In this document: positions 1 to 64,000 of the stretch, piece by piece
How positions within the stretch are numbered: position 1 is the stretch's first letter
Layout: the number at the start of each line of letters is the position of its first letter
Source of the DNA: Thermoflexus hugenholtzii JAD2
GTDB lineage: Bacteria > Chloroflexota > Dehalococcoidia > UBA2979
NCBI GenBank assembly: GCA_945903275.1
Contig: CAMDNW010000009.1
Location: forward strand, 3,036 to 67,035
DNA: 64,000 nt
Direction of reading: 5' to 3'
Position numbers and translations under genes: made by a program
The notes under the pieces: generated by a model
Database searches by the model: none
What the model was told of the DNA's origin: nothing
What the model saw: only the letters and a program-made list of their open reading frames with translations

Positions 1-95
1 TCGGAACCGTACAGCATCGATATCCAGTGGTCCCGCTCGTCCTCCGATAAGCTCAGGATGAGCGGGTGGCGGATGTTGCCACGCTCTAGGTACAC
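1..95 (-). CDS. Hypothetical protein, N-terminal fragment; the gene runs off the 5' edge of the window
   Basis: The minus-strand frame reads VYLERGNIRHPLILSLSEDERDHWISMLYGS... from a GTG at 95..93. It lies directly downstream of, and co-oriented with, ORF 101..853. I do not recognise the family. Confidence 0.3.
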   Translation of the reverse strand, partial: MYLERGNIRHPLILSLSEDERDHWISMLYGS

Positions 96-100
96 GACAC

Positions 101-853
101 CTACGATCGCGGCGCTGCCCACGCCCGCAGCAGCCCAGCGATCCGATTGCGCTCCAAGATCGCCGCCGCCGGCGCACGTTCGCCCGAGTCCTCCGCCGCC
201 GACAACTGCGTGAGCGCCAGCCGTCCCCGGTCGCCGCCATCGAGGCGCAACAGCGCCTCGATCAGTGTCCACCGCGAGATGCCCGCGCGCCGCCCCGCGT
301 CATGCGAGGCGTACACGGCCCAGTCCAGCGCCCGCTCGCGCACGTCGTAGTGCGAGAACAGCCGCTCGTCGGGATCCCAGCGCGCCATATCGTTGTACAC
401 ATCCGCCGCCCAATCGATCGGCAGCGGCCGGTCCGAGTCCGCCAGCGGGTCGAGCGCCACCAGCCATAGCGACAGTCCCAGGCCCACCGCCGGCTGTCCG
501 CCGTACCCTGCGGCGATCCACGTCAGCGCGTGCGCCTCGGCGATCGCCCGTGCGACGCCCTCGTCCACCGCCAGCCCTGCACCGACTAGCGTGCGTGTCA
601 CCAACAAGTGCCCCACAAACCGCGCCGCCGCGTCATCCTCAATTCGCTCGCCGGTCGGCAGCACCACCTGCGACGCCTCGCCTGGCAAGAAGCACGCGAA
701 CGTGTAGCGCAGCCCGCGATCCCACCCCGGCGCCCCCGGCTGCCCCTGCGCCGCTAACAGGCGATCGAGGTCTGCGGGATCCTGCACGGTTCCCGCGTCA
801 CGCACCTGCGGCCACAGCCGCATCGCCACCGCCAACACATCGCTCTCTGCCAT
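101..853 (-). CDS. Conserved hypothetical protein of 250 aa
   Basis: Long ORF with GC3-biased codon usage. It is divergent from the DUF192 gene across an 84-bp intergenic region. No motif I can name. Confidence 0.5.
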   Translation of the reverse strand: MAESDVLAVAMRLWPQVRDAGTVQDPADLDRLLAAQGQPGAPGWDRGLRYTFACFLPGEASQVVLPTGERIEDDAAARFVGHLLVTRTLVGAGLAVDEGVARAIAEAHALTWIAAGYGGQPAVGLGLSLWLVALDPLADSDRPLPIDWAADVYNDMARWDPDERLFSHYDVRERALDWAVYASHDAGRRAGISRWTLIEALLRLDGGDRGRLALTQLSAAEDSGERAPAAAILERNRIAGLLRAWAAPRS

Positions 854-936
854 GCCTCGACGCTACCGAGGCCTCCGCGTGACTGTCAACGCGCGGCCTG
901 TTTGTCCGGCGTGCAGGCACGTCCTACGATCGCCAT

Positions 937-1557
937 ATGCTTCGCATCATCGCGGCCACATGCACCGCCTTTGCCATCGCGTTCGTCATCGCATGTGACA
1001 ACGACGCGCCCACCGCCACCACAACGGCAGTCACACCGCCAGCAACCGCCTCGGGCATAGCCACCACCGCGCCAGCCCTCATCCCCGACGCGATCTTCCT
1101 CCCCAACATCACGCCCACGCCCGCCATCCCCGGCGAGTCGATCGCCAGCACCGCCAACATCCCGCGCGCCTCGCTGCCCGTCGCCGAGTTCTCCCGCGGC
1201 GGCAACGTCATCGCCACCCTCCCCATCGAGGTGCCTCCGCGCGACCAGTACAGCATCGGCCTTTCCGGCCGCCGCACCCTCGGTGACGAGCGTGGCATGC
1301 TCTTCCATTACGCCGACAAGGGTGGTTCGTTCTGGATGAAGAACACCCACATCAACCTCTCCATTGCCTTCGTCGCCCGCGACGAAACCATCGTCGATAT
1401 CCGCGACATGGAGGCTGAATCGACCACCCTCGTCACCCCCCGCGCCGACTACCAGTACGCCATCGAGGCCCCAGCCGACTGGTACCTCCGCCACGGCATC
1501 CGCATCGGCGACCGTGCCCCACTCGCCTTCCCGCTCCCCTACTACCTCGCGAACTGA
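937..1557 (+). CDS. DUF192 (COG1430) family lipoprotein
   Basis: The N-terminal signal ends in a VIAC lipobox and is followed by a Thr/Pro/Ala-rich linker. The C-terminal region carries the DUF192 hallmark MLFHY...FWMKNTHINLSIAFV...DETIVDI. Confidence 0.75.
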   Translation: MLRIIAATCTAFAIAFVIACDNDAPTATTTAVTPPATASGIATTAPALIPDAIFLPNITPTPAIPGESIASTANIPRASLPVAEFSRGGNVIATLPIEVPPRDQYSIGLSGRRTLGDERGMLFHYADKGGSFWMKNTHINLSIAFVARDETIVDIRDMEAESTTLVTPRADYQYAIEAPADWYLRHGIRIGDRAPLAFPLPYYLAN

Positions 1558-1566
1558 AGCCAACCG

Positions 1567-1909
1567 ATGAGCGACGACTTCTATTGCGACGAAGCATTGA
1601 GCGGCAACACGAAGATCAACATCGTCATCGAGACTGGTGACGTGCCGCCTTCCACCACACAAGGCCCTTTTGGCCTGTGCACATCGTGGTGAACACCAAG
1701 ATGCATGTGCCATCGCTGAGCGACTTGGTGCCGCCTCTGAGAGCATCCTGCCCGTACTCCTTACGGTCGTTCGAGAAGTCGCAAAGCAGGTGACTGAGGA
1801 ACATGGCACATGCTGCGTGCTCACGAACTTCGGCCAGTACTAGGATTTCAAACACCTCCATGTTCACGTGTCCTCGGGCGAGCCACTCAATCGTGAGTGT
1901 CCTGCCTGA
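1567..1909 (+). pseudogene. HIT-family (histidine triad) hydrolase, degraded by frameshifts and an in-frame TAG
   Basis: The N-terminus MSDDFYCDEALSGNTKINIVIETGDV resembles HIT starts (MSDCIFCKI...). It terminates after about 40 codons. A second frame carries LLTVVREVAKQV...GTCCVLTNFGQY, then an in-frame TAG at 1841..1843, then the histidine triad DFKHLHVHVSSG. Confidence 0.55.
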
Positions 1910-1951
1910 TCGGGCCGGCATGGACTGTGACTGAAATAAGAGGGACGACAG

Positions 1952-2509
1952 ATGGGGCGACTACTACTCGCACGCCATTGCCAGGCGGCGTGGTTAGAGG
2001 ACAACAAGTCACGGCCACTGTCTGAACAGGAGCTGGAACAAGCGCAAGCGCTCGGCGCCTGATTGCGAGAGTCGTGGTTGGTCGATGGCATCGTCAGCAG
2101 CCCGTATCGGCGCGCCATCGATACGATCGCCCCGTTTGTGGCTGCATCAGCCCGGGAGATTGCGCTTGACGAACGGCTCCGGGAGCGCGAGGGGACCTTC
2201 TTGGCGGCAATCGCAGATCACATCGCCGCTGCGGAAGCATGCTTCACTGACCATTCACTGTGTCTCGAAGGCTCGGAAACCGGCTTCGAGACACAGGAAC
2301 GGGCTTGGGCGGCAATCGAGGGGATGTTGCAGTCTTCGTACGCCTTGCCGGTGCTCGTGTCGCACGGACAGCTCCTGAGCTCCACGCTCGCGCGCATCGA
2401 TGGGACAACGGGCCTTGGCCGCTGGCGGTCCATGACAACGCCGGATGTATTCCTGCTGGAATCGGTTGAACCGAGTACTTGCCGTGTCCAACAAGTATGG
2501 CCGGGGTGA
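1952..2509 (+). pseudogene. Histidine phosphatase (phosphoglycerate-mutase family) interrupted by an in-frame TGA
   Basis: MGRLLLARHCQAAWLEDNKSRPLSEQELEQAQALGA, then TGA at 2060..2062, then LRESWLVDGIVSSPYRRAIDT... The RHG catalytic motif reads RHC. The stop sits where family members have a conserved Trp (GAWL), so a TGG to TGA change is implied. Confidence 0.6.
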
Positions 2510-2642
2510 AACTGCGCGTTCCAAACGGACCATTACCGACGCGTCCAACCCAGTGACCTCGCGCTGGAATGCAGGTAACATTCTGCCTCGGCTCGACCGA
2601 GTCAGGCGCCCGCGACGCGCTATCTGAACGAACGGTTGCTCC

Positions 2643-3935
2643 GTGTCGGAGCCCTCCAGACCGGTGCACGATCCACTGGCGGCCCTGCGCCAGACCGACT
2701 TCCGCAAGTTCTCGCTGGCCCGCTTCGCGTCTGCCTCCGCGCAGACCATGTTTCAGGCCGCGCTCGCTTGGCAGGTCTACGCGATCTCCGGTGAGGCCCT
2801 CCAACTCGGCATCCTCGGCCTCGTCCGCTTCGCACCGCAACTCGCGGCCACCTTCGTCGCCGGCGCGGTCGCCGACTCCTACGACCGCAAGCGCATCGTC
2901 CTCATCTCACAGGCCATCCACGCCGCCTGCTCGCTCGTGCTCGCCATCGCCAGTGCCGGCGGCTGGGCCACGCTCCCCATCATCTACGCGCTCGTCGTGC
3001 TGCTCGCGCTCGCCAACGCCTTCGAGAATCCCGCGAGGCAGGCGCTGCTCCCCTCCATCGTCCACCGCGAGACCTTCCAGAACGCCATCACCGTGACCAC
3101 CACACTCCAGTCGCTCGCCTTCATCGTCGGCCCCAGCATCGCGGGCGTCGTGATCGCCGTCTCCGGCGTCGCCGGTGCGTACGCCGCCAACATCGTGCTG
3201 CTCGCCCTCTCCGTCGTCGCGCTCGCCTTCCTCCATCCCCGCCCGCTCGAAGGCGAGCGCCGCACCGTCAGCCTCGAGGCGATCCGCGAGGGCATCCGCT
3301 TCGTCTGGCGGCGTCAGGTGCTCCTCGGCGCGATGGCGCTCGACATGTTCGCGGTGATCTTCGGCGGCGCACAGGCGCTGCTACCCATCTACGCCACCGA
3401 CATCCTCCACGTCGGCAGCACCGGCTACGGCATCCTCGCCTCGTCCATGAACGCGGGCGCGCTGCTCGCCTCGGTCGTGCTTGTGATGATCCCGCAAGTG
3501 CAGCGCACCGGCCGGGTGCTGCTCATCTCCATCGTCGGCTTCGCCGGTGCGACGATCGTCTTCGGCCTCGCGCGCTCGTTCCCGCTCGCGGTGCTCGCCT
3601 ACACGCTCGTCGGCATGTCCGACCAGGTGAGCGTGGTGATGCGCCAGACCACGATCCAGCTGGCGACGCCCGACCGCCTCCGCGGCCGCGTGACCGCGAT
3701 CAACGCGCTCTTCATCGGCTCATCCAATCAACTCGGCGCGGTGCGCGCTGGCTTCATGGCCGCGGCCACCACCCCCACCATCTCTGTCGTCGGCGGCGGC
3801 TTCATGTGCCTCGGCGTCGTCGCGCTCATCGCCCTCGCGCTCCCCGGTCTCCGCCGCTACCGCATCGACGCCGCCCCCGATCCCGAGGCCGAAGAAGACA
3901 TCGAGACCGCCCGGACACCCGTAGCACTGCGATAG
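2643..3935 (+). CDS. MFS transporter (EntS/YbdA-like, 12 TM segments)
   Basis: 430-aa hydrophobic ORF with MFS signature segments (DRKRIVLISQ, loop motifs). Confidence 0.85.
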   Translation: MSEPSRPVHDPLAALRQTDFRKFSLARFASASAQTMFQAALAWQVYAISGEALQLGILGLVRFAPQLAATFVAGAVADSYDRKRIVLISQAIHAACSLVLAIASAGGWATLPIIYALVVLLALANAFENPARQALLPSIVHRETFQNAITVTTTLQSLAFIVGPSIAGVVIAVSGVAGAYAANIVLLALSVVALAFLHPRPLEGERRTVSLEAIREGIRFVWRRQVLLGAMALDMFAVIFGGAQALLPIYATDILHVGSTGYGILASSMNAGALLASVVLVMIPQVQRTGRVLLISIVGFAGATIVFGLARSFPLAVLAYTLVGMSDQVSVVMRQTTIQLATPDRLRGRVTAINALFIGSSNQLGAVRAGFMAAATTPTISVVGGGFMCLGVVALIALALPGLRRYRIDAAPDPEAEEDIETARTPVALR

Positions 3936-3943
3936 GCCGCGCC

Positions 3944-5221
3944 CTACAACCGCCGTAACTGCGCCGAGGCCAACGCGACGCACGCGAGCACGCCCGCCAT
4001 CACGCCGCCTGTGGCAATCGCCCACTGCACCCCGAACACCGCAGCCATCCCGCCGAGGATCACCGGCCCCAGCCAGCCGAAGCCGATCGCCGTCATCCAC
4101 GTCCCGATCACTCGCCCGCGCACCGCATCCGGCACGCTCGCCTGCAACAGCACCCACTGCAACGTGTCGAACATCGCCGCCATCGCCCCAATCGCCACGA
4201 CGAGCACCAGCGACAGCACGAAGTGCTCCGAGGCCGACAGCGCCACTAGGCTCACCGCAAACACCGCCATCACGACCACCAGCAACGGCCCGCGCCGCAC
4301 CGCGTGCACGAACATCGACAGCGCCGCCGTACCCATTACGCCGCCCAGCCCCGTCGCGAACGTCAGCGTACCCAGTCCCGAGGCATCCACGTGCAGCACC
4401 CGCTCCGCAAGCCCCGGCATCAGCGACCCAAACGAGAACGCGAAGACCTCGATACCCATCGCTAGCAACAGCAGCAGCACCACCACCGGGATGCGCAACA
4501 CGATGCGCAGGCCATCGAGCGCGTCCCGCCACACCGAGGTCGGCGCAGTCGCGGAGGCAACCGGCGCTACGCCATCGGCGGCCCTCGATACACGCATGGT
4601 GGAATAGGTGAGCGCGGCAACGCCGACCGCACCAGCGGCGAGCAGGAACACCAGACCCGGATCGATCCGTTCCAGCAGCACACCGCCCGCGAATGCGCCC
4701 AGCATCGCCATGCTGCGGACACCTAGGCTGTGCAGGCTGACCGCACTCGGCGCACGAGGCGCACCGACGATGTCGCGAATCATCGCCTGCATCGCCGGCG
4801 TCTCGCTGGCACGGGCCACGCCCGTGAGCGCGATCAATCCCATCAGCGGCCACGCCGAATGCATCCCCGCCATCACGATACCGCCCACTACCAGCAGCAA
4901 CAGCGACCGCGCCGCGACCGTCGTCATCAGCACCCGCGGTCGCTCAAAGCGGTCGGCGATCGCGCCGCCCAGCGGGCCGAGCACCATGTTCGGCGCGGCG
5001 CGCGCGGCAAAACTGAGCGCCGTGAGGAACACCGATCCGGTCGCGTCCAGCACGAACCAGCCCACCGCCAGCCGCTCGATCCCCGTCCCGAACCCATCGA
5101 GGACCGCCGCGAGCCACGCTCGGCGGAACGCCGGCTGCCGCAGCGGCTCCAGCAGGCGCACCCAGCTCGCTGTCGTCATCTCAGTGCCTCGACCCCCGGT
5201 ATCACGGCGGGAGCGTAACAC
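3944..5221 (-). CDS. MFS transporter
   Basis: 425 aa with about 12 predicted TM helices and the GPLGGAIADRFERPRVL motif typical of MFS loop 2-3. It is convergent with the preceding MFS gene. Confidence 0.8.
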   Translation of the reverse strand: MLRSRRDTGGRGTEMTTASWVRLLEPLRQPAFRRAWLAAVLDGFGTGIERLAVGWFVLDATGSVFLTALSFAARAAPNMVLGPLGGAIADRFERPRVLMTTVAARSLLLLVVGGIVMAGMHSAWPLMGLIALTGVARASETPAMQAMIRDIVGAPRAPSAVSLHSLGVRSMAMLGAFAGGVLLERIDPGLVFLLAAGAVGVAALTYSTMRVSRAADGVAPVASATAPTSVWRDALDGLRIVLRIPVVVLLLLLAMGIEVFAFSFGSLMPGLAERVLHVDASGLGTLTFATGLGGVMGTAALSMFVHAVRRGPLLVVVMAVFAVSLVALSASEHFVLSLVLVVAIGAMAAMFDTLQWVLLQASVPDAVRGRVIGTWMTAIGFGWLGPVILGGMAAVFGVQWAIATGGVMAGVLACVALASAQLRRL

Positions 5222-5487
5222 TGACTTTTAGCCCGCCGTTTACCTGCCGCCCAGCGTCCGCTCACCCGGCCTCGCCACCATCGAGGCATGGAACAACAGA
5301 CCTCGCTCCTACCTACCGCCTGACCAGCCACTCCTGTCTCCGCTGCGGTGCGACCCTCCGCATCGAGGACGTCGACGCCCCCCCACCACCCGCAGCCTCA
5401 TCTGCGACCACCGTCAGGATCTGCCCATCCCCTGCGAGGGCTACGACCCCGCCCTGCTCCGACACCGCTAAGGTCCCGAGGCCCCAC

Positions 5488-6009
5488 CTAGTACCAGTCG
5501 TGCTCGATCACATGCGAGGCGTGCTGCGCCAGCGTCAGCAGCAGCCGCTCGTCGGCATCGTCGTACAGCTTCCCATCGCTCCGGTCAGTGACGTACAGCG
5601 CACCGCGCACCACGCCCCGGCACCACAGCGGTACCCCCAGCAGCGTGTTCATCCTCGGATGCTTCGGCGGAAAGCCGAACGACCGCCGGTGCTGCGAGAC
5701 GTTGCCCAAACGTATTGGCCGCCCGTCCGCCCGCAGCGATCCGAGCGGCCCGTGCCCCTGAGGAGGCGTGCGCAGCCCGCGCAACTCCGCTTCTGTCATG
5801 CCCGAGGTGATGAACCCCTGCGTCCGGTCATGCTCATCAGTTACGTTCAGTGCGCAGTACTTCGACTTCGTCTCGGACCGTGCGAGGTCGGCGACGACCT
5901 GCAACGCGTCCTCCGGCCGGTGCGGTTCCGGCAGGTATAGCAACGCAGCCGCGAGCGCCGCGAGCGCCCGCGCTTCCGGGTCTTTCTTTCGCAATAGCAA
6001 CCGCACCAT
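5488..6009 (-). CDS. GAF-domain protein (stand-alone sensor domain)
   Basis: The motif GFPPKHPRMNTLLGVPL matches the DosS/DevS-type GAF signature GFPPxHPxMxxFLGVP. Confidence 0.7.
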   Translation of the reverse strand: MVRLLLRKKDPEARALAALAAALLYLPEPHRPEDALQVVADLARSETKSKYCALNVTDEHDRTQGFITSGMTEAELRGLRTPPQGHGPLGSLRADGRPIRLGNVSQHRRSFGFPPKHPRMNTLLGVPLWCRGVVRGALYVTDRSDGKLYDDADERLLLTLAQHASHVIEHDWY

Positions 6010-6014
6010 CGCCT

Positions 6015-7646
6015 TCAGGCTACCTCGCGCGGCAACAGCGCCGCCACCTGTCGCGCCAGCACCGACGGTGCCTCCGAGGCGTCCAGCACCACATGCACCC
6101 CCTCCAAAGCATGCACCGCCTCGAACCGCGCCGCCTGCGCCTCGTACACCTCGCGCGTGGCATCCGAGGTGCGCAGCGGGTCGTCGGCCCGCGCCCCGAT
6201 CCGCGCGAGGGTCGCCGCTACATCCAGACGCACTTCGGCGATCACCGCTGGCACGCTACGCGCGGCCGCGACCGCCAGCGCCGCCGCGCGTTCGCTAGCA
6301 TCCCCGTGCATCGCGTCTATCACAACCGGACGCCCTGCTGCGAGGTGCGCGTCAGCCCGCCGCCGCAGTTCGACATAGACGCGCTCGGTCATCTCGGGCA
6401 CGTACAGCCCCTCGCGATCTGCCGTCGTCCCACGCTCGCGCGGGTCGAGGCCAGCTAGCTCTTTACGCACCACATCCGATGACACATACGCCGCGCCAAT
6501 GCGCGCCGCGAGCGTCCCGCCCACCGTAGACTTGCCAACGCCCGGTAGTCCACACATCACCACGAGTGAGGGGCCGGCCCGCCGCTGTCCATACTCCGCC
6601 GCCAGCCGGAAGTACCGCGCCGCCGAGTCCGCGAGGTGCACCCGCTGCTCCGGGGGCAATTCGGTAGCGTTCGCTCCAATCGACTCCACCTTACCGCGCA
6701 CGAACGCGCGCATCGCACGGTGCAGCGGCTGCAACACTCCCAGTGTCTCGTCATGCGCCGCTGCGAGATAACGCCCCCCAAACTCGTCGCCGAGATCGGC
6801 GTAGCCTTGTGCCTCCAGATCCATCGCGAGAAACGCCACGTCGTAACCGACATCGAGATACCGGAAGTGGAACCAGTCGGTGAACTCGATGCAGTCCACG
6901 ATCGCGATCTGCTCCATCGCGTCGCCCAGCAGATAGACGTGCTTTGCCTGTATGTCGCCATGTCCCTCGACCGTCCGCCCTGCCGCGAGCCGTGCGTCGA
7001 ACAGAGCCTGCTCTGCCGCGATAGTGCCGTCGAAGAACGCCTTGGTCGCCGCCGCATCTTCTGCCCGCCACGTACCGCCTATGTTCCCCGCGGCCTCGCC
7101 GTACTCGCGCGTCCACCACGCCGTCTCTGCCGGCCCGCCCGCGTACTCTCGCCCTCCGGGAGTACGCCCCTGAGGCACGTTAGCGACCACCGCCGCTGCT
7201 TCGTGGAACGCCACCAGCGTCTGAACGAGGCGCTCGATGATTCTCGGTTGCTGTGGACCTGCGGCCAGCACCCGGTCGAGTGTCCGATCGTCCGGCAGCA
7301 GCCGCATCTTCACCGCCCACTCCACCACCTCGCCGTCCGAGGCGGGCACGTCCACGACGTAGCGACCATCTGGCGTACGCACAACCGCAACCACGCCTAG
7401 GTACACATCCGGGGCCAGCCGCGTGTTCAGTCGCACCTCCGCATGGCAGTACGCCTCGCGCACCTCCGGCGTCAGCTGCGTGATGAACCCGAAGTCCACT
7501 GGCTTCTTCGTCTTGTAGGCGAACTCGCCCGCCAGAAAAACATTTGAGATGTGCGTCTGTACCAGCCGCACCTCGGCAGGCCGGTTCGGATAGGCGGCGG
7601 GGTCGAGTAGCGCACGGACATATTCGGGCAGGTTGTTAGTCGTCAT
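6015..7646 (-). CDS. Bifunctional aminoglycoside-phosphotransferase-like / P-loop kinase protein (Rv2004c-like)
   Basis: The N-terminal region resembles the APH/choline-kinase fold. The C-terminal half has the Walker A motif GLPGVGKST and a zeta-toxin/gluconate-kinase-like kinase domain. It sits 5 bp upstream of the GAF gene on the same strand. Confidence 0.75.
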   Translation of the reverse strand: MTTNNLPEYVRALLDPAAYPNRPAEVRLVQTHISNVFLAGEFAYKTKKPVDFGFITQLTPEVREAYCHAEVRLNTRLAPDVYLGVVAVVRTPDGRYVVDVPASDGEVVEWAVKMRLLPDDRTLDRVLAAGPQQPRIIERLVQTLVAFHEAAAVVANVPQGRTPGGREYAGGPAETAWWTREYGEAAGNIGGTWRAEDAAATKAFFDGTIAAEQALFDARLAAGRTVEGHGDIQAKHVYLLGDAMEQIAIVDCIEFTDWFHFRYLDVGYDVAFLAMDLEAQGYADLGDEFGGRYLAAAHDETLGVLQPLHRAMRAFVRGKVESIGANATELPPEQRVHLADSAARYFRLAAEYGQRRAGPSLVVMCGLPGVGKSTVGGTLAARIGAAYVSSDVVRKELAGLDPRERGTTADREGLYVPEMTERVYVELRRRADAHLAAGRPVVIDAMHGDASERAAALAVAAARSVPAVIAEVRLDVAATLARIGARADDPLRTSDATREVYEAQAARFEAVHALEGVHVVLDASEAPSVLARQVAALLPREVA

Positions 7647-7677
7647 GCTGTGATGGTGGATGCGCGGGCGGGCGCGA

Positions 7678-9417
7678 TCAACCCGGCCGGTTGCTCGTCG
7701 CCTCGTCCGCCGCTTCGTAGTACCCGCCGTACTGGATGTCGCGTAGTGACTGCGAGAACTCCTGCGCCTCTTCCTTCCGGTGCCCGATCGTTATTAGCAA
7801 CTGCCTCACCAGTTCCGCACCGCCCTCGTACTCTGGCACCACAACCTCGCGTGCCCCCAAGTCGCGCAGCGGCTGCAACTCCGACCCATTGCTTGCACGC
7901 GCGATCACCGGCAGCGCCGGGTTGAGGCTCAACGCGTTGCGGGTGGCGAGCAGCACCGTCGTCTCGTCTGGCACCGCCAACAGCAGCGCACGCGCCGCGC
8001 TGACGCCCGCAGTAGCTAGCACTTCAAGATCTGCGGCGTCGCCCCACACGGCGGTGATGCCTTCGTCGTGCAGTCTCCGCACCAGCGGCAGATTCGCCTC
8101 AATCACTGTGTACCGCTCGCCCAGTTGCGACAGCGCACTGCCCGACAGCTGGCCGACACGGCCGTACCCAGCGATCACCACATGCCCAATCGGATACGCC
8201 TCGATGTCTGGCATCTCGCCTTGGTGATCGAGCCAGTGCCAGATCGCGGGCAACCGCCGCAACAGCACCTCGGCGCGCGGAATCGCCGCGAACAGAAGCG
8301 GGTTGAGCGTGATCGATGCCACCGCCACCGCAAGCACCATGTTGTACGTCGTCGCGCTCATCACTTCCGCCGATACCGCCTGCTGCGCGACAATAAGCGA
8401 GAACTCCCCGACCTGCGCCAGCGATACCGCGACCGTCAGGCTCGTTCGCGCGCTGTACGGCCACATCGCGACAATCGCGAGTGTCAGTAGTGACTTCCCA
8501 AACACCACCGTCGCCAGCGTCAACGCAAACAGCCCCAAGTGCTCTATGACCACTCTCGGTTCGAACAGCATCCCCGTCGACACGAAGAACAGCACCGCAA
8601 ACGCCTCGCGGAACGGCACCACGTCGGCCGCTGCCTGGTGGCTCGTCTCGGTCTCGCTCACCACCACGCCTGCGATGAACGCGCCGAGCGCCACTGACAC
8701 CCCAAACAACGAAGCGCCGGTCGCGATGCCAAGCGCCCCACCCACCGTCGCGAGGATGAACAACTCCCGGGATCCTGTCCGCGCCACATGAGCCAGCCCC
8801 CACGGCACCACACGCGCACCTAGCGTGAACATCAATGCGAGGAACACACCTGCCTTCCCGAGTGCGATCAGCGTCGGCATGAACAGTCCGCCGCTACCGT
8901 CGGAAGCGAGCACCGGCATCAGCGTCAGCACCAGCACGATTGCTAAGTCTTCGACAATCAGACAGCCGATCGCAATGCGCCCTGGCACCGAGTCTATGTC
9001 GCCGCGCTCTTCGAGCGCCCGAATCGCCACCACCGTGCTCGCGATGCCGATCGCCAGCCCAAATACCATCCCCTCGTCCATCCCGAAGCCGAACGCCGCA
9101 CTGATCCCAATCCCCGCCGCCGTAACCACCCCCAGCCGCGCCAGCGACCCCGGTATCGCCACACCCTTCACCGCCAGCAAGTCTGCGAGGTTGAAGTGCA
9201 GCCCCACGCCGAACATCAGGAAAATCACGCCCAGTTCCGCTAACTCACGGATCGTCCCCACATCGGCCCCATACCAAGTCGTGAACGGGCTGATCGCAAT
9301 CCCCGCGAACATGTACCCCACGATCGCGGGCAATCTAGCCAGCCGCGCCGCCAATCCGCCGAGGAAGGCTACAGCCAGCGCCGCAGCAATCGTATTCAGC
9401 AGGCTGACGTGTTCCAC
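7678..9417 (-). CDS. CPA2 monovalent cation:proton antiporter with a C-terminal RCK/TrkA-N domain (KefB/KefC-like)
   Basis: About 12 TM helices followed by a GYGRVGQ Rossmann motif and the RCK domain. Confidence 0.85.
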   Translation of the reverse strand: MEHVSLLNTIAAALAVAFLGGLAARLARLPAIVGYMFAGIAISPFTTWYGADVGTIRELAELGVIFLMFGVGLHFNLADLLAVKGVAIPGSLARLGVVTAAGIGISAAFGFGMDEGMVFGLAIGIASTVVAIRALEERGDIDSVPGRIAIGCLIVEDLAIVLVLTLMPVLASDGSGGLFMPTLIALGKAGVFLALMFTLGARVVPWGLAHVARTGSRELFILATVGGALGIATGASLFGVSVALGAFIAGVVVSETETSHQAAADVVPFREAFAVLFFVSTGMLFEPRVVIEHLGLFALTLATVVFGKSLLTLAIVAMWPYSARTSLTVAVSLAQVGEFSLIVAQQAVSAEVMSATTYNMVLAVAVASITLNPLLFAAIPRAEVLLRRLPAIWHWLDHQGEMPDIEAYPIGHVVIAGYGRVGQLSGSALSQLGERYTVIEANLPLVRRLHDEGITAVWGDAADLEVLATAGVSAARALLLAVPDETTVLLATRNALSLNPALPVIARASNGSELQPLRDLGAREVVVPEYEGGAELVRQLLITIGHRKEEAQEFSQSLRDIQYGGYYEAADEATSNRPG

Positions 9418-9738
9418 GACCCTCCTCGGCGGAAGTGACGGCTCACCGATCTAGCCCACCGGCGCGGAACCGCCCTCAGCGGAGAGTACGTCGGCGGAAG
9501 CCTGTCATAGTCGCCAGCACAAGTATCGAATCGTCGTCAACCCAGACGTACTAGTCGGTAAGCCAGTCGCCCGGGGCACTCACATTTCGGTCGAACTCGT
9601 CTTCGCTCAACTCGCTGGGTATCCCGGCCGCAGCGACATCTTCGCTGCCTACCCATATATCGCCGTTGAGGACGTGAAAGCCTGCATCGCCTACACCCGG
9701 AAGTCACCGCTGTGATCATCGGATAGCCGCCACGACCA

Positions 9739-11667
9739 CTACCCGTACAGGTACAGTTCTTCCTTCTTTAGTCGATCCCCAAACGCGTTCAGCAGCACAT
9801 CGAACTCGCCGATATCGTTCTCGCACACGAAGGTGATCGCCTTGCCTTCACGGCCTGCACGGCCCGTACGTCCGATGCGGTGCACATACTCCTCGGCGTT
9901 CATCGGCACGTCAAAGTTCACCACGTGTGTGATCTCCGGAATGTCGAGGCCGCGCGCCGCCACGTTCGTCGCAATCAGCACATCGAGGTTACCCTCACGG
10001 AACGCCTGCACCACCTGGTCGCGCCGCCGCTGCTCCATGTCGCCATGCAGCGCGCCCACGCGCACTCCGTCCCGCGATAGTCGATCCGCCACAAAGTCGA
10101 CGCCGCGCCGCGTGCGCGAGAACACCAGCGTCCGGCCCTTCAACTCGCGCTCGATCAATTCGCGTAGCCCGCGCACCTTGTCGCGCTGCGCGACTTCAAA
10201 GTAGATCTGCTCGATCGCGTCGACCGTCGTCCCCTGTGGGGCAATCGAGATCGTCTCGGGTGATTCCATGTAGCGGTAGACCAGCCGCTGAATCGCGTGC
10301 GGCATCGTCGCGCTAAACAGCGCCGTCTGCCGCCGCCGGGGCGTCCGGCTGAGGATGCGCGTGATGTCCGGCAGGAACCCGATGTCCAGCATCTGATCCG
10401 CCTCGTCCAGCACGGCGTAGCGCACGGATTCCAGCGTCAGCGTCCCTCGGTTCAGGTGGTCGATGATCCGTCCCGGTGTCCCCACCACCACATGCGGCTT
10501 GCGCTCCAGCGCACGGAAATCGCGGTCGAGCGACCGCCCCCCGAGCAGCCCCACGGTGTCGAGGCCGCTCGCTGCGCCCAGATCCTGCAACACGTCCAGC
10601 ACCTGCTGCGCCAGTTCGCGCGTCGGCACCAGCACGATCGCCTGTACCACCCGCCGCGAGGCGTCCAGCCGCTCGATCATCGGCAGCCCGAACGCGAGTG
10701 TCTTGCCCGTCCCCGTCTGTGCGATGCCAACCACGTCGCGCCCCGCCAGCAGCACGGGGATCGCCAGATGCTGGATCGGCGTTGGGTGGGCGAAGCCAAG
10801 CCGCGCCACCGCCTGCATCGGCGCGTCACCGAGGCCGAGCGCGAGGAACGCCTCCGGCAACTCCGTGAGCGGCGTCGCCGCAACCCGGGTCACCGGCGCA
10901 CGTCTCATCGGCGGTGCTTCCAGTTCAGCGACCTCGTCCTCGTCGGCGAAGTCGTCCTCGGTCGCGTACTCAGCGGCGTCGCCAGCTAACTCGTCGGCGT
11001 CATCCACATCATCGTCGTCCACATAGTCATCGAGGTCTGCGGGAGCTTCCGCGTCCTCCGCACCGTCACGGTCGCCGGTGGTCTGCTCCGCGTCCCCCGG
11101 CCGACGTCGGCCGCGTCCGCCTCGGCGGCCCCGGCGGCGTTTCTTGGCCGGCTCGGTGCCATCGCCACCATCGCCGGTCTCAGCGTGCTCACCAGCCTCC
11201 AGCGCTTCCCCGCTCCCCGGCGCCAGTGGTTCCACGGCGCCATCACGTGCGACGTATTGATTGGTGGTGAGGTAGAGCACGCGCCCGCCGGGCCGCTGCG
11301 ACCCTGGCGCAGGCCGCCGCCGCACCGGGACAATCGAGGCATCCCCGCCCTCCGCAGCCGGCCGGAATGCAATGTCCTCCGGCAGTGGCGCATCCAGGCT
11401 GTCGCGCGCGGGTCGTGACCAGCGGCTCGGCCGGCCTCGCGGCTCATTGCGGTCATTCCGGTCGTCACGGCGGGCTGGCCCCGCGTCGGGGCTGGCAGAA
11501 CCGCTGCCGCCACGCCCCCTGCCGCCTCGGCGGCCACGGCGGCGCTCGCCGTCACGGTCGTCGGATCTGCCGGGGACCGCGTCAATGACTGCGTCGGACA
11601 GGATGCGTGTACGTGGTTCGGTGGGCGCGCCGGTCAGCGCGCTCACGATCTTGGAGAACAGGCTCAC
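9739..11667 (-). CDS. DEAD-box ATP-dependent RNA helicase with a ~270-aa N-terminal RG/acidic low-complexity extension
   Basis: Q-motif region FAHPTPIQ, Walker A AQTGTGKT, DEAD box as VLDEADQM, SAT, and HRIGRTGRAG motif VI. Confidence 0.85.
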   Translation of the reverse strand: MSLFSKIVSALTGAPTEPRTRILSDAVIDAVPGRSDDRDGERRRGRRGGRGRGGSGSASPDAGPARRDDRNDRNEPRGRPSRWSRPARDSLDAPLPEDIAFRPAAEGGDASIVPVRRRPAPGSQRPGGRVLYLTTNQYVARDGAVEPLAPGSGEALEAGEHAETGDGGDGTEPAKKRRRGRRGGRGRRRPGDAEQTTGDRDGAEDAEAPADLDDYVDDDDVDDADELAGDAAEYATEDDFADEDEVAELEAPPMRRAPVTRVAATPLTELPEAFLALGLGDAPMQAVARLGFAHPTPIQHLAIPVLLAGRDVVGIAQTGTGKTLAFGLPMIERLDASRRVVQAIVLVPTRELAQQVLDVLQDLGAASGLDTVGLLGGRSLDRDFRALERKPHVVVGTPGRIIDHLNRGTLTLESVRYAVLDEADQMLDIGFLPDITRILSRTPRRRQTALFSATMPHAIQRLVYRYMESPETISIAPQGTTVDAIEQIYFEVAQRDKVRGLRELIERELKGRTLVFSRTRRGVDFVADRLSRDGVRVGALHGDMEQRRRDQVVQAFREGNLDVLIATNVAARGLDIPEITHVVNFDVPMNAEEYVHRIGRTGRAGREGKAITFVCENDIGEFDVLLNAFGDRLKKEELYLYG

Positions 11668-11907
11668 AGGGTTCCTTCGGTGGGTCGGCCGGGTACTGAA
11701 GTGTCAGTCGCGGGCCGGATGGTGCGCGGAGGCAAGGCAAAGTGCGCCGAGTGTCGTGCAGGCCGGGAATGGCGGTTCGCAGGGACGGCGCCGCGCCTCG
11801 CTGGCGCGGAGAGGAGTGTCATTGGAGTCATTGTAGCCGCCGCCACCCGGTTTATGCGAGGGGTGCCCGGCATCCGCCCGCCAGCCTCGCAATCTCGGCA
11901 ATCCCTA

Positions 11908-11934
11908 TTAGCAGTCTCTCCGGATGAGTGCTAA
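11908..11934 (+). promoter_or_regulatory. CIRCE (HrcA operator) inverted repeat upstream of groEL
   Basis: TTAGCAGTC-N9-GAGTGCTAA against the consensus TTAGCACTC-N9-GAGTGCTAA. It lies about 150 bp upstream of the groEL start. Confidence 0.7.
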
Positions 11935-12083
11935 CATCCGGCCGATGCGAGGTGGGGCGCATATAGCTCCCCGCGTCCGGCCGGTTTCGGCCACCGACAC
12001 ACGAGATCGTTCATTCACGGCCGCCGTGTACGCAGCGGAGACATGCTTCGCCGCCTGCTGAGCCAGATGAGAGGGAGACGCCC

Positions 12084-13709
12084 ATGCCATCCAAGGAAGT
12101 GAAGTTCGACGACAATGCCCGTCGCGGCCTGCTCGAAGGCATCGACATTCTCGCGAACGCTGTGAAGATCACGCTCGGCCCCCGCGGCCGCAACGTGATA
12201 CTCGACCGCAACTGGTCGCCCGTCGTCGTCACCAAGGACGGCGTCACCGTCGCCAAAGAGATCGACCTGCAAGACCGCTTCCAGAACATGGGCGCGCAGA
12301 TCGTGAAGCAGGCCGCCAGCCGCACCAATGACATCGCCGGCGACGGCACCACCACCTCCACCGTGCTCGTGCAGGCAATCCTCCACGAAGGCATCCGCAA
12401 CATCGCCGCTGGCGCCAACCCGATGGCGATCCGCATCGGTATCGAGAAGGCCGGGAGCGCCGTCACCGCCGCCCTCCGCAAACTCGCATCCCCCGTCGAA
12501 GGCCACAAGACCATCGCCGCCGTCGCCTCTATCGCCGCCAACGACCCCGAGATCGGCAAACTGATCGCCGATGTCATGGATCGCGTCGGCCGCGACGGCG
12601 TCATCACCGCCGAGGAAGGCCGCTCCCTCGTCTTCGAGACCGACATCACCGACGGCTTCAAGTTCAACGGCGGCTACCAGTCGCCACAGTTCGTGAACAA
12701 CGTCGAACGCCTCGAGGCCGTCATCGACAACGCCTACATCCTCATCACCGATGCGAAGATCGAGCGCGCCCAGGAACTCATCCCTGTCATCGAGGCCGTC
12801 CGCACCACCAGTAAGAACATCGTCATCATCGCCGACGACATCACCAGCGATGCGATGGCGCTGCTCACCGTCAACAAGATGCGCGGCATCATCAACCCGC
12901 TGCCCGTCAACGCCCCCGCCTTCGGTGACCGGCGCACGCAACTACTGGAAGACATCGCCATCGTCACCGGTGGCACCTTCATTACCGAGACGATGGATCT
13001 CCACCTCGCTAATGTGAAACTCTCGGACTTCGGCCGCGCCCGCCGCGTCATCTCCGACAAGGAGAACACCGCCATCGTCGAGGGTGCCGGCACCGACACC
13101 GCCGTCCAGGATCGCATCCGCCAAATTCGCGCCCAAGTCGAAGAACTCGCCTCCGACTACGAGCGCGAACGCTTCCAAGAGCGACTCGCCCGCCTCTCCG
13201 GCGGTGTCGCGGTGATTAAGGTCGGCGGCGCGACCGAGACCGAGGTGAAAGAAAAGATGTTCCGCGTCGAGGACGCGCTCTCCGCCACCCGCTCGGCCAT
13301 CGAGGAAGGCGTCGTCCCCGGCGGCGGCGTCGCCTACGTCCGCTCCCAGTCGTCCATCGACGACCTCATCGCCACTATGACCAATGCCGACGAGATCATC
13401 GGTGCGCGCATCCTGCGGCTGGCGCTCGAATCACCCCTCCGCCAGATCGTCGTAAATGGTGGCCGCGAACCCGCCACCATCGTCGCCGACGTCCGCAACG
13501 CGAAGGGTAACATCGGCTACGACGCGCTCGCCGAGCAGTTCGGCGACATGTTCGAACTCGGCATCGTCGACCCGGTGAAAGTCACTCGTGTCGCCTTGGA
13601 AAACGCCGTCTCCGTAGCGGCGCTGCTCCTCACCACCCAGAGCGCCGTCGCCGACCTGCCGCCCGACATCAAGGACATGGTCACGCCCGCCGTCGGCATG
13701 AACCTCTAG
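12084..13709 (+). CDS. groEL: Chaperonin GroEL (60 kDa), stand-alone with no groES
   Basis: 541 aa, MPSKEVKFDDNARRGLLEGIDILANAVKITLGPRGRNV..., a full-length Cpn60 that ends without a GGM tail. Confidence 0.95.
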   Translation: MPSKEVKFDDNARRGLLEGIDILANAVKITLGPRGRNVILDRNWSPVVVTKDGVTVAKEIDLQDRFQNMGAQIVKQAASRTNDIAGDGTTTSTVLVQAILHEGIRNIAAGANPMAIRIGIEKAGSAVTAALRKLASPVEGHKTIAAVASIAANDPEIGKLIADVMDRVGRDGVITAEEGRSLVFETDITDGFKFNGGYQSPQFVNNVERLEAVIDNAYILITDAKIERAQELIPVIEAVRTTSKNIVIIADDITSDAMALLTVNKMRGIINPLPVNAPAFGDRRTQLLEDIAIVTGGTFITETMDLHLANVKLSDFGRARRVISDKENTAIVEGAGTDTAVQDRIRQIRAQVEELASDYERERFQERLARLSGGVAVIKVGGATETEVKEKMFRVEDALSATRSAIEEGVVPGGGVAYVRSQSSIDDLIATMTNADEIIGARILRLALESPLRQIVVNGGREPATIVADVRNAKGNIGYDALAEQFGDMFELGIVDPVKVTRVALENAVSVAALLLTTQSAVADLPPDIKDMVTPAVGMNL

Positions 13710-13727
13710 TCACCAGCACCAACGCAC

Positions 13728-13756
13728 GAGGCCGCCGGATGCTCTCCGGCGGCCTC
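13728..13756. terminator. Perfect 11-bp stem hairpin between the convergent groEL and purU genes (possible bidirectional terminator)
   Basis: GAGGCCGCCGG-atgctct-CCGGCGGCCTC, placed directly after the groEL stop. There is no T-tract, which is common in high-GC genomes. Confidence 0.5.
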
Positions 13757-13783
13757 GTCATATCCCGCCCCACGCGAACACTC

Positions 13784-14701
13784 CTACCGGAACACCACTG
13801 TTTTCCGGCCGTCCACCAGCACTCGATCCTCAATGTGCCACCGCACCGCCCGCGCTAACACCGACCGCTCCACCTCGCGCCCCAACGCCACCAAGCTCGC
13901 GCGCGTATCGCGATGTGACACGCGCACCACGTCCTGCTCGATGATCGGCCCCTCGTCCAGTTCCTCGGTCGCATAGTGCGCCGTCGCCCCAATGATTTTC
14001 ACGCCCCGCTCAAACGCCTGCCCGTACGGATCGGCTCCAGCGAACGCCGGCAGGAACGAGTGGTGAATGTTGATCACCGCGTGCGGGAACTCCGCTATGA
14101 ATCCCGGCGACAGGATCTGCATATACCGCGCCATCACCACAAAGTCCGCCTGCCCGCGCAGCAGCCCCAGCATCTCGCGCTCTTGCGCTGCCTTCGTCTC
14201 CGCGCGCACCGGCAGATACCGGAACGGCAGCCCGAACCCCTCGACATCCCTGCGCAACTGCTCGTGGTTCGAGATCACCACCGGGATGTCGACGCCCAAC
14301 TCGCCGTTCCGCCACCGCCACAACAACTCCAGCAGGCAATGATCGGCCGTGGACACGAGCATCGCCATCCGCCGCCGTTGCGCGCTGTACGAGACGTGCC
14401 ACTCCATCTGAAACCGCGGCGCAACCTCCACCCCGAAGCGCCCCGCCACCTCGTCCGCCGGCGCGTCTAGCCCCGCGACGTCATACTCCATCCGCAGGAA
14501 GAACCGCCCGCGCCCACCGCCCGACGAGTACTGATCCGCCTGCACGATGTTCGCCCCGTGCTGATACAGAAACGTCGAGACCGCAGACACCACCCCCGGC
14601 TGGTCCGGACACTGCACCAGCAACCGTGCCGTCCCCGTCGTCGATGTGCCGTGTGTATTCGTCATGCGCGTGATCATATGTGAGGCCTCGGTCGGGCGCA
14701 C
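13784..14701 (-). CDS. purU: Formyltetrahydrofolate deformylase
   Basis: An N-terminal ACT domain (ARLLVQCPDQPGVV) followed by the formyl-transferase domain (HNHEQL... SHRD). The true start is probably the internal Met at MTNTHG. Confidence 0.85.
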   Translation of the reverse strand: MRPTEASHMITRMTNTHGTSTTGTARLLVQCPDQPGVVSAVSTFLYQHGANIVQADQYSSGGGRGRFFLRMEYDVAGLDAPADEVAGRFGVEVAPRFQMEWHVSYSAQRRRMAMLVSTADHCLLELLWRWRNGELGVDIPVVISNHEQLRRDVEGFGLPFRYLPVRAETKAAQEREMLGLLRGQADFVVMARYMQILSPGFIAEFPHAVINIHHSFLPAFAGADPYGQAFERGVKIIGATAHYATEELDEGPIIEQDVVRVSHRDTRASLVALGREVERSVLARAVRWHIEDRVLVDGRKTVVFR

Positions 14702-14783
14702 CGCCTCCTGAAATGATCACGCGATTCTGCTTCCCTGTACCCTCAGATCAACACGAGCCAGCGTCACGTCAGTCATCGAGGGA

Positions 14784-15076
14784 ATGGCCATGCCAAGTAA
14801 GACCATGACGTACATCGAATCCGACCTCGTGCACCACCCCGGTGAATTCCTTGCCGAGGAAATCGAGGCGCGGACCTATCGCAAAAGGCGCTTGCTGAAC
14901 TCATGGGCCGCCCTGTGCAGGTGATCAACGGAATCTGCCGTGGCAAAAACGCGACCACAACAGAAACCACCCTCGATCTGGAACGAGCACTCGGCATGTC
15001 GGCGCGGTTCGGGCTCAATCTTCAGGTCGATTACGACCTCACGCTCGCCCGCCTTGCCCGGAGCATCGCTGCCTGA
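14784..15076 (+). pseudogene. HigA-like XRE-family HTH antitoxin/regulator, frameshifted
   Basis: MAMPSKTMTYIESDLVHHPGEFLAEEIEAR, then a -1 shift, then LSQKALAELMGRPVQVINGICRGKNATTTETTLDLERALGMSARFGLNLQVDYDL (HigA HTH). No HigB gene is adjacent. Confidence 0.55.
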
Positions 15077-15287
15077 CCGCCCCCACCGCCAACCTCTGTA
15101 CCGCCTGCCGCTGGGCCGACGCCATCCAGAGCGCCCGAGGCTCCCGCTTCCTCCGCTGCGGCCGCTCCGACCTCGATCCCGCCTTCCCCCGCTACCCCCG
15201 GCTCCCCGTCCGCACCTGCTCTGGTTTCGAGCCTCGCGAGGCCACCGCCCCAAGCGACGACCCGCCGCGTTCTGCGATACTTGATCC

Positions 15288-15746
15288 GTGACCACCACCC
15301 CACAGCAGCCGCAGCAACCGCCCGCGCCTGTCGAGGCCGCCCCACTCATCGAGCGCATCGGTGGCCGCGCGGTCATCGAGACCGTCGTCGACGACTTCTA
15401 CGCACGTGTGGAGGCCGACGCCGAACTGCGCGCAATCTTCCCCGCAGACATAGGATCGGGACGCGAGAAGCAGAAGTTTTTCATGGAGCAGTGGCTCGGC
15501 GGCGAGCCGCGCTACTCGGAGCGCTTCGGCCACCCCCGCCTCCGCCGCCGCCACTTCCCCTTCCGCATCGATGAGCGCGCCGCCGGACGCTGGCTTCATC
15601 ACATGACCTCGGCTTTTCGCGCCGCGAACATCGGCGAGCGAGAACTACAGGAGATCGTCGCGGGCCTCGGTCCGCTCGCCCACCACATGGTGAACGCCGG
15701 CGAAGATGTCCCCCGCGAGCCGCTCGGCGACGCGCGCCTGACCTAA
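15288..15746 (+). CDS. Group II truncated haemoglobin (trHbO/GlbO-like)
   Basis: ...FYARVEADAELRAIFP... FFMEQWLGGEPRYSERFGHPRLRRRHFPFRI matches 2/2 haemoglobin signatures. Confidence 0.8.
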   Translation: MTTTPQQPQQPPAPVEAAPLIERIGGRAVIETVVDDFYARVEADAELRAIFPADIGSGREKQKFFMEQWLGGEPRYSERFGHPRLRRRHFPFRIDERAAGRWLHHMTSAFRAANIGERELQEIVAGLGPLAHHMVNAGEDVPREPLGDARLT

Positions 15747-15757
15747 CGAGGCACACG

Positions 15758-16165
15758 ATGCGTTTCGCGCACACGGCCTACGAGGATCATCAGGGCATCG
15801 AGTTACGCTTTTTCGGCCTCCAAGCCAACGGCATCCAGATCGCCGATGTGGTCCGCCGGAGCATCGAGGCGCTTCCCGACGGGGCACGCATCGGCACGGA
15901 GCGACTCGACAGTGGCTTCCGCACCATGGAGGTCGTCGATGCCACCGGGGCCTTCCTCGCAGAAGCGCGCACCACGCAAGGCGAAATCGCCCTCTCCAAC
16001 CGCCGCCCCGAAGGAACATTCTCCACCGAGACGCGCACCACACTCCTCTACCTTGCGGAACTCACAATGCGTCGCCTCACCGAACGCCTGCACATGACCG
16101 AGTTCGAGTTTGGCCGCGACCTCGCCCTGCTCTTCGACATCGAGAGCAGCCATCGCATCGGCTAG
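15758..16165 (+). CDS. Hypothetical protein, likely co-transcribed with the truncated haemoglobin
   Basis: 135-aa ORF beginning 11 bp after the trHb stop on the same strand. I do not recognise the family. Confidence 0.5.
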   Translation: MRFAHTAYEDHQGIELRFFGLQANGIQIADVVRRSIEALPDGARIGTERLDSGFRTMEVVDATGAFLAEARTTQGEIALSNRRPEGTFSTETRTTLLYLAELTMRRLTERLHMTEFEFGRDLALLFDIESSHRIG

Positions 16166-16902
16166 TGGGCTGCGCCCGCCTTCACCGCCACGTGCAGCGC
16201 CACCGTGCTGAACATCAGCCGCCGCACATCCCGCACCTCGAACCCCGCCGCCGTGAGTTTCGAGGCCAACTCCGCCGGTTCGAGGAAGTGATCAACCGAC
16301 ACCGGTAGATACCGGTACGCGCTCTCATGCCCGGACACGACCCGCCCCACCAGCGGCACCATGCGCTGAAAGTACGCCCGCGCAAACGGCCGTAGCGGCC
16401 CCGCTTCCATCTTCGGGATCTCGAGGATGCCCAGCCGCCCGCCCGGACGCAGCACCCGGTGCGCCTCCGCCAGCGCGGCATCAAGGTCGGGAATGTTCCG
16501 CACCATGAACGCCGAGCACCACACATCTACGCTCGCGTCCGCCAGCGGCAGTCGCGTCGCATCCCCCGCCGCGAACGAGAACACCCGCCGCGCGTGCCTG
16601 CCTGCCTTGCGGTACGCATGCGTCAGCATCGGTCGCGCGAAGTCCACACCCAGCACCCGCGCCGCGCCCGCCCGCAGGCACGCGATCGCGAGGTCGCCGG
16701 TGCCGCAGCCGACATCCACCACACGGTCGCCCGGCCGTACCAGCGCGCGCGCCGTCAACCGCCGCCACGCGTGATGCCGACCACCCGTCATGATCGTGTT
16801 CAGCAGGTCGTACCGCGCCGCAATGTCGCCAAACATCCCGCGCACATACGTGGCGCGGTCGGCGTTCGGCTCAAACAACTGCTCAGGCTCGCTCGGCTGC
16901 AT
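16162..16902 (-). CDS. menG: Demethylmenaquinone/ubiquinone methyltransferase
   Basis: MQPSEPEQLFEPNADRATYVRGMFGDIAARYDLLN..., the SAM motif VVDVGCGTGD, and ...RVLRPGGRLGILE. The ORF extends further upstream (to 16983), but the internal Met gives the family-typical start. Confidence 0.85.
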   Translation of the reverse strand: MQPSEPEQLFEPNADRATYVRGMFGDIAARYDLLNTIMTGGRHHAWRRLTARALVRPGDRVVDVGCGTGDLAIACLRAGAARVLGVDFARPMLTHAYRKAGRHARRVFSFAAGDATRLPLADASVDVWCSAFMVRNIPDLDAALAEAHRVLRPGGRLGILEIPKMEAGPLRPFARAYFQRMVPLVGRVVSGHESAYRYLPVSVDHFLEPAELASKLTAAGFEVRDVRRLMFSTVALHVAVKAGAAH

Positions 16903-16940
16903 GACCCGAGGATACGGCCCACGCCGCCAGCGGTCTGCCA

Positions 16941-17521
16941 CTACCTCCGTCGCAGCACGCCAACAGCATCCAGAATCTCGCACAATACCGCTGCCGAGGT
17001 AAACCGCACGTCCTCCATACCCGTTGCGCGCGCCGCATCGGCGTTCGCCGGTGTGTCATCAATGAACAACACTTGCTTCGCTGAGACATCGAGGCGATCC
17101 AGCGCTATCTCGAACGCCTCCGCTGACGGCTTCAGTGCCCCAAGCTGGAACGAGAACAGCAGCGGCGGATTATCCGTGAGCACCGCAACCCGCACACGCG
17201 GCTCGATCGCGTGCACGACCGTAATCGTGTCGTCGTCCACCGTCAGCGCCGAAAGCATCACTGACTCGAACGCATCGAAGTCCAGCGCGACGCCAAGCCG
17301 CTCGTTCACAGTCTGCCGCCATTCGCTCGTGTACCGCCCCAGGTCGAAATCGCGCGTTAGCCCGGACTCCCACACCCGTGCCTGCACCTCGAGCTCCGGC
17401 AACCCGCTTCATCGCACAAGCGTCGCCAGCCGCGGCCCCGGCCCCGGCCCCGGCCCCGGCTCGAACCGGCACACCACGCCACCAAGGTCGAAGAGCACTA
17501 CCGAGACCATCCTGACCATTC
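16941..17521 (-). pseudogene. HAD-family hydrolase with an in-frame TGA and an internal (GGCCCC)n microsatellite
   Basis: MVRMVSVVLFDLGGVVCRFEP (HAD motif I), then GPGPGPGP encoded by the repeat, then RLATLVR, then TGA at 17409..17411, then SGLPELEV...FIDDTPANADAA (motif IV) in the same frame. The stop sits at a likely Trp position. Confidence 0.55.
17434..17460. repeat. (GGCCCC)4.5 hexanucleotide microsatellite inside the HAD pseudogene
   Basis: Direct tandem repeat visible in the sequence. Confidence 0.9.
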
Positions 17522-17547
17522 TGTCTTCGCCTCTCTACTCACGCATC

Positions 17548-17574
17548 GAGCGAGCCGGAACCGATCGCTCGCTA
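17548..17574. promoter_or_regulatory. Imperfect inverted repeat in the nurA/herA promoter region
   Basis: AGCGAGC-N11-GCTCGCT centred about 45 bp upstream of the nurA-like start. Candidate operator, speculative. Confidence 0.25.
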
Positions 17575-17606
17575 TACTTCCCACATCTCTCCCCGAGATA
17601 GACGCC

Positions 17607-18563
17607 ATGCCCCTCCGCCTCCTGCCCTGGGCGCCCGAGTACAGCACCGCCATGCAGTTCGACGCCGACGCCGCTGAGGACGACGCGCCCGCCGACACCA
17701 CCATCGAGGGGCCATGGCAGGCCGTCGCCCTCTCCGGCCCTGCGCCCGAGGCTGTCCAGATCATCGATGGCGTCCGCCGCGCCGAGATGCACGCGATGGA
17801 TGACGCCCCTGATGGCGGCGCGCTCTTCGGGCTGTTCGGCTCGCTCGCCGTCGGCGCGGTGCGCCTCGACCCCGGCAGCGCGCGCATCCTCGATGACTCG
17901 ATCCGCCTCGAACGTCGCTACCTCCAGACCGGCGGCGAGCCGCGCGCGCAGGTCATCCCCTGCGGCGCGGCCACGCTCCACTTCCGCCCCAAAATCCCCG
18001 ATCAGGCCAGCAGCGCCAACGACCTCGTCGCCGCACTCAACCGCGACATGCTCGACGAGGAAGCGCGCCTCGCCGAGACCCTCTCACACGACGAGTCTGT
18101 CCTGACCTTCGTCGACGGCCCGTTGCGCCTCCGCTCACCCGGCCAGCGCGTCGTCGGCTACATCAAGCGCATCCACCGCTGGTATCTCGACGCCGAGCAC
18201 CAGTTGCTGCTGCTCACGCTGAAGCCCGGCGAGCGCACGCCGCTCTTCCGCATCACCGAGGCCGGTCACGAGCGCACCTCGTGGTTCCTGCGTATCGCCG
18301 ACCTCAGCGCGCAGTTCCACCCGCTCGCGGGCCTGATGCGTCTCGAGGTGCCCGGCACCCTACCGATCCCGGACGCCATCCGCCTCGCCGACCAATCCGC
18401 ACGCGTGCTACCGAGGCTCGCCTCGTCTCCCGTGCGCGATCCGCGCTCACCACAAAATCTCATCCCGGTCGGCGCGCTCGAATCCGCGCTCACGCACCGC
18501 CTCGGCGACCGGCGCTGGATCGGGCGGCTCATCACCACTGCCGTAGGACGAGGCACCCTATGA
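17607..18563 (+). CDS. NurA-like 5'-3' nuclease (putative)
   Basis: 318 aa with an IDG motif (VQIIDGVRRAE) like NurA motif I. It is positioned immediately 5' of the HerA-like gene, with a stop/start overlap (ATGA). Confidence 0.5.
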   Translation: MPLRLLPWAPEYSTAMQFDADAAEDDAPADTTIEGPWQAVALSGPAPEAVQIIDGVRRAEMHAMDDAPDGGALFGLFGSLAVGAVRLDPGSARILDDSIRLERRYLQTGGEPRAQVIPCGAATLHFRPKIPDQASSANDLVAALNRDMLDEEARLAETLSHDESVLTFVDGPLRLRSPGQRVVGYIKRIHRWYLDAEHQLLLLTLKPGERTPLFRITEAGHERTSWFLRIADLSAQFHPLAGLMRLEVPGTLPIPDAIRLADQSARVLPRLASSPVRDPRSPQNLIPVGALESALTHRLGDRRWIGRLITTAVGRGTL

Positions 18564-20278
18564 ACGGACACACACCCATCAGCAACCTCAAGGACATCAC
18601 GGAGACCGGCCCCGCTGGCCTCGTGCTCGGCACCTCCGCCGAGGCGTCCACGCCGCTCTCCTTCTCGGTGCTCGTCGCGGACGATCGCTACCTGCAACTC
18701 GACGATGTCGTCCACCTCCGCTCGCCGCTCCCTGACGGCGAAGTCATCGATGTCTACGGCGTCGTCGACGAGGTGCGCGCAACGCACGAGGGCGTCTCCT
18801 TCGACTCCGATGTCCGCCTCGCCATCGACGGCATCCTGCCCGTGCAGCACGCCGTCGTCGCCCACGTCTCCGTCACCCGCGTCGAACCCGAAATCTTCGT
18901 CCCGCCCGTCCCCGGCACCGAAGTGCACCAAGCTCACGGCGCGGCCCGCGACGCGGCGCTCTTCTTCGACGGCATGCAGACGCGCGTCCCCTTCGGCCTC
19001 TCCCGCGCCGGCGAGACCATCTTCGCCAACATGGAGTTCCTCGATGGCACGCGCGGCGCGCACGTGAACATCTCCGGCATCTCCGGCATCGCAACCAAGA
19101 CCTCCTACGCGATGTTCCTGCTCCATGCGCTCTTCGAGGGCGGCGCGCTCGGTGTCGAGGCCGCCAACACCCGCTCGATCATTTTCAACGTGAAGGGCGA
19201 GGATCTGCTCTTCCTCGACAAGCCCAACGCCCGCCTCGACGACACACAGCGCACCCGCTACGCCACCATGGGCCTCCCCGCGCAGGCCTTCGGCTCCGTC
19301 GCCCTCTACGCTCCTGTCGCCCGAGGCGCACAGCCGATCCCCGACACCGGCTCGCGACTCGAAGGCGTCACCGGCTACTGCTGGACCCTCCGCGAGTTCT
19401 GCGCCGATCACTATCTGCGCTTCCTCTTCGCCGAGGCCGACGATGAGCGCTCGCAGATCGCCTACGTCGCCCAGTCCGTCGAGGCCCAACTCGCGATGGC
19501 TGCCCGCCTCTCGCTTCCCGTCACCAGCGCGACCGTCGAGATCGGCGGCGTCCGCTGCAACGACTTCCGTGAACTCGTGGAGCAGATCGCCGCCATGACC
19601 GACCCCGATCAGGGCGGCACGTGGGCCGGCCGCGCCGCCCCCGGCACCGTCCACGCCTTCCTCCGACGTCTGGAGGCCGCCGCCCCCCACGTCGGCCACC
19701 TCGTCCGCGGGGATGATTCCGAGGACATGGCCTCGCACCGGATCGACTGGCAGCGCGAGCAGGTCACCGTCGTCGATATCCACCGCCTACACGACCGCGC
19801 CAAACGCTTCGTCGTCGGCGCCGTGCTCAAGCGCATGTTCGAGGAGAAAGAGACCCGCGGTGCGGCCCGCCCGCTCGTATTCGTCGTGCTCGATGAACTG
19901 AACAAGTACGCCCCGCGCGAAGGCCACAGCCCCATCAAGGACGTGCTGCTCGACATCGCCGAGCGTGGCCGCTCCCTCGGCGTCGTGCTCATCGGCGCCC
20001 AGCAGACCGCCTCCGAGGTCGAGCCGCGCGTCGTCGCCAACTGCGCCTTCCGCGTCGTCGGCCGCCTCGACACCGCCGAGGCGCAACGCAACGAGTACGG
20101 CTTCCTCACCCCCGCCGCCCGCGCCCGCGCCAGCCTGCTCAAGCCCGGCACAATGATCCTGCACCAGCCAGAAATCCCCGTCCCGCTGCTCGTGCAGTTC
20201 CCCTTCCCCGCCTGGGCCACCCGTGCCTCCGAGGTCGCCGCCACCACCGACCCCTTCGCGCGCTTCGAGAATCGCTAA
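18560..20278 (+). CDS. HerA/DUF87-like hexameric ATPase (FtsK-HerA superfamily)
   Basis: N-terminal barrel region, a deviant P-loop NISGISGIATKTSY, and a C-terminal ...FVVLDELNKYAPREG...RSLGVVLIGAQQ...FRVVGRL block typical of HerA Walker B and arginine-finger regions. Confidence 0.65.
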   Translation: MNGHTPISNLKDITETGPAGLVLGTSAEASTPLSFSVLVADDRYLQLDDVVHLRSPLPDGEVIDVYGVVDEVRATHEGVSFDSDVRLAIDGILPVQHAVVAHVSVTRVEPEIFVPPVPGTEVHQAHGAARDAALFFDGMQTRVPFGLSRAGETIFANMEFLDGTRGAHVNISGISGIATKTSYAMFLLHALFEGGALGVEAANTRSIIFNVKGEDLLFLDKPNARLDDTQRTRYATMGLPAQAFGSVALYAPVARGAQPIPDTGSRLEGVTGYCWTLREFCADHYLRFLFAEADDERSQIAYVAQSVEAQLAMAARLSLPVTSATVEIGGVRCNDFRELVEQIAAMTDPDQGGTWAGRAAPGTVHAFLRRLEAAAPHVGHLVRGDDSEDMASHRIDWQREQVTVVDIHRLHDRAKRFVVGAVLKRMFEEKETRGAARPLVFVVLDELNKYAPREGHSPIKDVLLDIAERGRSLGVVLIGAQQTASEVEPRVVANCAFRVVGRLDTAEAQRNEYGFLTPAARARASLLKPGTMILHQPEIPVPLLVQFPFPAWATRASEVAATTDPFARFENR

Positions 20279-20281
20279 CCG

Positions 20282-21457
20282 ATGCGCATCCTCCACACCG
20301 CCGACTGGCACATTGGCCGCACCATCCGGGGCCGCAGCCGCGCCGCCGAGTTCGAGGCCGTCCTCGCCGAACTCGTTGGCATCGCGCGCGCCGAGCAAGT
20401 CGAGGCAATGCTCGTCTGCGGCGACATCTGGGAGACCGCCACCCCCACCCCCGAGGCCGACCGCCTGGTCTTCGAGGCGCTCCGTGAGTGCATCGGCCTT
20501 GGCATCCAGGTCGTGCTCATCGCCGGCAACCACGACTCGCCGCGCAAACTCGAGGCGCTCGGCATGTTGTCCGAACTGCTCGGCGTGCAGACTCAGTGGC
20601 GCGTGAACCGTCCCGAGGCTGGCGGCATCCTGAACATCGAGGGCCGCGAGCATGTCGCGCGCATCGCCGCCGTCCCGTGGCTGCGCGAGGGCGACTTCGT
20701 CGATGCCGCGCAACTCATGGGCCTCGAAGAAGACCGCTACGTCGCGTACGCCGACGGCGCGGGTGAGATCCATCGCGCCATGTGCACACCGTTCACGCCA
20801 GACACTGTGAACATCCTCGCCGGACACGTCTTCCTCAATGGTGCGCGCTACGCCGCGCGCGACGGCTCCGAGCGGCAACTGCATATCGGTCAGGCCTACG
20901 GTATCGCGCCCGCCGCCCTCCCACCGGCGCCGCAGTACATCGCGCTCGGCCACATCCACAGCCCGCAACGCATCACCGATGCCCCCGTCCCCACCGAGTA
21001 CGCCGGCTCCCTCCTCCAACTCGACTTCGGTGAGGCGCACGATGAGAAGCGCGTCGTGATCGTCGATGCTGTTCCCGGCCGCCCGCCGGACGTGCGCTCC
21101 ATCTCGCTCACTAAGGGCCGCCGCCTGCACCAACTGCACGACACGTTCGACAACGTGCTCGCGCAGGGTGCATCGCTTGGTAACGCGCACATTCGCGTCG
21201 TGCTGAAACTCGGCAAGCAGGAGCCCGGCATCGCGCAGCGCCTCCGCGATCAACTCCCCGGTGTCGTCGACGTGCAGCCTGAGTACCCCGATCTCATCGA
21301 GGCGATCGAGGAGCACCCATCGCTCGCCTCCCTCGCCCCCGAGGAGCAGTTCGTCCACTACTACCGAGCGCAGCACCAAGCCGACCCCGCACCCGAGACG
21401 ATCGTGCTCTTCCGCACCCTCCACGACGCCGCCGTCACCGCCGAGACGGAGGCGTAA
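20282..21457 (+). CDS. sbcD: Mre11/SbcD double-strand-break repair nuclease (calcineurin-like phosphoesterase)
   Basis: MRILHTADWHIGR..., phosphoesterase motifs (GDIWE, GNHD, GHxH). It starts 3 bp after the herA stop. Confidence 0.85.
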   Translation: MRILHTADWHIGRTIRGRSRAAEFEAVLAELVGIARAEQVEAMLVCGDIWETATPTPEADRLVFEALRECIGLGIQVVLIAGNHDSPRKLEALGMLSELLGVQTQWRVNRPEAGGILNIEGREHVARIAAVPWLREGDFVDAAQLMGLEEDRYVAYADGAGEIHRAMCTPFTPDTVNILAGHVFLNGARYAARDGSERQLHIGQAYGIAPAALPPAPQYIALGHIHSPQRITDAPVPTEYAGSLLQLDFGEAHDEKRVVIVDAVPGRPPDVRSISLTKGRRLHQLHDTFDNVLAQGASLGNAHIRVVLKLGKQEPGIAQRLRDQLPGVVDVQPEYPDLIEAIEEHPSLASLAPEEQFVHYYRAQHQADPAPETIVLFRTLHDAAVTAETEA

Positions 21458-21458
21458 C

Positions 21459-24400
21459 GTGCGCCCCATCCGCCTCGAACTGCGCGGCTTCACTTCGTTC
21501 CGCGACACCAGCGTCGTGGATTTCACCGGTCGCCGCCTCGTCGCCATCACCGGCCCCACCGGCTCCGGCAAGTCGTCGCTGCTCGATGCGATCACCTGGG
21601 CGCTCTACGGCGAGGTGCCGCGCGTTGGCAACCGCGCCGCGCAATTGATGACCCACGGCGCGGTGAGCATGAGCGCGCAGTTCGACTTCTCCGTCGGCCC
21701 CCAGCGCTACCGTGTCTCCCGCTCCATCGGCCGCAAGTCCGAGGCGCGCCTCGACCGCCTCTCGCCTGACGGCTTCACCGTCGTCCCCCTCGCCGATCGC
21801 GCCCGCGAAGCCACCGCTGAGGTGACACGCGTCCTCGGCCTCGACTACGAGACCTTCACCAAGACCGTACTGCTCCCGCAGGGCGCGTTCGATGCCTTCT
21901 TGCGCGGCGACCCCGGCCAGCGCCGCGACATCCTCACCAACCTCCTCGCCCTCGGCATCTACGAGCGCATGCGCGCCGATGCCCACGCCCGCTCCGTCGG
22001 CGCCCGTGCCGCCGCCGAGATGCAGCACGAGCAAGCCGGACGCCTCACCCTCGCCACCCCCGAGGCCGTCACCATCCTCGAGGCCGACCGCGCACAGTTC
22101 GAGACTCGTCTCCGCGAGGTCGCCGTACAACGCACCAACCTCGCCACGCTCACCGAGGCTGAGCGCGCCGCCGCCGACCGTGCCCGCATCGCCGCCGACG
22201 CCGCACAGGCCGCACGCGTGGCTGCCGAGGCTTTCGCGCACACCGAAGCCGCCGCCGCGCAGGCCGTGACCGCTGCCGAGGCCGCCGCGCAGCACCTTGC
22301 CGCCCTCACCTCCGAACGCGCCGCGCTCGGCTACGACGCCGAGGAGCACCGCCGCCTCGAACAGCAAGTCGCGCTCGTGCAGCAGCGCGCTGCCGCCCGC
22401 GACGATCTCTCGCGCGCGCAGCAGGCCGTCACCATCGCGCAGGATGCCGCCGATCGGGCGCGCGGTGACGCCGCTCGCGCTGCCGCAACTGCCGAGACAC
22501 AACGCGTGTCCTCGGAGTCCGCCACCACCGCACTCGCCGCCGCACGCACGCGCCTCGCCGCCGTCGCCGCCCCCGCACGCACCGCCGCCGCCGCCCTCGC
22601 CGGGCAGATCGCCACCACCGAGGCTGCTCGCGCGCAGTCCCTCCAGCGCAGCAACGAGTACGAGCAGAAGGCACGCGTGCTGCAAACGCTCGCGAAGCAA
22701 CTGATCGGCCTCCGCGTCGAGCACGAACGCGCGGACAGCACCCGCACCGCCGCCCTCGCCGCCGCCGCGACCGCCGAGGCACATCGCGTCCGCGCACACG
22801 ACGCCGAGACCGCCGCCGCCGCAGCGCTCACCGAGGCGACCGCGCACCGCGAGGCCGCCCAGCGCGAGCACGCCGCCGCCGCACTCCGTCGCGGCCTGAA
22901 GGTTGGCGAACCCTGCCCGGTCTGCGGCGAGCCCATCACCTCACTCGCCGATCGCGCGGCGCCTGACCTCGATGCCACCGATGCCGCACTCGCCGCCGCG
23001 CAGCGCGCGCTCGATGCCGCCCGCGCCGGGCAGCAGCAGCGCGCCAGCGCCGCCGCCGCCGCACACGCACACGCCGAGGCCGCCGGCGCCGCGCTCACCG
23101 CCGTCGACACGAAGATCATCGTGCTCGACGCGCAATGCGCCGAGGCCGCCGTGACCCGCGACGGCATCGATCACGCCGCCAAGCGCGCCTCCACCGCCGC
23201 CGCAGCCGAGGGCCAGCGCGCCACCGCCGCCGAGGAACAAATCGCCGCCGCCCGCACCCTCGAACGCGATCTGCAATTGCTGCTCGTACAGGTGCCTGCG
23301 GACATCGAGACCATCGAGGCTGACCCGCCCTCCGGCGCGCTCACCGCCGCCCTCCGCGTGGCGCTCGATGCCCACGCGGAGGGCGGCGGTGCCGCACGCA
23401 TCGCCGAAACCGCCACACGCACCGCTGACGAGGCCGCGCGAACCACCACCACAGCAGCAACACACAGCGACGCACTCACCGCCCAAGCCACGCGCGCCGC
23501 CGTCGAAGCGCAGTCACGCCTCGATGCCCTCGGCGCGCAGGACGCCGCCGAGGCGGACGCACTGCTCGCATCGCTCGCTGCCATGACGCAGCGCGCACAA
23601 CGCGCCACTGCACTCGATGAGGCCGCGCGCGCCGCCGGGCAGCAGCAAGCCTTCGCCACCGCGCTCACCGAGGAGCGCCGCGCCGCCGTCGCCCGTGCCA
23701 CCGCCGCCGCCACGACCGCGACCGCCAATCACGGGTCCACTGAAGCCGAGGCTGCTCGCGCGCGCGATGCCTACCGCGAACACTGGCGCGCCTTCGGCCT
23801 CGCCGAGCCGCCGTCCGCCGATGACCTCACCGCCACCGCCGGGAAACTCGAGGCGGATGAGCGCGACACCGACCGCTCGCTCACCCGCACCATCGGCGCC
23901 ATCGAACTCGCGCATAAAGAACGCGCCGAGAGCGAACGCCTCCGCGCCGAAGCTGCGGCCAACACCCGCAACGCGGAGGTCGCCGCCGGTCTTGAACAGG
24001 AACTGCACCGCAACCGCTTCGTCGCCTACGTCCAGCGCGAGGCCATGCACGTCCTCGCCACCGAGGCCGGCGAGCGCATGGAACACCTCTCCCGTGGCCG
24101 CTACCGCCTCGCCGCCGACGGCGACGAGTTCGTCATCGTGGATCGATTCAACGGCGACGAGCAGCGCTCCGTGAAGACGCTCTCTGGCGGCGAAACCTTC
24201 CTCGCCAGCCTCGCCCTCGCCCTCGCGCTCGCCGAACGCCTCCCACAACTGTCCGGCCACGGCGGCGCGCTCAGCCTCGAATCACTCTTCCTCGACGAAG
24301 GCTTCGGCACCCTCGACGCGGACGCTCTCGATGTCGCCATCGAGGCGCTCGAACTGCTCTCCAGCGGCGACCGCATGATCGGCGTCATCTCCCACGTCCC

Positions 24401-24473
24401 CGCCATCGCCGACCGCCTCCCCGACCGCATCGAGGTCATCAAGAACGGCGCAACGAGCACGGTTAGGAGTTAA
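21459..24473 (+). CDS. sbcC: Rad50/SbcC SMC-like ATPase with a zinc hook
   Basis: GTG start 1 bp after the sbcD stop. Walker A GPTGSGKSSLLDAI, a long Ala/Glu/Arg-rich coiled coil, a CPVCGEP zinc hook mid-protein, and C-terminal LSGGETFLASLALAL...LFLDEGFGTLD (signature motif and Walker B). Confidence 0.85.
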   Translation: MRPIRLELRGFTSFRDTSVVDFTGRRLVAITGPTGSGKSSLLDAITWALYGEVPRVGNRAAQLMTHGAVSMSAQFDFSVGPQRYRVSRSIGRKSEARLDRLSPDGFTVVPLADRAREATAEVTRVLGLDYETFTKTVLLPQGAFDAFLRGDPGQRRDILTNLLALGIYERMRADAHARSVGARAAAEMQHEQAGRLTLATPEAVTILEADRAQFETRLREVAVQRTNLATLTEAERAAADRARIAADAAQAARVAAEAFAHTEAAAAQAVTAAEAAAQHLAALTSERAALGYDAEEHRRLEQQVALVQQRAAARDDLSRAQQAVTIAQDAADRARGDAARAAATAETQRVSSESATTALAAARTRLAAVAAPARTAAAALAGQIATTEAARAQSLQRSNEYEQKARVLQTLAKQLIGLRVEHERADSTRTAALAAAATAEAHRVRAHDAETAAAAALTEATAHREAAQREHAAAALRRGLKVGEPCPVCGEPITSLADRAAPDLDATDAALAAAQRALDAARAGQQQRASAAAAAHAHAEAAGAALTAVDTKIIVLDAQCAEAAVTRDGIDHAAKRASTAAAAEGQRATAAEEQIAAARTLERDLQLLLVQVPADIETIEADPPSGALTAALRVALDAHAEGGGAARIAETATRTADEAARTTTTAATHSDALTAQATRAAVEAQSRLDALGAQDAAEADALLASLAAMTQRAQRATALDEAARAAGQQQAFATALTEERRAAVARATAAATTATANHGSTEAEAARARDAYREHWRAFGLAEPPSADDLTATAGKLEADERDTDRSLTRTIGAIELAHKERAESERLRAEAAANTRNAEVAAGLEQELHRNRFVAYVQREAMHVLATEAGERMEHLSRGRYRLAADGDEFVIVDRFNGDEQRSVKTLSGGETFLASLALALALAERLPQLSGHGGALSLESLFLDEGFGTLDADALDVAIEALELLSSGDRMIGVISHVPAIADRLPDRIEVIKNGATSTVRS

Positions 24474-24479
24474 CCGTGA

Positions 24480-25140
24480 CGATGCTCGCCGCAGGTTCGA
24501 TTCACGTGACCATCGGCAGAAGCTCAGATTGGGTTGGATTGGTCTGCTGATCACGCAGATCGCCACAGTTGTGGCAGCAGTGCTCGCGTACCGACCAGTT
24601 CAACGCCAAATCAGTCAGAGAGCCGAACAACACGGGGAAACTCTGGCAGCGACATATCGCCCGGTGGTCGTACTGCGTAACCCCACAGTGAAACAAGTGC
24701 AGACCGGTGAACACTACCGTGAGGCAACATCTGGGAATCCAGGCACAGGGCCTGCGCTAAACGTTAAAATCCACGCGTGGCTAAGGAACGCATCAACTCA
24801 AGGCCTGACCAAGCAAGCCTTTCGGGCAGAGATTGATGCATCCAGGGCGGCCGTTGATTGGTGACGCCCATTCTTCGTTCACCGCATCGATGTAGTCGGC
24901 GCAGGCGACACAATCACGCAACCGATGACGATCGAGTCTTCTCTCGTGGGCGAATCCCCTAACGCCGATTGAATTCTCTACATCGCTTTCTTTGAGGATC
25001 TCGGGAAAACCCACTTCCCTCGTCAGCCACAAGACGAATAAAAGTGCGGTCATTTACTCCTGCGAACATATACGACCAGCCCTAAAGCGAATGAAGACAC
25101 CGCGCTTGTTCTTCGCGGACATTCTCCGGCACGCATGATC
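24480..25140. other. Low-GC (~50%) insert downstream of rad50 with two overlapping small ORFs (24529..24864 + and 24793..25053 -)
   Basis: An abrupt compositional drop relative to flanking ~70% GC DNA. The + ORF starts with a TM-like segment (MGWIGLLITQIATVVAAVLAY). Neither ORF is recognisable. Confidence 0.3.
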
Positions 25141-25720
25141 ACTTACGCCGCGCCACGCATTCCCATACCTGCTTCGGTCGCGCCCACCGCGTGACCTCCC
25201 GGTGTTCGAGGTTCACCAGCGCAAACCCGTCACGCAGCACCTCGCGCACCGCCGCCTCATCGAAGAACCGCTTCGTCGCCCCATACGGCGCTTCCACTTC
25301 GGACTTCCGGAAGTTGCGCTCGATCTCGATACCGCCCTACGCGCCGTACTCCACGTCATCCGTCGCGTTCACGCGGAACACGAGGACGCCGCGCGGCTTC
25401 GGCACGCGAGCGATCTCGCAGATCATTGATGCGGTAGTCGCGTGCGAAAAGTAGTAGAGCGACAACGACGCCACGACTCCATCGAAGACAGCATCGGCGA
25501 AGGGAAGCGGGCAACTGTGGTCGGCGTAGATCAGCGAGCGGGTGCCGAGCCGGACGCGTGCATCCGCCACTTCGGCCGTCGCAGGCAGATCGGTCGCCAC
25601 CACATCGAGTCCCCATGCGCGCAGCGCCTCGGCATCCTCGCCCGGCCCGCATCCGAGTTCCAACACTCGCCCCACGCCTTCGAGTGATGCGCGATGCCGT
25701 TCGAGCCAGCCGTCGCTCAT
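25054..25720 (-). pseudogene. Class I SAM-dependent methyltransferase interrupted by an in-frame TAG
   Basis: ...LELGCGPGEDAEAL...VLVFRVNATDDVEYGA, then TAG at 25337..25339, then GGIEIERNFRK...FALVNLEHREV in the same frame. Confidence 0.5.
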
Positions 25721-25722
25721 CG

Positions 25723-26130
25723 CTACCCCCGCCGTCCCGTCACCATCGTCGCCATCAGCGACACCACCGAGATTACCAGCGACCCCAGCACAGCCGGCCA
25801 GAACCCATCAACGTGGAAGTTGAGACCGAGGCGTCCCGCCGCCCATGCGCTCACCATCAGCATCGCGGCGTTGATCACAATCGCAAACAGCCCAAACGTC
25901 AGCACAATCAGGCACGCCGAGAACAGCGCCGCCACCGGCTTCAGCAACATGTTCACGATCGCGAAGATCGCCGTCCCCGCCACCAGCGACTGCCAGTCGT
26001 TGATACGAACCCCCGGCACGATCGCCGAGGCGAGAAACAGTCCCGCCGCATTGATCGCCGCGCGGAACAGCATTCCGCTCAACGATCCCCCGCCCGGTGA
26101 CATCCGGTACGAATAGCCCACGGATCTCAT
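25723..26130 (-). CDS. 4-TMS holin-like membrane protein (PF04020, YvlD-like family)
   Basis: 135 aa with four predicted TM helices and conserved ...NAAMLMVSAWAAGRLGLNFHVDGFWPAVLGSLVIS... Confidence 0.65.
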   Translation of the reverse strand: MRSVGYSYRMSPGGGSLSGMLFRAAINAAGLFLASAIVPGVRINDWQSLVAGTAIFAIVNMLLKPVAALFSACLIVLTFGLFAIVINAAMLMVSAWAAGRLGLNFHVDGFWPAVLGSLVISVVSLMATMVTGRRG

Positions 26131-26152
26131 GCGCGTCCCCTCATCCCCGCCG

Positions 26153-27193
26153 TCATACTGAGGCTAACGCGACCGGCCGCCGCTCGCGCCACGACCGCCA
26201 CACCGCCTCCGTGAACTGCATGTACCGCAGCCCGTCCGCGAACGAGGTCAACTCCACCGGCTTCCCCTCGCGGATCGACGCCACAAAGTCGGCCTCGACG
26301 TTCCATCGCCCCTCGGTGCCCGGGTCAGGCGGCAACGGCCGCGCCTGCTCGCCGTACGCCGCGAACGTCATCAAGTCGTCCGCCGACCAGTGCAGCGTCC
26401 CCCTGCTCCCAAAAATCGACACCCCATTCGCATCCCGCGAGGCGTGCGCCACCGTGCTCACGCGGTACACCGCCCGCGCCCCATTCGCCATCCGCGCCAG
26501 GATGCCTAGGCTATCCGGCACGTCCAGCGTGACGCGCTGACCGTGCTCATCCAGTCGGTTCGTCACATACGTCGTCGCATCGGCCATCACCCACTCCGTC
26601 GGCCCCAGCCAGCGGTGGACCACCTCGGCGTAGATACCCACCGTCATCGCGTTCGTGCCGGAGAACTCGGACTGCTCCCGCCAGTGCAGCGGCGCCTCCG
26701 GGACAAGCGCCCCGGCGCTCAGCACTGTCGCGTGTACCTCGCGCACCTCACCCAACAGCCCGTCCCCCACCACCCGCTGGATCGTCCGCCACGACCGTAG
26801 GTCGAACGGCCCCGGCACCAGCATCGCCACGAGGTCGGGCCGCGCCTCCGCCGCCGCCAGCATCGCACGCGCTTCGCTGGTATCCATCGCCATTCGCGCC
26901 TCGCATAACACGTGCTTCCCCGCCTCCAGAGCCCGCACCGCGTACTCTTTGTGCCGGTATGGCCACGTGCCGATGCAGATCGCGTCGATCTCCGGATCCC
27001 GGAACAGCGCCTCCGGATCGGTCTCCACCCGCGTAAACCCGAACTCGTCCGCGACCCGCCGCCCGCTCGCCTCGGATCGGTTGCACACCGCCACCACCGC
27101 AACGCCGTCGATCGCGTTCAGACCCGGAATATGCCGCAGCCGCGTGTTCGCGCCCGCCCCGATTGCACCCACTCGTAATACCGCGTCAGCCAC
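26153..27193 (-). CDS. Gfo/Idh/MocA-family NAD(P)-dependent oxidoreductase
   Basis: Rossmann N-terminus VGAIGAGANTRLRHIPG, ...EKPMA-like region, and a C-terminal alpha/beta domain. The start is taken at the GTG giving MADAVLRVGAIG. The longer 460-aa ORF overlaps the response-regulator pseudogene. Confidence 0.8.
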   Translation of the reverse strand: MADAVLRVGAIGAGANTRLRHIPGLNAIDGVAVVAVCNRSEASGRRVADEFGFTRVETDPEALFRDPEIDAICIGTWPYRHKEYAVRALEAGKHVLCEARMAMDTSEARAMLAAAEARPDLVAMLVPGPFDLRSWRTIQRVVGDGLLGEVREVHATVLSAGALVPEAPLHWREQSEFSGTNAMTVGIYAEVVHRWLGPTEWVMADATTYVTNRLDEHGQRVTLDVPDSLGILARMANGARAVYRVSTVAHASRDANGVSIFGSRGTLHWSADDLMTFAAYGEQARPLPPDPGTEGRWNVEADFVASIREGKPVELTSFADGLRYMQFTEAVWRSWRERRPVALASV

Positions 27194-27290
27194 ACCATGC
27201 TCCTCGCGTAAACCTTGACTGTCGTATCGTCTGCCGTGAACGTACGGCTCGAAACATGCTATGCCTGCGGGCAGAAACATATAGTCGCCC

Positions 27291-28001
27291 ATGCGCGTAC
27301 TGGTCATCGACGACGAGCCGGATATCGGAAAGGTCATATCACTGACCTTTACCTTACGCTGGCCTGACTCCGATGTTGCCCACGCAGCCAACGGCGCGCA
27401 GGGCATCGCATACGTCCGCCGCAACTCGCCGACATCGTCGTCCTCGATGTCGGCTTCCCCGATATGAATGGCTTCCAGGTGCTGGAGCAGATCCGCCGCA
27501 ACTCGGATATCCCCGTGACCGTGCTCACTGCCCACCGCGACAAGGTCGACAAAGTACGCGGCCTAGAACTCGGCGCGGACGACTACATCACCAAGCCTTT
27601 CTCGCACCTCGAACTGCTAGCCCGCGTCCGCGCGGTCATGCGCCGCACCGAGTCGCAGGTGCCCATCAGCGAAGGCCCGCCCTTCCGCGCCGGCCCTCTC
27701 TACATCGACTACGCCAGCCGCGAAGTCAGCGTGGAAGCCCCCCCGTCAAACTCACGCCCATCGAGTACGGCATCCTCTACCACCTCAGCAGTAATGAAAA
27801 CCGCGTGCTGACTTCCGCACCCTGCTCGCCAAGGCATGGGGCCGTGAGTACGTAGATGAGGTCGACTACCTGAAAGTGCACATCCAGCACCTCTGCCGCA
27901 AGCTCGGCGATAACCCGGACGACGCGCCGATGATCGTGAACGAACGCGGCGGCGGGTATAAGTTTGTTCGGCCAGACCGGGTGGCCCGGTCACAGCGATG
28001 A
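27291..28001 (+). pseudogene. OmpR-family response regulator with at least three frameshifts
   Basis: The REC domain MRVLVIDDEPDIGKV...RRNSP shifts to DIVVLDVGFPDMNGFQVLEQIRRNSDIPVTVLTAHRDKVDKVRGLELGADDYITKPF. The winged-helix region PVKLTPIEYGILYHL...RVLT shifts again to LLAKAWGREYVDEVDYLKVHIQHLCRKLGD...GGGYKFV. All three are single-nucleotide deletions; one is a 7-C homopolymer spanning 27734..27740. Confidence 0.65.
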
Positions 28002-28254
28002 GCGCCGGCTGTCCCTCGCGCCGTTGCGGGGGGAGAGCCGGCCGAGGTGACCCTGCCCCATGAACTACAGCTACCCCAAGTGAACGCGGCATCAGCGCGC
28101 TCCTGCGTACGGTCGCCTCATTGCTCTTCGCGCTCTCCGGGGACGAAGATGAACTATCGCCGACGCACGCCCGGCGTGATCTGGAAGCAGACGCAGCGTT
28201 AGTGGAATCCTCCCCGCGAGCGCCGTACCGTCCAGTACGCGACCGGAGTCACCC

Positions 28255-29139
28255 ATGACCCAACCCCCCCACGAGCCACCGGTCACATCGCCCGAACCGG
28301 ACGACGAGGTCGCCGCGCTCCTCGCCGAGGCGCGCGCGCGCGCGCGGGCTCTCATCGACGACTCGATCCTGCAGGCTGAGCAACTCCTACAGCGCCAGTC
28401 CAACGGCCAGATGCTCGAACGCATCCGCCGCTCCGTCACTGACCTGGTCGCCGATGTCCGCTCCGTCCATTCCCGCCTCGACGACATCGAGGCACTCCTC
28501 CGCCGCCCAGCCCCGGCCGCCTACACGGCAGCACCGGTCGCTGCCGCTGCGCCCACGCCCACGCCCACGCCCACGCCCACGCCCACGCCCACGATGCAAC
28601 CGCCCCAGTCAGCGATCCTGCCCACCGCCCCCACACCTCCCGTCCCTCCGGTGGTACCGACGCCGACCGGGCCCCCCACACCGGCCACTTCGCCGGTCGC
28701 GGCTGCGCCGGGCACCGAGCCAGTACCAATACCACCAGTACCCGAGACACCCATAGCAGCCGCACCGCCACAGCCTGCGCCCGTCGCGGCAGCACCGCCT
28801 CCACCTGCGGCACCGCCTGCCGCCGCTGCCGCCGCGAACGGCAGCGCTCCATCCGGCCCCGGCTTCGACCCTGAAGGCGGCTCAGTCGCCCTCCGCGTCG
28901 CACTCGTCGCCGACTTTCAGGGCTTGATGCGGCTTCAGGACGCCCTCGTCCGCATCAACGGCATCCGCGCGGCCGGCATCGAGGCCTACGCGCAGGGCGA
29001 GGCGCGTCTCCGCCTCCAACTCGCCGAACACATCGAGCCGGAAGCGGTCGCTGCCGCCCTCAGCAACCTACTCGGCCGTCCCACAAAAGTCGCTTCGGCA
29101 TCCATGTCTGAGCGTATTCTTCACCTGACACTCGATTGA
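28255..29139 (+). CDS. Proline/threonine-rich protein with an N-terminal coiled coil and a C-terminal ~90-aa globular domain, translationally coupled to the sensor kinase
   Basis: 294 aa with a long PT/PA-rich linker including (PT)7. The stop overlaps the kinase start (ATGA). The C-terminal domain (SVALRVALVADFQGLMRLQDALVRINGIRAAGIEAY...) is unassigned. Confidence 0.6.
   Translation: MTQPPHEPPVTSPEPDDEVAALLAEARARARALIDDSILQAEQLLQRQSNGQMLERIRRSVTDLVADVRSVHSRLDDIEALLRRPAPAAYTAAPVAAAAPTPTPTPTPTPTPTMQPPQSAILPTAPTPPVPPVVPTPTGPPTPATSPVAAAPGTEPVPIPPVPETPIAAAPPQPAPVAAAPPPPAAPPAAAAAANGSAPSGPGFDPEGGSVALRVALVADFQGLMRLQDALVRINGIRAAGIEAYAQGEARLRLQLAEHIEPEAVAAALSNLLGRPTKVASASMSERILHLTLD
28551..28592. repeat. 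(GCCCAC)7 hexanucleotide microsatellite encoding (PT)7
   Basis: Perfect tandem repeat inside CDS 28255..29139. Confidence 0.9.
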
Positions 29140-30722
29140 TCCGTCCCCTCCGTCGCTCCCACAGTGGAGGGCCTGCGGCAGCCGCACTGTCGGCACAAGG
29201 GGGACTCAATATCGAAACGGCGCTCCTCACTGTCCCCGCCCGACAGCGTCTGCGTCAGGTGCACCGGCGCGGCCTCCGGTTGCTCGCCGTCGCAGTGCTC
29301 GCCGTCGCCGCGCTGCTGGCCGCGCATCTCTTCGCCGCCGTCGCCTTCATCGAGGCCAATGTCGAAGGCTTCCGCTTCTGGCTCGCCGCCGCCGATGCCG
29401 CCCTCGCCGGCCTGCTCATCCTCACACTCGCCTGGCACCTCCACCGCCTCACGCGCGAGCGCCAGCGCCACGCCTTCGTCGAGATCCTCGTCGAGACGCT
29501 CTCCGTCCCCGCCAGCATAGAGGGGACCGCCGAGGCCACCCTCGAACTCGTCATCGGCGCGGGCCTCGCGCGCGGTGGCATCGTCGCCGCCGTCAGCGGT
29601 GATGACGAGGCTGCGACGCGCCTTGTCCCCCTCGCCGTCGCCGGTGCCCGCCGCGGCTGGGCCAGCGAGGCCGGCCTCTCCGACCGTCTCGCAAACGTGG
29701 TGAGCGTCGGGCGCGAGCACACCATCGACGACCCGTGGCTGCTCGGCATGGAACTCACCATCGGCCGCCGCCCGTGGGTCGCCCGAATCCCCATCCTGCG
29801 CGGCGATGAGCGCCTTGGCCAGCTGCTGCTCGCCAGCCGCCACCGTGGCTGGCTCGGCGACCGCGCCCTGCTGCACACCATGGGCGCCATTCTCGCCGCC
29901 GCCCTCGACCACGCCCGCCAGTACCAGGTCGCCTACGAGCGCTCCCGTGACCTCGAGGAGCAGAACGCCCGCCGCCGTGAGTTCCTGTACGCCATCGCCC
30001 ACGAACTGCGCGCACCGCTCACCTCCATCCAGGCCTTCGCCAAACTGCTCGGCACCGACCAGCAACTCATGAACGGCAACAAGGAACTCCTGCTCGGCTC
30101 ACTCGCCCGCGGCGTTGACCGCCTCGCCACCTTCGTCAACGACCTCCTCGCCCTCGGCCGCATCGAGGAAGCCGGCCTCCGTGTCGAGATGCAGACGTTC
30201 GATGTCGCCGAGGCGCTTCGCGACGCGGAGACCATCCTTCGCCCCGCCTTCATGGCCCGCGACCAGTCGCTCGTCCTCGATCTTCCCGATGCACCGCTCG
30301 AAGCCTTCGGCGACGGCCGCGCCCTCGAACAGATCGTGCTCAACCTGCTCTCCAACGCCAACCGCTTCAGCCCCACCAACGGCGCCATCGTCCTCCGCGC
30401 CCACGCCGTCGATGCGCGCATCCGCATCGAGGTGCAGGACTCCGGCCCCGGCATCGACCTGCTCGATCGCCAGCGCATCTTTGAGCCGTTCTACCGTGTC
30501 CACCGCAACGGCGCACCCGAGGTGCCCGGCTCCGGCCTCGGCCTCGCCGTCGCCCGCCGCCTCACCGATATGCAGGGCGGCCACCTCTGGGTGGAGGCTG
30601 TCCCCGGCGGCACCGGCTCCCGCTTCTGCGTCGAACTACGCCTCCCCGAGGCGCCCGCTCCAGGCGGCGCTCCAGCCGCTGAGGTTGATGATGCCAAGGA
30701 GCCCAGCGCGCCGGCTGGCTGA
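29136..30722 (+). CDS. Sensor histidine kinase with two TM segments, GAF, HisKA and HATPase_c domains
   Basis: H-box FLYAIAHELRAPLTSI, N box LLSNANRFSP, G boxes DSGPGID and GSGLGLAV. Confidence 0.85.
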   Translation: MIRPLRRSHSGGPAAAALSAQGGLNIETALLTVPARQRLRQVHRRGLRLLAVAVLAVAALLAAHLFAAVAFIEANVEGFRFWLAAADAALAGLLILTLAWHLHRLTRERQRHAFVEILVETLSVPASIEGTAEATLELVIGAGLARGGIVAAVSGDDEAATRLVPLAVAGARRGWASEAGLSDRLANVVSVGREHTIDDPWLLGMELTIGRRPWVARIPILRGDERLGQLLLASRHRGWLGDRALLHTMGAILAAALDHARQYQVAYERSRDLEEQNARRREFLYAIAHELRAPLTSIQAFAKLLGTDQQLMNGNKELLLGSLARGVDRLATFVNDLLALGRIEEAGLRVEMQTFDVAEALRDAETILRPAFMARDQSLVLDLPDAPLEAFGDGRALEQIVLNLLSNANRFSPTNGAIVLRAHAVDARIRIEVQDSGPGIDLLDRQRIFEPFYRVHRNGAPEVPGSGLGLAVARRLTDMQGGHLWVEAVPGGTGSRFCVELRLPEAPAPGGAPAAEVDDAKEPSAPAG

Positions 30723-30739
30723 CGGCGCGCCGCAGCGCC

Positions 30740-31918
30740 GTGCATATCACGCACCTCTCACTCGCCGGCGCGCGCTCGTTCCGCCGTCTGGAACTCCCGC
30801 TGACACCAGGGTTGCACGTCGTCACCGGCCAGAATGGCAGCGGCAAGTCCAACCTGCTGGAAGGCATCGCCCTCCTCGCCACCACGCGCAGCCTCCGCAT
30901 TGCCAACGACCTCGAGCTGATCGCATGGGACGCCCTCCGCGACGACCCGCTCCCCGCTGCCCGCTACGCCGCCCGCGTCCACACCGCAGTCGACGACAAC
31001 ATCACCATCGAGGTCATCGTGAGCGCCCGCCCCGCCACCCCTGGCATCGAGGCCAACGCCGCCTCTCGCCGCTTCCGCGTAAACGGCGTCGCCCGCCGCG
31101 CCTCCGATCTCATCGGCCGCCTGCGTGTCGTGCTGTTCAGCGCCGACGATCTCGGCATCATCGACGGCGCCCCTACCGCCCGCCGCCGCTACCTCGATAT
31201 CACCCTCTCCCAACTTGACCCCGCATACGTCCGCGCCCTCCAGCGCTACCAGCGCGTCCTCCAGCAGCGCAACAGCCTGCTCCGCCGCCTGCAAGAACGC
31301 CGAGGCCAACCAGGCGAACTCGATTTCTGGGACGAGGAACTCGCGCAGACCGGCGCGATGCTCATCACCAGCCGTGCGCACGCGATCGCCACACTCAACA
31401 CTGACGCCGCCCAGCGCTACGCCGCGCTTTCCACCGGCAGCGCCCCGCTCGAGGTCTGCTACCGCCCCGCACTCCCCCCTCCGCTCATCGAAACAGTCGC
31501 TTCCTCCACCACCAGCCTCGCCCCGAAACTGCTCGAAGCCCTAGTGGTTGGCCGCACCCGCGACATCCAGGCCGGCACCACCCGCATCGGCCCGCATCGC
31601 GACGACGTCGCCTTTCTCATCGGCGGTCACCCCGCTGGCTCCACTGCCTCCCGAGGCGAACTGCGCGGCATCGCCCTCGCCCTCCGCCTCGCCGAGGTCG
31701 CCTTCTCCACCGCCCGCACCGGCGACCCGCCCGTCCTCCTCCTCGACGACGTGCTCTCTGAACTCGACGCCGGCCGCCGTGCCCGCGTCCTCGCCGCCGC
31801 CTTCGAGGTCGATCAGGTCATCATCACCTCGCCCGACCCAGACCGCCCTGCCCCCGCCGAACTCTCCGCCGCCAGCCGCTACCGCATCGACGCCGGCGTA
31901 CTGGAACCAATCGGCTAA
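30740..31918 (+). CDS. recF: DNA replication and repair protein RecF
   Basis: MHITHLSLAGARSFRRLELPLTPGLHVVTGQNGSGKSNLLEGI (Walker A), ...GDPPVLLLDDVLSELD (Walker B). Confidence 0.85.
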   Translation: MHITHLSLAGARSFRRLELPLTPGLHVVTGQNGSGKSNLLEGIALLATTRSLRIANDLELIAWDALRDDPLPAARYAARVHTAVDDNITIEVIVSARPATPGIEANAASRRFRVNGVARRASDLIGRLRVVLFSADDLGIIDGAPTARRRYLDITLSQLDPAYVRALQRYQRVLQQRNSLLRRLQERRGQPGELDFWDEELAQTGAMLITSRAHAIATLNTDAAQRYAALSTGSAPLEVCYRPALPPPLIETVASSTTSLAPKLLEALVVGRTRDIQAGTTRIGPHRDDVAFLIGGHPAGSTASRGELRGIALALRLAEVAFSTARTGDPPVLLLDDVLSELDAGRRARVLAAAFEVDQVIITSPDPDRPAPAELSAASRYRIDAGVLEPIG

Positions 31919-31952
31919 CCCCGCGAGAACAGCACGTTCGGCTGCGGCGCAA

Positions 31953-32869
31953 TCAGAGCCGTGAGCGCCCCCGGCTCCACCCACATCGAGACTCGTGTGG
32001 TGCCGATATATTCGCCGTCCGTCTGCACAGGCAGCGGCCACTCCGTCGCGATCTCGATCCGCGCCCCTCTCCCTGTCGGTAGTCGATCCCATCCCCCGCG
32101 AACGTACACAGGTCGAGCACGCCGTCGTCCGCCCGCGCTGCCGCCGTGAGCCGCGTCATCCCGCCGTACAAACGCGTGTTCCCCGTCACCGCCATCAGCA
32201 GCGGCCCGTCTAGCACCGTCCCATCGACGCTTACCGTCGCGCCCGCTGGCTCGGACCGACCGAACACATACGCCCCGATCCCCGCATACCACCCGCGCCC
32301 AAACGACCGCTTTCCCACCGCGGGAATCTGCTCCACCCGCCGCACTATCTCGGCGTCCATCCCCACGTTGCACATCAACAGGAATCGCCGCTCCGCGCCC
32401 GAAGCCACCCGTACCCGCCCCACATCCACCCGCACCCGCCGCGGTGTCGTCAGCGCGCGCACCGCGTCGCTTAGGTCGCGCGGGATCAGCACCTCGCGCG
32501 CCCACACATCCGCCGTCCCCGCTGGCAACACCCCGAGCGCCGTCCGCGTCCCCGTCAGCCCTTCGACAACTCCGAGACCGTGCCGTCATGGCCACACGCC
32601 GCCACCACATCCACGCCAGCCGCTGCGGCGCGTCGCGCGATCTCCGTCGCGTGTCCCGGCGCGCGCGTCTTCTGAATATCGACGCTCCACCACGTCGTCA
32701 CCAATGTGTCCACTGTCTCGCGCAGCAGCACGTCTTCCGGGGGCGCACGCCGCTTATACGGATTCCGCACCACCATCGTGCGCGGCGCAATGTTCATCCA
32801 TGTGTCAGCAATCAGTGCGCCGCTGTACCGCGCCTCAGCCCCATGCGCGATCGGCCATCCGCAAGTCAC
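31953..32869 (-). pseudogene. Diacylglycerol/lipid kinase (YegS/DagK family), frameshifted
   Basis: The N-terminal part ...VDVVAACGHDGTVSE (the GGDGT motif) ends at 32555. The C-terminal part VVEGLTGTRTALGVLPAGTADVW...FLLMCNVGMDAEIV is in a different frame. A single-nucleotide deletion lies near 32545. Confidence 0.6.
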
Positions 32870-32902
32870 AGGCCCGCGTCAGCGTCGCCTCAGCCCGTCC
32901 CG

Positions 32903-35092
32903 CTATCGCGCGTTGATCGATTTCCGCCGGTTCTGCACGTAGTCCACCAAGATGTACTCGCCTAACTTATCCGGCGTCGTGTAGAACACCCGCCCGCCGT
33001 TGATCTTCGCCAACTGGTTCACAAACTCTTTCAGGTAGTAGTTCCGGTCGAGCATGAAGGTATTGATGGTGATGCCCTCCTGGGTGCACCGTTTCACTTC
33101 CTTCAGCGTCTCCCGGATCGTCACCGGGCTTGGCGGGTACGAGAACTGGGACTTCCCGCGCTCCAGGTGCGCCGTTGGCTCGCCGTCCGAGATCATGATG
33201 ATCTGCCGCGTCGCCCCGCGATGCTTCGCCAGCAGCCGCCGCGCCAGCATCAGCGCATGATGCATGTTCGTGCCCAGCACGGACTCGTCCCACCGCACGT
33301 ACGGCAGATCCTGCACCTTCAACTCGCGTGCGTACGCTGAGAACCCGATCACGTACAGCGTGTCGCGCGCGTACTGCGCGCTGATCAGGTTGTGCAGCGC
33401 CAGCGCCACCTTCTTCGCCGCCTGGAACGACCCTCGCAGCGCCATCGACCACGACAGGTCGACCATCACCACCGTCGCCGTCCGCGTCATCTGCTCCGAA
33501 CGGTAGATCTCGAAGTCCTCGGGGAGCAGCCGCACCGGCGCCTGCGGCCCGTCGCGCTCCACCGCGTTCATGATCGTCCGTCCCATGTGCAGGTGGAACG
33601 GATCGCCGAACTCATACGTCTTCGTATCGCCCTGCCGCTCGCCGTGCCGACCGGACTCCGGAATCGGGTGATTGCCGATCCCCTGCTTCTTCAACTGCTG
33701 GTAAATCTCGCCGAGTGCCCGCTGCCCGATCTTCTTCATCCCCTGCGGCGTCAGCTCCCAGCCCTCGCCCTTGCGCCGGATGTATCCCGCGTCCTCCAGT
33801 GTCTTCAGCAACTGCTGCAATTGATCCAGCGCTTCCGCCGACTCGTCCCCCAGCAGATCCCGCAACTTGTCGATGTCGATGTTCGACAGGTCGCCGTCGT
33901 ACTGCGCCCGCTCCAGGGCGCGCTCTATCTCATCGATCTCCTGCATCTCGCCCATCAGGTCGAGCGCCTGACCGAGGCCGATCTCCTCGTCCCCACGGAA
34001 CGGGTACGACGGCGACCGCTCCCGTCCCGGGTTGAGGTAGTCGAGGTTGAGCGCCAGTTGCGACAGTTCTCCCTCCAGCTCCGGGTCGCCCAGCTTATCC
34101 GCGAGCAACGACTGCAACTGCGACCGCTGGTCGGACGGCATCGACTCCATCAGCGACTGCATCGCCTGCATCTGTGCCTGCATCTGCGCGACCAACTCAT
34201 CCAGTGACTGTGGCGGGTTGTCGCCGAACATGTCGCCGAACTGATCCATGAACTGCTGGAAGTCCGGCTCCTGCCCGCGCATCTTCTGCACCAGCATGTC
34301 GTTCAGCGCCTGCACCATGTCCTTCATGCGCTGCATGTCGCCGTCGGACATCTCCTGCACCATCTTCGAGACGTCCTTGAAGAAGTGCTCGGTCATCGCC
34401 TGGCGCAACTGCGCCATCAACTGCTGGTACTGCTCCTGCGCCTCGGGATTCAGGAACTCGTAGTTTTGCAGTTCCTTCATCTGCCCCGCGGCGTCTTCCG
34501 GCAGCCGTTCGAGGAAGTCGCGCTTCCGCTTCGCGATCCGCCGCAGCATCTCCTCGAACTGATCCTGCTCGCTTTCGCCGCCTTGCTCCCCCTGCGCGTC
34601 GCCCTGCTCTCCAGCCTCATCCGAGGCCTGCCCGGCCTGCCCCTGCTGACCCGCCTGACCGAGCTGGCCTTGCTGCCCGTTCTGCCTCTCGCGGGCTTCA
34701 CCCTGCTCGCCCTCGCCGCCATCCATGTCCGAGGTGTCGGTGCCGTCAGCCTGCTGTCCTTGCGGCTCGCCGGTGCGCTCGTCGAGCGTGTTCCGCTCTA
34801 GGTTCAGGATCTCCTCGAGCTGCTTGCGGATATCCTCCATCACGCCGCCCAAGTCAAACTGATCCAGCCGCTCACGGCGCTGCTGCCGCAACTGGTGCAG
34901 CAGGTCGCGCAGTCCCTGCATCTTGCCGCCCTGCTGCCCGCGCATCCCGCGCTGCATCAGGTTCCGCAGCGCGTGCTGCAGATCGCCAAAGTTCATCAGG
35001 TCATCGGAGAGCGCGTCCAGAACATCATTCGCGTCCAGCGCGGGGATGTCCTGCGTGCCGTCCCATTCGCTATAGCGGTGGATGGCGACCAT
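32903..35092 (-). CDS. von Willebrand factor A (vWA) domain protein with a long acidic/Gln-rich low-complexity region
   Basis: The C-terminal vWA domain has the MIDAS motif VVMVDLSWSM...ISDGEPT. The middle ~400 aa are Q/E/D/M-rich coiled-coil or low-complexity sequence. Confidence 0.8.
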   Translation of the reverse strand: MVAIHRYSEWDGTQDIPALDANDVLDALSDDLMNFGDLQHALRNLMQRGMRGQQGGKMQGLRDLLHQLRQQRRERLDQFDLGGVMEDIRKQLEEILNLERNTLDERTGEPQGQQADGTDTSDMDGGEGEQGEARERQNGQQGQLGQAGQQGQAGQASDEAGEQGDAQGEQGGESEQDQFEEMLRRIAKRKRDFLERLPEDAAGQMKELQNYEFLNPEAQEQYQQLMAQLRQAMTEHFFKDVSKMVQEMSDGDMQRMKDMVQALNDMLVQKMRGQEPDFQQFMDQFGDMFGDNPPQSLDELVAQMQAQMQAMQSLMESMPSDQRSQLQSLLADKLGDPELEGELSQLALNLDYLNPGRERSPSYPFRGDEEIGLGQALDLMGEMQEIDEIERALERAQYDGDLSNIDIDKLRDLLGDESAEALDQLQQLLKTLEDAGYIRRKGEGWELTPQGMKKIGQRALGEIYQQLKKQGIGNHPIPESGRHGERQGDTKTYEFGDPFHLHMGRTIMNAVERDGPQAPVRLLPEDFEIYRSEQMTRTATVVMVDLSWSMALRGSFQAAKKVALALHNLISAQYARDTLYVIGFSAYARELKVQDLPYVRWDESVLGTNMHHALMLARRLLAKHRGATRQIIMISDGEPTAHLERGKSQFSYPPSPVTIRETLKEVKRCTQEGITINTFMLDRNYYLKEFVNQLAKINGGRVFYTTPDKLGEYILVDYVQNRRKSINAR

Positions 35093-35149
35093 GATTGCCT
35101 CCCGCGCCCGTCGTCGTACCGGCGGGCGTCCGCGTGTGCGCGACCCGGG

Positions 35150-36580
35150 CTAGCCTCGGTAGCGAGTCTGCCCCATCACCGAGTCCTTGTTCAGCCGCTT
35201 GTTCAGGTGCAGCCCTTCGAGCACGAATTCGACCGCCGAGGCCAGCACCGCCGGGTTCTTGTCCTCCGTCAGCTGCGCGACGGCGTCCGCCAGTCCCTCA
35301 ACCTGCTGCAGCAGGTCGGTGTAATGCCCCGCCGCCATCGCCTCGCCGGTGTCCGCCGAGATACCCGACTTGAACACATTGGTCAGCGCCTCAAGGTCAG
35401 AGATCGAGAAGCGCCGGTTGAACACCGCCACTACCGCACCATGCACCAGCCGGTCGATGATCTGGTCTTCGCGCCCGTCCTCGACGGTCTCGAACTCCAT
35501 CTTGCCTTCGAGCGCGGCGCGGATGAACCAGAGGTCTGACACCCGCGGCGCGACATCCTTCTCGCCGAGCCGGATCGCCCGCCGCAGCGCGTTCGCGAGC
35601 ATCGTCTCGTAGTCCGCTACCGAAGCGCGCACCGACACGCCCGACCGCTGGTTCACGTCCGGCGACCGTCGCGCCAGCCGAGTGATCTCCGCCACGATCT
35701 CCTGCATGTACTCTGGCACCATCACGTTGTAACCGGGCGCGTCGAGGCGCGACGACTCTTGCAGAATGATCTGCACTTCTTCCTCGACTGACCGTGGGTA
35801 GTGCGTACGGATCTGTGAGCCGTAGCGGTCTTTCAACGGCGTAATGATCCGTCCGCGGTTGGTGTAGTCCTCGGGGTTCGCCGTCGCCACAATGAACACG
35901 TCCAGCGGCAACCGCACTTTGTGACCGCGAATCTGGATGTCCCGCTCTTCCATCACGTTCAGCAGACCCACCTGGATCCGCTCTGCAAGGTCGGGTAACT
36001 CGTTGATCGCGAAGATGCCCCGGTTCGTGCGCGGGATCAGCCCGAAGTGGATCGTCAGTTGGTCGGACAGGTAGCGCCCTTCCGCCACCTTGATCGGGTC
36101 AACCTCGCCGATCAGGTCGGCGATCGTGATGTCCGGCGTCGCCAGCTTCTCGCCGTACCGCTCGTCGCGATGCATCCACTGGATCGGCGCGTCGGCACCC
36201 ATCGCCTCGACGAGGTTGCGGCCCTGCTCGCTGATCGGCTGGAACGGGTTCTCGGGAATCTCGACGCCCTCCAGCACCGGCGTCCACTCGTCCAGCAAAC
36301 CCACCAGGCTGCGAATGATCCGCGACTTCGCCTGACCGCGTTCGCCGAGCAGAATGATGTCGTGCCCGGAGAGGATCGCGTTCTGCAACTGCGGCAACAC
36401 CGTGTCCTCGTAGCCGTGGATCGCCGGAAACAGCGGCTCGTTCTTCGCGAGTTTCTCGATCAGGTTCTTGCGAATCTCTTCCCGCACCGGAAGCACCTGG
36501 AACCCAGATTGGCGCAACGCGCCGAGTGTCGTCGGTTGGTTCGTAGGCAAGGGACTCTCCCCCTTCGTGGCCGCGCACAA
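35150..36580 (-). CDS. ChlI/MoxR-like AAA+ ATPase (Mg-chelatase subunit I-like), partner of the vWA protein
   Basis: Walker A variant LLGERGQAKSR, Walker B DVFIVATANPED-like region, arginine finger. The architecture matches BchI/ChlI-type ATPases that pair with vWA (ChlD-like) proteins. Confidence 0.8.
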   Translation of the reverse strand: MCAATKGESPLPTNQPTTLGALRQSGFQVLPVREEIRKNLIEKLAKNEPLFPAIHGYEDTVLPQLQNAILSGHDIILLGERGQAKSRIIRSLVGLLDEWTPVLEGVEIPENPFQPISEQGRNLVEAMGADAPIQWMHRDERYGEKLATPDITIADLIGEVDPIKVAEGRYLSDQLTIHFGLIPRTNRGIFAINELPDLAERIQVGLLNVMEERDIQIRGHKVRLPLDVFIVATANPEDYTNRGRIITPLKDRYGSQIRTHYPRSVEEEVQIILQESSRLDAPGYNVMVPEYMQEIVAEITRLARRSPDVNQRSGVSVRASVADYETMLANALRRAIRLGEKDVAPRVSDLWFIRAALEGKMEFETVEDGREDQIIDRLVHGAVVAVFNRRFSISDLEALTNVFKSGISADTGEAMAAGHYTDLLQQVEGLADAVAQLTEDKNPAVLASAVEFVLEGLHLNKRLNKDSVMGQTRYRG

Positions 36581-36713
36581 CGCGCGTCGGAATCGCGAGT
36601 CACTCGCGCCGGGAGCAAGTGCTGCACCGCAACAGGCCAGAGCCTGTCGACCGATACGCCCTCAGTATACGTACCAGCCATCCCCGCCACACGGAAAGCA
36701 GTCACCCGCACAG

Positions 36714-36752
36714 ATATGCAACAGGCCCCGCAATGCGGGGCCTGTTGCATAT
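36714..36752. terminator. Perfect 18-bp-stem hairpin (ATATGCAACAGGCCCCGC-aat-GCGGGGCCTGTTGCATAT) between the XRE regulator and the AAA ATPase gene
   Basis: Exact inverted repeat seen in the sequence, sitting just after the XRE gene on the minus strand. It could act as a terminator or attenuator for the downstream AAA+vWA genes. Confidence 0.55.
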
Positions 36753-36772
36753 CAACATTCGTTTGAGACGAG

Positions 36773-37120
36773 TTACGAAGCCGCCTCCGCATCAACCCGC
36801 CGAGGCGAGATCGAGTCCAGCAGTTCGGGCCGATCCATCAGTATCCGCACCACGCGGCCCAGCCGAGAGTCGCGCAGGACGATCACGTCCCCCGTTTCCA
36901 TCACATCGCCGAGCGTGATATCGAGTGCGCTCACAATCGCCAGCGCCGTCGACATTGGCAACTCGCGCTTGCCCGTCTCGTAGTTCGACAGCGAGGCCTG
37001 CGTGATCCCGGCTACCCCGGCCACTTCCGCCTGTGAACACTGTCGCCGCATCCGCCAGTAACGCAGCCGCTCGCCCGTGACGCGTCGCCGATCGGTTTCC
37101 ACTTGTGCCTGCTTCGCCAT
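36773..37120 (-). CDS. XRE-family helix-turn-helix transcriptional regulator
   Basis: MAKQAQVETDRRRVTGERLRYWRMRRQCSQAEVAGVAGITQASLSNYETGKRELPMSTALAIVSAL (Cro/C1-type HTH). Confidence 0.7.
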   Translation of the reverse strand: MAKQAQVETDRRRVTGERLRYWRMRRQCSQAEVAGVAGITQASLSNYETGKRELPMSTALAIVSALDITLGDVMETGDVIVLRDSRLGRVVRILMDRPELLDSISPRRVDAEAAS

Positions 37121-37316
37121 GAAGACTCCCCATCTCCCGGTCGTTCGCGCCCGCGATGACCGTCCCGCCGCGTCAGGGAATCTCCCCTTCACGCTCAATC
37201 ATTATTTTCCTATATAGCGCTTGTGAGCACAAGCACAAGTGTTAAAGGGGTGTGAAACCTTCACAACAGGTCGCACGTACAAGCCGTAATCTGCAGCGGA
37301 CGTAACCGATACTGCC

Positions 37317-38102
37317 TTACGGCACGATTTCGATCACGGCTGTCTTCCCGACCTGCCGCTGCCACCGCCAGCCCTCGCCGTTATCGAGGAACCAGATGTC
37401 CCGATGCAGCCCGTGCACCGCGCTTCCGGTGTCCGCGCAGAAATACGTACGCTTGAGCGGGTCGCCTTCGATGCGGAACCGTTGCCCCAGGTAGTCGTCG
37501 TCGCACGCCGCCGCCCCATCCCGCACGACCGAGCCATCACGCATGACCCCACAGAATCCGCCGCCGTCGCCGCGCAGATAGTTGCCCTTCGCTTCCTCGC
37601 AGTAATAGAAGGACAACGTCACCATCGGCCTATCGCCCGTCGTCAGCGCCGGCGCCACTGCCAGCCCGCGCTCTGGGTGCACCGTGCCGCCTTTGGCAGC
37701 CTCGGCCGCCACCGCCGGCACCACGTCGACCGCAACCGTGAACGGCAGCAACGTCTCTACGACGGCTTCTGTGGAGCGCCCCGCCTGCACCGGGCGCTCC
37801 ACTGCCTGCGACAAGGTCAACGGCAGCGACAGCGTGCTCTCGCCGATCCACAACCACTTCGACAGCACTGCGCTCGAGGTGTCGCGCGTCTCATGCACCG
37901 GCGTCGCGGCCTGCGTATGCCGAGGCTCAGGCGCTCCACTGAACACCCATCCGCTCAGCGCTGTGAGGATCGCGATGAGCACGCTGAGGCCAGCGACCAC
38001 AAGGCCGTGCCGCAGCGCACGTGCGCACGTTTGAAGAACTGCCCGCCACACAGGGGTGAAGTATGACCGCCCGGACCCCTCAAGTGAAGCCCAACATGTC
38101 AA
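37317..38102 (-). CDS. Membrane-anchored 3D-domain protein (MltA C-terminal / YuiC-like cell-wall-binding fold)
   Basis: N-terminal TM segment. The C-terminus has FYYCEE...GDGGGFCG...DGAAACDDDYLGQRFRIEG...CADTGSAVHGLHRDIWF, consistent with the conserved Asp pattern of the 3D domain. Confidence 0.55.
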   Translation of the reverse strand: MTCWASLEGSGRSYFTPVWRAVLQTCARALRHGLVVAGLSVLIAILTALSGWVFSGAPEPRHTQAATPVHETRDTSSAVLSKWLWIGESTLSLPLTLSQAVERPVQAGRSTEAVVETLLPFTVAVDVVPAVAAEAAKGGTVHPERGLAVAPALTTGDRPMVTLSFYYCEEAKGNYLRGDGGGFCGVMRDGSVVRDGAAACDDDYLGQRFRIEGDPLKRTYFCADTGSAVHGLHRDIWFLDNGEGWRWQRQVGKTAVIEIVP

Positions 38103-38137
38103 TGTTCAGAACATAAATACTAATCGTCTCGAAACAA

Positions 38138-39493
38138 TTATCCGCCCGAAATCAGCCCTTCGGCCCGCAAATCCCCAATCGCAGCACCGAATCCCGCGAT
38201 CGTGTCATCGATATCCGCATCCGTGTGCGCCGAGGAGGTCATGCCCCCCGTGTTCATCAAATCTACCCCGTGGTTGAACAGCGCCCACTTCAGCGGCGTC
38301 ACGAGGCTCGCCGAAACCCCTGGCGGCTCGCTCGCTACGTCCCATTCGAGGTCGCTCGGCCGCGCCATCTCGCCCGACGCCGCGAGGTTGAGATGCCAGA
38401 TCGAGGACACCGTCCATGCCGATCCCGCCACGCCGCGCTCCGCGAACAGCGCGTTCAGCCCGCGCACCAGCCGCGCCGCAGCCGCTTCCGCCCGCTCCGT
38501 CTCGCCGCCCGCTGCGATCAACCGCAGCGCCGCCAGGCCTGCCGCCGCCGTCACCGGATTCGCGTTGAACGTCCCCTGATGGGAGACGCGCCGCCCGTCG
38601 TTCCATTCCGTGTCTTCGCGCATCTCCAGCATCGAAACAATGTCTTCGCGTCCCGTGACGCACCCACCCGGCAACCCGCCCGCGAGGATCTTCGCGTGCG
38701 TCGAGAGGTCGGGCATCACGCCGTATCGTTCCGAGGCCCCACCCACCGCCAGCCGGAACCCGGTGATCACTTCGTCCATGATGAACACCGTGCCGGTCTC
38801 CGCCGTTGCCTCGCGGATCGCGCGCAGGAACGATGCCGCCATCGGGTGCGTCCCCCAGTGCGCCCCCGTCGGCTCCACGATCACCGCGGCCACGTCGCGT
38901 ACCGCCAGTGCCGATCGCAGCGCCGCTTCGTCGCCGTCAGGCAGTACCGTCAGCGAGTCGTAGAACCCTTCCGGCACGCCCACCGCATGCGGACGCGCCT
39001 CGTCGTGCTGCAACCGCCCCACCACAAGGTCGTGCCAACCGTGGAAGTGCTCGGCGAACTTGATCACCCGCTCGCGACCCGTGTACGCGCGCGCCAGCCG
39101 CAGCGCCATCATCGTCGCCTCGGTGCCTGACGAGGTGAACCGCACGCGCTCGCCGCACGGCACCATCCGCAGCACCTGCTCGCCCCACGCCAGCTCGCCC
39201 TCGTGCGACGACCCAAAGTGCGTCCCGCGCCCCAGTGCCGCCTGCGCCGCCTCGACGATCTCCGCGCGGTTGTGCCCCAGCAGCAGCGAACCGTGTCCGC
39301 CGATGTAGTCGACGTACTCATTACCGTCGACATCCCACTTGCGCGCGCCCGCCGCTCGCTCCACGTAGATCGGCCATGGCGCAAACACCCGGATGTCGTG
39401 CGTGATCCCAGACGGGAACACTCGCCGCGCCCGCTCCGCGTACGTCCGCGAACCCGCATGCAGCGCTTCAAACGTTTCGAGTATGGAGGCCAC
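38138..39493 (-). CDS. Class III pyridoxal-phosphate aminotransferase (glutamate-1-semialdehyde 2,1-aminomutase-like)
   Basis: ...DVDGNEYVDYIGGHGSLLLGH..., FIMDEVITGFR, and the ...THAKILAGG lysine region. Confidence 0.85.
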   Translation of the reverse strand: MASILETFEALHAGSRTYAERARRVFPSGITHDIRVFAPWPIYVERAAGARKWDVDGNEYVDYIGGHGSLLLGHNRAEIVEAAQAALGRGTHFGSSHEGELAWGEQVLRMVPCGERVRFTSSGTEATMMALRLARAYTGRERVIKFAEHFHGWHDLVVGRLQHDEARPHAVGVPEGFYDSLTVLPDGDEAALRSALAVRDVAAVIVEPTGAHWGTHPMAASFLRAIREATAETGTVFIMDEVITGFRLAVGGASERYGVMPDLSTHAKILAGGLPGGCVTGREDIVSMLEMREDTEWNDGRRVSHQGTFNANPVTAAAGLAALRLIAAGGETERAEAAAARLVRGLNALFAERGVAGSAWTVSSIWHLNLAASGEMARPSDLEWDVASEPPGVSASLVTPLKWALFNHGVDLMNTGGMTSSAHTDADIDDTIAGFGAAIGDLRAEGLISGG

Positions 39494-39634
39494 GGCCTGC
39501 TCCGCTCACGATCTCTCAGGACATCGAGTGTCCGGCCCGCGCGCCGCGGCGGCAACCCGCCGTCTGCCCCCGCCGCGCGTTACCTTTATATCCGCAGCCG
39601 CGTACAACGAGTCTGCCCCGAACGGAGCCACACC

Positions 39635-39934
39635 ATGACCGCACTCTCCGAGACAGCCGTGCAGCAGGCCCTCGCCAACATGCCCGACTGGCACGTCGAG
39701 GCTGGCGAGATCACCCGCCAGTTCCGCTTCAAGGATTTCGTCGAGGCGTTCGGCTTCATCTCGCAGGTCGCCGCGCTCCAGGAGCAGATGAACCACCACG
39801 CAACCATCACCAACACTTGGGCCTACGTGACCATCAACCTCTCCACCCACGACGAAGGCGGCATCACCGTCAAAGACCTCCAACTCGCCCAGAAGATCGG
39901 CGAGCGCGCCGCCGCCCTCGGCCAGCAGCCCTAG
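39635..39934 (+). CDS. Pterin-4a-carbinolamine dehydratase (PCD/DCoH)
   Basis: 99 aa, ...WHVEAGEITRQFRFKDFVEAFGFISQVAALQEQMNHHATITNTWAYVTINLSTHD... Confidence 0.8.
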   Translation: MTALSETAVQQALANMPDWHVEAGEITRQFRFKDFVEAFGFISQVAALQEQMNHHATITNTWAYVTINLSTHDEGGITVKDLQLAQKIGERAAALGQQP

Positions 39935-40455
39935 CCACGCCGCACGATTCCGTAGATCACCTCGTCCGTGAACTCGCCGTCTTTGAAGATCGCACCCAGC
40001 AACCGGCCCTCGATGTCATAGCCGGCCTTTTCCAGCACACGCGCCGACCCCGCGTTCCACCCGAACACCCCCGCATACAGCCGGTGCGCATCGAACGCCC
40101 GGAACGCATACGCCGTCGCTGCCTGCACCGCCTCCGTCATGATCCCCCGCCCCCACAACTCCTCACCCAGCCAGTACCCGATCTCCACCGACCGTCGGAA
40201 CACATCCTCACCCGCTCGCAGCCCCAGCACACCTACTGCCTGCCCCTCCACCTCGATCACAAAGCGCCCCTCGGGCGTCTCCCGCCCACTGGAACCCGCG
40301 ACCCACGCGTCGGCGTCCGCCAGCGTGTATGGATGCGGAAACGAGTCGCGCAGGTTCCGCCATACCTTCCGGTTGTTCGCGTAGTACGCAATCGACCGCT
40401 CGTCCCCCGGCTCCGGCGGTCGCAGCCTCGACTTGCTCAGTTGCAAGACCACCAT
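39931..40455 (-). CDS. GNAT-family N-acetyltransferase (RimJ/RimL-like)
   Basis: Acetyl-CoA binding motif ...IEIGYWLGEELWGRGIMTEAV... Confidence 0.8.
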   Translation of the reverse strand: MVVLQLSKSRLRPPEPGDERSIAYYANNRKVWRNLRDSFPHPYTLADADAWVAGSSGRETPEGRFVIEVEGQAVGVLGLRAGEDVFRRSVEIGYWLGEELWGRGIMTEAVQAATAYAFRAFDAHRLYAGVFGWNAGSARVLEKAGYDIEGRLLGAIFKDGEFTDEVIYGIVRRG

Positions 40456-40467
40456 GCGGGCCTCCCG

Positions 40468-41247
40468 TCACGCTTCCAGCAGCACCGCGCGCAGCCGCTC
40501 GTGCAGCGCGGCCGTCGAGGCTAGCATCGACCCCGGCCGCGCCGCGCCCCCTCGATCGCCGAGGTCACTCCGCCCGCCCCGCGCACGATCAAGTCGTCCG
40601 CGCTCATGTCCCACGCCTGCAACCCGTGCTCGTAGTACGCGTCCAGTCGGCCGCACGCCACCCAGCACAGGTCCAACGCCAGCGCCCCGCCCCGCCCCGC
40701 CCCGCACCCGCACCCGCACCCGAGGCAGCACGCGCGCCACCATAATCCCCTGCGCGGCCCGCCGCTCCGCGTCGTACCCGAACCCCTTTCCCACCAACGC
40801 CGTCGCGAGCACAACGAGGCCCGACGTCGCAATCGGCTCGTCATTCAATCGCGCGCCGCCACCGATGCGTGCGCTGAACATCTCGTCGTATACCGCCTCC
40901 ACCTCCGTCTCCTCTGCGACATCGACGCCAATCGAGACCACGAACGCCCGGTGTCGGTACAGGTAGTTCGTCGTCCCATCCAGCGGGTCGACCACCCACC
41001 GCACGCCCGACACGCCCTCCGCTTCCGCGGTCAGTCCTTTTTCGCCGAGGATCGCGTCATCCAGCCGCACCGCACGAATCCGTTCCGCGGCGCGGTCGGC
41101 GGCGCTCACCATGTCCGTGCGGCTGCTCTTCGTCGCCACATCGCTCCGCACGATTGACCGCACACACAGCAGCAACACCACCGCCTCGCAGGCCGTCACC
41201 ATCGAGAGCGTCAGCAGCGCCTCCGGATCAACTGACGCGGCGGTCAT
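40468..41247 (-). pseudogene. Inositol monophosphatase family (SuhB/ImpA-like) gene disrupted at an internal GC-rich microsatellite
   Basis: The N-terminal frame has ...WVVDPLDGTTNYLYRH... up to RVLPRVRVRVRGGAGRG. The C-terminal motifs ALDLCWVACGRLDAYYEHGLQAWDMSA...IVRGAGG are in another frame (ORF 40521..40844). The junction coincides with (CCCCG)4(CACCCG)3. Confidence 0.6.
40684..40722. repeat. Compound (GCCCC)4-(GCACCC)3 microsatellite
   Basis: Direct repeats visible at the frameshift point of the IMPase gene. Confidence 0.9.
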
Positions 41248-41720
41248 GCGGCTCGTCCGTCCACGGCTCGTTCGTCGCGCTCGCGATCACGTCGAGGATG
41301 TCCTCAATGTCGCCTTTCAATCCCTCCTCCGGATCGAGCGTCAGCGCGTGCAACATTGCCGCCTTCGCCTGCGCATACAGCGCGTCCGCGTCCTCCTCAA
41401 CCGCCTGGTCGCCCACGAACACCTTGCCGCCCTTCGGCCGCGCCAGCGCGTTCGCCACGTATTCGAGGCACCACCCCAGCGTGTACCACACCCCCGGATC
41501 GTCCGGCCGCAACTCCGCCGCCCGCTCCAGCGCCCGTAACCCGTCTGCGAACTGCCGCTTCCGCGTCACCAGCGTATTGCCGAGGTACGCCCACGCCTCC
41601 CCGAACGCCGGAGCCTGTCCCGTCAGCACGCTCGCCGCTGCCAGCGCGCCATCGATGTCGCCGCTCGCATGCAGCCCCATCGCCTGCCGCAATTCGAGGC
41701 GCGCCTCGTCATCAGTCATG
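41228..41720 (-). CDS. Tetratricopeptide-repeat (TPR) protein
   Basis: TPR-like helices (AWAYLGNTLVTRKRQFADGLRALERAAELRPDDPGVWYTLGWCL). The start is taken at MTDDEARL. Confidence 0.55.
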
Positions 41721-41857
41721 CTGCCAGTGTACCGGGGCCACACGACTGCTCTCGCCCCCACAATTTCCACACTCCCACAACATCATCCAGCAGGCGTAAA
41801 CTATCGCTGCACGCCTGATCAATCGCGGCGCGATACCGCCGAGCACACCGAGATGTC

Positions 41858-42358
41858 ATGGCCGCCATCCCCCGCGATCAACTTACCGCCGACGCTGCCT
41901 CCGCCTACGCCCGCGCCTCACGCCTGCTTGACCCGCTCCGCCTCCAGGTCTGGGAAGACCTCGGCATCACCTTCCCCCAACTCCGCATCCTCTTCCTCGT
42001 CCACCACCGCCCCGGCCGCGACCTCCGCAGCCTCGCGGATCGCCTCAGCATCGGCACCTCCGCCGCCAGCCAGCAGGTCGAGCGCCTCGTCGAACGCGCG
42101 CTCCTCACCCGCCGCGAAGACACCGAGGATCGCCGCCGCATCTGCCTCGAACTCACCCCCCGTGGCATCGAGGCCGTCGAATCCATCTCCGGCGTCTCGC
42201 GCGAGTACCTCAGCACCCTCTTCGCCAACCTCACCGACGACCAACTGCAAACCCTCACCGGCTCGCTCCGCCTCCTCATCGAGGCCGCCGCCAGCATCGC
42301 CCCGCCTCAGTTCACCCCCGAACCTGCAACAACACCCGCCGCCCCTGCTACAACCTGA
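41858..42358 (+). CDS. MarR-family transcriptional regulator
   Basis: Winged-helix ...ITFPQLRILFLVHHRPGRDLRSLADRLSIGTSAASQQVERLVERALL... Confidence 0.8.
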   Translation: MAAIPRDQLTADAASAYARASRLLDPLRLQVWEDLGITFPQLRILFLVHHRPGRDLRSLADRLSIGTSAASQQVERLVERALLTRREDTEDRRRICLELTPRGIEAVESISGVSREYLSTLFANLTDDQLQTLTGSLRLLIEAAASIAPPQFTPEPATTPAAPATT

Positions 42359-42389
42359 CCCCACTCGTCCCGTAGAATCGATAGCGCAC

Positions 42390-42465
42390 GCGCCGGTAGC
42401 TCAGGGGATAGAGCATCAGTCTTCGGAACTGAGGGTCGGGGGTTCGAATCCCTCCCGGCGCACCA
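42390..42465 (+). tRNA. tRNA-Arg (anticodon TCG) with encoded CCA
   Basis: Cloverleaf folded by hand: acceptor GCGCCGG/CCGGCGC, D arm GCTC...GAGC, anticodon stem TCAGT/ACTGA with loop CTTCGGA, T arm GGGGG-TTCGAAT-CCCTC. Confidence 0.8.
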
Positions 42466-42659
42466 ACAATTCAGCCACTTCGGACTTGGGTGACTAAGTA
42501 CCCGGGACGCCAATGGCCCTAACTTGGCCCTAATTCTCTCAGCTTGAGACGATGGCCAGCAGCGCATCGTGGCAACAATAGGTCCGAACGCACATCGGCA
42601 TCACTGTTCAGAAACGACGAAATCGTAACGGTACCGTTCCGGGTGGCAGCGTCCCTGGC

Positions 42660-43070
42660 GTGACTGTCGGTCGAGCTGGCGGACGAGGGGCCACATCTGT
42701 GGATCTTCGACGACTAGCAGGTGTGGGGCACGCACTCGCTAGTACGCCTGGCATGGGATCACTCGTCGCGTGGTACGGCGCAGGCCTGACGATTAACAAT
42801 ACCCAGTTCTCGATCGAAGCCGATGCTGCGCGAATTGCAAAACCGGTACTCATTCTCCACGGAGACCTTGACCAGCCTGGACTGACGTCATTCGCGCGTA
42901 AATTCGCAAGCGCTCGCAAGTCCGCAGGGAAGCAAGTAGAGCTCGTGATCTATCCCGGAGTTGGGCACGCCTGGGATCAGCCTCGCTCTCCGATCTACGT
43001 TTACGACGCGAATGCGACTGCCGATGCTCGATCACGAACGATTGCATTTTTTACTGCAGCTGCCCGATGA
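42660..43070 (+). pseudogene. Dienelactone-hydrolase-family alpha/beta hydrolase, C-terminal fragment only
   Basis: ...PVLILHGDLDQPG...VELVIYPGVGHAWDQ...ADARSRTIAFF corresponds to the C-terminal third of DLH. The N-terminal catalytic half is absent. It sits at the tRNA-proximal edge of the low-GC island. Confidence 0.45.
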
Positions 43071-43765
43071 AGTAGACGAGGTTCCGTCAGAACTCAGTGC
43101 TCGCCGCCGAGTTCGGCCAGGAACGAGAGGAGAAGCAGCCCCGTTTCGAATCTGAGACCAAGTGCCGGGAAGACCAGATCAGGCGCCTTCTAGGCCCTGG
43201 CCACTGAGTTCTGACAGAACTCATCCATTAGCGACCAGTCTGGCCGAACCTACGTCCGGAAGCGGACCGCCATCGAAGCAGTTGAGGCAAGTCACTTGGG
43301 AGAAGTCGCCAGTCAGGTTCCGGCGGCTTCTAGTCATGCACGGCGAGACCCCGCCGCCATCGCGATGGAGCTTGTCGACTCCCTGCTCGCCTTTCGGTTC
43401 CGGAGCAGGCAACCCTGTGAGAACAGACACTTCTCTACGGCTGGCCTGCCGGACATGCGAACAGTATGAGCGGGCGTCAAAGCCCGGACAGTCACATATG
43501 CCCTTCAGCGAACGGTCGGTTCGTAGCATCAACTCAACCGCGTGGGGCCGCGATGTATGACTCATGGAAGGAATTACGACGACTTTCTCCCACGTCGTGA
43601 TCAGCGGGGTAGGCCTGACAGTCGATGGGATACCCAGCATTGCCTCAAAGAAGCGCTTGAACAAATCCATCTCCTTCGGTGTGTCGAAACACCGACGCGT
43701 GGAATGCCGCGGAACCACTAGGGGTAGTGGTTCCGCGGCGGCGGCAATGACGAGTGACCGAGTAG

Positions 43766-46309
43766 CTAACTGACGATAGGTGCAGTCTCGTCCGCCCACA
43801 CAATGCCGGTTTCCCGAAACAACCGGATGGACGGCGCATCGTAGCTGAGCTCTTCCAGAATCGCGTCGGTCTGCTCGCCTGCCACCACGCCCGGACCGTA
43901 CCGGCCTGGAGTCTCGGAGAACGTAACGAGGGGGCCCCAGCGCTGGTAATCACCGAGTATTCGATGCTTCGCGCGGATCGCGAACGCGTTCTCCTTGATC
44001 TGCTCGGAGCGCCAGAAAAACTGTCCTGCACTCTGGAAATCGTCTGCCCGGACGCAGCCGACTCCTGCCTCCAGCAACGCGTGCTCCCATTCATCCGCAC
44101 TACGCTGTGCGAAGACCGGCGTGAGGAACGTCACAAGATCCTGTGCGTGGCTCGCGCGGCTTTCTCGATCCTTGAACCGACTGTCATTGCGCAGGTCATC
44201 CCGTTGGAGCGCAGAGCACAGGCACGCCCACATGTCGTCCGACTCCGCGCTGAGGCATACCCAACTGTCCTTCGCTCGATACAGCCGCTGCAGCGGTCCG
44301 ATTCCCATGAGGGATGAATCGAGCGTCGGACGTGCTGGCTTCCCGGCATAGGAGAGGAAATCGTCCGCGTTTGCGTACGCGTTCGCCCCAAGCATACTCA
44401 CGAACACTTCCTGCCCTGCACCGGTTCGCCGTCGGGCGTGGAGCGCCAGCATCGCCGCTGTTGCGACGACAACTGACGTGTTGGGGTCGGGGTTTGACTC
44501 GTTCGCGCGGTAGAACCGTCGCGCAGCCTCCCGCAACGCATTGATCGATGATAGATCACCTTGAGGCCAGCCTTCACCGACCTGCATCAGCGCGCCACCG
44601 TCAACTGCCCCAGGGATGGGATGCGCTGCAGGACGAGGAGCACCCTCGCCGTCAGGCCCGTAGCCGCTCACGCTCAGCCAGATGATGTCCGGACGGATCG
44701 CCTTCGCCTGCTCATACCCGATCCCCAATCGTTCGGGCACACCTGGCCGGTAGTTGTGGACGATCATGTCGGCCTGCACGACGAGGCGGCGCACGATCTC
44801 CTGACCAGCCTCGGTCTTCAGATCGATGCAGATGCTTTCTTTGCTTGCTGTCGTCTTCGAGGAGCCAAGGTATGCCGTTAAGCCCGCACCGCCCATGCCC
44901 CGCATCGGGTCGCCACCATTCGTTGGCTCGACCTTGATGACCCGAGCGCCGAGGTCTCCAAGCAGCGAGGCTCCGAGCGGAGCGGCGATGATCGTTGCAA
45001 ACTCGAGCACGGTCAGCCCAGCAAGTGGGGCGGCCCGATCGCCGGTCACCGTTCGTGTCGGCTGAGGAGCCGGGGGCTCGCCAAGCACCTCGGCGGTGTG
45101 CTCTCCTACGCGCGGTGCTGGCCGGCCGATTCGCGCCGGAGTATCGCGCAGAAGCGCGAGGGGGCCGAGCTGACGGACCACTCCTAGATCTGGGTCGGCC
45201 GCCTCAATGACTTCGCCGTTCGCCACCATGTCCGCGTGGTGTAGCCCGGTCTGTGCGGTGCCAACAAGGTCCGCCGCGACGTTGCCGCTGGCCTTGAACT
45301 CGTCCATCAGTTCGTCAGCCGTACACTCTTGTGCCGCGAGCAGCATCGCGTTCCGAATTTCCTCGCGTGCTTCCTCGGAGACGCCATTGGGCGCTCCCGC
45401 GTAGCGAGGATCAGCGAGGATTTTGTCGGCGAGGCCCAACGACACGATCGATGCCTGAAAGAGGTGCTCCAGTAGGTTGGCGAGCTGAATCCAGCGGCCA
45501 TCGGACGACATGATCGGCTGGTACCCGAGCGTGGGCTGCGCATCCGGGGAGTAGTACCGCGCAAACAGTTCGCTCTGTGCCTTCTCAGGGAAGCGCTCAA
45601 GCATCTGCTCGCGAACAAGGTTGTTGAGGTCATACGGGAACATTCCCTGCAGCAGGCTCGTCTCAACAAGTTGCCCGAACCCGCTGCGCTCGCGAACCTC
45701 GAGTGCGGCCAGAATCCCTGTCGTCGCCGACTGTGCTGCGGCGTGCGTCCCGACCTGCACCGCCTCGAAGCCGGGGCCTTCGCGCCGGTCGATGAACGCC
45801 ATCGCCCACATTCTGGCTGACTTCGCGGCGACGAGCGTTTCGTCCGCCGGGTACTGCGCATACGGCCCACGCGGACCCCAGCCAGTGACTGAACAATAAA
45901 CGAGCCCTGGATTCGCGCCCTTCAGACTCTCGTAATCGAGTCCAAATTCCTGCGCTTCGCCCGGACGGAAGGACGCCACCACGACATCCGCCGACAGCGC
46001 GAGCTGTCTCGCCGCGTTCTTACCCTCGGTGGCGCTGAGATCGAGTACGACGCTCCGTTTGCCTCGAAGCCACATTGGCGCGGCCGCATGCGCGCGAATC
46101 GGGTCGCCGCCCGGGCCCTCGATCTTGACGACATCGGCTCCGAAGTCGGCCAACACCATCGTCGCGATCTCTGCTGCACCGCCCGATCCGATCTGGATAA
46201 TTCGCAGGTCGTCGCATGGCCCAGTCAATCGGGTTGCCCTTTCTCTATTCGCCAGATGAAAGCTGGCGGAGTCAGCGGGACCCACGAAGACGCGGGTCGA
46301 GCACATCAC
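43766..46309 (-). CDS. Fused tandem family-III CoA-transferase (two CaiB/BaiF domains in one 847-aa polypeptide)
   Basis: Two repeats of the GPxxGxRVLDL...ADxGAxVIKVE N-terminal signature (LRIIQIGSGGAAEIATMVLADFGADVVKIE and LTVLEFATIIAAPLGASLLGDLGARVIKVE). Confidence 0.8.
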   Translation of the reverse strand: MMCSTRVFVGPADSASFHLANRERATRLTGPCDDLRIIQIGSGGAAEIATMVLADFGADVVKIEGPGGDPIRAHAAAPMWLRGKRSVVLDLSATEGKNAARQLALSADVVVASFRPGEAQEFGLDYESLKGANPGLVYCSVTGWGPRGPYAQYPADETLVAAKSARMWAMAFIDRREGPGFEAVQVGTHAAAQSATTGILAALEVRERSGFGQLVETSLLQGMFPYDLNNLVREQMLERFPEKAQSELFARYYSPDAQPTLGYQPIMSSDGRWIQLANLLEHLFQASIVSLGLADKILADPRYAGAPNGVSEEAREEIRNAMLLAAQECTADELMDEFKASGNVAADLVGTAQTGLHHADMVANGEVIEAADPDLGVVRQLGPLALLRDTPARIGRPAPRVGEHTAEVLGEPPAPQPTRTVTGDRAAPLAGLTVLEFATIIAAPLGASLLGDLGARVIKVEPTNGGDPMRGMGGAGLTAYLGSSKTTASKESICIDLKTEAGQEIVRRLVVQADMIVHNYRPGVPERLGIGYEQAKAIRPDIIWLSVSGYGPDGEGAPRPAAHPIPGAVDGGALMQVGEGWPQGDLSSINALREAARRFYRANESNPDPNTSVVVATAAMLALHARRRTGAGQEVFVSMLGANAYANADDFLSYAGKPARPTLDSSLMGIGPLQRLYRAKDSWVCLSAESDDMWACLCSALQRDDLRNDSRFKDRESRASHAQDLVTFLTPVFAQRSADEWEHALLEAGVGCVRADDFQSAGQFFWRSEQIKENAFAIRAKHRILGDYQRWGPLVTFSETPGRYGPGVVAGEQTDAILEELSYDAPSIRLFRETGIVWADETAPIVS

Positions 46310-47210
46310 GGATCGTATCCCCGAGCATATTGAACGACAGCACCGTCACGCTGATCGCGAGTCCGGGCAGGATAGCGAGCCACGGTGCCGACTCCATGTA
46401 CTGCCGCCCGGAGGTGGAGAGCATCAGCCCCCATGATGGGTTGGGAGGCTGAGTCCCCAGTCCCAGAAAGCTGAGGCCGGACTCTGCAAGGATGGCCCCC
46501 CCGAGCGAACCGGAAGCAAGAATGAGGATCGGAGCGACAATATTCGGCAGGACGTGACGCGCCATGATGCGGCGCGGGGTCGCCCCGAGCGCGTGGGCCG
46601 CCTCGACGTAGACGTTCGCCTTCACCGCCAGCACCGCGCTTCTCACAACGCGCGACGACGAAGGAATCGTAACGATCGCGATGGCGAGCAGTGCGTTCGC
46701 GGTGTTCGCCCCGAGGACAGATACGATTGCCATCGCAAGCACAATGGCAGGAATAGCCAGCATGCCGTCGACCGCCCGCTGTACGATCAAGTCGAACGTT
46801 CCGCCGAGGAACCCACTCACGAGCCCGAGCACGGTGCCGCTGACCGTCCCGAGCCCCACTGCGATCAGTCCGACGTACAAGGAGATGCGCGCACCCCAAA
46901 TGATCCGGGATAGCTGATCACGACCGATGTTGTCCGTGCCGAAGGGATACTTCCAACTCGGGCTGAGCAGCTTCTCGCGCGACGTGGCGATGGGGTCATA
47001 TGGCGCGATGATTGGTGCGAACACCGCGAGCAGCACCACGATAAGGATCACCGTTCCGAAGATGGCACCGACGGGATGCGTGACCACTCGGCGCAGGGCG
47101 TCCAGAGTGGGTGGAAGCGACCTGCGCGCTGCGATGCGCGCAGTGGCACTCGTGGCAGACACTGTACTTGCGGTACCTGCGCCGTCTCCGCCGCGAACCA
47201 TGTTCGCCAA
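46272..47210 (-). CDS. ABC transporter permease (DppC/OppC-like)
   Basis: 6 TM helices and an EAA-like loop. Confidence 0.85.
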   Translation of the reverse strand: MANMVRGGDGAGTASTVSATSATARIAARRSLPPTLDALRRVVTHPVGAIFGTVILIVVLLAVFAPIIAPYDPIATSREKLLSPSWKYPFGTDNIGRDQLSRIIWGARISLYVGLIAVGLGTVSGTVLGLVSGFLGGTFDLIVQRAVDGMLAIPAIVLAMAIVSVLGANTANALLAIAIVTIPSSSRVVRSAVLAVKANVYVEAAHALGATPRRIMARHVLPNIVAPILILASGSLGGAILAESGLSFLGLGTQPPNPSWGLMLSTSGRQYMESAPWLAILPGLAISVTVLSFNMLGDTIRDVLDPRLRGSR

Positions 47211-47231
47211 ACTCTGGCCCCTTTCCTGCGC

Positions 47232-48182
47232 CTAGTGCAGCCGAATCCGAGGATCGAGAAGTCCGTATGACATGTCGATAGTCAGGTTCGCCAGCACGAA
47301 CAGCGTTGCCATGACCATCACTGAGCCCTGCACTACCGGGTAGTCCCGGTGGGTGACGGCATCAAGGAGCAGCCGCCCCTGTCCGGGCAGCGAGAAGATC
47401 TGCTCGACAATGACCAACCCACCGATGAGCCCGGTGAGTTGTGCGCCGATGATCGTGATCACCGGGATCATGCTGTTCCGCAGCGCGTGGCGGATGACGA
47501 CGTCTATCTCACGCAGGCCTTTTGCGCGAGCCGTACGGACGTAGTCCTCCCTCAACACGTCGAGCATGGCGGACCGGGTCATGCGCGCGCTCACGGCGGA
47601 CAGGCGGTAACCAACTATCAACGCCGGGAAGATCATCGACTGGAAGTTCTTGACCGGATCAGTAAGCGGCGAATACCAGCCAAACTCCGGCAACCATCCG
47701 AGATATTTTGACAGAACCAGTAGCAGGATAGTGGCTAGCCAGAAGTCGGGCGCGGAGAGCCCGATGACCGAGAACAGGCGGCTGCCGAAATCGATCACCG
47801 TATCCTGACGCACAGCAGCGATGACTCCGAGAGGAATCGCTAGCATGAACGCGATCGACACTGCCAGTATGGAAATCTCAAGCGACACCTTCATCCGCTG
47901 CAGGATGGTCGGCAGGACGGGTTCGCGAGTCCATAGCGACGTGCCGAGGTCACCCTGGACTAGGTGCCCAAGCCAATCCGCGTATTGCGCGAGAAACGGC
48001 TTGTCGATGCCGAGTTCGATACGCATTTGGGCAAGTGTCTCCGGGCTGACGTAGCCGCCCTCTGCGACGAGCGCCATCACAGCATCCCCGGGGATGAGCC
48101 GGACTAACGAAAAGATGAACAGCGAGACAAACAGGAGTGACGGGACCGCGAGCAGCAGTCGCCGAGCGATATAAGGACCCAC
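47232..48182 (-). CDS. ABC transporter permease (DppB/OppB-like)
   Basis: MGPYIARRLLLAVPSLLFVSLFIFSLVRLIPGD... is a classic DppB start. Confidence 0.85.
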   Translation of the reverse strand: MGPYIARRLLLAVPSLLFVSLFIFSLVRLIPGDAVMALVAEGGYVSPETLAQMRIELGIDKPFLAQYADWLGHLVQGDLGTSLWTREPVLPTILQRMKVSLEISILAVSIAFMLAIPLGVIAAVRQDTVIDFGSRLFSVIGLSAPDFWLATILLLVLSKYLGWLPEFGWYSPLTDPVKNFQSMIFPALIVGYRLSAVSARMTRSAMLDVLREDYVRTARAKGLREIDVVIRHALRNSMIPVITIIGAQLTGLIGGLVIVEQIFSLPGQGRLLLDAVTHRDYPVVQGSVMVMATLFVLANLTIDMSYGLLDPRIRLH

Positions 48183-48256
48183 CGGTCCCCCTTCCGCTGC
48201 TCAAGCACAGGACAGGAGGCAGCGGATCAGCCGCTATCTCCTGTCCTGTGCCCGTA

Positions 48257-50023
48257 TTACTTGCTTGTCCAAATGTCTGGCATGAACTGCGAGGCGTTGT
48301 ATCCGAACACGCTTGGGCCAAGTCCGTCATTGCCGACGATCCACTGCATCCCGTGAATCCACGGCTGCCAGACCGTGAAGTTTACGGAGTTCGTGTGCTC
48401 CACGCGGTACATCTTGTCGAGCATACGATCCCAGATCTTACGCAGAATTTCGCGCCGTTTCCGCGGATCGAGCTCGACGCTCTGCTGCTCCGACCAAGTG
48501 TCGATCTCGGGGTCCTTGATATAGAAGAGATTGCTCGCAGCGCCTGACTGCAGCTGCGCCTTGAAGTAGTTGTCTGCCTGTGTGCCGTGGGGATCCCACG
48601 CCTGAATGGCATCTTCGTACTGAGCTTTCGCCAACTGGGCGTTGAACTGCACGTAGTCGATCTGACGTGCATTGACTTGGAATCCCGCCTTGCGGAATTG
48701 ATCAAGGATCATCTCGTTCTGAGCGGTCAAGTACTGGTTTGTATACAACCAGTCGAATTTCAGGTTCTCCTGCCCGGCTGCCTGCAGTAGTTTCTTGGAT
48801 TCGGCGAGGTCAAACCGCCACCACTTACCGAGATCCTTGGCAACCGGCTCCTTGTCGAGCACGTGGTTCCACGGCATCACCGGCAGTGTGCTCGATAGCC
48901 CGTCGTACAGAGTGGCGTTGATGGTGTCGCGGTCGAGCGCGAGGCTGAAAGCCTGACGGACGCGCTCGTCCTTCCACTTGGCCTGAGTCATGTTGAACGC
49001 GGTGAAGAACACCGACTTGGTATACAGGGACTGCGTAACGTTGGAACCAGGCACCGACTCCTGAATTGCCTTGATGTCTTTCGGCGTGCGTGCGCCCGCC
49101 CGTATGATTTGGCCTGCGCGGAACGCGGCAACCTGCGCAGCAGTGTCGGGAATGATGCGGTACTCGAAGCCGTCAAGATGCGGAGCAGGCCCCCAGTAGT
49201 CGGGGTTTCGCACATAGCGGACCGCTTGTCCAGCCACATGCTCTTTCAGGATCATCGGCCCCGTGCCGATCGCAACTTTATCGAGCGTTTTGTTGTCGAC
49301 CAGTTCTTTCGGCTGAATTGGATTGTTCTGCTCAGCCAGCGGCACAATGAAGTCCGGTGACGGTCGCTTCAGCGTTACCTTGACCGTCAAAGGGTTCACT
49401 GCTTCGATCTTGGCCATCGCATCGAAATTGGATTGCCAGATGCCGGTGGACGCGTACCGCTGGTACGAGTACACGACGTCCTCCGCGGTGAACGCGCGGC
49501 CGTTCAGCGGGGCCACGTTGATCCATTTGGCATTCGGCCGCAGTTTGAAGGTGTACGTCAGACCGTCTGGTGTGACCTCCCATGACTGTGCCAAGCCCAC
49601 TTCGATATCCTTCGAGGGCGCTCCTGGCGTGCCTCCGAGCTCACTGTCCTTTGTCGTCATTTTTCGACGCAGCAGTGTCTCGTAGGTGGTACCGGCTGGC
49701 GTCAGATTGCCGGTCGCGCCGCTCTTGCTCACATCCATTGATCCGATGTCAGCGGCCACGGCGACCACCACGGACCCGCCTCGCTTCGGCTGGGCACTGG
49801 ACGCGGCAACCGTATAATTGAACGGGCGCTTCGCCGCTTCCTCTTTGGTAGCTGCCTGCCCTCCACCCGTGTCAGCTGTTGCCCCCGGTGCTGCGGAGGG
49901 GGCACCCTTCGTCCCGCCGCATCCTACGAGAGCCGCCGCGCTCATGCCGCCGACGAACGCGAGTGACCCTCGCACCAAACTCCGACGACTCACAGACTGC
50001 GATATCAACCGATGGTTCGCCAT
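48257..50023 (-). CDS. ABC transporter substrate-binding lipoprotein, family 5 (peptide/nickel/opine type), Tat signal
   Basis: SRRSLVRGSLAFVGGMSAAALVGCGG (twin-arginine signal plus lipobox), 588 aa, SBP_bac_5-like. Confidence 0.85.
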   Translation of the reverse strand: MANHRLISQSVSRRSLVRGSLAFVGGMSAAALVGCGGTKGAPSAAPGATADTGGGQAATKEEAAKRPFNYTVAASSAQPKRGGSVVVAVAADIGSMDVSKSGATGNLTPAGTTYETLLRRKMTTKDSELGGTPGAPSKDIEVGLAQSWEVTPDGLTYTFKLRPNAKWINVAPLNGRAFTAEDVVYSYQRYASTGIWQSNFDAMAKIEAVNPLTVKVTLKRPSPDFIVPLAEQNNPIQPKELVDNKTLDKVAIGTGPMILKEHVAGQAVRYVRNPDYWGPAPHLDGFEYRIIPDTAAQVAAFRAGQIIRAGARTPKDIKAIQESVPGSNVTQSLYTKSVFFTAFNMTQAKWKDERVRQAFSLALDRDTINATLYDGLSSTLPVMPWNHVLDKEPVAKDLGKWWRFDLAESKKLLQAAGQENLKFDWLYTNQYLTAQNEMILDQFRKAGFQVNARQIDYVQFNAQLAKAQYEDAIQAWDPHGTQADNYFKAQLQSGAASNLFYIKDPEIDTWSEQQSVELDPRKRREILRKIWDRMLDKMYRVEHTNSVNFTVWQPWIHGMQWIVGNDGLGPSVFGYNASQFMPDIWTSK

Positions 50024-50639
50024 ATGCTCATGCCTCCCTTGGGCTTAGGAACGACCCCAACTGCTGTCTCTCGCGATGGAGTTCGTACAGATTGATTTGC
50101 CTGCGAGACCCACTCTCTTCAGAACGACCTTCCCGCAGTTCATTCCGTTTATTTCGGTGCGATGGCTACCAATCGAGCCTTACAGCACCGGACTGCCAAA
50201 ATTGACGCGAAACCAAACTTTCGATTTCGAACCCTTCGACACTGCTAGGCAACAGCGTCGACATCAACGCCTATTGCATGCACGGCACTGCGTTGAAAAC
50301 CTATGCACGTGGCGGATATTACGTGCGTAGGCTTCACGATTGCAACTGCCTATAAGTCTGCCAAAATTAAAATCTTTGCCGCGTTTCTCGCACAGAACGT
50401 GATTGGGATCGGTGGACGGGTGCATGGCACACCGAGTGGCATCACGAATCGCCGTGTCCGACAATCCTAATGAGCGGAAGTGCCTGATCCGGCTCCTCGC
50501 AGGAGAACTCTTCCTCGCACATGTTCTCGTGCGCCTACGAGCGCTACCAATTCTGGCAGGAACAAGCCCGACTCCGGGGCTCATCGACTGAGTAGCGTTC
50601 CATCAACAGAACGTCATCCGCCCCGCCGGTATTCGCCGC

Positions 50640-51419
50640 TCACGAACCCAGCCGCCCGCACCAGTACACCTCCGCGCGATGCGGCAGCCCAATCGTCGGC
50701 CGCCCTCGCGTCGCCGGGTGTGCATCGAGGAACGCCGCCACCCGCGCCAGCACCTCTTGCCGCCGCGCCTCCGGCAGTGCCGCCACGAAACTCGTCGAAG
50801 CCGTCCGCGCCACCGCCGTCGCCCGATCCACCTCGAACTCGAATGGGCACTCCGCGAACTCCAGCGGGCTGAACAGCGCCGCCCCCGGCTCGTCCTCGAA
50901 CGCTGCCTGCCATCGCGTCTCCGCGTACCGCCGCACATCACCCTCGCGATAGGTATCCACGAGGCGCACCAGCTCCGCCACCCACTCCACCGTCTCGTCT
51001 CGCTGCAACCACACTAGGCCCAGCCGTCCGCCCGGCCGTAACACCCGGTGCAACTCCCGCACCGCCGCCAGCCCGTCGAACCAGTGGAACGCCGTTCCGA
51101 TGGTTACCGCGTCCACGCTCGCGGTCGCCAGCGGTAGCACTTCCGCGTTTGCGCGCACGATCGGCACGCCCGGCTGGATCCGCGCGAACTCCGCGCACAT
51201 CTCCGCCGCCGGCTCGACGCCCAGCACACGCGCGCCGCCGATGAACTGCCGCCCTAATTTCCCCGTCCCCGTCGCGAGGTCGACAAGGCGTGTCTCCGAT
51301 GTGATCCGCAACTGCTCGCGCAGCATCGCCACCACCTCTGGCGGATAGTCTGGCCGCCCCCGTTCATACGCCGAACTCGCCGCCGCGAACCCCCGCGCCG
51401 CTACATCGTTCATCGACAT
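50640..51419 (-). CDS. Class I SAM-dependent methyltransferase
   Basis: LVDLATGTGKL motif I, ...AFHWF. Confidence 0.75.
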   Translation of the reverse strand: MSMNDVAARGFAAASSAYERGRPDYPPEVVAMLREQLRITSETRLVDLATGTGKLGRQFIGGARVLGVEPAAEMCAEFARIQPGVPIVRANAEVLPLATASVDAVTIGTAFHWFDGLAAVRELHRVLRPGGRLGLVWLQRDETVEWVAELVRLVDTYREGDVRRYAETRWQAAFEDEPGAALFSPLEFAECPFEFEVDRATAVARTASTSFVAALPEARRQEVLARVAAFLDAHPATRGRPTIGLPHRAEVYWCGRLGS

Positions 51420-51432
51420 CGCGCACACCCTT

Positions 51433-52749
51433 TCACCCCCGCGACTCCCCATCGCCCCCACTCGGGACATACGGCCGAGGCAGCCGCAGCGCCACAAGGA
51501 ACGCGACGAACGCCGCCGTGAACGTCCCCATGAACATCAGCAACGCGCCGTCGTACGATCCTGTCGCGTCGTAGATCGCCCCCGCCACCGTCGGGCTCAC
51601 GATCTGCCCGAACGTCTCCACCACCACCACCGCCCCGAGGATCGTCGCGAAATGCGCCACTCCGAATGCGCGCGTCAGGAGCAGCGCCTCGATCATCGGT
51701 CCACCCGATGTCCCGACGATCCACAGAATCAGGAACATCCCGATCGCCGCCGGGTGCGTGCTGATCGACAACGTGAGCATCGCCCCGAACAGCGTCGCCC
51801 CGAACCCCAGCGCGACCACCTCGAACCGCCGCACTCGATCCGCCAGCACCCCCACCGCCAGTCGCGTCACGATGCTCAACCCTGCCGTGATCGACACGAT
51901 CAGCGCGGCATCGCGCCGCGTGAGCCCGATCGATTCGTAGAACGGCACCTGGTGTATCAGCCACCCAAACATCCCGAAGAAGAAGAGCATCAGCGCCGTC
52001 GATAGCACCCAGAACAGCGGCGACCGCAACGCCTCGCCTAGCGTCACGCCCTCCAGCGGAGTCGGCGCACGCGTCGACTCCGCCTCGCCTACCGCCCGCT
52101 CCGCCCGAGGCGCCCCGTCCACCTCCAGCCCCGACTCGCCCGGCGAGTTCCGCACCACCCACAGCCCCACCGGCAGGAACAGCGCCGCCACCGCCACTCC
52201 CGAGGCGACCATCGTCCCCCGCCACCCCAGCGTCTCGATGGCGTATCCGACCACCGGCACTACTAGGAATCCGCCCAGCGAGAACCCCGTTCCCAGAATG
52301 CTCACCGCGATCCCGCGCTTCTTATCGAACCAGCGCGAGATCAGCGTCATGAATGGAATGAAGAACATCAACTGCCGCACCACGGCATTGATCGCGTTGA
52401 ACGCGTACCACTGCCAGATCGAGGTCGTGCTCGCCAGTAAGAAATAGGACAGCGCCGTCAGCACCGTCCCCACCAAGATCGCGGAGCGAGGCCCCCGCCG
52501 GTCGATCCACCGTCCCACAAACGGTCCCGACACCCCGCCCGCCAGCAGCGCCGACGAGAACCCGAACGAGACCTCCGCCCGTGACCACCCGAACTCCTGC
52601 TCCAGCGGCTGCACGTAGAACCCGAACGCCCAGAACGACACCCCGCTCCCCAGCGCCATCGACGCCACCGAGGCAGCCAGCAGCCACCACCCGTAGTAGA
52701 TTCGGCGGCGACCACGCAGCACATCCAGCACCTGAGCAATCGTCGTCAT
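51433..52749 (-). CDS. MFS transporter (oxalate/formate antiporter-like, OFA family)
   Basis: 438 aa, 12 TM helices, ...YYGWWLLAASVASMALGSGVSFWAFGFYVQPL... Confidence 0.8.
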   Translation of the reverse strand: MTTIAQVLDVLRGRRRIYYGWWLLAASVASMALGSGVSFWAFGFYVQPLEQEFGWSRAEVSFGFSSALLAGGVSGPFVGRWIDRRGPRSAILVGTVLTALSYFLLASTTSIWQWYAFNAINAVVRQLMFFIPFMTLISRWFDKKRGIAVSILGTGFSLGGFLVVPVVGYAIETLGWRGTMVASGVAVAALFLPVGLWVVRNSPGESGLEVDGAPRAERAVGEAESTRAPTPLEGVTLGEALRSPLFWVLSTALMLFFFGMFGWLIHQVPFYESIGLTRRDAALIVSITAGLSIVTRLAVGVLADRVRRFEVVALGFGATLFGAMLTLSISTHPAAIGMFLILWIVGTSGGPMIEALLLTRAFGVAHFATILGAVVVVETFGQIVSPTVAGAIYDATGSYDGALLMFMGTFTAAFVAFLVALRLPRPYVPSGGDGESRG

Positions 52750-53044
52750 GTGGCCGCGAGCATACCCGCTCGCCTACTGACTCACCCGCAGACCCACTCC
52801 CTACACCATCTCGTCCAGAATCTCCGGCGGCACAAGCAGCGGCTACCGGGCACTCCGCCGCGATCTCCGCCAGCTTCGCCCGCTGCGCCGCCGCATCCAT
52901 GGCCCGCAAGACCACCGCGTCAACACCGACGAACCCGCCCGGGGCCGTCTCGCTGTCCCCGCACGCGAGTCCTTGATCCTCCTCGCGCGCTAACATCACA
53001 TCCGCCCGCTAGCGCCCAACCGCACCCCTCGCGACACTCCACGA

Positions 53045-54202
53045 ATGCGATTCGCACGCCCCTCCTTCACCACCCTCATCGTCGCCTGGGCCATCGCCGC
53101 GCTCATGCTCCTGACCGTCGTGCTGATCCCCGCCGTCGCGGGCTTCGAAGTCACTCTCGTCACCGGCCCCCGCCCTGAGACCACACAGGGCCAGGTCGTC
53201 GAGGTGCTCGCCCGCACCACTATTCAGACCGGCCGCACCACCATCGAGCACGAAGAATTCGCCGTCGCCGTCGGCAGCCAGCGCGTCACTGTCATCCGCG
53301 ACCGCGATCTCAACGAGGCCGGTACGCTCCACCTCGCCCCCGGCGACCGCGTGCTGCTCACGAAGGTACAAACCCCCAGTGGCGACCAGTACCTGATCGT
53401 CGACCGTGTTCGCACCACTGCGCTCGTCGTGCTCGCACTCGCCTTCGCCGCTATGGTGGTGCTCACCGCGCGTCTCATCGGCGCGTCATCGCTGCTCGGC
53501 CTCGTCTGCGTGCTGCTCGTGCTGCTGCGCTACGTCGTCCCCGGCATCATGTCCGGCTACGACCCGGTGACGATCGCCACCACCGGCGGCCTTGTGATCA
53601 TGATCGTCACGCTCTACCTCGCCCACGGCGCGAACCGCAAGACCTCCGTCGCGCTGCTCGGCACCACCGTCAGCCTCGTCTTCACCGCCGCCCTCGCCGT
53701 CATCGCCGTCGAGGCCACCCAACTCACCGGTCTTACCTCCGAGGACACCGCAGTCCTCCAGGTGCTCACCGGCGCCCGCATCGATCCGGCGGGCCTGCTG
53801 CTCGCCGGCATCATCATCGGCACGCTCGGTGTGCTCGACGACGTGACCATCGCCCAGTCCTCCGCCGTCTTCGAACTCCGCCGCGCCAACCTGCTCCTCG
53901 GCCCGCTCGATCTCTACCGCCGCGCCATGAACGTCGGCCGCGATCACATCTCCGCCACCGTCAGCACGCTCGTCCTCGCCTACGCGGGCGCGTCATTGCC
54001 GCTGCTGATGCTGCTCGTCGTGCAGGGCGATTCGCTGCTCGTGCAGCTCAACCGCGAGTTCATCGCCGCCGAGGCCGTCCGCACGCTCGTCGGCAGCATG
54101 GGCCTCATCGCCGCCGTCCCGCTCACCACCCTCATCGCCGCCTTCGTCGCCGGCCACACCACCCCCGAGGTCATTGCTGAGGACGCCGCCCAGCGCCACT
54201 AG
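53045..54202 (+). CDS. YibE/F-family membrane protein
   Basis: An N-terminal TM plus periplasmic domain, then a polytopic C-terminal half with the conserved ...GLTSEDTAVLQVLTG...GVLDDVTIAQSSAVFEL... pattern. Confidence 0.7.
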   Translation: MRFARPSFTTLIVAWAIAALMLLTVVLIPAVAGFEVTLVTGPRPETTQGQVVEVLARTTIQTGRTTIEHEEFAVAVGSQRVTVIRDRDLNEAGTLHLAPGDRVLLTKVQTPSGDQYLIVDRVRTTALVVLALAFAAMVVLTARLIGASSLLGLVCVLLVLLRYVVPGIMSGYDPVTIATTGGLVIMIVTLYLAHGANRKTSVALLGTTVSLVFTAALAVIAVEATQLTGLTSEDTAVLQVLTGARIDPAGLLLAGIIIGTLGVLDDVTIAQSSAVFELRRANLLLGPLDLYRRAMNVGRDHISATVSTLVLAYAGASLPLLMLLVVQGDSLLVQLNREFIAAEAVRTLVGSMGLIAAVPLTTLIAAFVAGHTTPEVIAEDAAQRH

Positions 54203-54287
54203 GTCTGCAGTAGCCCGTCGCACAGCGCCCTCGCCTCCGGCACCTCGTCCAGCGGTCGCAGCCGCACCACATGCATTCGTCGAAGCA

Positions 54288-54983
54288 TCAGAGCATGTCA
54301 CGCAGATACGCCGTCGCCAGCGCGTCCGCATACTCGTTCCACTTCGACCCGTCATGCGCCCGAATCCACTGAATCCGCGCGTGCGGGCGCGCCTGCGCCA
54401 GCGTATACGCCTGCTGCACCAACTCCAGATTCTGCACCTCACCCGTGGATCGCCGCCACCCGCGCCGCTCCCAGCCCGCTGCCCACTGTGTCAGCGTCTG
54501 CACCACCAGCCGGCTGTCCGTAAAGACATCCACGTGCTCGTCCGGCGCGATCAGCAGCAGCCCCTCGGCGATCGCCGTCAGCTCCATCCGGTTATTCGTC
54601 GTGTCGCCATCCGCCCCATACCGCTGCGCCACCACCCGGCCATCATCCACGCGCACCGCGCCCCAGCCGCCCGGCCCAGGATTCCCGCTGCATGACCCGT
54701 CCGTGAACACCCCGGCTTGCGGCCCGCCGTCATACCGCTCCAGCACCTGCGCCGTCGTGTGCAGCACCCCGCGCGTCGAACCGCCCCGCGCACTCCCGCC
54801 GCCCGCCCGAGGCCTGCGCGCGCTGCCACCGCTCGCGCCACCTGTACTCCCTCGAGTCACACTGCGGCACTGCGTACACAACTTCGGCGTCCATCCTGGA
54901 TACCGCCCCAGTGTCTCGGCGGACAGCGTGAACGCCTTGCCGCACCGCTCGCACGTAAATGATGACGCCCCTGCGGTGGTCAA
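54288..54983 (-). CDS. rnhA: Ribonuclease HI with an N-terminal CxxC...CxxC zinc-ribbon extension
   Basis: VFTDGSCSGNPGPGGWGAV..., NNRMELTA..., ...IRAHDGSKWNEYADALA (the DEDD catalytic residues). N-terminal FTCERCGKAF...CTQC. Confidence 0.8.
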   Translation of the reverse strand: MTTAGASSFTCERCGKAFTLSAETLGRYPGWTPKLCTQCRSVTRGSTGGASGGSARRPRAGGGSARGGSTRGVLHTTAQVLERYDGGPQAGVFTDGSCSGNPGPGGWGAVRVDDGRVVAQRYGADGDTTNNRMELTAIAEGLLLIAPDEHVDVFTDSRLVVQTLTQWAAGWERRGWRRSTGEVQNLELVQQAYTLAQARPHARIQWIRAHDGSKWNEYADALATAYLRDML

Positions 54984-54992
54984 TCGGCTGCG

Positions 54993-56630
54993 CTAGTCGA
55001 ACGCCGCGCCGTTGTAGAGCATCGCCGTATCCCCCTGAAACACCGTGTTCTCCACACCCACCAGCACGATCACCGGCTGGTCGGAGATCACGATCGCGCT
55101 CCCCACCCAGCCATCCGGCAGGTGCCCGTCCGCCCCTTGAAACACCGTGACCGCGCCCGCCGCGCTGAACCCCTCGCGGATCTGCCCGTTCGGAAACTGC
55201 TTCGAAAAGTAGACCATCCGCACGAACGCCGGCGCGCCGTCGAACGACAACACTCTGAACCACGAGTTCCACCCGCCGCTATCCCCAAACGCGCCGTAGT
55301 TCTTGTCCAGCACCGGCAGCACCACACTCCGCGAGGCATCCACCACCGTAAACCCCCGGTAGTCCGAAAACGCCCCCTGCGTCGAGGCGCGCTGCACGAT
55401 CGCCGCAATCGGCTCCACCGCCTGCAACTGCACTGACCCGCTGAACGTTGATGGCAGATCCTTGTCGTTTGGCAGGCACGCGCCCGCCCCCGTCGACCGC
55501 TGATCGCAGGTGATCGAGGACACCACTGTCACCTTGTGATCGATCTCGATCCGCTCACCGCTCGCGTTCGTCCCTGAGTAGCGGAGGCTGACTTCGTTCG
55601 GCACGCCCGGTGTCGCGTTCATGATCCGGAAGCGCGTGTTCCACGTGACCCCACCCGTGGTCGCGTTCCGCTCCACCAGCGGCAACACCACCACCCGCCG
55701 CTGCTCATCCACCGTGATCCCGCGCTTCGATCCGAGCGCCGGGCCTCGCCGCTCGCGCGTGTCGATGGTCCCCGCCAGCGCCTGATCCGCCGCGCGTACC
55801 CCAGTCGCCGTATCGTACGTCCGCACCTGCGCCGACCCATCGAAGCCGAACGGCACGGTCAGGTTCCGCTCGTCGCGCAACAGCGTTTCGTGCGGTACTA
55901 GCCGCGTCCCGCCCTGCGGACAGCCCGCTCCTGGCGCTGGCGGGTCAATCGCCGCAATCGTCCCCTGCCCCTGCGCCCAGTACCGGATCTCCACGCACGC
56001 GTCCCGCGTCTCGCTCGTGTTCTCAATCGAAATGCGCGATACCCACGTATCGGTGTGCTGCACCACTGGAAACGCCATCCCCGCCGTCCCGCGTCCCAGC
56101 CGCAAGGTGTCGCCGTCGATCTGGAACAGCCCACCCTTGAACGCGTCGCGCGCCAGCAACCCCACGAACGGCTGATCCGATTTCAGCACCGCCGATCCGC
56201 GATACCCCACGGGCAGCCCGTCGTACCCCTGCTGAAAGAACGACCACCCGCTCCCCGGCCGGATCGCCGGGCATGCATTTACCTTTGGGCACCCGTCCGT
56301 CGCTACCCGTCGCCCCGACGCGTCGAAGAAGGTCAGATCCACCGTCGAGGCGCGATCGCCCACGTTCTGCACCCGCACCCACGAGTTTTCATCGCCCAGC
56401 AACGCCGACTGCGCCGCCAGCGGCGTACGCGAGGACGCCAGCGCCGCCAGCGCGACGCTCACGAGCAACAACCATGTGACGGCCGGACGGCCGGTGGGGC
56501 GGGCCGCCCAGAATCGCAACTTCGGCACCGTTCGGGTCGCCTCTCTCTCCCACATCCCTCGGACGCAGGCCCCAGCCGCCTCGATCATACGGGCGGGGTC
56601 CTCCCCGCGCACGGCCTCGACACTCCTCAC
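54993..56630 (-). CDS. Secreted protein built from about four internal ~120-aa repeats (unknown fold)
   Basis: A signal-peptide-like segment VTWLLLVSVALAALASS and recurring blocks ...GYRGSAVLKSDQPFVGLL..., ...FDGSAQVRTYD..., ...FSGSVQLQAVEPIAAIV..., ...WVGSAIVISDQPVIVLVG... Confidence 0.55.
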   Translation of the reverse strand: MRSVEAVRGEDPARMIEAAGACVRGMWEREATRTVPKLRFWAARPTGRPAVTWLLLVSVALAALASSRTPLAAQSALLGDENSWVRVQNVGDRASTVDLTFFDASGRRVATDGCPKVNACPAIRPGSGWSFFQQGYDGLPVGYRGSAVLKSDQPFVGLLARDAFKGGLFQIDGDTLRLGRGTAGMAFPVVQHTDTWVSRISIENTSETRDACVEIRYWAQGQGTIAAIDPPAPGAGCPQGGTRLVPHETLLRDERNLTVPFGFDGSAQVRTYDTATGVRAADQALAGTIDTRERRGPALGSKRGITVDEQRRVVVLPLVERNATTGGVTWNTRFRIMNATPGVPNEVSLRYSGTNASGERIEIDHKVTVVSSITCDQRSTGAGACLPNDKDLPSTFSGSVQLQAVEPIAAIVQRASTQGAFSDYRGFTVVDASRSVVLPVLDKNYGAFGDSGGWNSWFRVLSFDGAPAFVRMVYFSKQFPNGQIREGFSAAGAVTVFQGADGHLPDGWVGSAIVISDQPVIVLVGVENTVFQGDTAMLYNGAAFD

Positions 56631-56703
56631 CCCCCAGTGTTATCCTCCCGCCCCGATGCGGGCCGTCGGCTGTCCCCCAATCCGGGAGACGGCCCCGTGC
56701 CAA

Positions 56704-56780
56704 CGGGGTGTAGCTCAGCTTGGTAGAGCGCGTCGTTCGGGACGACGAGGCCCACAGTTCAAATCTGTGCACCCCGACCA
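56704..56780 (+). tRNA. tRNA-Pro (anticodon CGG) with encoded CCA
   Basis: Acceptor CGGGGTG/CACCCCG, anticodon stem CGTCG/CGACG with loop TTCGGGA, T loop TTCAAAT. Confidence 0.8.
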
Positions 56781-57022
56781 CTTCCCCACTCGGGTTGCCA
56801 GTCCGCCCGCACCTCGCCTCTCTTGGTAAGTAGCGGGCAGAGTGAGGGTTCCCTCCACACGACCCATGCACAGGCAAGACAACGGTCGTGTTCACATGGT
56901 TGTTGTCCACAACCACAATGTTCGGGAAACCTTTTCCCGCAAACGGGCGTTCTGACAGTACCCCCAGCCCGAGGTAGACTCGGCCGCTCCCGCCACTCGA
57001 ACTCAGGAAATGGATCACCACC

Positions 57023-57997
57023 ATGGTGCAAATGGCCAAGCCCAGCAGGAAGCAGCGCACCGAAGCGGCAATCGGCTACGCCCTCAACCGGCGCTGGGAT
57101 CTCGCGGCCCAGCAAAACCAGTCCCTGCTCACCGAGTTCCCCGATGATCTCGAGGCCGCCAACCGCCTCGGCAAAGCCCTGACCGAACTCGGCGACCTGA
57201 ACGCCGCTGCGCTGGCCTACCGCCGCACGCTCGAAATCGACCCCACCAATAACATCGCCCGCCGCAACCTCACCCGCATCGAGGAGCTACAGGCGCAATC
57301 GCCCAAGACCACCAAGCGCGCCCCGGCGGCCTCCACCGCCAAGCGTCCGCGTACCACCCGCACCCCAGCGACGGCGACGCCTGCGGGCCCTGTCGCCGTC
57401 CGCCCCCACTCGCTCATCGAGGAATCCGGCCGATCCGCCGAGTTCACGCTGCTGGAACCGAACATCGCCGCGCTCAAGCGCGTCTCCGCCGGTGACCCAG
57501 CGGAACTCGTCGCCACCCCGCGCGGCATCGCCGTGAAGTCCGCCACCGGCGCCGTCCTCGGCCACATCGAGCCGCGCGCTGGCCTCCGCCTCCGCCGCCT
57601 CATGGAGGGCGGCAACACCTACGCCGGCGTCCTCCGTCGCATTACGGACATCGAGGCCACCATCTACGTGCGCGAGATCTACCGCACTCTCGAGCAGCAG
57701 AACGAGCCGTCGTTCCTGCCCCAGGCAGCCATCGCCCGCCGCCGCGCCGCCCCGCGCGCCTCCATCCGCTCCACCATCGTCCGCTACGACACCTCGGACG
57801 ATGATGAAGAGACTAGGGACGACTCGTGGACTCCTCGCGGCGGCACCCTCTCCTCCACCGACGACGACGAGATGGACGAAGCAGGCTTCAGCGAAGCCAA
57901 CGCCGATAGTGACGGTGAGGACGACGACGACCACGACTCCCTCGCCGGCGACGATGACGACGAGCCGATGGCCGCCGACGACGAGGAAGAATCCTAA
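57023..57997 (+). CDS. TPR-repeat protein with a highly acidic (D/E-rich) C-terminal tail
   Basis: An N-terminal TPR pair (LGKALTELGDLNAAALAYRRTLEIDPTNNIARRNL) and a C-terminal ~80-aa poly-Asp/Glu region. Confidence 0.6.
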   Translation: MVQMAKPSRKQRTEAAIGYALNRRWDLAAQQNQSLLTEFPDDLEAANRLGKALTELGDLNAAALAYRRTLEIDPTNNIARRNLTRIEELQAQSPKTTKRAPAASTAKRPRTTRTPATATPAGPVAVRPHSLIEESGRSAEFTLLEPNIAALKRVSAGDPAELVATPRGIAVKSATGAVLGHIEPRAGLRLRRLMEGGNTYAGVLRRITDIEATIYVREIYRTLEQQNEPSFLPQAAIARRRAAPRASIRSTIVRYDTSDDDEETRDDSWTPRGGTLSSTDDDEMDEAGFSEANADSDGEDDDDHDSLAGDDDDEPMAADDEEES

Positions 57998-58197
57998 GCA
58001 TCACTCGCCCTGCGTACGTGCATAACGAATGAACCCCGCGCTGCGGGGTTCATTCGTCTCGTCTCCACGCCTCCTCCGGGGTAGAATCAGCAGGTCGGCG
58101 GCGCGCGTAGCCATCCGCCCACCGCCTCGGGTGCGTATCCCCCGCGCCTCAGTCGCCCGCCTTGTAGCCACCCGCCGTGCAGTCCGAAGGGGACACC

Positions 58198-60675
58198 ATG
58201 GTCCAGGATCAGACCGAGCGCATCCGCCCGCGTCGCATCGAAGACGAGATCGAACGCTCGTACCTCGACTACGCCATGTCCGTCATCGTCTCCCGTGCGC
58301 TCCCGGACATTCGTGACGGCCTCAAGCCTGTCCAGCGCCGCATCCTCTTCGGCATGCAGGAACTCGGCGTCGGCCCCAACTCCGCCTTCAAGAAGACCGC
58401 CCGCGTCGTCGGCGATGTCATGGGCAAGTTCCACCCCCACGGCGACAGCGCCATCTACGACACCCTCGTCCGCCTCGCCCAGGACTTCACACTCCGATAC
58501 CCCCTCATCACCGGCCAGGGCAACTTCGGCTCCGTCGACGGCGACCCGCCCGCGCAGATGCGCTACACCGAGGCGCGCCTTGCCCCTATCGCCGGCGAAC
58601 TCCTCGCAGACCTCGACCGCAACACCGTCGACTTCTACCCCAACTTCGACGACTCGCTCATGCAGCCCACCGTGCTCCCCGCGCGCATCCCCAACCTGCT
58701 CCTCAACGGCTCCAGCGGCATCGCCGTCGGCATGGCTACCAACATCCCGCCTCACAACCTCAACGAACTCTGCGACGCCACTATCCTCACCCTCGAACAC
58801 TGGGAGGCCGGCGCAGAGCACTCGCAGACCACCGTCGATGACCTCATCGGCATCGTTCGCGGCCCCGACTTCCCCACCGCCGCCGCCATCTTCAACCGTG
58901 ACGAGATCACCACCGCCTACCGCACCGGCCGTGGCCGCATCCTCATGCAGGCCAAGACAGAACTCGAAGAGTCCAAGAACGGCCGCTACCAGATCATCGT
59001 CACCGAACTCCCCTATCAGGTGAACAAGGCGACGCTCATCGAGAAGATCGCCGAACTCGTCCGCGGCAAACGCATCGAAGGCATCTCCGACCTCCGCGAC
59101 GAGTCCGACCGGCAGGGCATGCGCATCGTCATCGAACTCAGTCGCGGCGCTGGCTATCAGGCCGTCCGCAACCAGCTCTTCAAGCACACCGCCCTCCAGT
59201 CCACCTTCTCCGTCAACATGCTCGCCCTCGTCGACGGCCGCCCCGAGGTCGTCAACCTCCGCGACGCCATCGAGGCCTTCATCCGCCACCGCCGCGTCGT
59301 CATCCGCCGTCGCAGCGAGTTCGACCTGGAGAAAGCACAGGACCGCGACCACATCCTGCAAGGCCTGCTCAAGGCCATCGAGATGCTCGACCACATCATC
59401 CGCACCATCCGCCAGTCCGCCTCTGCCGACACCGCCAAGACCGCGCTGATGGCGGCCCCATTCACGCTCAGCGACCGCCAGGCACAGGCCGTGCTCGACA
59501 TGCAACTCCGCCGCCTCGCCGCCCTCGAGGGCCAGCGCCTAGAAGACGAGCACAACGAACTCGTCACCCTCATCGCCGAACTCGAAGACATCCTCGCCAA
59601 CCCCGGTCGCATCGACTCCCTCATCATCGAGGACTGCCGCGACCTCAAGACGAAGTACGGCGATGCCCGCCGCACGCAAGTCTTCGATCAGGCCGTCGGC
59701 GAGATCTCCGATGAAGACCTCGTCCCGCACCAGCGCATCGTCGTCACCATCTCCGACCGCGGCTACATCAAGCGCGTCCCCTTGGAGACCTACCGCCCGC
59801 AGGGTCGCGGTGGCCGTGGCATCACCGGCATGACTACCCGCGAGGAAGACGGCGTCCGACACCTCATCGTCTGCGACACCCACGACTCGCTCCTGCTCTT
59901 CACCCAGCGCGGGCGCGTCTACTCCCTCCGTGGCTACGAGGTACAGGAAGCCTCCCGCACCGCGCGCGGGATCCCCGTCGTCAACGTCGTCGAGATGGAT
60001 CCGGATGACCGCGTCACCGCCGTCGTCGCCGTCTCTGACTTCACCCGCGACTCGATGGTGCTCACCACCGCGCAGGGCGAGGTGAAGCGCACCCGCCTCA
60101 GCGAGTTCGAGTCCGTCCGCCGCTCCGGCCTCATCGCCATGGACCTCCCCGCCGCTGATCAACTGATCGCAGCCCAGACCGCGCGTGACCAGGACGATGT
60201 CCTGCTCATCAGCAGCGACGGACAGGCCATCCGCTTCACCGTAGACACGTTGCGCGTCGCCTCACGCGCCTCCGGCGGCGTGCGCGGCATGAAGACCGCA
60301 GCGGGCGCGCACGTGATCGCCCTCGTCATCGTCAACGACGGCGAAGACTTACTCGTCGTCTCCGAGCAGGGCATCGGCAAACGCACCGCCATGTCCGAGT
60401 ACCGCGTCACCGGCCGCGGCGGTCAGGGCGTACTCACCTTCCGCGTCACCCCGCGCAGCGGCCCGCTCGCTGTCGCCCGTGCCCTCAGCCCGCAGCACGA
60501 ACTCATCCTCGTCTCACGCGAGGGCATCGTCATGCGCACCCGCGCCGATCTCATCAGCCAGCAGGGCCGCGCCACGCAGGGCGTCTCCGTCATGAACGTC
60601 GAGGAGAACGACGTCGTCGCCGCGCTCGCGCAGATCGACCTGAGCGCCACCGGCTCATCCGCCACCGGCGAGTAG
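58198..60675 (+). CDS. gyrA: DNA gyrase subunit A
   Basis: ...[38 protein letters not shown]..., active-site Tyr region, and C-terminal beta-pinwheel repeats. The RBS AAGGGGA precedes the ATG at 58198. Confidence 0.95.
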
Positions 60676-60679
60676 CACG

Positions 60680-61702
60680 ATGCGTGAATCCGAACTCAGC
60701 GCCGGCGAAACCCCCACCAGCTCCGAATTCGCATTGATCGAGCGCATCATCATGCGCCTCGGCGAGTCTGCCGCGCGCGACATTCTCGTCCCCCCCGGCG
60801 ACGATTCCGCCGTATGGGTGCCCGGCGGCGGTGCCGTCGTCGCCACTATCGACTCCATGACCGAAGGCACCCACTGGCGCCCTCACCTCTCGTCGATGAC
60901 CGATGTCGGCTGGCGTGCCGTCGCTACCTCCGTCTCTGACCTCGCGGCGATGGGTGCGACGCCCGAGGTGCTCCTCGTCGCCGCCGTGCTCGGCCCCGCC
61001 GTCACCCTCAATGACATGGACGCATTCATCGACGGCATGGCTGAAGCCTGCCGCGCCCACAACGTCCACGTCGCCGGCGGCGATATCGTCCGGGGCCGCG
61101 CCACCGCCTTCAGCATCACCGCGCTCGGCAGCGCCCGCCTCGACCGCGCTCAGCGTGCCATCGTCATGCGCCGCGACGCCGCCCACTCCGGCGACGCCGT
61201 CGCCGTCTCCGGCACGCCCGGCGCGGCCGGCGCGGGCTTCCGCGCCCTCGAACGCCACCTCACCGGCTTGCCCGCTGACGAGGTGATCGCCGCGCTCCTC
61301 CGCCCTCACGCCCGCATCGATCTCGGCTTCAACGCCGTCAACCTCGGCGTCCCCTGCGCCATCGATATCTCCGACGGCCTCGTGCAGGACGTCCGCCACA
61401 TCGCCGAGCGCTCCGCCGTCGGCATCGAAATCGACCTCGACGCCCTCCCCATCAACCAGTCCGCCATCGCCCTCTTCGGCCTCGATACCGCCCGCGACCT
61501 CGCCCTCGCCGCCGGCGACGACTACGAACTCATCCTCACCGGCCGCCAGCAGATCATCGAGGCGCTTGAAGGCGTCACCATCATCGGCCGCGTCCTCGAT
61601 CAGCACCCCGGCGAGGTCGTCGTCCGCCAGCGCGACGGCGCGCCCTACCCGCTTCCCACCGGCTGGGATCAACTCCGCGCCTGGCCCCTCGCGCAGCACT
61701 GA
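60680..61702 (+). CDS. thiL: Thiamine-monophosphate kinase
   Basis: AIR-synthase-related fold, ...GDDSAV...ATIDSMTEGTHW.... Confidence 0.85.
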   Translation: MRESELSAGETPTSSEFALIERIIMRLGESAARDILVPPGDDSAVWVPGGGAVVATIDSMTEGTHWRPHLSSMTDVGWRAVATSVSDLAAMGATPEVLLVAAVLGPAVTLNDMDAFIDGMAEACRAHNVHVAGGDIVRGRATAFSITALGSARLDRAQRAIVMRRDAAHSGDAVAVSGTPGAAGAGFRALERHLTGLPADEVIAALLRPHARIDLGFNAVNLGVPCAIDISDGLVQDVRHIAERSAVGIEIDLDALPINQSAIALFGLDTARDLALAAGDDYELILTGRQQIIEALEGVTIIGRVLDQHPGEVVVRQRDGAPYPLPTGWDQLRAWPLAQH

Positions 61703-61712
61703 TCGCCCGCCC

Positions 61713-62219
61713 ATGACGACCGCCAACCGCCTCGTCGTCACTACCCGCACCGCCGTGCGCACCCGCGCCCTCGGTCGTCGCCTCGCCAAACTCCTCCACC
61801 CCGGCGATGTCGTCCTGCTGCAAGGCCCGCTCGGCGCGGGCAAGACCACCCTCGCTCAGGGCATCGCCACCGGCCTCCGTGTCGCAGGCCCCGTCCGCAG
61901 CCCCACCTTCGTCCTGCTCACCCAGCACGAGGGCACAGCCCTCACCCTCTACCACGCCGACCTTTACCGCCTCGATGACCCCGAGGCCGTCGCTGACCTC
62001 GCCCTCGAAGAACAGGCTCGCGACGGCGTCCTCCTCGTCGAATGGCCCGAGCGCGGCCTCGCCGCCCTCCCTGCAACCCACCTCCTCGTCGTCCTCGAAC
62101 CCGCCCCCGCCGCCGACACGGATGCCAACGCCCGCCGCCTCACCTTCGTCGCCGTCGGCGCACGCTACCGACACATCCTCGACGGCCTCCACGCAGCCGG
62201 CCTCGCAGATCACACGTAA
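61713..62219 (+). CDS. tsaE: tRNA threonylcarbamoyladenosine biosynthesis protein TsaE (YjeE)
   Basis: LQGPLGAGKTTLAQGI Walker A, ...SPTFVLL...HADLYRL. Confidence 0.85.
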   Translation: MTTANRLVVTTRTAVRTRALGRRLAKLLHPGDVVLLQGPLGAGKTTLAQGIATGLRVAGPVRSPTFVLLTQHEGTALTLYHADLYRLDDPEAVADLALEEQARDGVLLVEWPERGLAALPATHLLVVLEPAPAADTDANARRLTFVAVGARYRHILDGLHAAGLADHT

Positions 62220-62319
62220 CACGAGGTACAGCGATACCACACGTCACGGATCGAGTACTTGCCCGCTATCTATCGTGCATCGCGGATCGAACAAGCCGGA
62301 GCTAACCTACGCAGCGCAC

Positions 62320-63039
62320 CTACACCGGCACCGCCGCCACCCGCGCGATCGGCGTCAGCCCCCCGCGTACCCCGTCGCCCACATCCACCAGCACTGTGCA
62401 GGACTCCGGCAGCCGCAGCGTCACCTGCGACCCGAACTTGATCATCCCCAGCCGCTCACCCTGTATTAGGTGATCGCCCTGCTCCGCCCACGTCACGATT
62501 CGTCGCGCCACCATTCCGCTGATCTGCGTCACCGTCACCGGCCCCGCCGCCGTCCGCAGGTGCGTCGCCAACTGATTGTTCCCGTGCGTGGCCAACGTAC
62601 TCATCGCCGGCCGATACCCGCCCGCCTTCCGCACCTGCGCCACCACCTCGCCATCGAGCGGCGCGCGCTGCACATGCACGTCCCACAGCGCGAGGAAAAT
62701 GGCGACCTCGACCAGCTCCGTCTCCCAGTACTCGTCGTACACCATCCCCACGTGGATCACTCGCCCGTCCGCCGGCGAGAACGCGACATCGCGCTGAGGC
62801 CGCACCTGACGCTCCGGGTCGCGGAACGCGAACGCCACCGCGCCCGCCGCCGCCAGCGCGATCGGCGCCAGTGGCCGGTATGCAAAGCCCGCTGCCATCC
62901 CCGCCGCCAGCAGCGGCACGAGCACGGGTGCGCCTTCGGTCAGCGGACGCCAGCGCGGATTGCTCAGCCGTCGCGGAATGTTCAGCCGTCGAGTCGATGA
63001 TTCCGTGCCCGCAAGAGGAGCACTGGCGGGATATTCCAC
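62320..63039 (-). CDS. psd: Phosphatidylserine decarboxylase (short, archaeal-type proenzyme)
   Basis: ...GMIKFGSQV (the GS cleavage/pyruvoyl motif region), ...HLIQGERLG. Confidence 0.7.
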   Translation of the reverse strand: MEYPASAPLAGTESSTRRLNIPRRLSNPRWRPLTEGAPVLVPLLAAGMAAGFAYRPLAPIALAAAGAVAFAFRDPERQVRPQRDVAFSPADGRVIHVGMVYDEYWETELVEVAIFLALWDVHVQRAPLDGEVVAQVRKAGGYRPAMSTLATHGNNQLATHLRTAAGPVTVTQISGMVARRIVTWAEQGDHLIQGERLGMIKFGSQVTLRLPESCTVLVDVGDGVRGGLTPIARVAAVPV

Positions 63040-63557
63040 GGGTACACCTTTCGTTCCACGCTCGTGAATTGCGCGCGCATGAATGGCGCGAGGTATGTCG
63101 GGTGATACTGCAACGCTACCATCACCCCGCCCGGCCGCAGCGACTCCGCCGCCGCCCGCAGGATCGCCCGCGTCCCATCTGGCCCGATCAGGCTGAACGG
63201 CACCGACGAAATGATCGCGTCGAACCCCGGCTCCGCCTGCTGCGCCGCCACCTCACGGATCGTCTCCGCCGACTCACCCAGCACCGTGAACCGCGGGTCG
63301 GGAACATCCGCACGCAACTGCTCTAGGAACGGCGCGTACACCTCAAACCCGATCAGCCGCGCATCCGGCGGCATCGCCGCCAGTAACTCACGCGTGATCG
63401 CGCCCGTCCCCGGCCCGAACTCCGCCACCGTCCGCGCGTGCTCCAACCCGCCGAGGCGCGCCATGCGCTGCCCCACCGCACGCGTGGTCGGGGCCACCGC
63501 CCCGATCGTCTTCCGGTCGCGAAAGAACGACTGCAAGAACGAGCGATACGAGGTCAT
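62982..63557 (-). CDS. SAM-dependent methyltransferase sitting between pssA and psd (candidate phospholipid N-methyltransferase)
   Basis: ...VAEFGPGTGAITRELL (motif I). The size and fold resemble the RsmA/PmtA-like class. Confidence 0.6.
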   Translation of the reverse strand: MTSYRSFLQSFFRDRKTIGAVAPTTRAVGQRMARLGGLEHARTVAEFGPGTGAITRELLAAMPPDARLIGFEVYAPFLEQLRADVPDPRFTVLGESAETIREVAAQQAEPGFDAIISSVPFSLIGPDGTRAILRAAAESLRPGGVMVALQYHPTYLAPFMRAQFTSVERKVYPWNIPPVLLLRARNHRLDG

Positions 63558-63578
63558 ACGGGCGGTGGTTCAGGTGCG

Positions 63579-64000
63579 TTACGAACGCGGTCGGACGTGG
63601 CTGCGAATCTCATCAACAATCCCACGCGCCCCTTCATCAACCAGCCGACTCACTAGGCTCCACACCACATACGTGGCCAGCGTCACCGCGATCGCCATCG
63701 CTAGTGTCTCACCGCTGCGCCAGAGCACCAGCCACAACACGCCCACACCCGCGACCGGCAGCACCGCCCAGCGGTAATGCGCGAACTTCTCGAACGGATG
63801 CCGGCTCACCATCAGCCCCGCCAGCACCACCGTCACCAACTCCGACAGCCGTGGCTCCGAGGCAAACGGCCCCACCACCAGCGCCGCCAGCAGCGCACCA
63901 GCCGCCGGGATCGGCAACCCGCTGAATGCTGCCCCGCTCGGCTCGGCGTTGTACCGCGCCAGTCGGAACGCACCGCACCCGACAAACGCCAGTGCCGCGC
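63579..64000 (-). CDS. pssA: CDP-alcohol phosphatidyltransferase (phosphatidylserine synthase-like), C-terminal part; the gene continues beyond the window
   Basis: A hydrophobic C-terminus typical of the family and its position upstream of psd. The frame is open to the window edge. Confidence 0.5.
   Translation of the reverse strand, partial: AALAFVGCGAFRLARYNAEPSGAAFSGLPIPAAGALLAALVVGPFASEPRLSELVTVVLAGLMVSRHPFEKFAHYRWAVLPVAGVGVLWLVLWRSGETLAMAIAVTLATYVVWSLVSRLVDEGARGIVDEIRSHVRPRS

Follow-up and report, generated by a model that had tools for sequence, protein, structure and literature searches.

A 64-kb stretch of bacterial DNA with a GC content of 67%, hereafter the window, includes near its start two adjacent genes, one for a HIT (HinT-like) protein and the other for a histidine phosphatase, each of which is interrupted by an in-frame stop codon. 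The question raised by this locus is whether these interruptions reflect the decay of the two genes, as an earlier note on the same DNA proposed, or errors in the sequence, reassigned stop codons or genes that remain functional in spite of the stops, and, if the genes are indeed dead, what made the stops. The host is an uncultured, high-GC population of Dehalococcoidia (Tepidiformales-like) that is present in many metagenomes; proteins of this widespread population were detected on at least 23–24 contigs. The gene pair is flanked by an intact DUF192 gene upstream and an intact MFS transporter gene downstream (Table 1). The DUF192 gene terminates in TGA, 9 nt ahead of the HIT start, at the same position as its ortholog in the sister lineage described below, with a pairwise dN/dS of 0.22. 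The MFS protein is identical on 7 contigs from independent assemblies, and a search with this protein led to Dehalococcoidia/Tepidiformales MAGs, the top match showing 78% amino acid identity. Among the best 48 GTDB loci identified by this search, none contained a DUF192, HIT or phosphatase gene near the MFS gene; the closest of these loci (L001) encompasses arsenic-resistance genes at the corresponding spot, and its tblastx comparison with the window yielded uninformative noise. In public assemblies, no genes are called between DUF192 and MFS except for a spurious 78-aa ORF. A literature search for pseudogenes in Tepidiformales produced nothing specific.

Table 1. Flanking genes, disrupted genes and individual lesions in the 64-kb window (coordinates in the window; the ortholog is the intact copy from the sister lineage).
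Feature	Coordinates	Strand	Details
DUF192 gene, upstream flank, intact	937..1557	+	Pfam PF02643, E 2e-20
HIT (HinT-like) pseudogene	1567..1912	+	frame-corrected translation matches PF01230, E 8e-12
Frameshift 1, 1-bp deletion (T missing)	1645..1646	+	ortholog GTGCTCGC vs window GTGC-CGC
Frameshift 2, 1-bp deletion (C missing)	1723..1724	+	ortholog GACCTTGG vs window GA-CTTGG
In-frame TAG for CAG (Gln)	1841..1843	+	just 5' of HLHVHV triad; CCAGG -> CTAGG
Histidine phosphatase (His_Phos_1, RHC subtype) pseudogene	1952..2509	+	PF00300, E 8.5e-20
RHC catalytic motif (Arg8-His9-Cys10)	1973..1981	+	ancestral, not lesion
In-frame TGA for TGG (Trp37)	2060..2062	+	CCTGG -> CCTGA
MFS transporter, downstream flank, intact	2643..3935	+	PF05977 and PF07690
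HAD hydrolase pseudogene	16941..17510	-	in-frame TGA 17409-17411, 21-aa deletion, GPGPGP repeat insertion
OmpR-type response-regulator pseudogene	27291..28001	+	frameshifts ~27431, ~27740, ~27813
DAGK/YegS lipid-kinase pseudogene	31948..32797	-	two frameshifts, ~32570 and ~32070
Inositol-monophosphatase-family pseudogene	40468..41247	-	two frameshifts
Dienelactone hydrolase C-terminal fragment	42582..43070	+	Pfam DLH match, profile 117-215 of 217 only

One line of evidence comes from a sister lineage in which the same locus is intact. When the repaired phosphatase was used as a protein query, intact 185-aa relatives with up to 86% identity were retrieved. The contig that encodes the best of them, L083 (ENA ERZ27265265), also carries DUF192 and an intact gene for a 114-aa HIT protein and, beyond the intact phosphatase gene, the beginning of the gene for the MFS transporter; it is 87% identical at the DNA level to positions 605–2900 of the window. 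The comparison with orthologues that the earlier note had called for is thus available at a syntenic locus, and its reading of two adjacent, stop-interrupted genes is borne out: in the base-by-base alignment, there are four lesions, all on the window side, and L083 reads CAG and TGG where the window has stops. The TGA codons that end the DUF192, HIT and phosphatase genes occupy the same positions as in the orthologs. The nucleotide identity of the HIT and phosphatase genes to their L083 copies (87% and 90%, respectively) is similar to that of the flanking genes. Judged by sequence comparison, the resemblance of the re-joined proteins to the intact syntenic proteins far exceeds chance. Compared with the working copies that the sister lineage retains at the locus, both genes are disabled, as is characteristic of pseudogenes.

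The HIT gene is the more extensively damaged of the two. Its coding sequence is spread over three frames (1567–1645, 1646–1723 and 1724–1912), the first of which reads MSDDFYCDE...GDV, the second AFHHTRPFWPVHIVV... and the third ...VLTNFGQY*DFKHLHVHV.... The frame-corrected translation belongs to the HIT family, with a score of 46 bits against PF01230 (cut-off 21.5), and is 82% identical, over the full length, to the intact 114-aa ortholog (P0029) from the syntenic locus; the histidine triad (HxHxHxx), in the form HLHVHV, is encoded 3' of the TAG. In the L083 alignment, the frameshifts that the earlier note mentioned resolve into two 1-bp deletions, with the ortholog CTC matched by C-C in the window in the first case and GAC by GA- in the second, so that, together with the in-frame TAG, the reading frame is interrupted three times. 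The residue lost to the TAG, just ahead of the triad, is Gln in the L083 ortholog and likewise in each of 14 HIT homologs that are more distant.

In the phosphatase gene, there is one nonsense codon and no frameshifts: the translation, MGRLLLARHCQ...ALGA*LRESW..., is a single frame broken once, at codon 37. The translation belongs to branch 1 of the histidine phosphatase superfamily (71.7 bits against PF00300, cut-off 21.7), and the protein is 84–86% identical, over the full length, to the intact 185-aa protein (P0001) of the syntenic locus. The RHG-type motif and the second conserved histidine are both present: in a comparison of 20 homologs, R8, H9 and H138 are invariant, and Cys10 is nearly invariant (at least 90%). 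The RHC form of the motif, which the earlier note listed among the lesions, is accurately read but is the norm in this subfamily. The position of the TGA was recognized correctly as that of a tryptophan, which is found there in most homologs, and the third base of the codon is G (TGG) in 4 of the 4 outgroup DNAs. The change from TGG to TGA strips the phosphatase of everything past the catalytic RHC motif. For neither protein did NCBIfam point to a specific function, every match being far under the cut-off.

The two genes also show relaxed constraint on the branch that bears the lesions. When substitutions in the phosphatase gene were polarised with the four outgroup DNAs, 33 mapped to the window branch versus 12 to the sister branch (relative-rate chi-square 9.8, p = 0.002), with 21 versus 6 nonsynonymous and 12 versus 6 synonymous changes; because the synonymous changes, too, are elevated about two-fold, part of the acceleration may stem from something other than lost constraint. 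Derived replacements at outgroup-conserved positions number 8 versus 2 in HIT and 15 versus 2 in the phosphatase (window versus sister in each case), that is, 23 versus 4 combined (p = 3e-4). Five of the 8 HIT replacements (P44T, A83T, R85C, L90F and S96F) affect sites that are invariant in the 14 distant homologs, and those in the phosphatase include G27E, A63V, R104C and G118A. The pairwise dN/dS of HIT, 0.24, is by itself not neutral-like. The pairwise dS is about 0.2–0.35, which, along with the flank-like identity of the two genes, implies that the decay is recent on that scale.

Changes from GC to AT outnumber the opposite ones on the window branch (19 versus 7), and both stops are GC to AT transitions (CAG to TAG and TGG to TGA) with respect to the intact syntenic ortholog. 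The earlier note took the fact that every nonsense change is of this kind for the signature of decay. The observation is accurate but near-tautological as a signature and says little: stop codons contain no C, so any transition that creates one is necessarily C to T or G to A. Of the 97 substitutions that could introduce a stop into the intact ortholog, 28 are transitions. The companion proposal of a relaxed-selection or reductive genome likewise divides into relaxed constraint on the pair, which is evident from the excess of replacements at conserved residues, and a reductive genome, which is beyond the reach of 64 kb.

The pair differs from its surroundings in composition. The GC content of the HIT and phosphatase genes is 0.56 and 0.62, respectively, with GC skew of about 0 and GC3 of about 0.65–0.8, compared with GC of 0.67–0.72, GC skew of -0.19 to -0.32 and GC3 of 0.85–0.92 in the flanks. 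The intact L083 copies stand out from their flanks in the same way and are equally atypical, so the low GC predates the decay and is not its product. In other genomes, the phosphatase matches the composition of the host and is located in different neighbourhoods. Because GC, GC3, GC skew and CCWGG density set the pair apart from the host DNA in each of the two lineages, composition favours, as the somewhat more probable history, horizontal acquisition of the pair before the two lineages split. Under this scenario, the imported pair, as a dispensable accessory operon, would now be in the process of being lost in one of the descendant lineages. Irrespective of its origin, HIT took the two 1-bp deletions and the CAG to TAG change in the window lineage, and the phosphatase the TGG to TGA change, whereupon replacements at otherwise conserved residues built up in both genes, with an AT-biased spectrum.

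What produced the two stops is a separate question. Both stop sites are CCWGG in the L083 ortholog, with the TAG in HIT resulting from C to T at the inner cytosine of the motif and the TGA in the phosphatase from a change at the outer cytosine. Of the 97 single substitutions able to introduce a stop into the intact genes, just 7 fall within CCWGG; two stops would both land there with a probability of 0.005–0.011, a figure to be read in light of the fact that the link was noticed after the fact and is based on two stops and a 2.3-kb sister alignment. In this alignment (~2.3–2.4 kb), every one of the 7 CCWGG sites present in L083 has been lost from the window (p about 0.003), 5 of them by C to T or G to A at a motif cytosine. 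Two of the lost sites are in the functional MFS gene and disappeared through C to T; one MFS site changed at the outer cytosine, and additional C to T losses at the inner cytosine are located at 2201 and 2768. A CCAGG site was gained in the window at 1981.

The depletion of the motif extends over the entire window, where 72 CCWGG sites were observed versus 137–152 expected (observed/expected ratio of 0.47–0.52); in a ranking of 908 pentamers by depletion, this reverse-complement pair comes second, behind GGWCC. The density of CCWGG is 1.06/kb in the native DNA of the window compared with 3.81/kb for 36 related loci taken together (572 kb with the same GC), among which the minimum, 2.12/kb, is still above the window. 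The per-strand observed/expected ratio, 0.52, is the lowest of 29 sequences, the relatives spanning 0.67–1.18 and the closest GTDB relative, L001, showing 0.97; thus, the window lineage is the only one to show the depletion when set beside 28 related loci, each 10 kb or longer. GC skew was rejected as an explanation for the avoidance of palindromes, given that relatives with a skew of 0.13–0.18 have normal CCWGG ratios (1.04–1.16). The under-representation of this palindrome, both against the Markov expectation and against relatives, is the pattern of restriction-site avoidance, and several other palindromes, including GGWCC, AGCT, GGGCCC and CTCGAG, are strongly under-represented in the window as well. 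The 64-kb window showed no gene for a DNA methyltransferase or a restriction enzyme.

With both stops in destroyed CCWGG sites and the motif purged in this lineage alone, we tentatively entertain, as a possibility that falls short of being probable, that the stops are by-products of a raised rate of CCWGG loss rather than random hits. The raised rate could reflect restriction-site avoidance or the hypermutability of methylated cytosine. Simple deamination of the inner cytosine is unsupported by the counts of its products: CTWGG/CCWAG are in excess by only about 0.24/kb in the window, against a loss of 2.75/kb of CCWGG. Given the outer-cytosine position of the TGA change and the missing surplus of products, selection against CCWGG appears to fit at least as well as deamination. 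A more specific version, which we consider rather unlikely, is that a CCWGG-specific pressure that arose after the split removed about 70% of the sites and that the purge itself made the killing stops in the recently imported, CCWGG-rich DNA. Such a pressure might come from a restriction-modification or methylation system that the lineage either newly acquired or was exposed to, in which case motif purging would be a direct cause, not a bystander, of the loss of newly acquired genes.

The competing account of the stops, and the one implicit in the earlier note, is that they are random hits of general AT-biased mutation on useless genes, with the CCWGG context coincidental. It concerns solely the cause of the two stops and is compatible with the pseudogene status of both genes. 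We rate this account as coming close to an even proposition: GC to AT transitions dominate the whole window branch, the motif link is post hoc, the phosphatase stop arose at the outer C, the deamination products show no excess, and a CCAGG site was even gained. Against coincidence stand the low probability of finding both stops in CCWGG by chance, the complete loss of the sister sites, two of them by C to T in the functional MFS gene, and the success of an independent prediction, namely, that CCWGG would turn out to be among the most depleted pentamers, and in this lineage only.

Regardless of the origin of the stops, the HIT and phosphatase genes are very probably real, fixed pseudogenes that result from ordinary decay. 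Residual function, through leaky read-through of UGA, a restart at TTG 2063 or HIT activity from split peptides, appears highly improbable. In favour of it, the phosphatase gene has a single disabling lesion, a 148-aa ORF that restarts right after the TGA and a nucleotide identity to the ortholog (90%) that is not below that of the flanking genes; but the restart product would have no RHC nucleophile, and G27E, A63V, R104C, G118A and F144S all affect invariant or nearly invariant residues. Furthermore, position 2016 is C or T depending on the assembly, so that a further damaging replacement, Pro22Leu, at a nearly invariant proline is still segregating. To yield a product, HIT would need two frame corrections in addition to read-through.

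Errors of assembly or sequencing, with the genes intact in the organism, are still less credible. One of the 1-bp deletions does fall in a CC dinucleotide, a context in which some platforms drop bases. Nevertheless, all four lesions are identical in 4 of the 4 independent assemblies that cover the region (L089, L090, L091 and L093; the assemblies are NCBI GCA_947484815.1, Logan SRR12053438, Logan ERR5863202 and ENA ERZ27265271), which come from different runs and assemblers; in one of these, the lesions are unchanged although the aligned stretch contains 27 differences elsewhere. Reproducibility was judged here on assembled sequence, and because independent assemblies share the same lesions, these are not assembly errors. 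Moreover, long conserved genes in the window are unbroken (GyrA, 835 aa; SbcC, ~1000 aa; GroEL), and error would leave the 23 derived replacements at conserved residues unexplained. The last alternative, recoding, with TGA read as Trp and TAG as Gln and both genes translated through, would account for stops located exactly at Trp and Gln positions, as expected of a local reassigned code, but is excluded because the 41 intact genes of the window end in TAG (17), TGA (14) or TAA (10), that is, in TGA or TAG in 31 cases, without a single internal stop, and because it could not rescue the two HIT frameshifts or explain why DUF192, HIT and the phosphatase all terminate in TGA where their orthologs do; to our knowledge, lineages with reassigned TGA are unlike a 67% GC genome.

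Apart from the HIT-phosphatase pair, the window contains at least five broken genes (Table 1), as detected by Pfam matches that halt mid-profile and resume in another frame; a GC3 frame plot proved too noisy for a frameshift census and was dropped in favour of the Pfam coordinates across frames. The HAD hydrolase locus is split into gene calls of 36 aa and 148 aa in 6 of the 6 independent assemblies examined; the ancestral codon of its stop could not be inferred, the aligned position being variable. The response-regulator pseudogene adjoins an intact histidine kinase gene, and the re-joined protein yields complete Response_reg and Trans_reg_C matches and is 77–79% identical to intact 237-aa relatives. 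The DAGK/YegS gene is split alike in 5 of the 5 independent assemblies covering this locus. The first frameshift of the inositol-monophosphatase gene is inside a (GGGGC)n repeat, the copy number of which varies from one assembly to another. The dienelactone hydrolase fragment is located on the margin of a block of foreign composition, after a tRNA-Arg gene (42390–42465). Assemblies covering these additional loci split or truncate the genes identically. Several candidates were discarded: the suspected in-frame stops at 35150 and 40468 are each followed by a ribosome-binding site and an ATG and separate distinct genes, at 54993 one ORF terminates and is followed by a distinct gene that lacks a clear ATG, and the low-skew block at 42–50 kb is not an rRNA operon, Rfam detecting only two tRNAs.

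Altogether, the window contains 7 disrupted genes versus 41 verified intact ORFs (~55 genes in all). Seven broken genes among about 55 is high for a free-living bacterium. The tally for this single 64-kb window is suggestive of a locally high pseudogene load, of which the HIT-phosphatase pair would be one instance.

The earlier note read the gene decay correctly, but this decay is ordinary, and only two features may merit more work, namely, the coincidence of the stops with CCWGG and the local concentration of broken genes. The annotation is tidied in that the DUF192-MFS interval consists of two dead genes, and the locus provides a clean, datable case in which an abundant, uncultured member of Dehalococcoidia gained an accessory pair of genes and then lost it, with an intact sister copy for comparison. 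Should the CCWGG link and the pseudogene density extend genome-wide, this lineage would become a natural system for the study of the influence of motif avoidance or methylation on gene loss and of whether an exceptional burden of pseudogenes can be sustained by a free-living bacterium in the environment.

Several known systems resemble this locus to different degrees. Stop codons are reassigned in Mollicutes (TGA to Trp), in SR1/Gracilibacteria (TGA to Gly) and in some phages (TAG to Gln), and the stops at Trp and Gln positions recall these codes; unlike under such codes, all three stop codons terminate genes in the window, and none occurs in-frame in conserved genes. Dcm methylates the inner cytosine of CCWGG. 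The amber hotspots of lacI, CAG to TAG changes in CCAGG reportedly described by Coulondre and colleagues in 1978, are said to be the classical case of 5-methylcytosine mutability. The HIT stop is exactly of this type, an amber codon produced by CCAGG to CTAGG at the inner cytosine, whereas the TGA stop and one MFS site changed at the outer cytosine, and the window shows no excess of CTWGG/CCWAG. Cytosines in Dcm sites are prone to deamination (PMC10710837). Restriction-site avoidance resembles the present case in that several short palindromes are depleted, the substitutions are varied, and the imported DNA is richer in sites; the inactivation of genes by stops that arise from site purging is not a standard part of that picture. 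Such avoidance of palindromes in prokaryotic genomes was reportedly documented by Gelfand and Koonin in 1997 and by Rocha and colleagues in 2001.

The reductive genomes of Mycobacterium leprae and Rickettsia (PMC11078800) share with the window the clustering of disrupted genes, many with multiple lesions; here, in contrast, a single window is concerned, host restriction, IS expansion and genome shrinkage are not in evidence, and the population is widespread. As summarized in PMC11078800, bacterial pseudogenes originate by failed or transient horizontal transfer and by disruption of native genes (Liu et al. 2004; Lerat & Ochman 2004), the failed-transfer route being cited there from Liu et al. 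2004. Such pseudogenes are close counterparts of the HIT-phosphatase pair: genes whose composition is atypical carry nonsense point mutations and frameshifts of 1 bp, a close relative retains the ortholog intact, and constraint is relaxed. Nothing essential differs, the host in the present case being an uncultured environmental member of Dehalococcoidia rather than a pathogen or a symbiont.

The decay is not confined to the probably imported HIT hydrolase and histidine phosphatase pair: the DAGK/YegS, HAD hydrolase and IMPase-family pseudogenes are native in composition, and therefore the decay reaches beyond imported DNA. The IMPase-family gene contains a tandem (GGGTGC)3(GGGGC)3-4 repeat in which the number of GGGGC copies varies from assembly to assembly: the window has 4 and L094 and L097 have 3, and the reading frame is restored in neither state. 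The HAD gene has gained a GPGPGP insertion near position 17440 through a similar expansion, (CCGGGG)n. The gene for an OmpR-type response regulator is wrecked by three frameshifts; the histidine kinase gene located about 1.1 kb downstream is intact (487 aa), and because the regulator was destroyed and the kinase retained, the latter is an orphaned sensor. Yet another decayed gene may be represented by a 1.25-kb stretch with a weak coding signal, where the calls in public assemblies are limited to one of 86 aa and a short methyltransferase of 127 aa.

Features of the window outside the HIT hydrolase and phosphatase pair
Feature	Coordinates	Remarks
HAD hydrolase pseudogene	16941-17510	native composition
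Weakly coding stretch	24474-25722	
OmpR-type response regulator	27291-28001	
Histidine kinase	29112-30722	
DAGK/YegS pseudogene	31948-32797	native composition
IMPase-family pseudogene	40468-41247	native composition
Tandem repeat	40690-40735	in IMPase-family gene
tRNA-Arg	42390-42465	
8-kb block	region 42390-50640	after tRNA-Arg
DLH fragment		in 8-kb block
859-aa ORF		in 8-kb block; two CoA-transferase III domains
ABC transporter		in 8-kb block; peptide/nickel type

The dead phosphatase is polymorphic between assemblies at position 2016, with C in the window and L090 and T in L089, L091 and L093, all four being contigs that carry the same lesions; the C to T change replaces the nearly invariant Pro22 with Leu. 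The pseudogene lineage and the one whose HIT and phosphatase genes are intact were found together in the same two samples (contigs L084 and L093 in ENA ERZ27265271; L083 and L101 in ERZ27265265).

The GC skew of the plus strand is about -0.2 across the window (1-64000), and the skew at third codon positions is mostly between -0.3 and -0.66 in genes of either strand, with weaker values, -0.09 and -0.16, in two native genes. This strand asymmetry is extreme, and unusually strong for a genome of 67% GC. In the block that follows tRNA-Arg, which is probably a genomic island, the skew is absent, GC content is 0.61 and GC3 is 0.72-0.76.

Measured against the related loci L001-L035 and L106-L110, the window (1-64000) avoids palindromes broadly. 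The observed/expected values in the window and the relatives, respectively, are 0.40 vs 0.92 for AGCT, 0.34 vs 0.71 for GGWCC and 0.30 vs 0.87 for GGGCCC; within the window, the values for CTCGAG, CTGCAG, CCGCGG and GGCGCC are 0.34, 0.38, 0.41 and 0.41. The avoidance of GGWCC and AGCT is common to the window and its closest relatives, L001 and L003, whereas that of CCWGG, the motif disrupted by both stop mutations of the dead pair, is absent from these two.

Follow-up and report, generated by a model that had tools for sequence, protein, structure and literature searches.

A bacterial-type nurA–herA–sbcD–sbcC gene cluster in a Chloroflexota-like genome and its probable role in DNA end processing

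INTRODUCTION

In archaea such as Sulfolobus and Pyrococcus, the herA, mre11, rad50 and nurA genes form a co-transcribed operon. Its products, among which Mre11 interacts with HerA, carry out 5′ resection. In Deinococcus radiodurans, the structures of a bacterial NurA–HerA pair are available (PDB 7F6D, 7WRW and 7WRX; PMC9960219), and the NurA–HerA interface in bacteria is ionic rather than hydrophobic (PMC9960219). The D. radiodurans nurA gene lies immediately 5′ of herA in an operon that is not beside sbcCD, and the functional link between SbcCD and NurA–HerA in this organism has been called an open question (PMC4663267). The Escherichia coli SbcCD complex (PDB 6S6V) also stands alone, with neither HerA nor NurA encoded beside it, and in this organism RecBCD is responsible for long-range resection.

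A linked bacterial arrangement, nurA–hepA–sbcD–sbcC, has been described in Oceanithermus profundus, a member of the Deinococcota, in which sbcD and sbcC lie downstream of a bacterial-type HerA (Blesa et al. 2017, PMC5448004). That report concerned one genome, and the arrangement was read as a secondary recruitment of SbcCD (PMC5448004). It is the only mention of such a linkage that we found in the earlier literature, and older mentions are possible.

Here, we analyze a locus encoding the same four roles as the archaeal operon, within a 64,000-nucleotide stretch (hereafter, the window) of the genome of an uncultured, Chloroflexota-like bacterium, so placed by its nearest HerA relatives and by synteny. 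An earlier note on this DNA, made from the sequence alone, had described the locus as an archaeal-style module, implying either lateral acquisition or a bacterial resection or defence complex.

RESULTS

Organization of the locus

The locus consists of four co-directional ORFs spanning 17607-24473 (Table 1). The four gene identities, the ATGA overlap and the 3-bp and 1-bp gaps given in the earlier note were all confirmed, and the same genes with the same boundaries appear in independent gene calls on metagenome contigs carrying identical proteins. The GTG start codon of sbcC is preceded by GGAGG. The coding-strand GC3 is ~0.85, and all four proteins are intact family members with preserved catalytic motifs. 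Given this tight packing of the genes, co-transcription and translational coupling would be expected.

Upstream of nurA, the consensus promoter scan did not find a two-hexamer sigma-70 site, and the candidate −10 element is abutted by an inverted repeat (Table 1). An alignment of the upstream regions did not yield a convincing conserved operator; the only shared element was GCTATACT, which recurs 5′ of nurA in relatives (loci L001-L004). The terminator scan found none for the operon; the terminator-like sites that it returned all lie within genes on the opposite strand and are no more frequent than expected by chance.

Table 1. Features of the nurA–herA–sbcD–sbcC locus, in window coordinates
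Feature	Position	Strand	Description	Basis
Inverted repeat	17547-17573		7 bp, abutting the candidate −10 element	
Candidate −10 element	17573..17578	+	TATACT, 29 nt 5′ of the nurA ATG	Read from sequence
nurA (ORF1)	17607..18563	+	Bacterial-type NurA nuclease, RNase H-like fold, 318 aa	Pfam and PDB matches
nurA/herA junction	18560-18563		ATGA overlap	
herA (ORF2)	18560..20278	+	Bacterial-type hexameric dsDNA translocase HerA, 572 aa	PDB match, residue mapping
HerA residue roles			Walker A K180/T181; catalytic D215; Walker B D445/E446; pore arginines R453, R510	
herA/sbcD junction	20276-20284		3-bp gap, TAA-ccg-ATG	
sbcD (ORF3)	20282..21457	+	Mre11-family nuclease, 391 aa	NCBIfam and PDB matches, motifs
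sbcD/sbcC junction	21455-21461		1-bp gap, TAA-c-GTG	
sbcC (ORF4)	21459..24473	+	Rad50-family SMC-like ATPase, 1004 aa	NCBIfam and PDB matches, motifs
SbcC zinc hook	22914-22925		CPVC, residues 486-489	

NurA and HerA belong to the D. radiodurans type

The NurA assignment, previously based on one motif plus synteny, is borne out by a match to Pfam PF09376 above the curated threshold (33.7 bits, cutoff 21; E 3.6e-8), a family also recorded for the identical NurA protein on other contigs. In the PDB, ORF1 matched D. radiodurans NurA (7f6d_H, E 6.5e-31) and Thermotoga maritima TM1739 (5e-9), while no archaeal NurA structure was detected at E<=1. The IDG motif noted earlier is real and contains D54. 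Together with E152 and D170 (in DGP), it is kept in 64-65 of the 65 orthologues and aligns with the residues of D. radiodurans NurA and TM1739, and the three acidic residues are putative metal ligands. The protein shares this D/E/D core and the C-terminal PQNLIP..ALE motif with its D. radiodurans counterpart but is shorter (318 versus 369 aa). W8 is located in an N-terminal pin-like region.

ORF2 matched D. radiodurans HerA (DrHerA; 7f6d_B) over its full length (residues 17-559, E 4.7e-141), spanning the HAS barrel, the RecA-like domain and the helical bundle, and a profile search of the PDB gave an E-value of 7e-189 for the same protein. Archaeal HerA structures were undetected at E<=1 in either the sequence or the profile search, and the archaeal HerA models of NCBIfam gave 14.5 bits (NF040819, cutoff 970) and 13.9 bits (NF040937, cutoff 800). 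The deviant P-loop reported for this FtsK-superfamily ATPase is genuine: the sequence GISGIATKTS (residues 173-182) conforms to the deviant Walker A, GISG[IV]ATKTS, common to DrHerA, in which K175/T176 bind ADP and Mg2+ (PMC9960219). On the basis of the functional DrHerA residues described in PMC9960219, K180/T181, D215, D445/E446, R453 and R510 align with DrHerA K175/T176, D220, D487/E488, R495 and R552, respectively, and the ATPase and translocation residues are invariant in alignment A1. No Pfam family matched ORF2 at E<=0.01, including PF01935 (DUF87/HerA), the family named for this ORF in the earlier note, and its identity was settled by the PDB searches instead. Precomputed Pfam domains are likewise lacking for all 120 listed HerA relatives. 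The missing match is a gap in the Pfam model, with the clade falling outside PF01935, and is not counter-evidence to the HerA identity.

SbcD and SbcC are bacterial

SbcD scored 159.4 bits with the NCBIfam model TIGR00619 (sbcd; cutoff 77.65) and 180 bits with sbcd_Bac, versus at most 51 bits with the archaeal Mre11 models. All five phosphoesterase motifs (DWH, GD, GNHD, GH and GHIH) were located. SbcC scored 313.4 bits with TIGR00618 (sbcc), which is under the cutoff of 478.5, yet this is by far its best-scoring family, and the bacterial SbcC models gave 163-225 bits versus at most 91 bits for the archaeal Rad50 models. For both proteins, the best structural match is E. coli SbcCD (SbcD 4e-27, SbcC 2.3e-51), well ahead of Pyrococcus furiosus Mre11 (8e-9) and Rad50 (1e-6), and all of the nuclease and ABC-ATPase motifs as well as the zinc hook are shared with it. 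In the SbcC head, these are the Walker A motif GPTGSGKS (32-39), the Q-loop LLPQG (138-142), the signature LSGGE (908-912), the Walker B motif LFLDEGFG (943-950) and the H-loop ISHV (977-980). The coiled coil is long, and alanine accounts for 32.5%.

The linkage is frequent among the closest relatives

The earlier note had sbcCD standing alone in most bacteria, and counted a common, vertically inherited linkage as grounds for rejecting its reading. Our survey, which covered the 80 best-scoring HerA loci of at least 566 relatives in species-level GTDB genomes, found the linkage to be common in bacteria: all four genes lie within 10.5 kb or less in 58 of these 80 loci, from about nine phyla including Chloroflexota, Acidobacteriota, Actinomycetota, Gemmatimonadota, Proteobacteria, Myxococcota, Planctomycetota and Bacteroidota. 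This adjacency of homologues places the ORFs far beyond chance. Eleven further loci end at contig edges and are consistent as far as they can be read, and of the loci with ample flanks only 3 are without sbcCD; the linkage holds in 58 of the 61 fully informative loci. As the 80 loci are the best-scoring subset, clades further away may show the linkage less often.

Two gene orders, with nurA either first or last, follow the HerA tree, the second being herA–sbcD–sbcC–nurA, which we take to be the Sulfolobus order. The mean HerA identity is 62% across phyla. The pairwise distances of HerA, NurA and SbcD correlate (r = 0.87-0.92), as they would also under simple co-inheritance. A conserved fifth component between herA and sbcD was considered and rejected, since the inserts found there in some loci (a DsbA-like thioredoxin, MPG synthase, GNAT, MerR and an EndoU/PrsW protein) are unrelated and mostly on the opposite strand.

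The cluster resides among housekeeping genes

The surroundings of the cluster include GroEL, PurU, globin, UbiE, an oxidoreductase and a two-component system. Both the upstream flank (DEAD helicase, PurU, globin and UbiE) and the downstream flank (holin-like, GFO and hyp294 genes) are syntenic in the related loci L001-L004, and the flank synteny holds in Chloroflexota relatives with merely 62-74% HerA identity. At codon position 3, the cluster genes have a GC skew of −0.36 to −0.51, in line with the resident + strand genes; their GC content is also resident-like, and both differ from those of the 43.7-50 kb segment of the window. Defence-island markers, raised earlier as a possibility for the neighbourhood, were not found in the genes flanking the cassette. 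As a check for mobility, viral contigs and plasmids were searched: viral contigs held no close relatives, only relatives with 24-28% identity, and relatives on plasmids are rare (6 of 72,556 plasmids).

DISCUSSION

We consider, with a probability of about 0.78, that the locus is a chromosomal, long-resident bacterial nurA–herA–sbcD–sbcC operon encoding a two-module machine for processing the ends of double-strand breaks. NurA family members are Mn2+-dependent 5′–3′ exo- and endonucleases stimulated by HerA, and the same activity is predicted for ORF1. Judging from the homologues, SbcCD (Mre11–Rad50) would recognize DNA ends and hairpins and clip or unblock them, and the HerA hexamer and the NurA dimer would next load on the DNA end. 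HerA would then pump duplex DNA into NurA, where the pin-like element may split the strands. As the DNA is translocated, NurA would degrade the 5′ strand, so that a 3′ tail is left for RecA. The model is built on biochemical and structural work on D. radiodurans NurA–HerA (PMC9960219) and on the reconstitution of archaeal Mre11–Rad50 with HerA–NurA (PMC3326311). The conserved linkage, the co-divergence and the tight coupling provide genomic evidence for a cooperation of SbcCD with NurA–HerA in many bacteria. In D. radiodurans, the NurA–HerA pair belongs to the same protein clade and shows the same nurA–herA adjacency, whereas in the present locus sbcD and sbcC follow directly, at distances of 3 bp and 1 bp.

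A recent lateral transfer from thermophilic archaea, as the archaeal-style headline of the earlier note would have it, is hardly credible. The four-gene linkage is indeed the classical thermophilic-archaeal arrangement (PMC2288612, PMC4663267), and Blesa et al. held the Thermus HepA to be of archaeal origin (PMC5448004). Judged by sequence, however, the cassette is archaeal-style in its gene linkage only: HerA (E 4.7e-141 with DrHerA, about 14 bits with the archaeal models) and NurA, which matches bacterial structures only, fall in the bacterial D. radiodurans-type clade, and for SbcD and SbcC the bacterial models and structures give much better scores than the archaeal ones. Every component is far closer to its bacterial than to its archaeal homologues, with the archaeal similarity marginal for HerA and NurA and clearly below the bacterial one for SbcD and SbcC. 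These comparisons indicate that the clade probably lies outside, not within, the archaeal HerA, NurA, Mre11 and Rad50 proteins. The resident-like GC and codon position 3 skew, unlike those of the 43.7-50 kb segment, and the flanking synteny retained at 62-74% HerA identity also argue against a recent arrival. The cluster could instead be an anti-phage or anti-plasmid module, in which a HerA–nuclease pair and an SMC-like ATPase–nuclease destroy foreign linear DNA. Weak PADLOC matches (HerA models, E 1e-6 to 1e-7; mad8, E 2.8e-10; and, with SbcC, mad3, E 1.4e-28) point in this direction, as do one Streptomyces linear-plasmid copy adjoining Wadjet-like TIGR02680/TIGR02678/DUF2397 genes and the speculation of Blackwood et al. 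that HerA–NurA might also destroy foreign DNA in a RecBCD-like manner (PMC3326311). Defence HerA proteins (HerA–SIR2, HerA–DUF4297 and similar) share the FtsK–HerA superfamily, and in them, too, a hexameric ATPase works with an effector nuclease, but only the Walker B-to-arginine region aligns (E 1e-3 to 1e-7), and they differ in the family of the partner nuclease and in genomic context. The defence-HerA matches are limited to the C-terminal ~100 residues of HerA, with PADLOC E-values of 1e-6 to 1e-4 in the membership check, and the NCBIfam HerA_antiphage models (NF042943/NF042944) reach only 24.7 bits (cutoff 800), over residues 401-507. Since these models match weakly and partially, membership in the defence systems was rejected. 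The housekeeping neighbours, the syntenic position, unlike that of variable defence islands, the scarcity of viral and plasmid relatives, and a mean HerA identity that is atypical of fast-evolving defence genes lead us to regard a defence role as very unlikely. Of the two functions proposed earlier, HerA–NurA-assisted resection is the best explanation, and defence is not supported.

A further alternative is that NurA–HerA acts independently of SbcCD, perhaps with RecJ, or in DNA transfer, competence or cell proliferation, with the linkage reflecting only shared regulation of DNA metabolism. The in vivo role of HerA is ambiguous: the D. radiodurans protein both binds RecJ and stimulates it (PMC4663267), in Thermus HepA affects competence as well as DNA donation and its mutants show competence and transjugation defects (PMC5448004), and the title of a cited paper reports UV resistance upon inactivation of nurA and herA. 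Moreover, nurA–herA is unlinked from sbcCD in both Deinococcus and Thermus, including the studied D. radiodurans and T. thermophilus. Nevertheless, nearly all of the fully informative loci among the 80 best-scoring of at least 566 relatives retain the linkage, in two gene orders and over deep divergence. The junctions overlap or are 1-3 bp apart, the HerA, NurA and SbcD distances co-vary, and archaeal Mre11 physically binds HerA (PMC2288612). We therefore consider independent action unlikely, and favor the joint processing of DNA ends by the two modules.

Taken by itself, the locus adds a further example to an already known protein system, and its linkage is known from O. profundus; what the survey adds is its presence in about nine phyla. 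The annotation of this clade shows a gap, as the Pfam HerA model misses it, and RefSeq labels HerA as "ATP-binding protein", NurA as "hypothetical protein" and SbcC as "SMC family ATPase". The Pfam gap and these generic labels make the cassette invisible in routine annotation. Cultivable carriers such as Oceanithermus profundus, Streptomyces sp. BB1-1-1 and Nonomuraea gerenzanensis offer material for reconstituting the four-protein machine. More tentatively, and with doubts outweighing our confidence, we propose that the linked NurA–HerA–SbcCD system, with its two ancient order subtypes across about nine phyla, may be the ancestral and typical bacterial form, and may serve as the main long-range resection machine in lineages such as Chloroflexota, Acidimicrobiia and Acidobacteriota, in place of RecBCD, AddAB or AdnAB. 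If this is true, then 'archaeal-type' resection would be a widespread bacterial pathway, and the unlinked systems of Deinococcus and Thermus would be the exception.

Results

The four genes of the cassette are listed in the table below, with coordinates as window positions. The earlier note's co-directional layout proved exact: nurA and herA share an ATGA overlap (18560–18563), the herA TAA stop is followed by three bases (ccg) and the sbcD ATG, and a single c parts the sbcD TAA stop from the sbcC GTG, which is preceded at a few bases' distance by GGAGG. On metagenome contigs encoding identical proteins, others' gene callers delimited the same four genes.

Cassette genes and a candidate promoter element
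Feature	Position	Strand	Remark
nurA (ORF1)	17607–18563	+	318 aa
herA (ORF2)	18560–20278	+	572 aa
sbcD (ORF3)	20282–21457	+	391 aa
sbcC (ORF4)	21459–24473	+	1004 aa, GTG start
Candidate −10 element TATACT	17573–17578		29 nt upstream of nurA; sequence reading

The sequence GCTATACT recurs 5′ of nurA in four near Chloroflexota relatives (L001–L004). An inverted repeat of 7 bp, its arms 11 nt apart and readable in two alternative registers, abuts TATACT (17547–17578); from their sequence, the two could be an operator and a −10 element. The upstream region of L001 carries its own palindrome, GGAACCCCGCGGTTCC. Neither a full promoter nor a terminator emerged from a consensus scan. The stretch separating nurA from the HAD-like gene upstream contains a hexamer tandem repeat, (CGGCCC)4, at 17433–17456.

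The NurA assignment, previously drawn from an IDG motif and synteny, is now substantiated: ORF1 scores 33.7 bits against Pfam NurA (threshold 21), and its matches include D. radiodurans NurA, of solved structure (E 6.5e-31), and Thermotoga TM1739 (5e-9). Among 65 aligned orthologues, D54 (of the IDG motif), E152, D170 and the C-terminal PQNLIP..ALE motif are essentially invariant, and W8, in a pin-like element, is conserved here.

The Pfam search proposed for ORF2 returned no match, and its identity rests on D. radiodurans HerA (DrHerA; PDB 7F6D), of which it is a close full-length relative (E 4.7e-141; profile E 7e-189). The "deviant P-loop" of the earlier note, GISGIATKTS, is in fact the true Walker A motif of this HerA clade; in DrHerA, the Walker A residues K175 and T176 touch ADP and Mg2+ (PMC9960219). 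D215 is the exact counterpart of the catalytic D220 in DrHerA, Walker B D445/E446 of D487/E488, and the pore arginines R453/R510 of R495/R552.

The calcineurin-fold Mre11/SbcD and zinc-hook Rad50/SbcC were likewise correctly recognized. ORF3 is SbcD (TIGR00619, 159 bits, cutoff 77.65), with five of five phosphoesterase motifs, and ORF4 resembles SbcC/Rad50: its split ABC head is complete, it has a CPVC zinc hook (residues 486–489), and its score against TIGR00618 (313 bits) lies below the curated cutoff of 478.5. A peak in GC (0.75) and AT skew (0.30) at 22000–24000 arises because the SbcC coiled coil is 32.5% alanine.

Judged by sequence, the components are bacterial in type, and "archaeal-style" holds for the gene linkage only: for all four proteins, bacterial models or structures score higher. 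SbcD reaches 180 bits with the bacterial equivalog, against at most 51 bits with archaeal Mre11 models. In PDB rankings, E. coli SbcD leads for ORF3 (4e-27), with P. furiosus Mre11 far behind (8e-9), and E. coli SbcC leads for ORF4 (2e-51), with P. furiosus Rad50 likewise far behind (1e-6). Archaeal HerA equivalogs give about 14 bits with the window HerA, and PDB searches, the profile search included, returned no archaeal HerA or NurA structure at E≤1.

HerA belongs to a very large family (>8000 clusters at E≤1e-10), whose nearest members come from Chloroflexota/Dehalococcoidia MAGs. Relatives were sought in one genome per GTDB species, giving at least 566, and the window's four proteins were compared by tblastn with the best 80, which span Chloroflexota, Acidobacteriota, Actinomycetota (many Acidimicrobiia and Nitriliruptoria), Gemmatimonadota, Proteobacteria, Myxococcota, Planctomycetota, Bacteroidota and others. 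The four genes lie within ≤10.5 kb at 58 of the 80; this being the best-scoring subset, the frequency may differ in more distant clades. At 11 loci contig ends interrupt what is otherwise consistent with the cassette, 8 are too short or ambiguous, and only 3 (L005, L009 and L040) lack sbcCD despite ample flanks.

The cassette comes in two gene orders: nurA-herA-sbcD-sbcC, as in the window, at 25 loci, and herA-sbcD-sbcC-nurA at 33. In a neighbour-joining HerA tree the herA-first order forms one clade and the nurA-first order fills the remainder, which makes gene order an ancient and stable character of two subtypes. HerA, NurA and SbcD show strongly correlated pairwise distances (r = 0.87–0.92), indicating inheritance of the cassette as a single unit.

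Genes occasionally inserted between herA and sbcD proved unrelated. In one sub-clade (L053, L074 and probably L059), herA is parted from sbcD-sbcC-nurA by two inserted genes on the opposite strand, one for a DsbA-like double thioredoxin protein and one for mannosyl-3-phosphoglycerate synthase, leaving the cassette undispersed.

Discussion

The earlier note had proposed lateral acquisition from archaea, or a bacterial HerA–NurA-assisted resection or defence complex. The search for defence-island markers among the neighbours found housekeeping genes instead: a DEAD-box helicase, GroEL, PurU, a truncated globin, a UbiE-type methyltransferase, a GFO-family oxidoreductase and a two-component system. 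At only 71–74% HerA identity, four Dehalococcoidia genomes keep the DEAD helicase, PurU, globin and UbiE genes upstream and the holin-like, GFO and hyp294 genes downstream, and globin and UbiE still flank the cassette at 62%. The strand bias of the window is unusually strong: almost all 2-kb bins have a + strand GC skew near −0.2, and the codon position 3 GC skew ranges from −0.36 to −0.66 for genes on the + strand and from about +0.1 to +0.44 for those on the − strand outside 43.7–50 kb. This mutational bias is strand-specific, does not depend on gene orientation and far exceeds that of most bacteria; the cassette genes share it (codon position 3, −0.36 to −0.51). PADLOC and NCBIfam defence models gave only weak partial matches, a relative is present on only 6 of 72,556 plasmids, and the nurA-herA pairs of IMG/VR are only 24–28% identical and lack sbcCD. 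Given these neighbours, the synteny, the resident skew, the weak defence matches and the rarity on plasmids and viral contigs, neither a recent archaeal transfer nor a defence-island role is likely; the bacterial type of the proteins also speaks against the former.

Several other features of the window and the relatives deserve mention. The small Phage_holin_4_2-domain gene just downstream of sbcC (25723–26130, − strand) occupies the same position in L001–L004, so its product is a resident membrane protein and not the relic of a prophage. The segment 42390–50100, adjoining a tRNA-Arg(TCG) gene (42390–42465), combines lower GC (0.59–0.64) with a codon position 3 skew near zero; its genes specify a family III CoA-transferase and an Opp/Dpp-type ABC transporter. 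It was probably acquired later than the rest of the window, or inverted with respect to it. Unlike the cassette, the stretch at 43.7–50 kb does not share the strand bias, and it is an example of a less ameliorated segment.

Putative viral contigs of IMG/VR (L085–L091) carry distant HerA relatives (26–28% identity), none with sbcCD, and five of them (L085–L088, L090) show a weak NurA-like match (24–38% identity) just upstream; the viral-contig HerA is a different subfamily. Among the six plasmids with a relative, the Streptomyces sp. BB1-1-1 linear plasmid NZ_CP134205 (L093) bears a herA-sbcD-sbcC-nurA cassette (420631–428200), adjoining Wadjet-like TIGR02680/TIGR02678/DUF2397 genes and an ImmA/IrrE peptidase gene. 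RefSeq names its products "ATP-binding protein", "exonuclease SbcCD subunit D", "SMC family ATPase" and "hypothetical protein", the last being NurA (E 4.6e-32).

A HerA–NurA-assisted resection complex is the best reading of the locus, as suggested by the intact catalytic sites, the tightly coupled genes and the conserved linkage. By analogy with homologues (PMC9960219, PMC3326311), SbcCD would bind DNA ends and clip or unblock them. HerA6–NurA2 would then load, HerA pumping duplex DNA into NurA, whose pin-like element may part the strands; as translocation proceeds the 5′ strand would be digested, so that a 3′ tail remains for RecA. Archaeal Mre11 binds HerA (PMC2288612). Reports on the in vivo roles of bacterial NurA–HerA differ: a RecJ interaction was reported in D. 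radiodurans (PMC4663267) and competence effects for a Thermus HerA homologue (PMC5448004). UV resistance upon nurA/herA inactivation is also reported for Thermus.

Bacterial NurA–HerA is already structurally characterised (PMC9960219), and reviews place homologues in several bacterial phyla (PMC8708640); the window locus is another instance of these known NurA–HerA/SbcCD genes. In Deinococcus and Thermus the nurA-herA pair is unlinked from sbcCD (PMC4663267, PMC5448004), and the linked arrangement noted in Oceanithermus profundus was read as secondary SbcCD recruitment (PMC5448004). We found no broad survey of the linkage in the literature covered, which took in part of the older key papers.

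To conclude, our work adds that the cassette in linked form is widespread and that its two gene orders are each coherent in the phylogeny. The linkage bears on whether SbcCD and NurA–HerA cooperate in bacteria, a question left open in earlier work (PMC4663267). The analysis also exposes an annotation gap, with HerA escaping Pfam and a plasmid NurA left unnamed in RefSeq.

Follow-up and report, generated by a model that had tools for sequence, protein, structure and literature searches.

We analysed a stretch of DNA of 64,000 nucleotides (the window; G+C 66.7%) and focus here on an open reading frame of 259 amino acids at 40468..41247 on the minus strand. This frame is the middle member of a gene string coding for a TPR-like protein, an inositol monophosphatase (IMPase, PF00459) and a GNAT acetyltransferase, and its native stop codon lies 12 nt ahead of the ATG of the downstream GNAT gene. 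The TPR-like open reading frame has 180 amino acids and a GTG start; gene callers place the start elsewhere. When searched against Pfam (family cut-off 27), the Inositol_P profile is split between two frames of the minus strand exactly at a GC-only microsatellite, and both parts are above the cut-off. Residues 22-182 of the 259 amino acid frame align with profile positions 16-190 at 71.6 bits, and positions 193-241 match in the other frame, within the open reading frame 40521..40844 (minus strand), with 43.9 bits. The original prediction, that the N- and C-terminal motifs of the IMPase lie in different frames on either side of the repeat, is borne out by this split. The repeat itself, predicted as (GCCCC)4(GCACCC)3 at about 40684-40722, is also present and occupies 40684-40721. 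The plus strand has four GCCCC units (40684-40703) followed by three GCACCC units (40704-40721), and on the coding minus strand the array reads (GGGTGC)3(GGGGC)4.

Three-frame translation revealed a second frameshift 150 nt downstream of the repeat, at a run of five G residues (C5 on the plus strand, 40547-40551). Here the C-terminal helix typical of the family (GSMLASTAALHERLRAVLLEA, followed by the stop codon) regains frame A after the sequence "...GGVTSAIEG" in frame B. The IMPase domain is without a single uninterrupted frame: it runs in frame A, then in frame B, and its tail is again in frame A, while the homologues are single open reading frames of ~260-275 amino acids. Since the microsatellite adds one base (modulo 3) and one base is lost 150 nt downstream, the 259 amino acid frame stays open up to the native stop. 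Its middle part of about 50 residues (residues ~184-233), where the WD metal-ligand motif belongs, is out-of-frame junk. The features of the locus are as follows, in the order in which the gene is read.

40722..41247, minus strand: N-terminal two thirds of the gene in the original frame A, with GEK (E to K) and an intact DPLDGT
41089..41090, minus strand: junction of a 15-nt in-frame deletion; the residues aligned with RLIVE of intact homologues are gone
40704..40721, minus strand: hexanucleotide array (GGGTGC)3, encoding RVRVRVR; two-unit alleles in L033 and L034
40684..40703, minus strand: pentanucleotide array (GGGGC)4, the first frameshift; three-unit alleles in L013, L014, L017 and L019
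40552..40685, minus strand: middle segment, IMPase sequence ALALDLCWVACGRLDAYYEHGLQAWDMSADDLIVRGAGGVTSAIE including the WD motif, readable only in frame B
40547..40551, minus strand: G5 homopolymer, the second frameshift, one nucleotide shorter than the inferred G6; G4 in the sister lineage
40468..40546, minus strand: C-terminal ~26 codons in frame A, ending in GSMLASTAALHERLRAVLLEA and TGA

The conceptually repaired protein matches thousands of proteins of the IMPase family. Its residues 37-234 align with the SuhB proteins of M. tuberculosis (2Q74) and E. coli (6IB7/2QFL) with E = 1e-33 to 1e-30. The closest intact homologues are 61-65% identical, have 270-275 amino acids and are each encoded by one open reading frame. 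A scan of the contigs of GTDB-representative genomes with the repaired protein returned only distant IMPases (42-46% identity; Demequina, Mycobacterium). Two intact homologues, with IMPases of 270-272 amino acids, are found in a gene string TPR-IMPase-(GNAT-Pterin4a)-Aminotran_3 that matches the one of the window, and we therefore consider them to be positional orthologues.

L035, P0005: TPR-like gene overlapping the start of the IMPase gene, then the aminotransferase
P0004 contig: TPR, IMPase, GNAT, pterin-4a dehydratase, aminotransferase

L035 is the only intact orthologue that was read as DNA. At the site of the array it has CGC GTG CGC GAC ATT CGC CGG CGC GGC GCG GCG GCG CTC GAC, which is G/C-rich and without a microsatellite. 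Relative to L035, the sister lineage L013 is longer by 5 nt and the window by 10 nt; these lengths correspond exactly to one GGGGC unit and to two, respectively. At the second site the homologues have IEGG-x-A-x-PGSM; the length of the window gene would fit this sequence with G6, but the window has G5 and L013 has G4.

We then compared the locus among related strains. Contigs from many samples were retrieved by exact look-up of variants of the open reading frame and of the GNAT protein next to it. Three independent sources contributed, namely ENA (MEGAHIT assemblies), Logan (assemblies of single runs) and NCBI (two MAGs, GCA_947445005.1 and GCA_947484815.1). Among the runs with this organism are ERR4405442, ERR3719144, SRR12053438/9 and those behind ERZ27280287/310. 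All compared sequences are metagenome assemblies, so that each is a consensus in which heterogeneity within the population is not separated. Identity to the window is 99.6-100% for most of the related contigs and 98.0% for L013. The 13 DNA sequences fall into six alleles.

Allele A (L013): 15-nt segment present, GGGTGC-GGGACATCCGGC, three GGGGC units, G4
Allele B (L032): 15-nt segment present, GGGTGC-GGGACATCCGGC, four GGGGC units, G4
Allele C (L019): 15-nt segment deleted, GGGTGC-GGGACATCCGGC, three GGGGC units, G5
Allele D (L014, L017): 15-nt segment deleted, (GGGTGC)3, three GGGGC units, G5
Allele E (window, L012/L016, L015, L018, L020, L021): 15-nt segment deleted, (GGGTGC)3, four GGGGC units, G5
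Allele F (L033, L034): 15-nt segment deleted, (GGGTGC)2, four GGGGC units, G5

None of the six alleles is in frame, and the same holds for the further contigs; the members of the cluster at the protein level are consistent with the six alleles. Length polymorphism in the population, for which the original prediction had suggested to look, is thus present: GGGGC is found with three or four units, GGGTGC with one, two or three, and the G run as G4 or G5. A repeat number that is invariant, and orthologues that show the same frame arrangement as two separate genes, had been named as the outcome that would speak against the prediction. Instead the repeat number varies and each orthologue is one intact gene.

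The alleles also tell how the tract changes. Two pairs, L013 versus L032 (alleles A and B) and L014 versus the window (alleles D and E), agree in their SNP haplotype across the gene and are one GGGGC unit apart. The change between three and four units has therefore occurred at least twice, or it was moved by recombination. Over 20.5 kb, L014 and the window (99.9% identical) differ by 9 SNPs and by a single indel, which is one GGGGC unit. The GGGGC tract is a genuine slippage hotspot, and slippage is real and recurrent. A rough estimate, based on about five events and a tree of ~0.03 substitutions per site, is that the tract would change at 100-1000 times the substitution rate per site. The hexanucleotide array (GGGTGC)3 stands where the ancestral GGGTGC-GGGACATCCGGC (encoding RVRDIRR) was located, and this ancestral form is kept in L013, L019 and L032. 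Alleles C and D are equal in total length and differ by a clustered replacement of 12 nt, GGGACATCCGGC to GGGTGCGGGTGC. To judge from the sequences, this replacement resembles a copy templated by the neighbouring hexamer more than it does point mutation.

G/C-rich repeats and homopolymers are error-prone in sequencing and assembly, and two contigs of our collection end within another repeat of the window (see below). It could therefore be argued that the indels in the repeat and in the homopolymer are erroneous and that the real gene is intact. The same alleles recur, however, over samples and assemblers: allele E comes from both NCBI MAGs, from ENA MEGAHIT contigs and also from one Logan assembly; two SRR runs and one ENA assembly gave allele F, and three contigs gave allele D. 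This recurrence makes an assembly artefact unlikely. Furthermore, the 15-nt deletion and the deletions and missense changes described below are not indel errors. Taken together we regard an artefact as extremely improbable.

The original prediction had offered two readings of the frameshift, namely inactivation of the gene by slipped-strand expansion or phase-variable expression by a change of the repeat length. The first one stands insofar as the length change has put the gene out of frame. For the second one, a reversible change of the GGGGC copy number would have to toggle the expression of the IMPase. The architecture is indeed suggestive, as the tract lies inside the open reading frame, the unit of 5 nt is not a multiple of three, each length change shifts the frame and recurrent length differences are seen among near-identical strains. 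An ON allele, however, is not among the six alleles of the 13 DNA sequences nor in the further contigs. Moreover, since the G run adds a second frameshift, the open reading frame cannot be regained by a change of the repeat number alone. We modelled every combination of 1-7 GGGGC units with G4-G7, and only two or five units together with G6 gave an open reading frame that holds the middle and the C-terminal IMPase segments. Contingency loci are typically surface or restriction-modification genes, whereas the IMPase is a cytoplasmic enzyme of the housekeeping type in a free-standing operon. The number of units is also low: PhasomeIt nominates phase-variable genes with pentanucleotide repeats from at least five units on (PMC6321876), and the alleles have three or four. 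Together with the neutral substitution pattern and the loss of conserved residues (see below), a phase-variable contingency locus is in our view very unlikely.

The two shifts cancel each other in the commonest allele, and homopolymer and repeat tracts can promote slippage of the polymerase or the ribosome. The full-length enzyme could hence be imagined to be made by recoding, either through transcriptional slippage or through programmed shifts of the ribosome by +1 at the repeat and by -1 at the G run. Yet the shift needed is not the same in the different alleles (+5/-2, +10/-2, +5/-1 and +10/-1 nt), and the orthologues need none. A conserved recoding signal is therefore not maintained. In the three-unit alleles a stop codon is met before the second site, catalytically conserved residues are degraded, and the Rfam scan of 38-43 kb gave tRNA-Arg only, with no Rfam element in the region of the gene. 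The probability that recoding rescues the enzyme appears to us close to nil.

The damage to the gene goes beyond the two frameshifts. The direct repeats CGCGGA(G/A)CGG flank the 15-nt deletion, and the segment is retained in the lineage L013/L032, where it encodes LIAER. Compared to eleven intact homologues, the window gene lacks four residues (D-PSxx-E), a deletion common to both lineages, and has two additional residues after GEK. Near-invariant residues are changed as well, namely GEE to GEK, GTGF to GKGF, RD to RV, WDMAAG to WDMSAD and REAGG to RGAGG. The set of conserved motifs (GEE, DPxDGT, WDxAAG) is not kept: DPLDGT is intact, GEE is lost and WDMSAD can be read only out of frame.

Substitutions between the window and the L013 lineages, counted in the ancestral frames, yield pN/pS = 1.18 for the IMPase gene (13 nonsynonymous and 4 synonymous changes) as compared to 0.20 for the four flanking genes pooled (11 nonsynonymous and 19 synonymous changes). 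The difference is significant in Fisher's test both for the ratio of nonsynonymous to synonymous changes (p = 0.015) and for the nonsynonymous changes per site (p = 3e-4), with only 17 substitutions in total in the IMPase gene. The gene evolves without constraint; the counts are small but their direction is clear.

The locus thus has what marks a unitary pseudogene, that is, an intact orthologue in the same context, multiple disabling lesions and relaxed selection. We conclude that the IMPase locus is very probably a unitary pseudogene. As every observed state is out of frame, the differences in repeat length are in all likelihood neutral drift of a moderately hypermutable tract and not a switch. 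Some residual or new function of the 259 amino acid product may nevertheless exist.

In alleles E and F the frame runs up to the native stop. Allele E, the commonest one, is longer by 9 nt net. All three-unit alleles stop at 212-217 amino acids, ~150 nt before the native stop. One could suppose that the frame is kept open so that ribosomes reach the native stop near the GNAT gene (translational coupling or avoidance of polarity) and that the repeat length in this way modulates GNAT. That the commonest alleles finish at the native stop could then reflect selection rather than chance. Against this supposition, net in-frame compensation is expected by chance in about one of three cases, and both the three-unit alleles and the early-terminating allele with four units and G4 persist in several samples. 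We hold this explanation to be distinctly improbable. A selected compensated frameshift was also considered, as +10/-1 and +5/-2 are both net in-frame; it was rejected as a general rule, three units with G5 giving +4 and four units with G4 giving +8.

The IMPase array is not the only one of its kind. It had been predicted that three GC-rich simple sequence repeats (SSRs) lie within coding regions of the window, and all three are real. The other two are located as follows.

17433..17460, minus strand: (GGGGCC)4.7, on the plus strand (CGGCCC)4.7, in a putative HAD hydrolase pseudogene
28550..28593, plus strand: (CGCCCA)7.3, encoding (PT)7 in the proline-rich linker of the open reading frame 28255..29139 (294 amino acids, no Pfam match)

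In the HAD gene (16941-17519, minus strand) the repeat is an in-frame insertion of 18 nt (6 amino acids, GPGPGP) just past the DxG motif-I region. It encodes PGPGPGPGP, compared to PGP in the intact homologues (68-77% identical, ~203 amino acids). The unit GGGGCC is also the unit of the human C9orf72 repeat. Nine codons beyond the repeat there is an in-frame TGA (17409-17411), and 19 amino acids are deleted relative to the intact homologues of ~203 amino acids. On account of the TGA and the deletion we regard the HAD gene as a pseudogene as well. Lineage L036, which is 98% identical, shares the TGA, and its array is one unit shorter and interrupted. The (PT)7 repeat has four units in L027, and the Logan contigs L025 and L026 terminate inside the array. 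All three SSRs vary in length between strains, and the sole non-triplet array sits in a pseudogene, as would be predicted from the selection against frameshifts.

GC-only microsatellites of this type had been called uncommon in coding DNA. Chance does not account for arrays of such length. Counting perfect arrays that have units of 4-6 nt and a length of 20 nt or more, we find four in the window (two abutting in the IMPase gene, one at 17433-17460 and one at 28550-28593), compared to 0-0.02 in sequences simulated from its Markov statistics (order 1, 3 or 5; 60 sequences each). The longest array has 44 nt, and 21 nt is the longest in the simulated sequences.

The arrays also stand out as potential G-quadruplexes. 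A regular expression scan finds 15 canonical G-quadruplex motifs in the window, exclusively on the minus strand, and the three SSRs are the only motifs with loops of 1-3 nt. Each SSR is predicted by ViennaRNA with G-quadruplex energies to fold into a quadruplex on the G-rich strand. It is conceivable that the quadruplexes promote slippage. The GC skew, (G-C)/(G+C), is uniform and unusually strong with about -0.18; in bins of 4 kb it ranges from -0.03 to -0.25, whatever the orientation of the genes.

We suggest that the IMPase gene could have decayed in the following steps. Initially purifying selection would have been lost, and the G/C-rich stretch, which reads CGC GAC ATT CGC CGG CGC GGC GCG GCG GCG in intact relatives, would have started to slip. 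The GGGGC array could then have grown from a length equivalent to two units to three and further to four units. Subsequently the adjacent GGGTGC array might have arisen by the templated replacement of 12 nt, and it would have shifted between two and three units. The G6 run 150 nt downstream would have shrunk to G5 and to G4, and 15 nt would have been lost between the direct repeats. All these events could be due to slippage of replication at tandem repeats or to template switching there, and the formation of a G-quadruplex on the G-rich strand may aid slippage. The expansion of the repeat could postdate the death of the gene rather than being the first inactivating hit. Every other indel between the strains is also located within tandem or direct repeats, and the HAD gene shows a parallel pattern with its SSR insertion, in-frame TGA and deletion of 19 amino acids.

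A more far-reaching proposal is that G-quadruplex-forming GC-only microsatellites are lineage-specific indel hotspots which drive the inactivation of genes, and that the repeat length tunes the expression of the GNAT acetyltransferase. If this were true, the repeats would toggle the end of translation of a dead open reading frame between the native stop, 12 nt before GNAT, and a position ~150 nt earlier. We consider this proposal improbable and retain the interpretation of a neutrally drifting pseudogene.

Several further observations concern the organism and the surroundings of the locus. GroEL points to an uncultured member of the Chloroflexota: its best named hits are from Chloroflexota or Dehalococcoidia with about 71% identity, and the nearest hit without a name has 76%. 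Within roughly 40 kb at least three genes are broken, those for the IMPase, the HAD hydrolase and a YegS/DAGK-like kinase, and the genome may thus have a notable pseudogene load. The YegS/DAGK-like lipid kinase (31915-32869, minus strand) extends over three frames, which implies at least two frameshifts. Its first part matches DAGK_cat positions 3-72 in the open reading frame 32555-32869; its second part matches DAGK_cat 86-125 and YegS_C 5-87 in the open reading frame 31953-32531, and YegS_C 118-156 is found in the third frame. In all related contigs the kinase is split alike, with calls of 80 and 224 amino acids. Strain L027 has an in-frame indel of 15 nt between direct repeats (TGCTCGCCGTCGC) at 29281-29295 in a HisKA/HATPase_c kinase, which has 482 versus 487 amino acids.

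At 17608-24473 on the plus strand there are genes for NurA, a protein of 572 amino acids without a Pfam match, an Mre11-like protein (Metallophos) and a Rad50-like protein (SMC_N, 1004 amino acids); this cluster is an archaeal-type arrangement for DNA end resection. A class-I methyltransferase open reading frame has only 127 amino acids (25337-25720, within 24793-25720, minus strand). It is followed by a gap of ~280 nt and an open reading frame of 86 amino acids without a Pfam match, so this may be a truncated gene.

On the other side of the locus the tRNA-Arg is located at 42390-42465, and the ~1.3 kb downstream of it are without a convincing gene. The open reading frame 42660-43070 beside the tRNA-Arg looks by eye like the C-terminal fragment of an alpha/beta hydrolase of the dienelactone hydrolase type. 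The block up to 50400 contains peptide ABC transporter genes and a double-length CoA_transf_3 protein of 797-847 amino acids; its G+C is 0.62-0.63 and its skew is weaker (-0.03 to -0.13). In lineage L013 the synteny with the window stops just beyond the tRNA-Arg, and a DDE transposase is found there. Possibly 42470-50400 is a variable island adjacent to the tRNA.

The locus is a pitfall for annotation. In the output of gene callers the putative IMPase pseudogene passes for an ordinary "Inositol_P" protein of 259 (or 257, 246, 217 or 212) amino acids, since in DNA of high GC content the alternative frame is open. Filters for pseudogenes which are based on length miss the locus because the commonest allele has 259 amino acids and the native stop, with ~50 residues including the metal-ligand motif out of frame. 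The locus further provides a natural series in which a microsatellite appears to be born and to grow in a bacterial gene after the loss of selection, from none to three to four pentamers, together with a hexamer array that was apparently made by the templated 12-nt replacement. The tract varies enough to mark strains inside a population of 99.9% ANI. The locus does not open a new question on phase variation or on inositol metabolism.

With respect to the enzyme itself, the repaired window protein resembles the SuhB proteins of known structure (2Q74, 6IB7/2QFL) in having the DPxDGT and WD motifs too. The window gene, in contrast, cannot encode the SuhB fold in one frame, and near-invariant positions are substituted.

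The disruption of the IMPase gene by slippage at an SSR is a fresh example of a known phenomenon. In Burkholderia mallei and B. pseudomallei, which are also GC-rich, SSR-mediated frameshifts disrupt genes in the course of genome erosion (PMC2877748). The likeness to our locus consists in the G/C-rich intragenic SSRs, their intrinsically high mutation rates and the frameshifted genes common to related strains (PMC2877748). The present case differs in that it stems from an uncultured member of the Chloroflexota, that the series of alleles records the birth and growth of the array in a decaying gene, and that the one intact orthologue read as DNA is without any repeat. In PMC3315296 and PMC6054270, SSRs are treated as indel hotspots in coding regions and pseudogenes as records of neutral mutational bias. 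The window agrees with this view as its non-triplet array is in a pseudogene and its triplet-compatible arrays are in a pseudogene and in a low-complexity linker; it is a single-locus illustration and not a genome-wide test. With the contingency loci of Haemophilus, Neisseria and Campylobacter (PMC2651432, PMC6321876) our locus shares the intragenic non-triplet unit, the slipped-strand change and the polymorphism between strains. It differs from them by having no ON state, only three to four units, a second fixed frameshift, neutral evolution and an atypical gene class.
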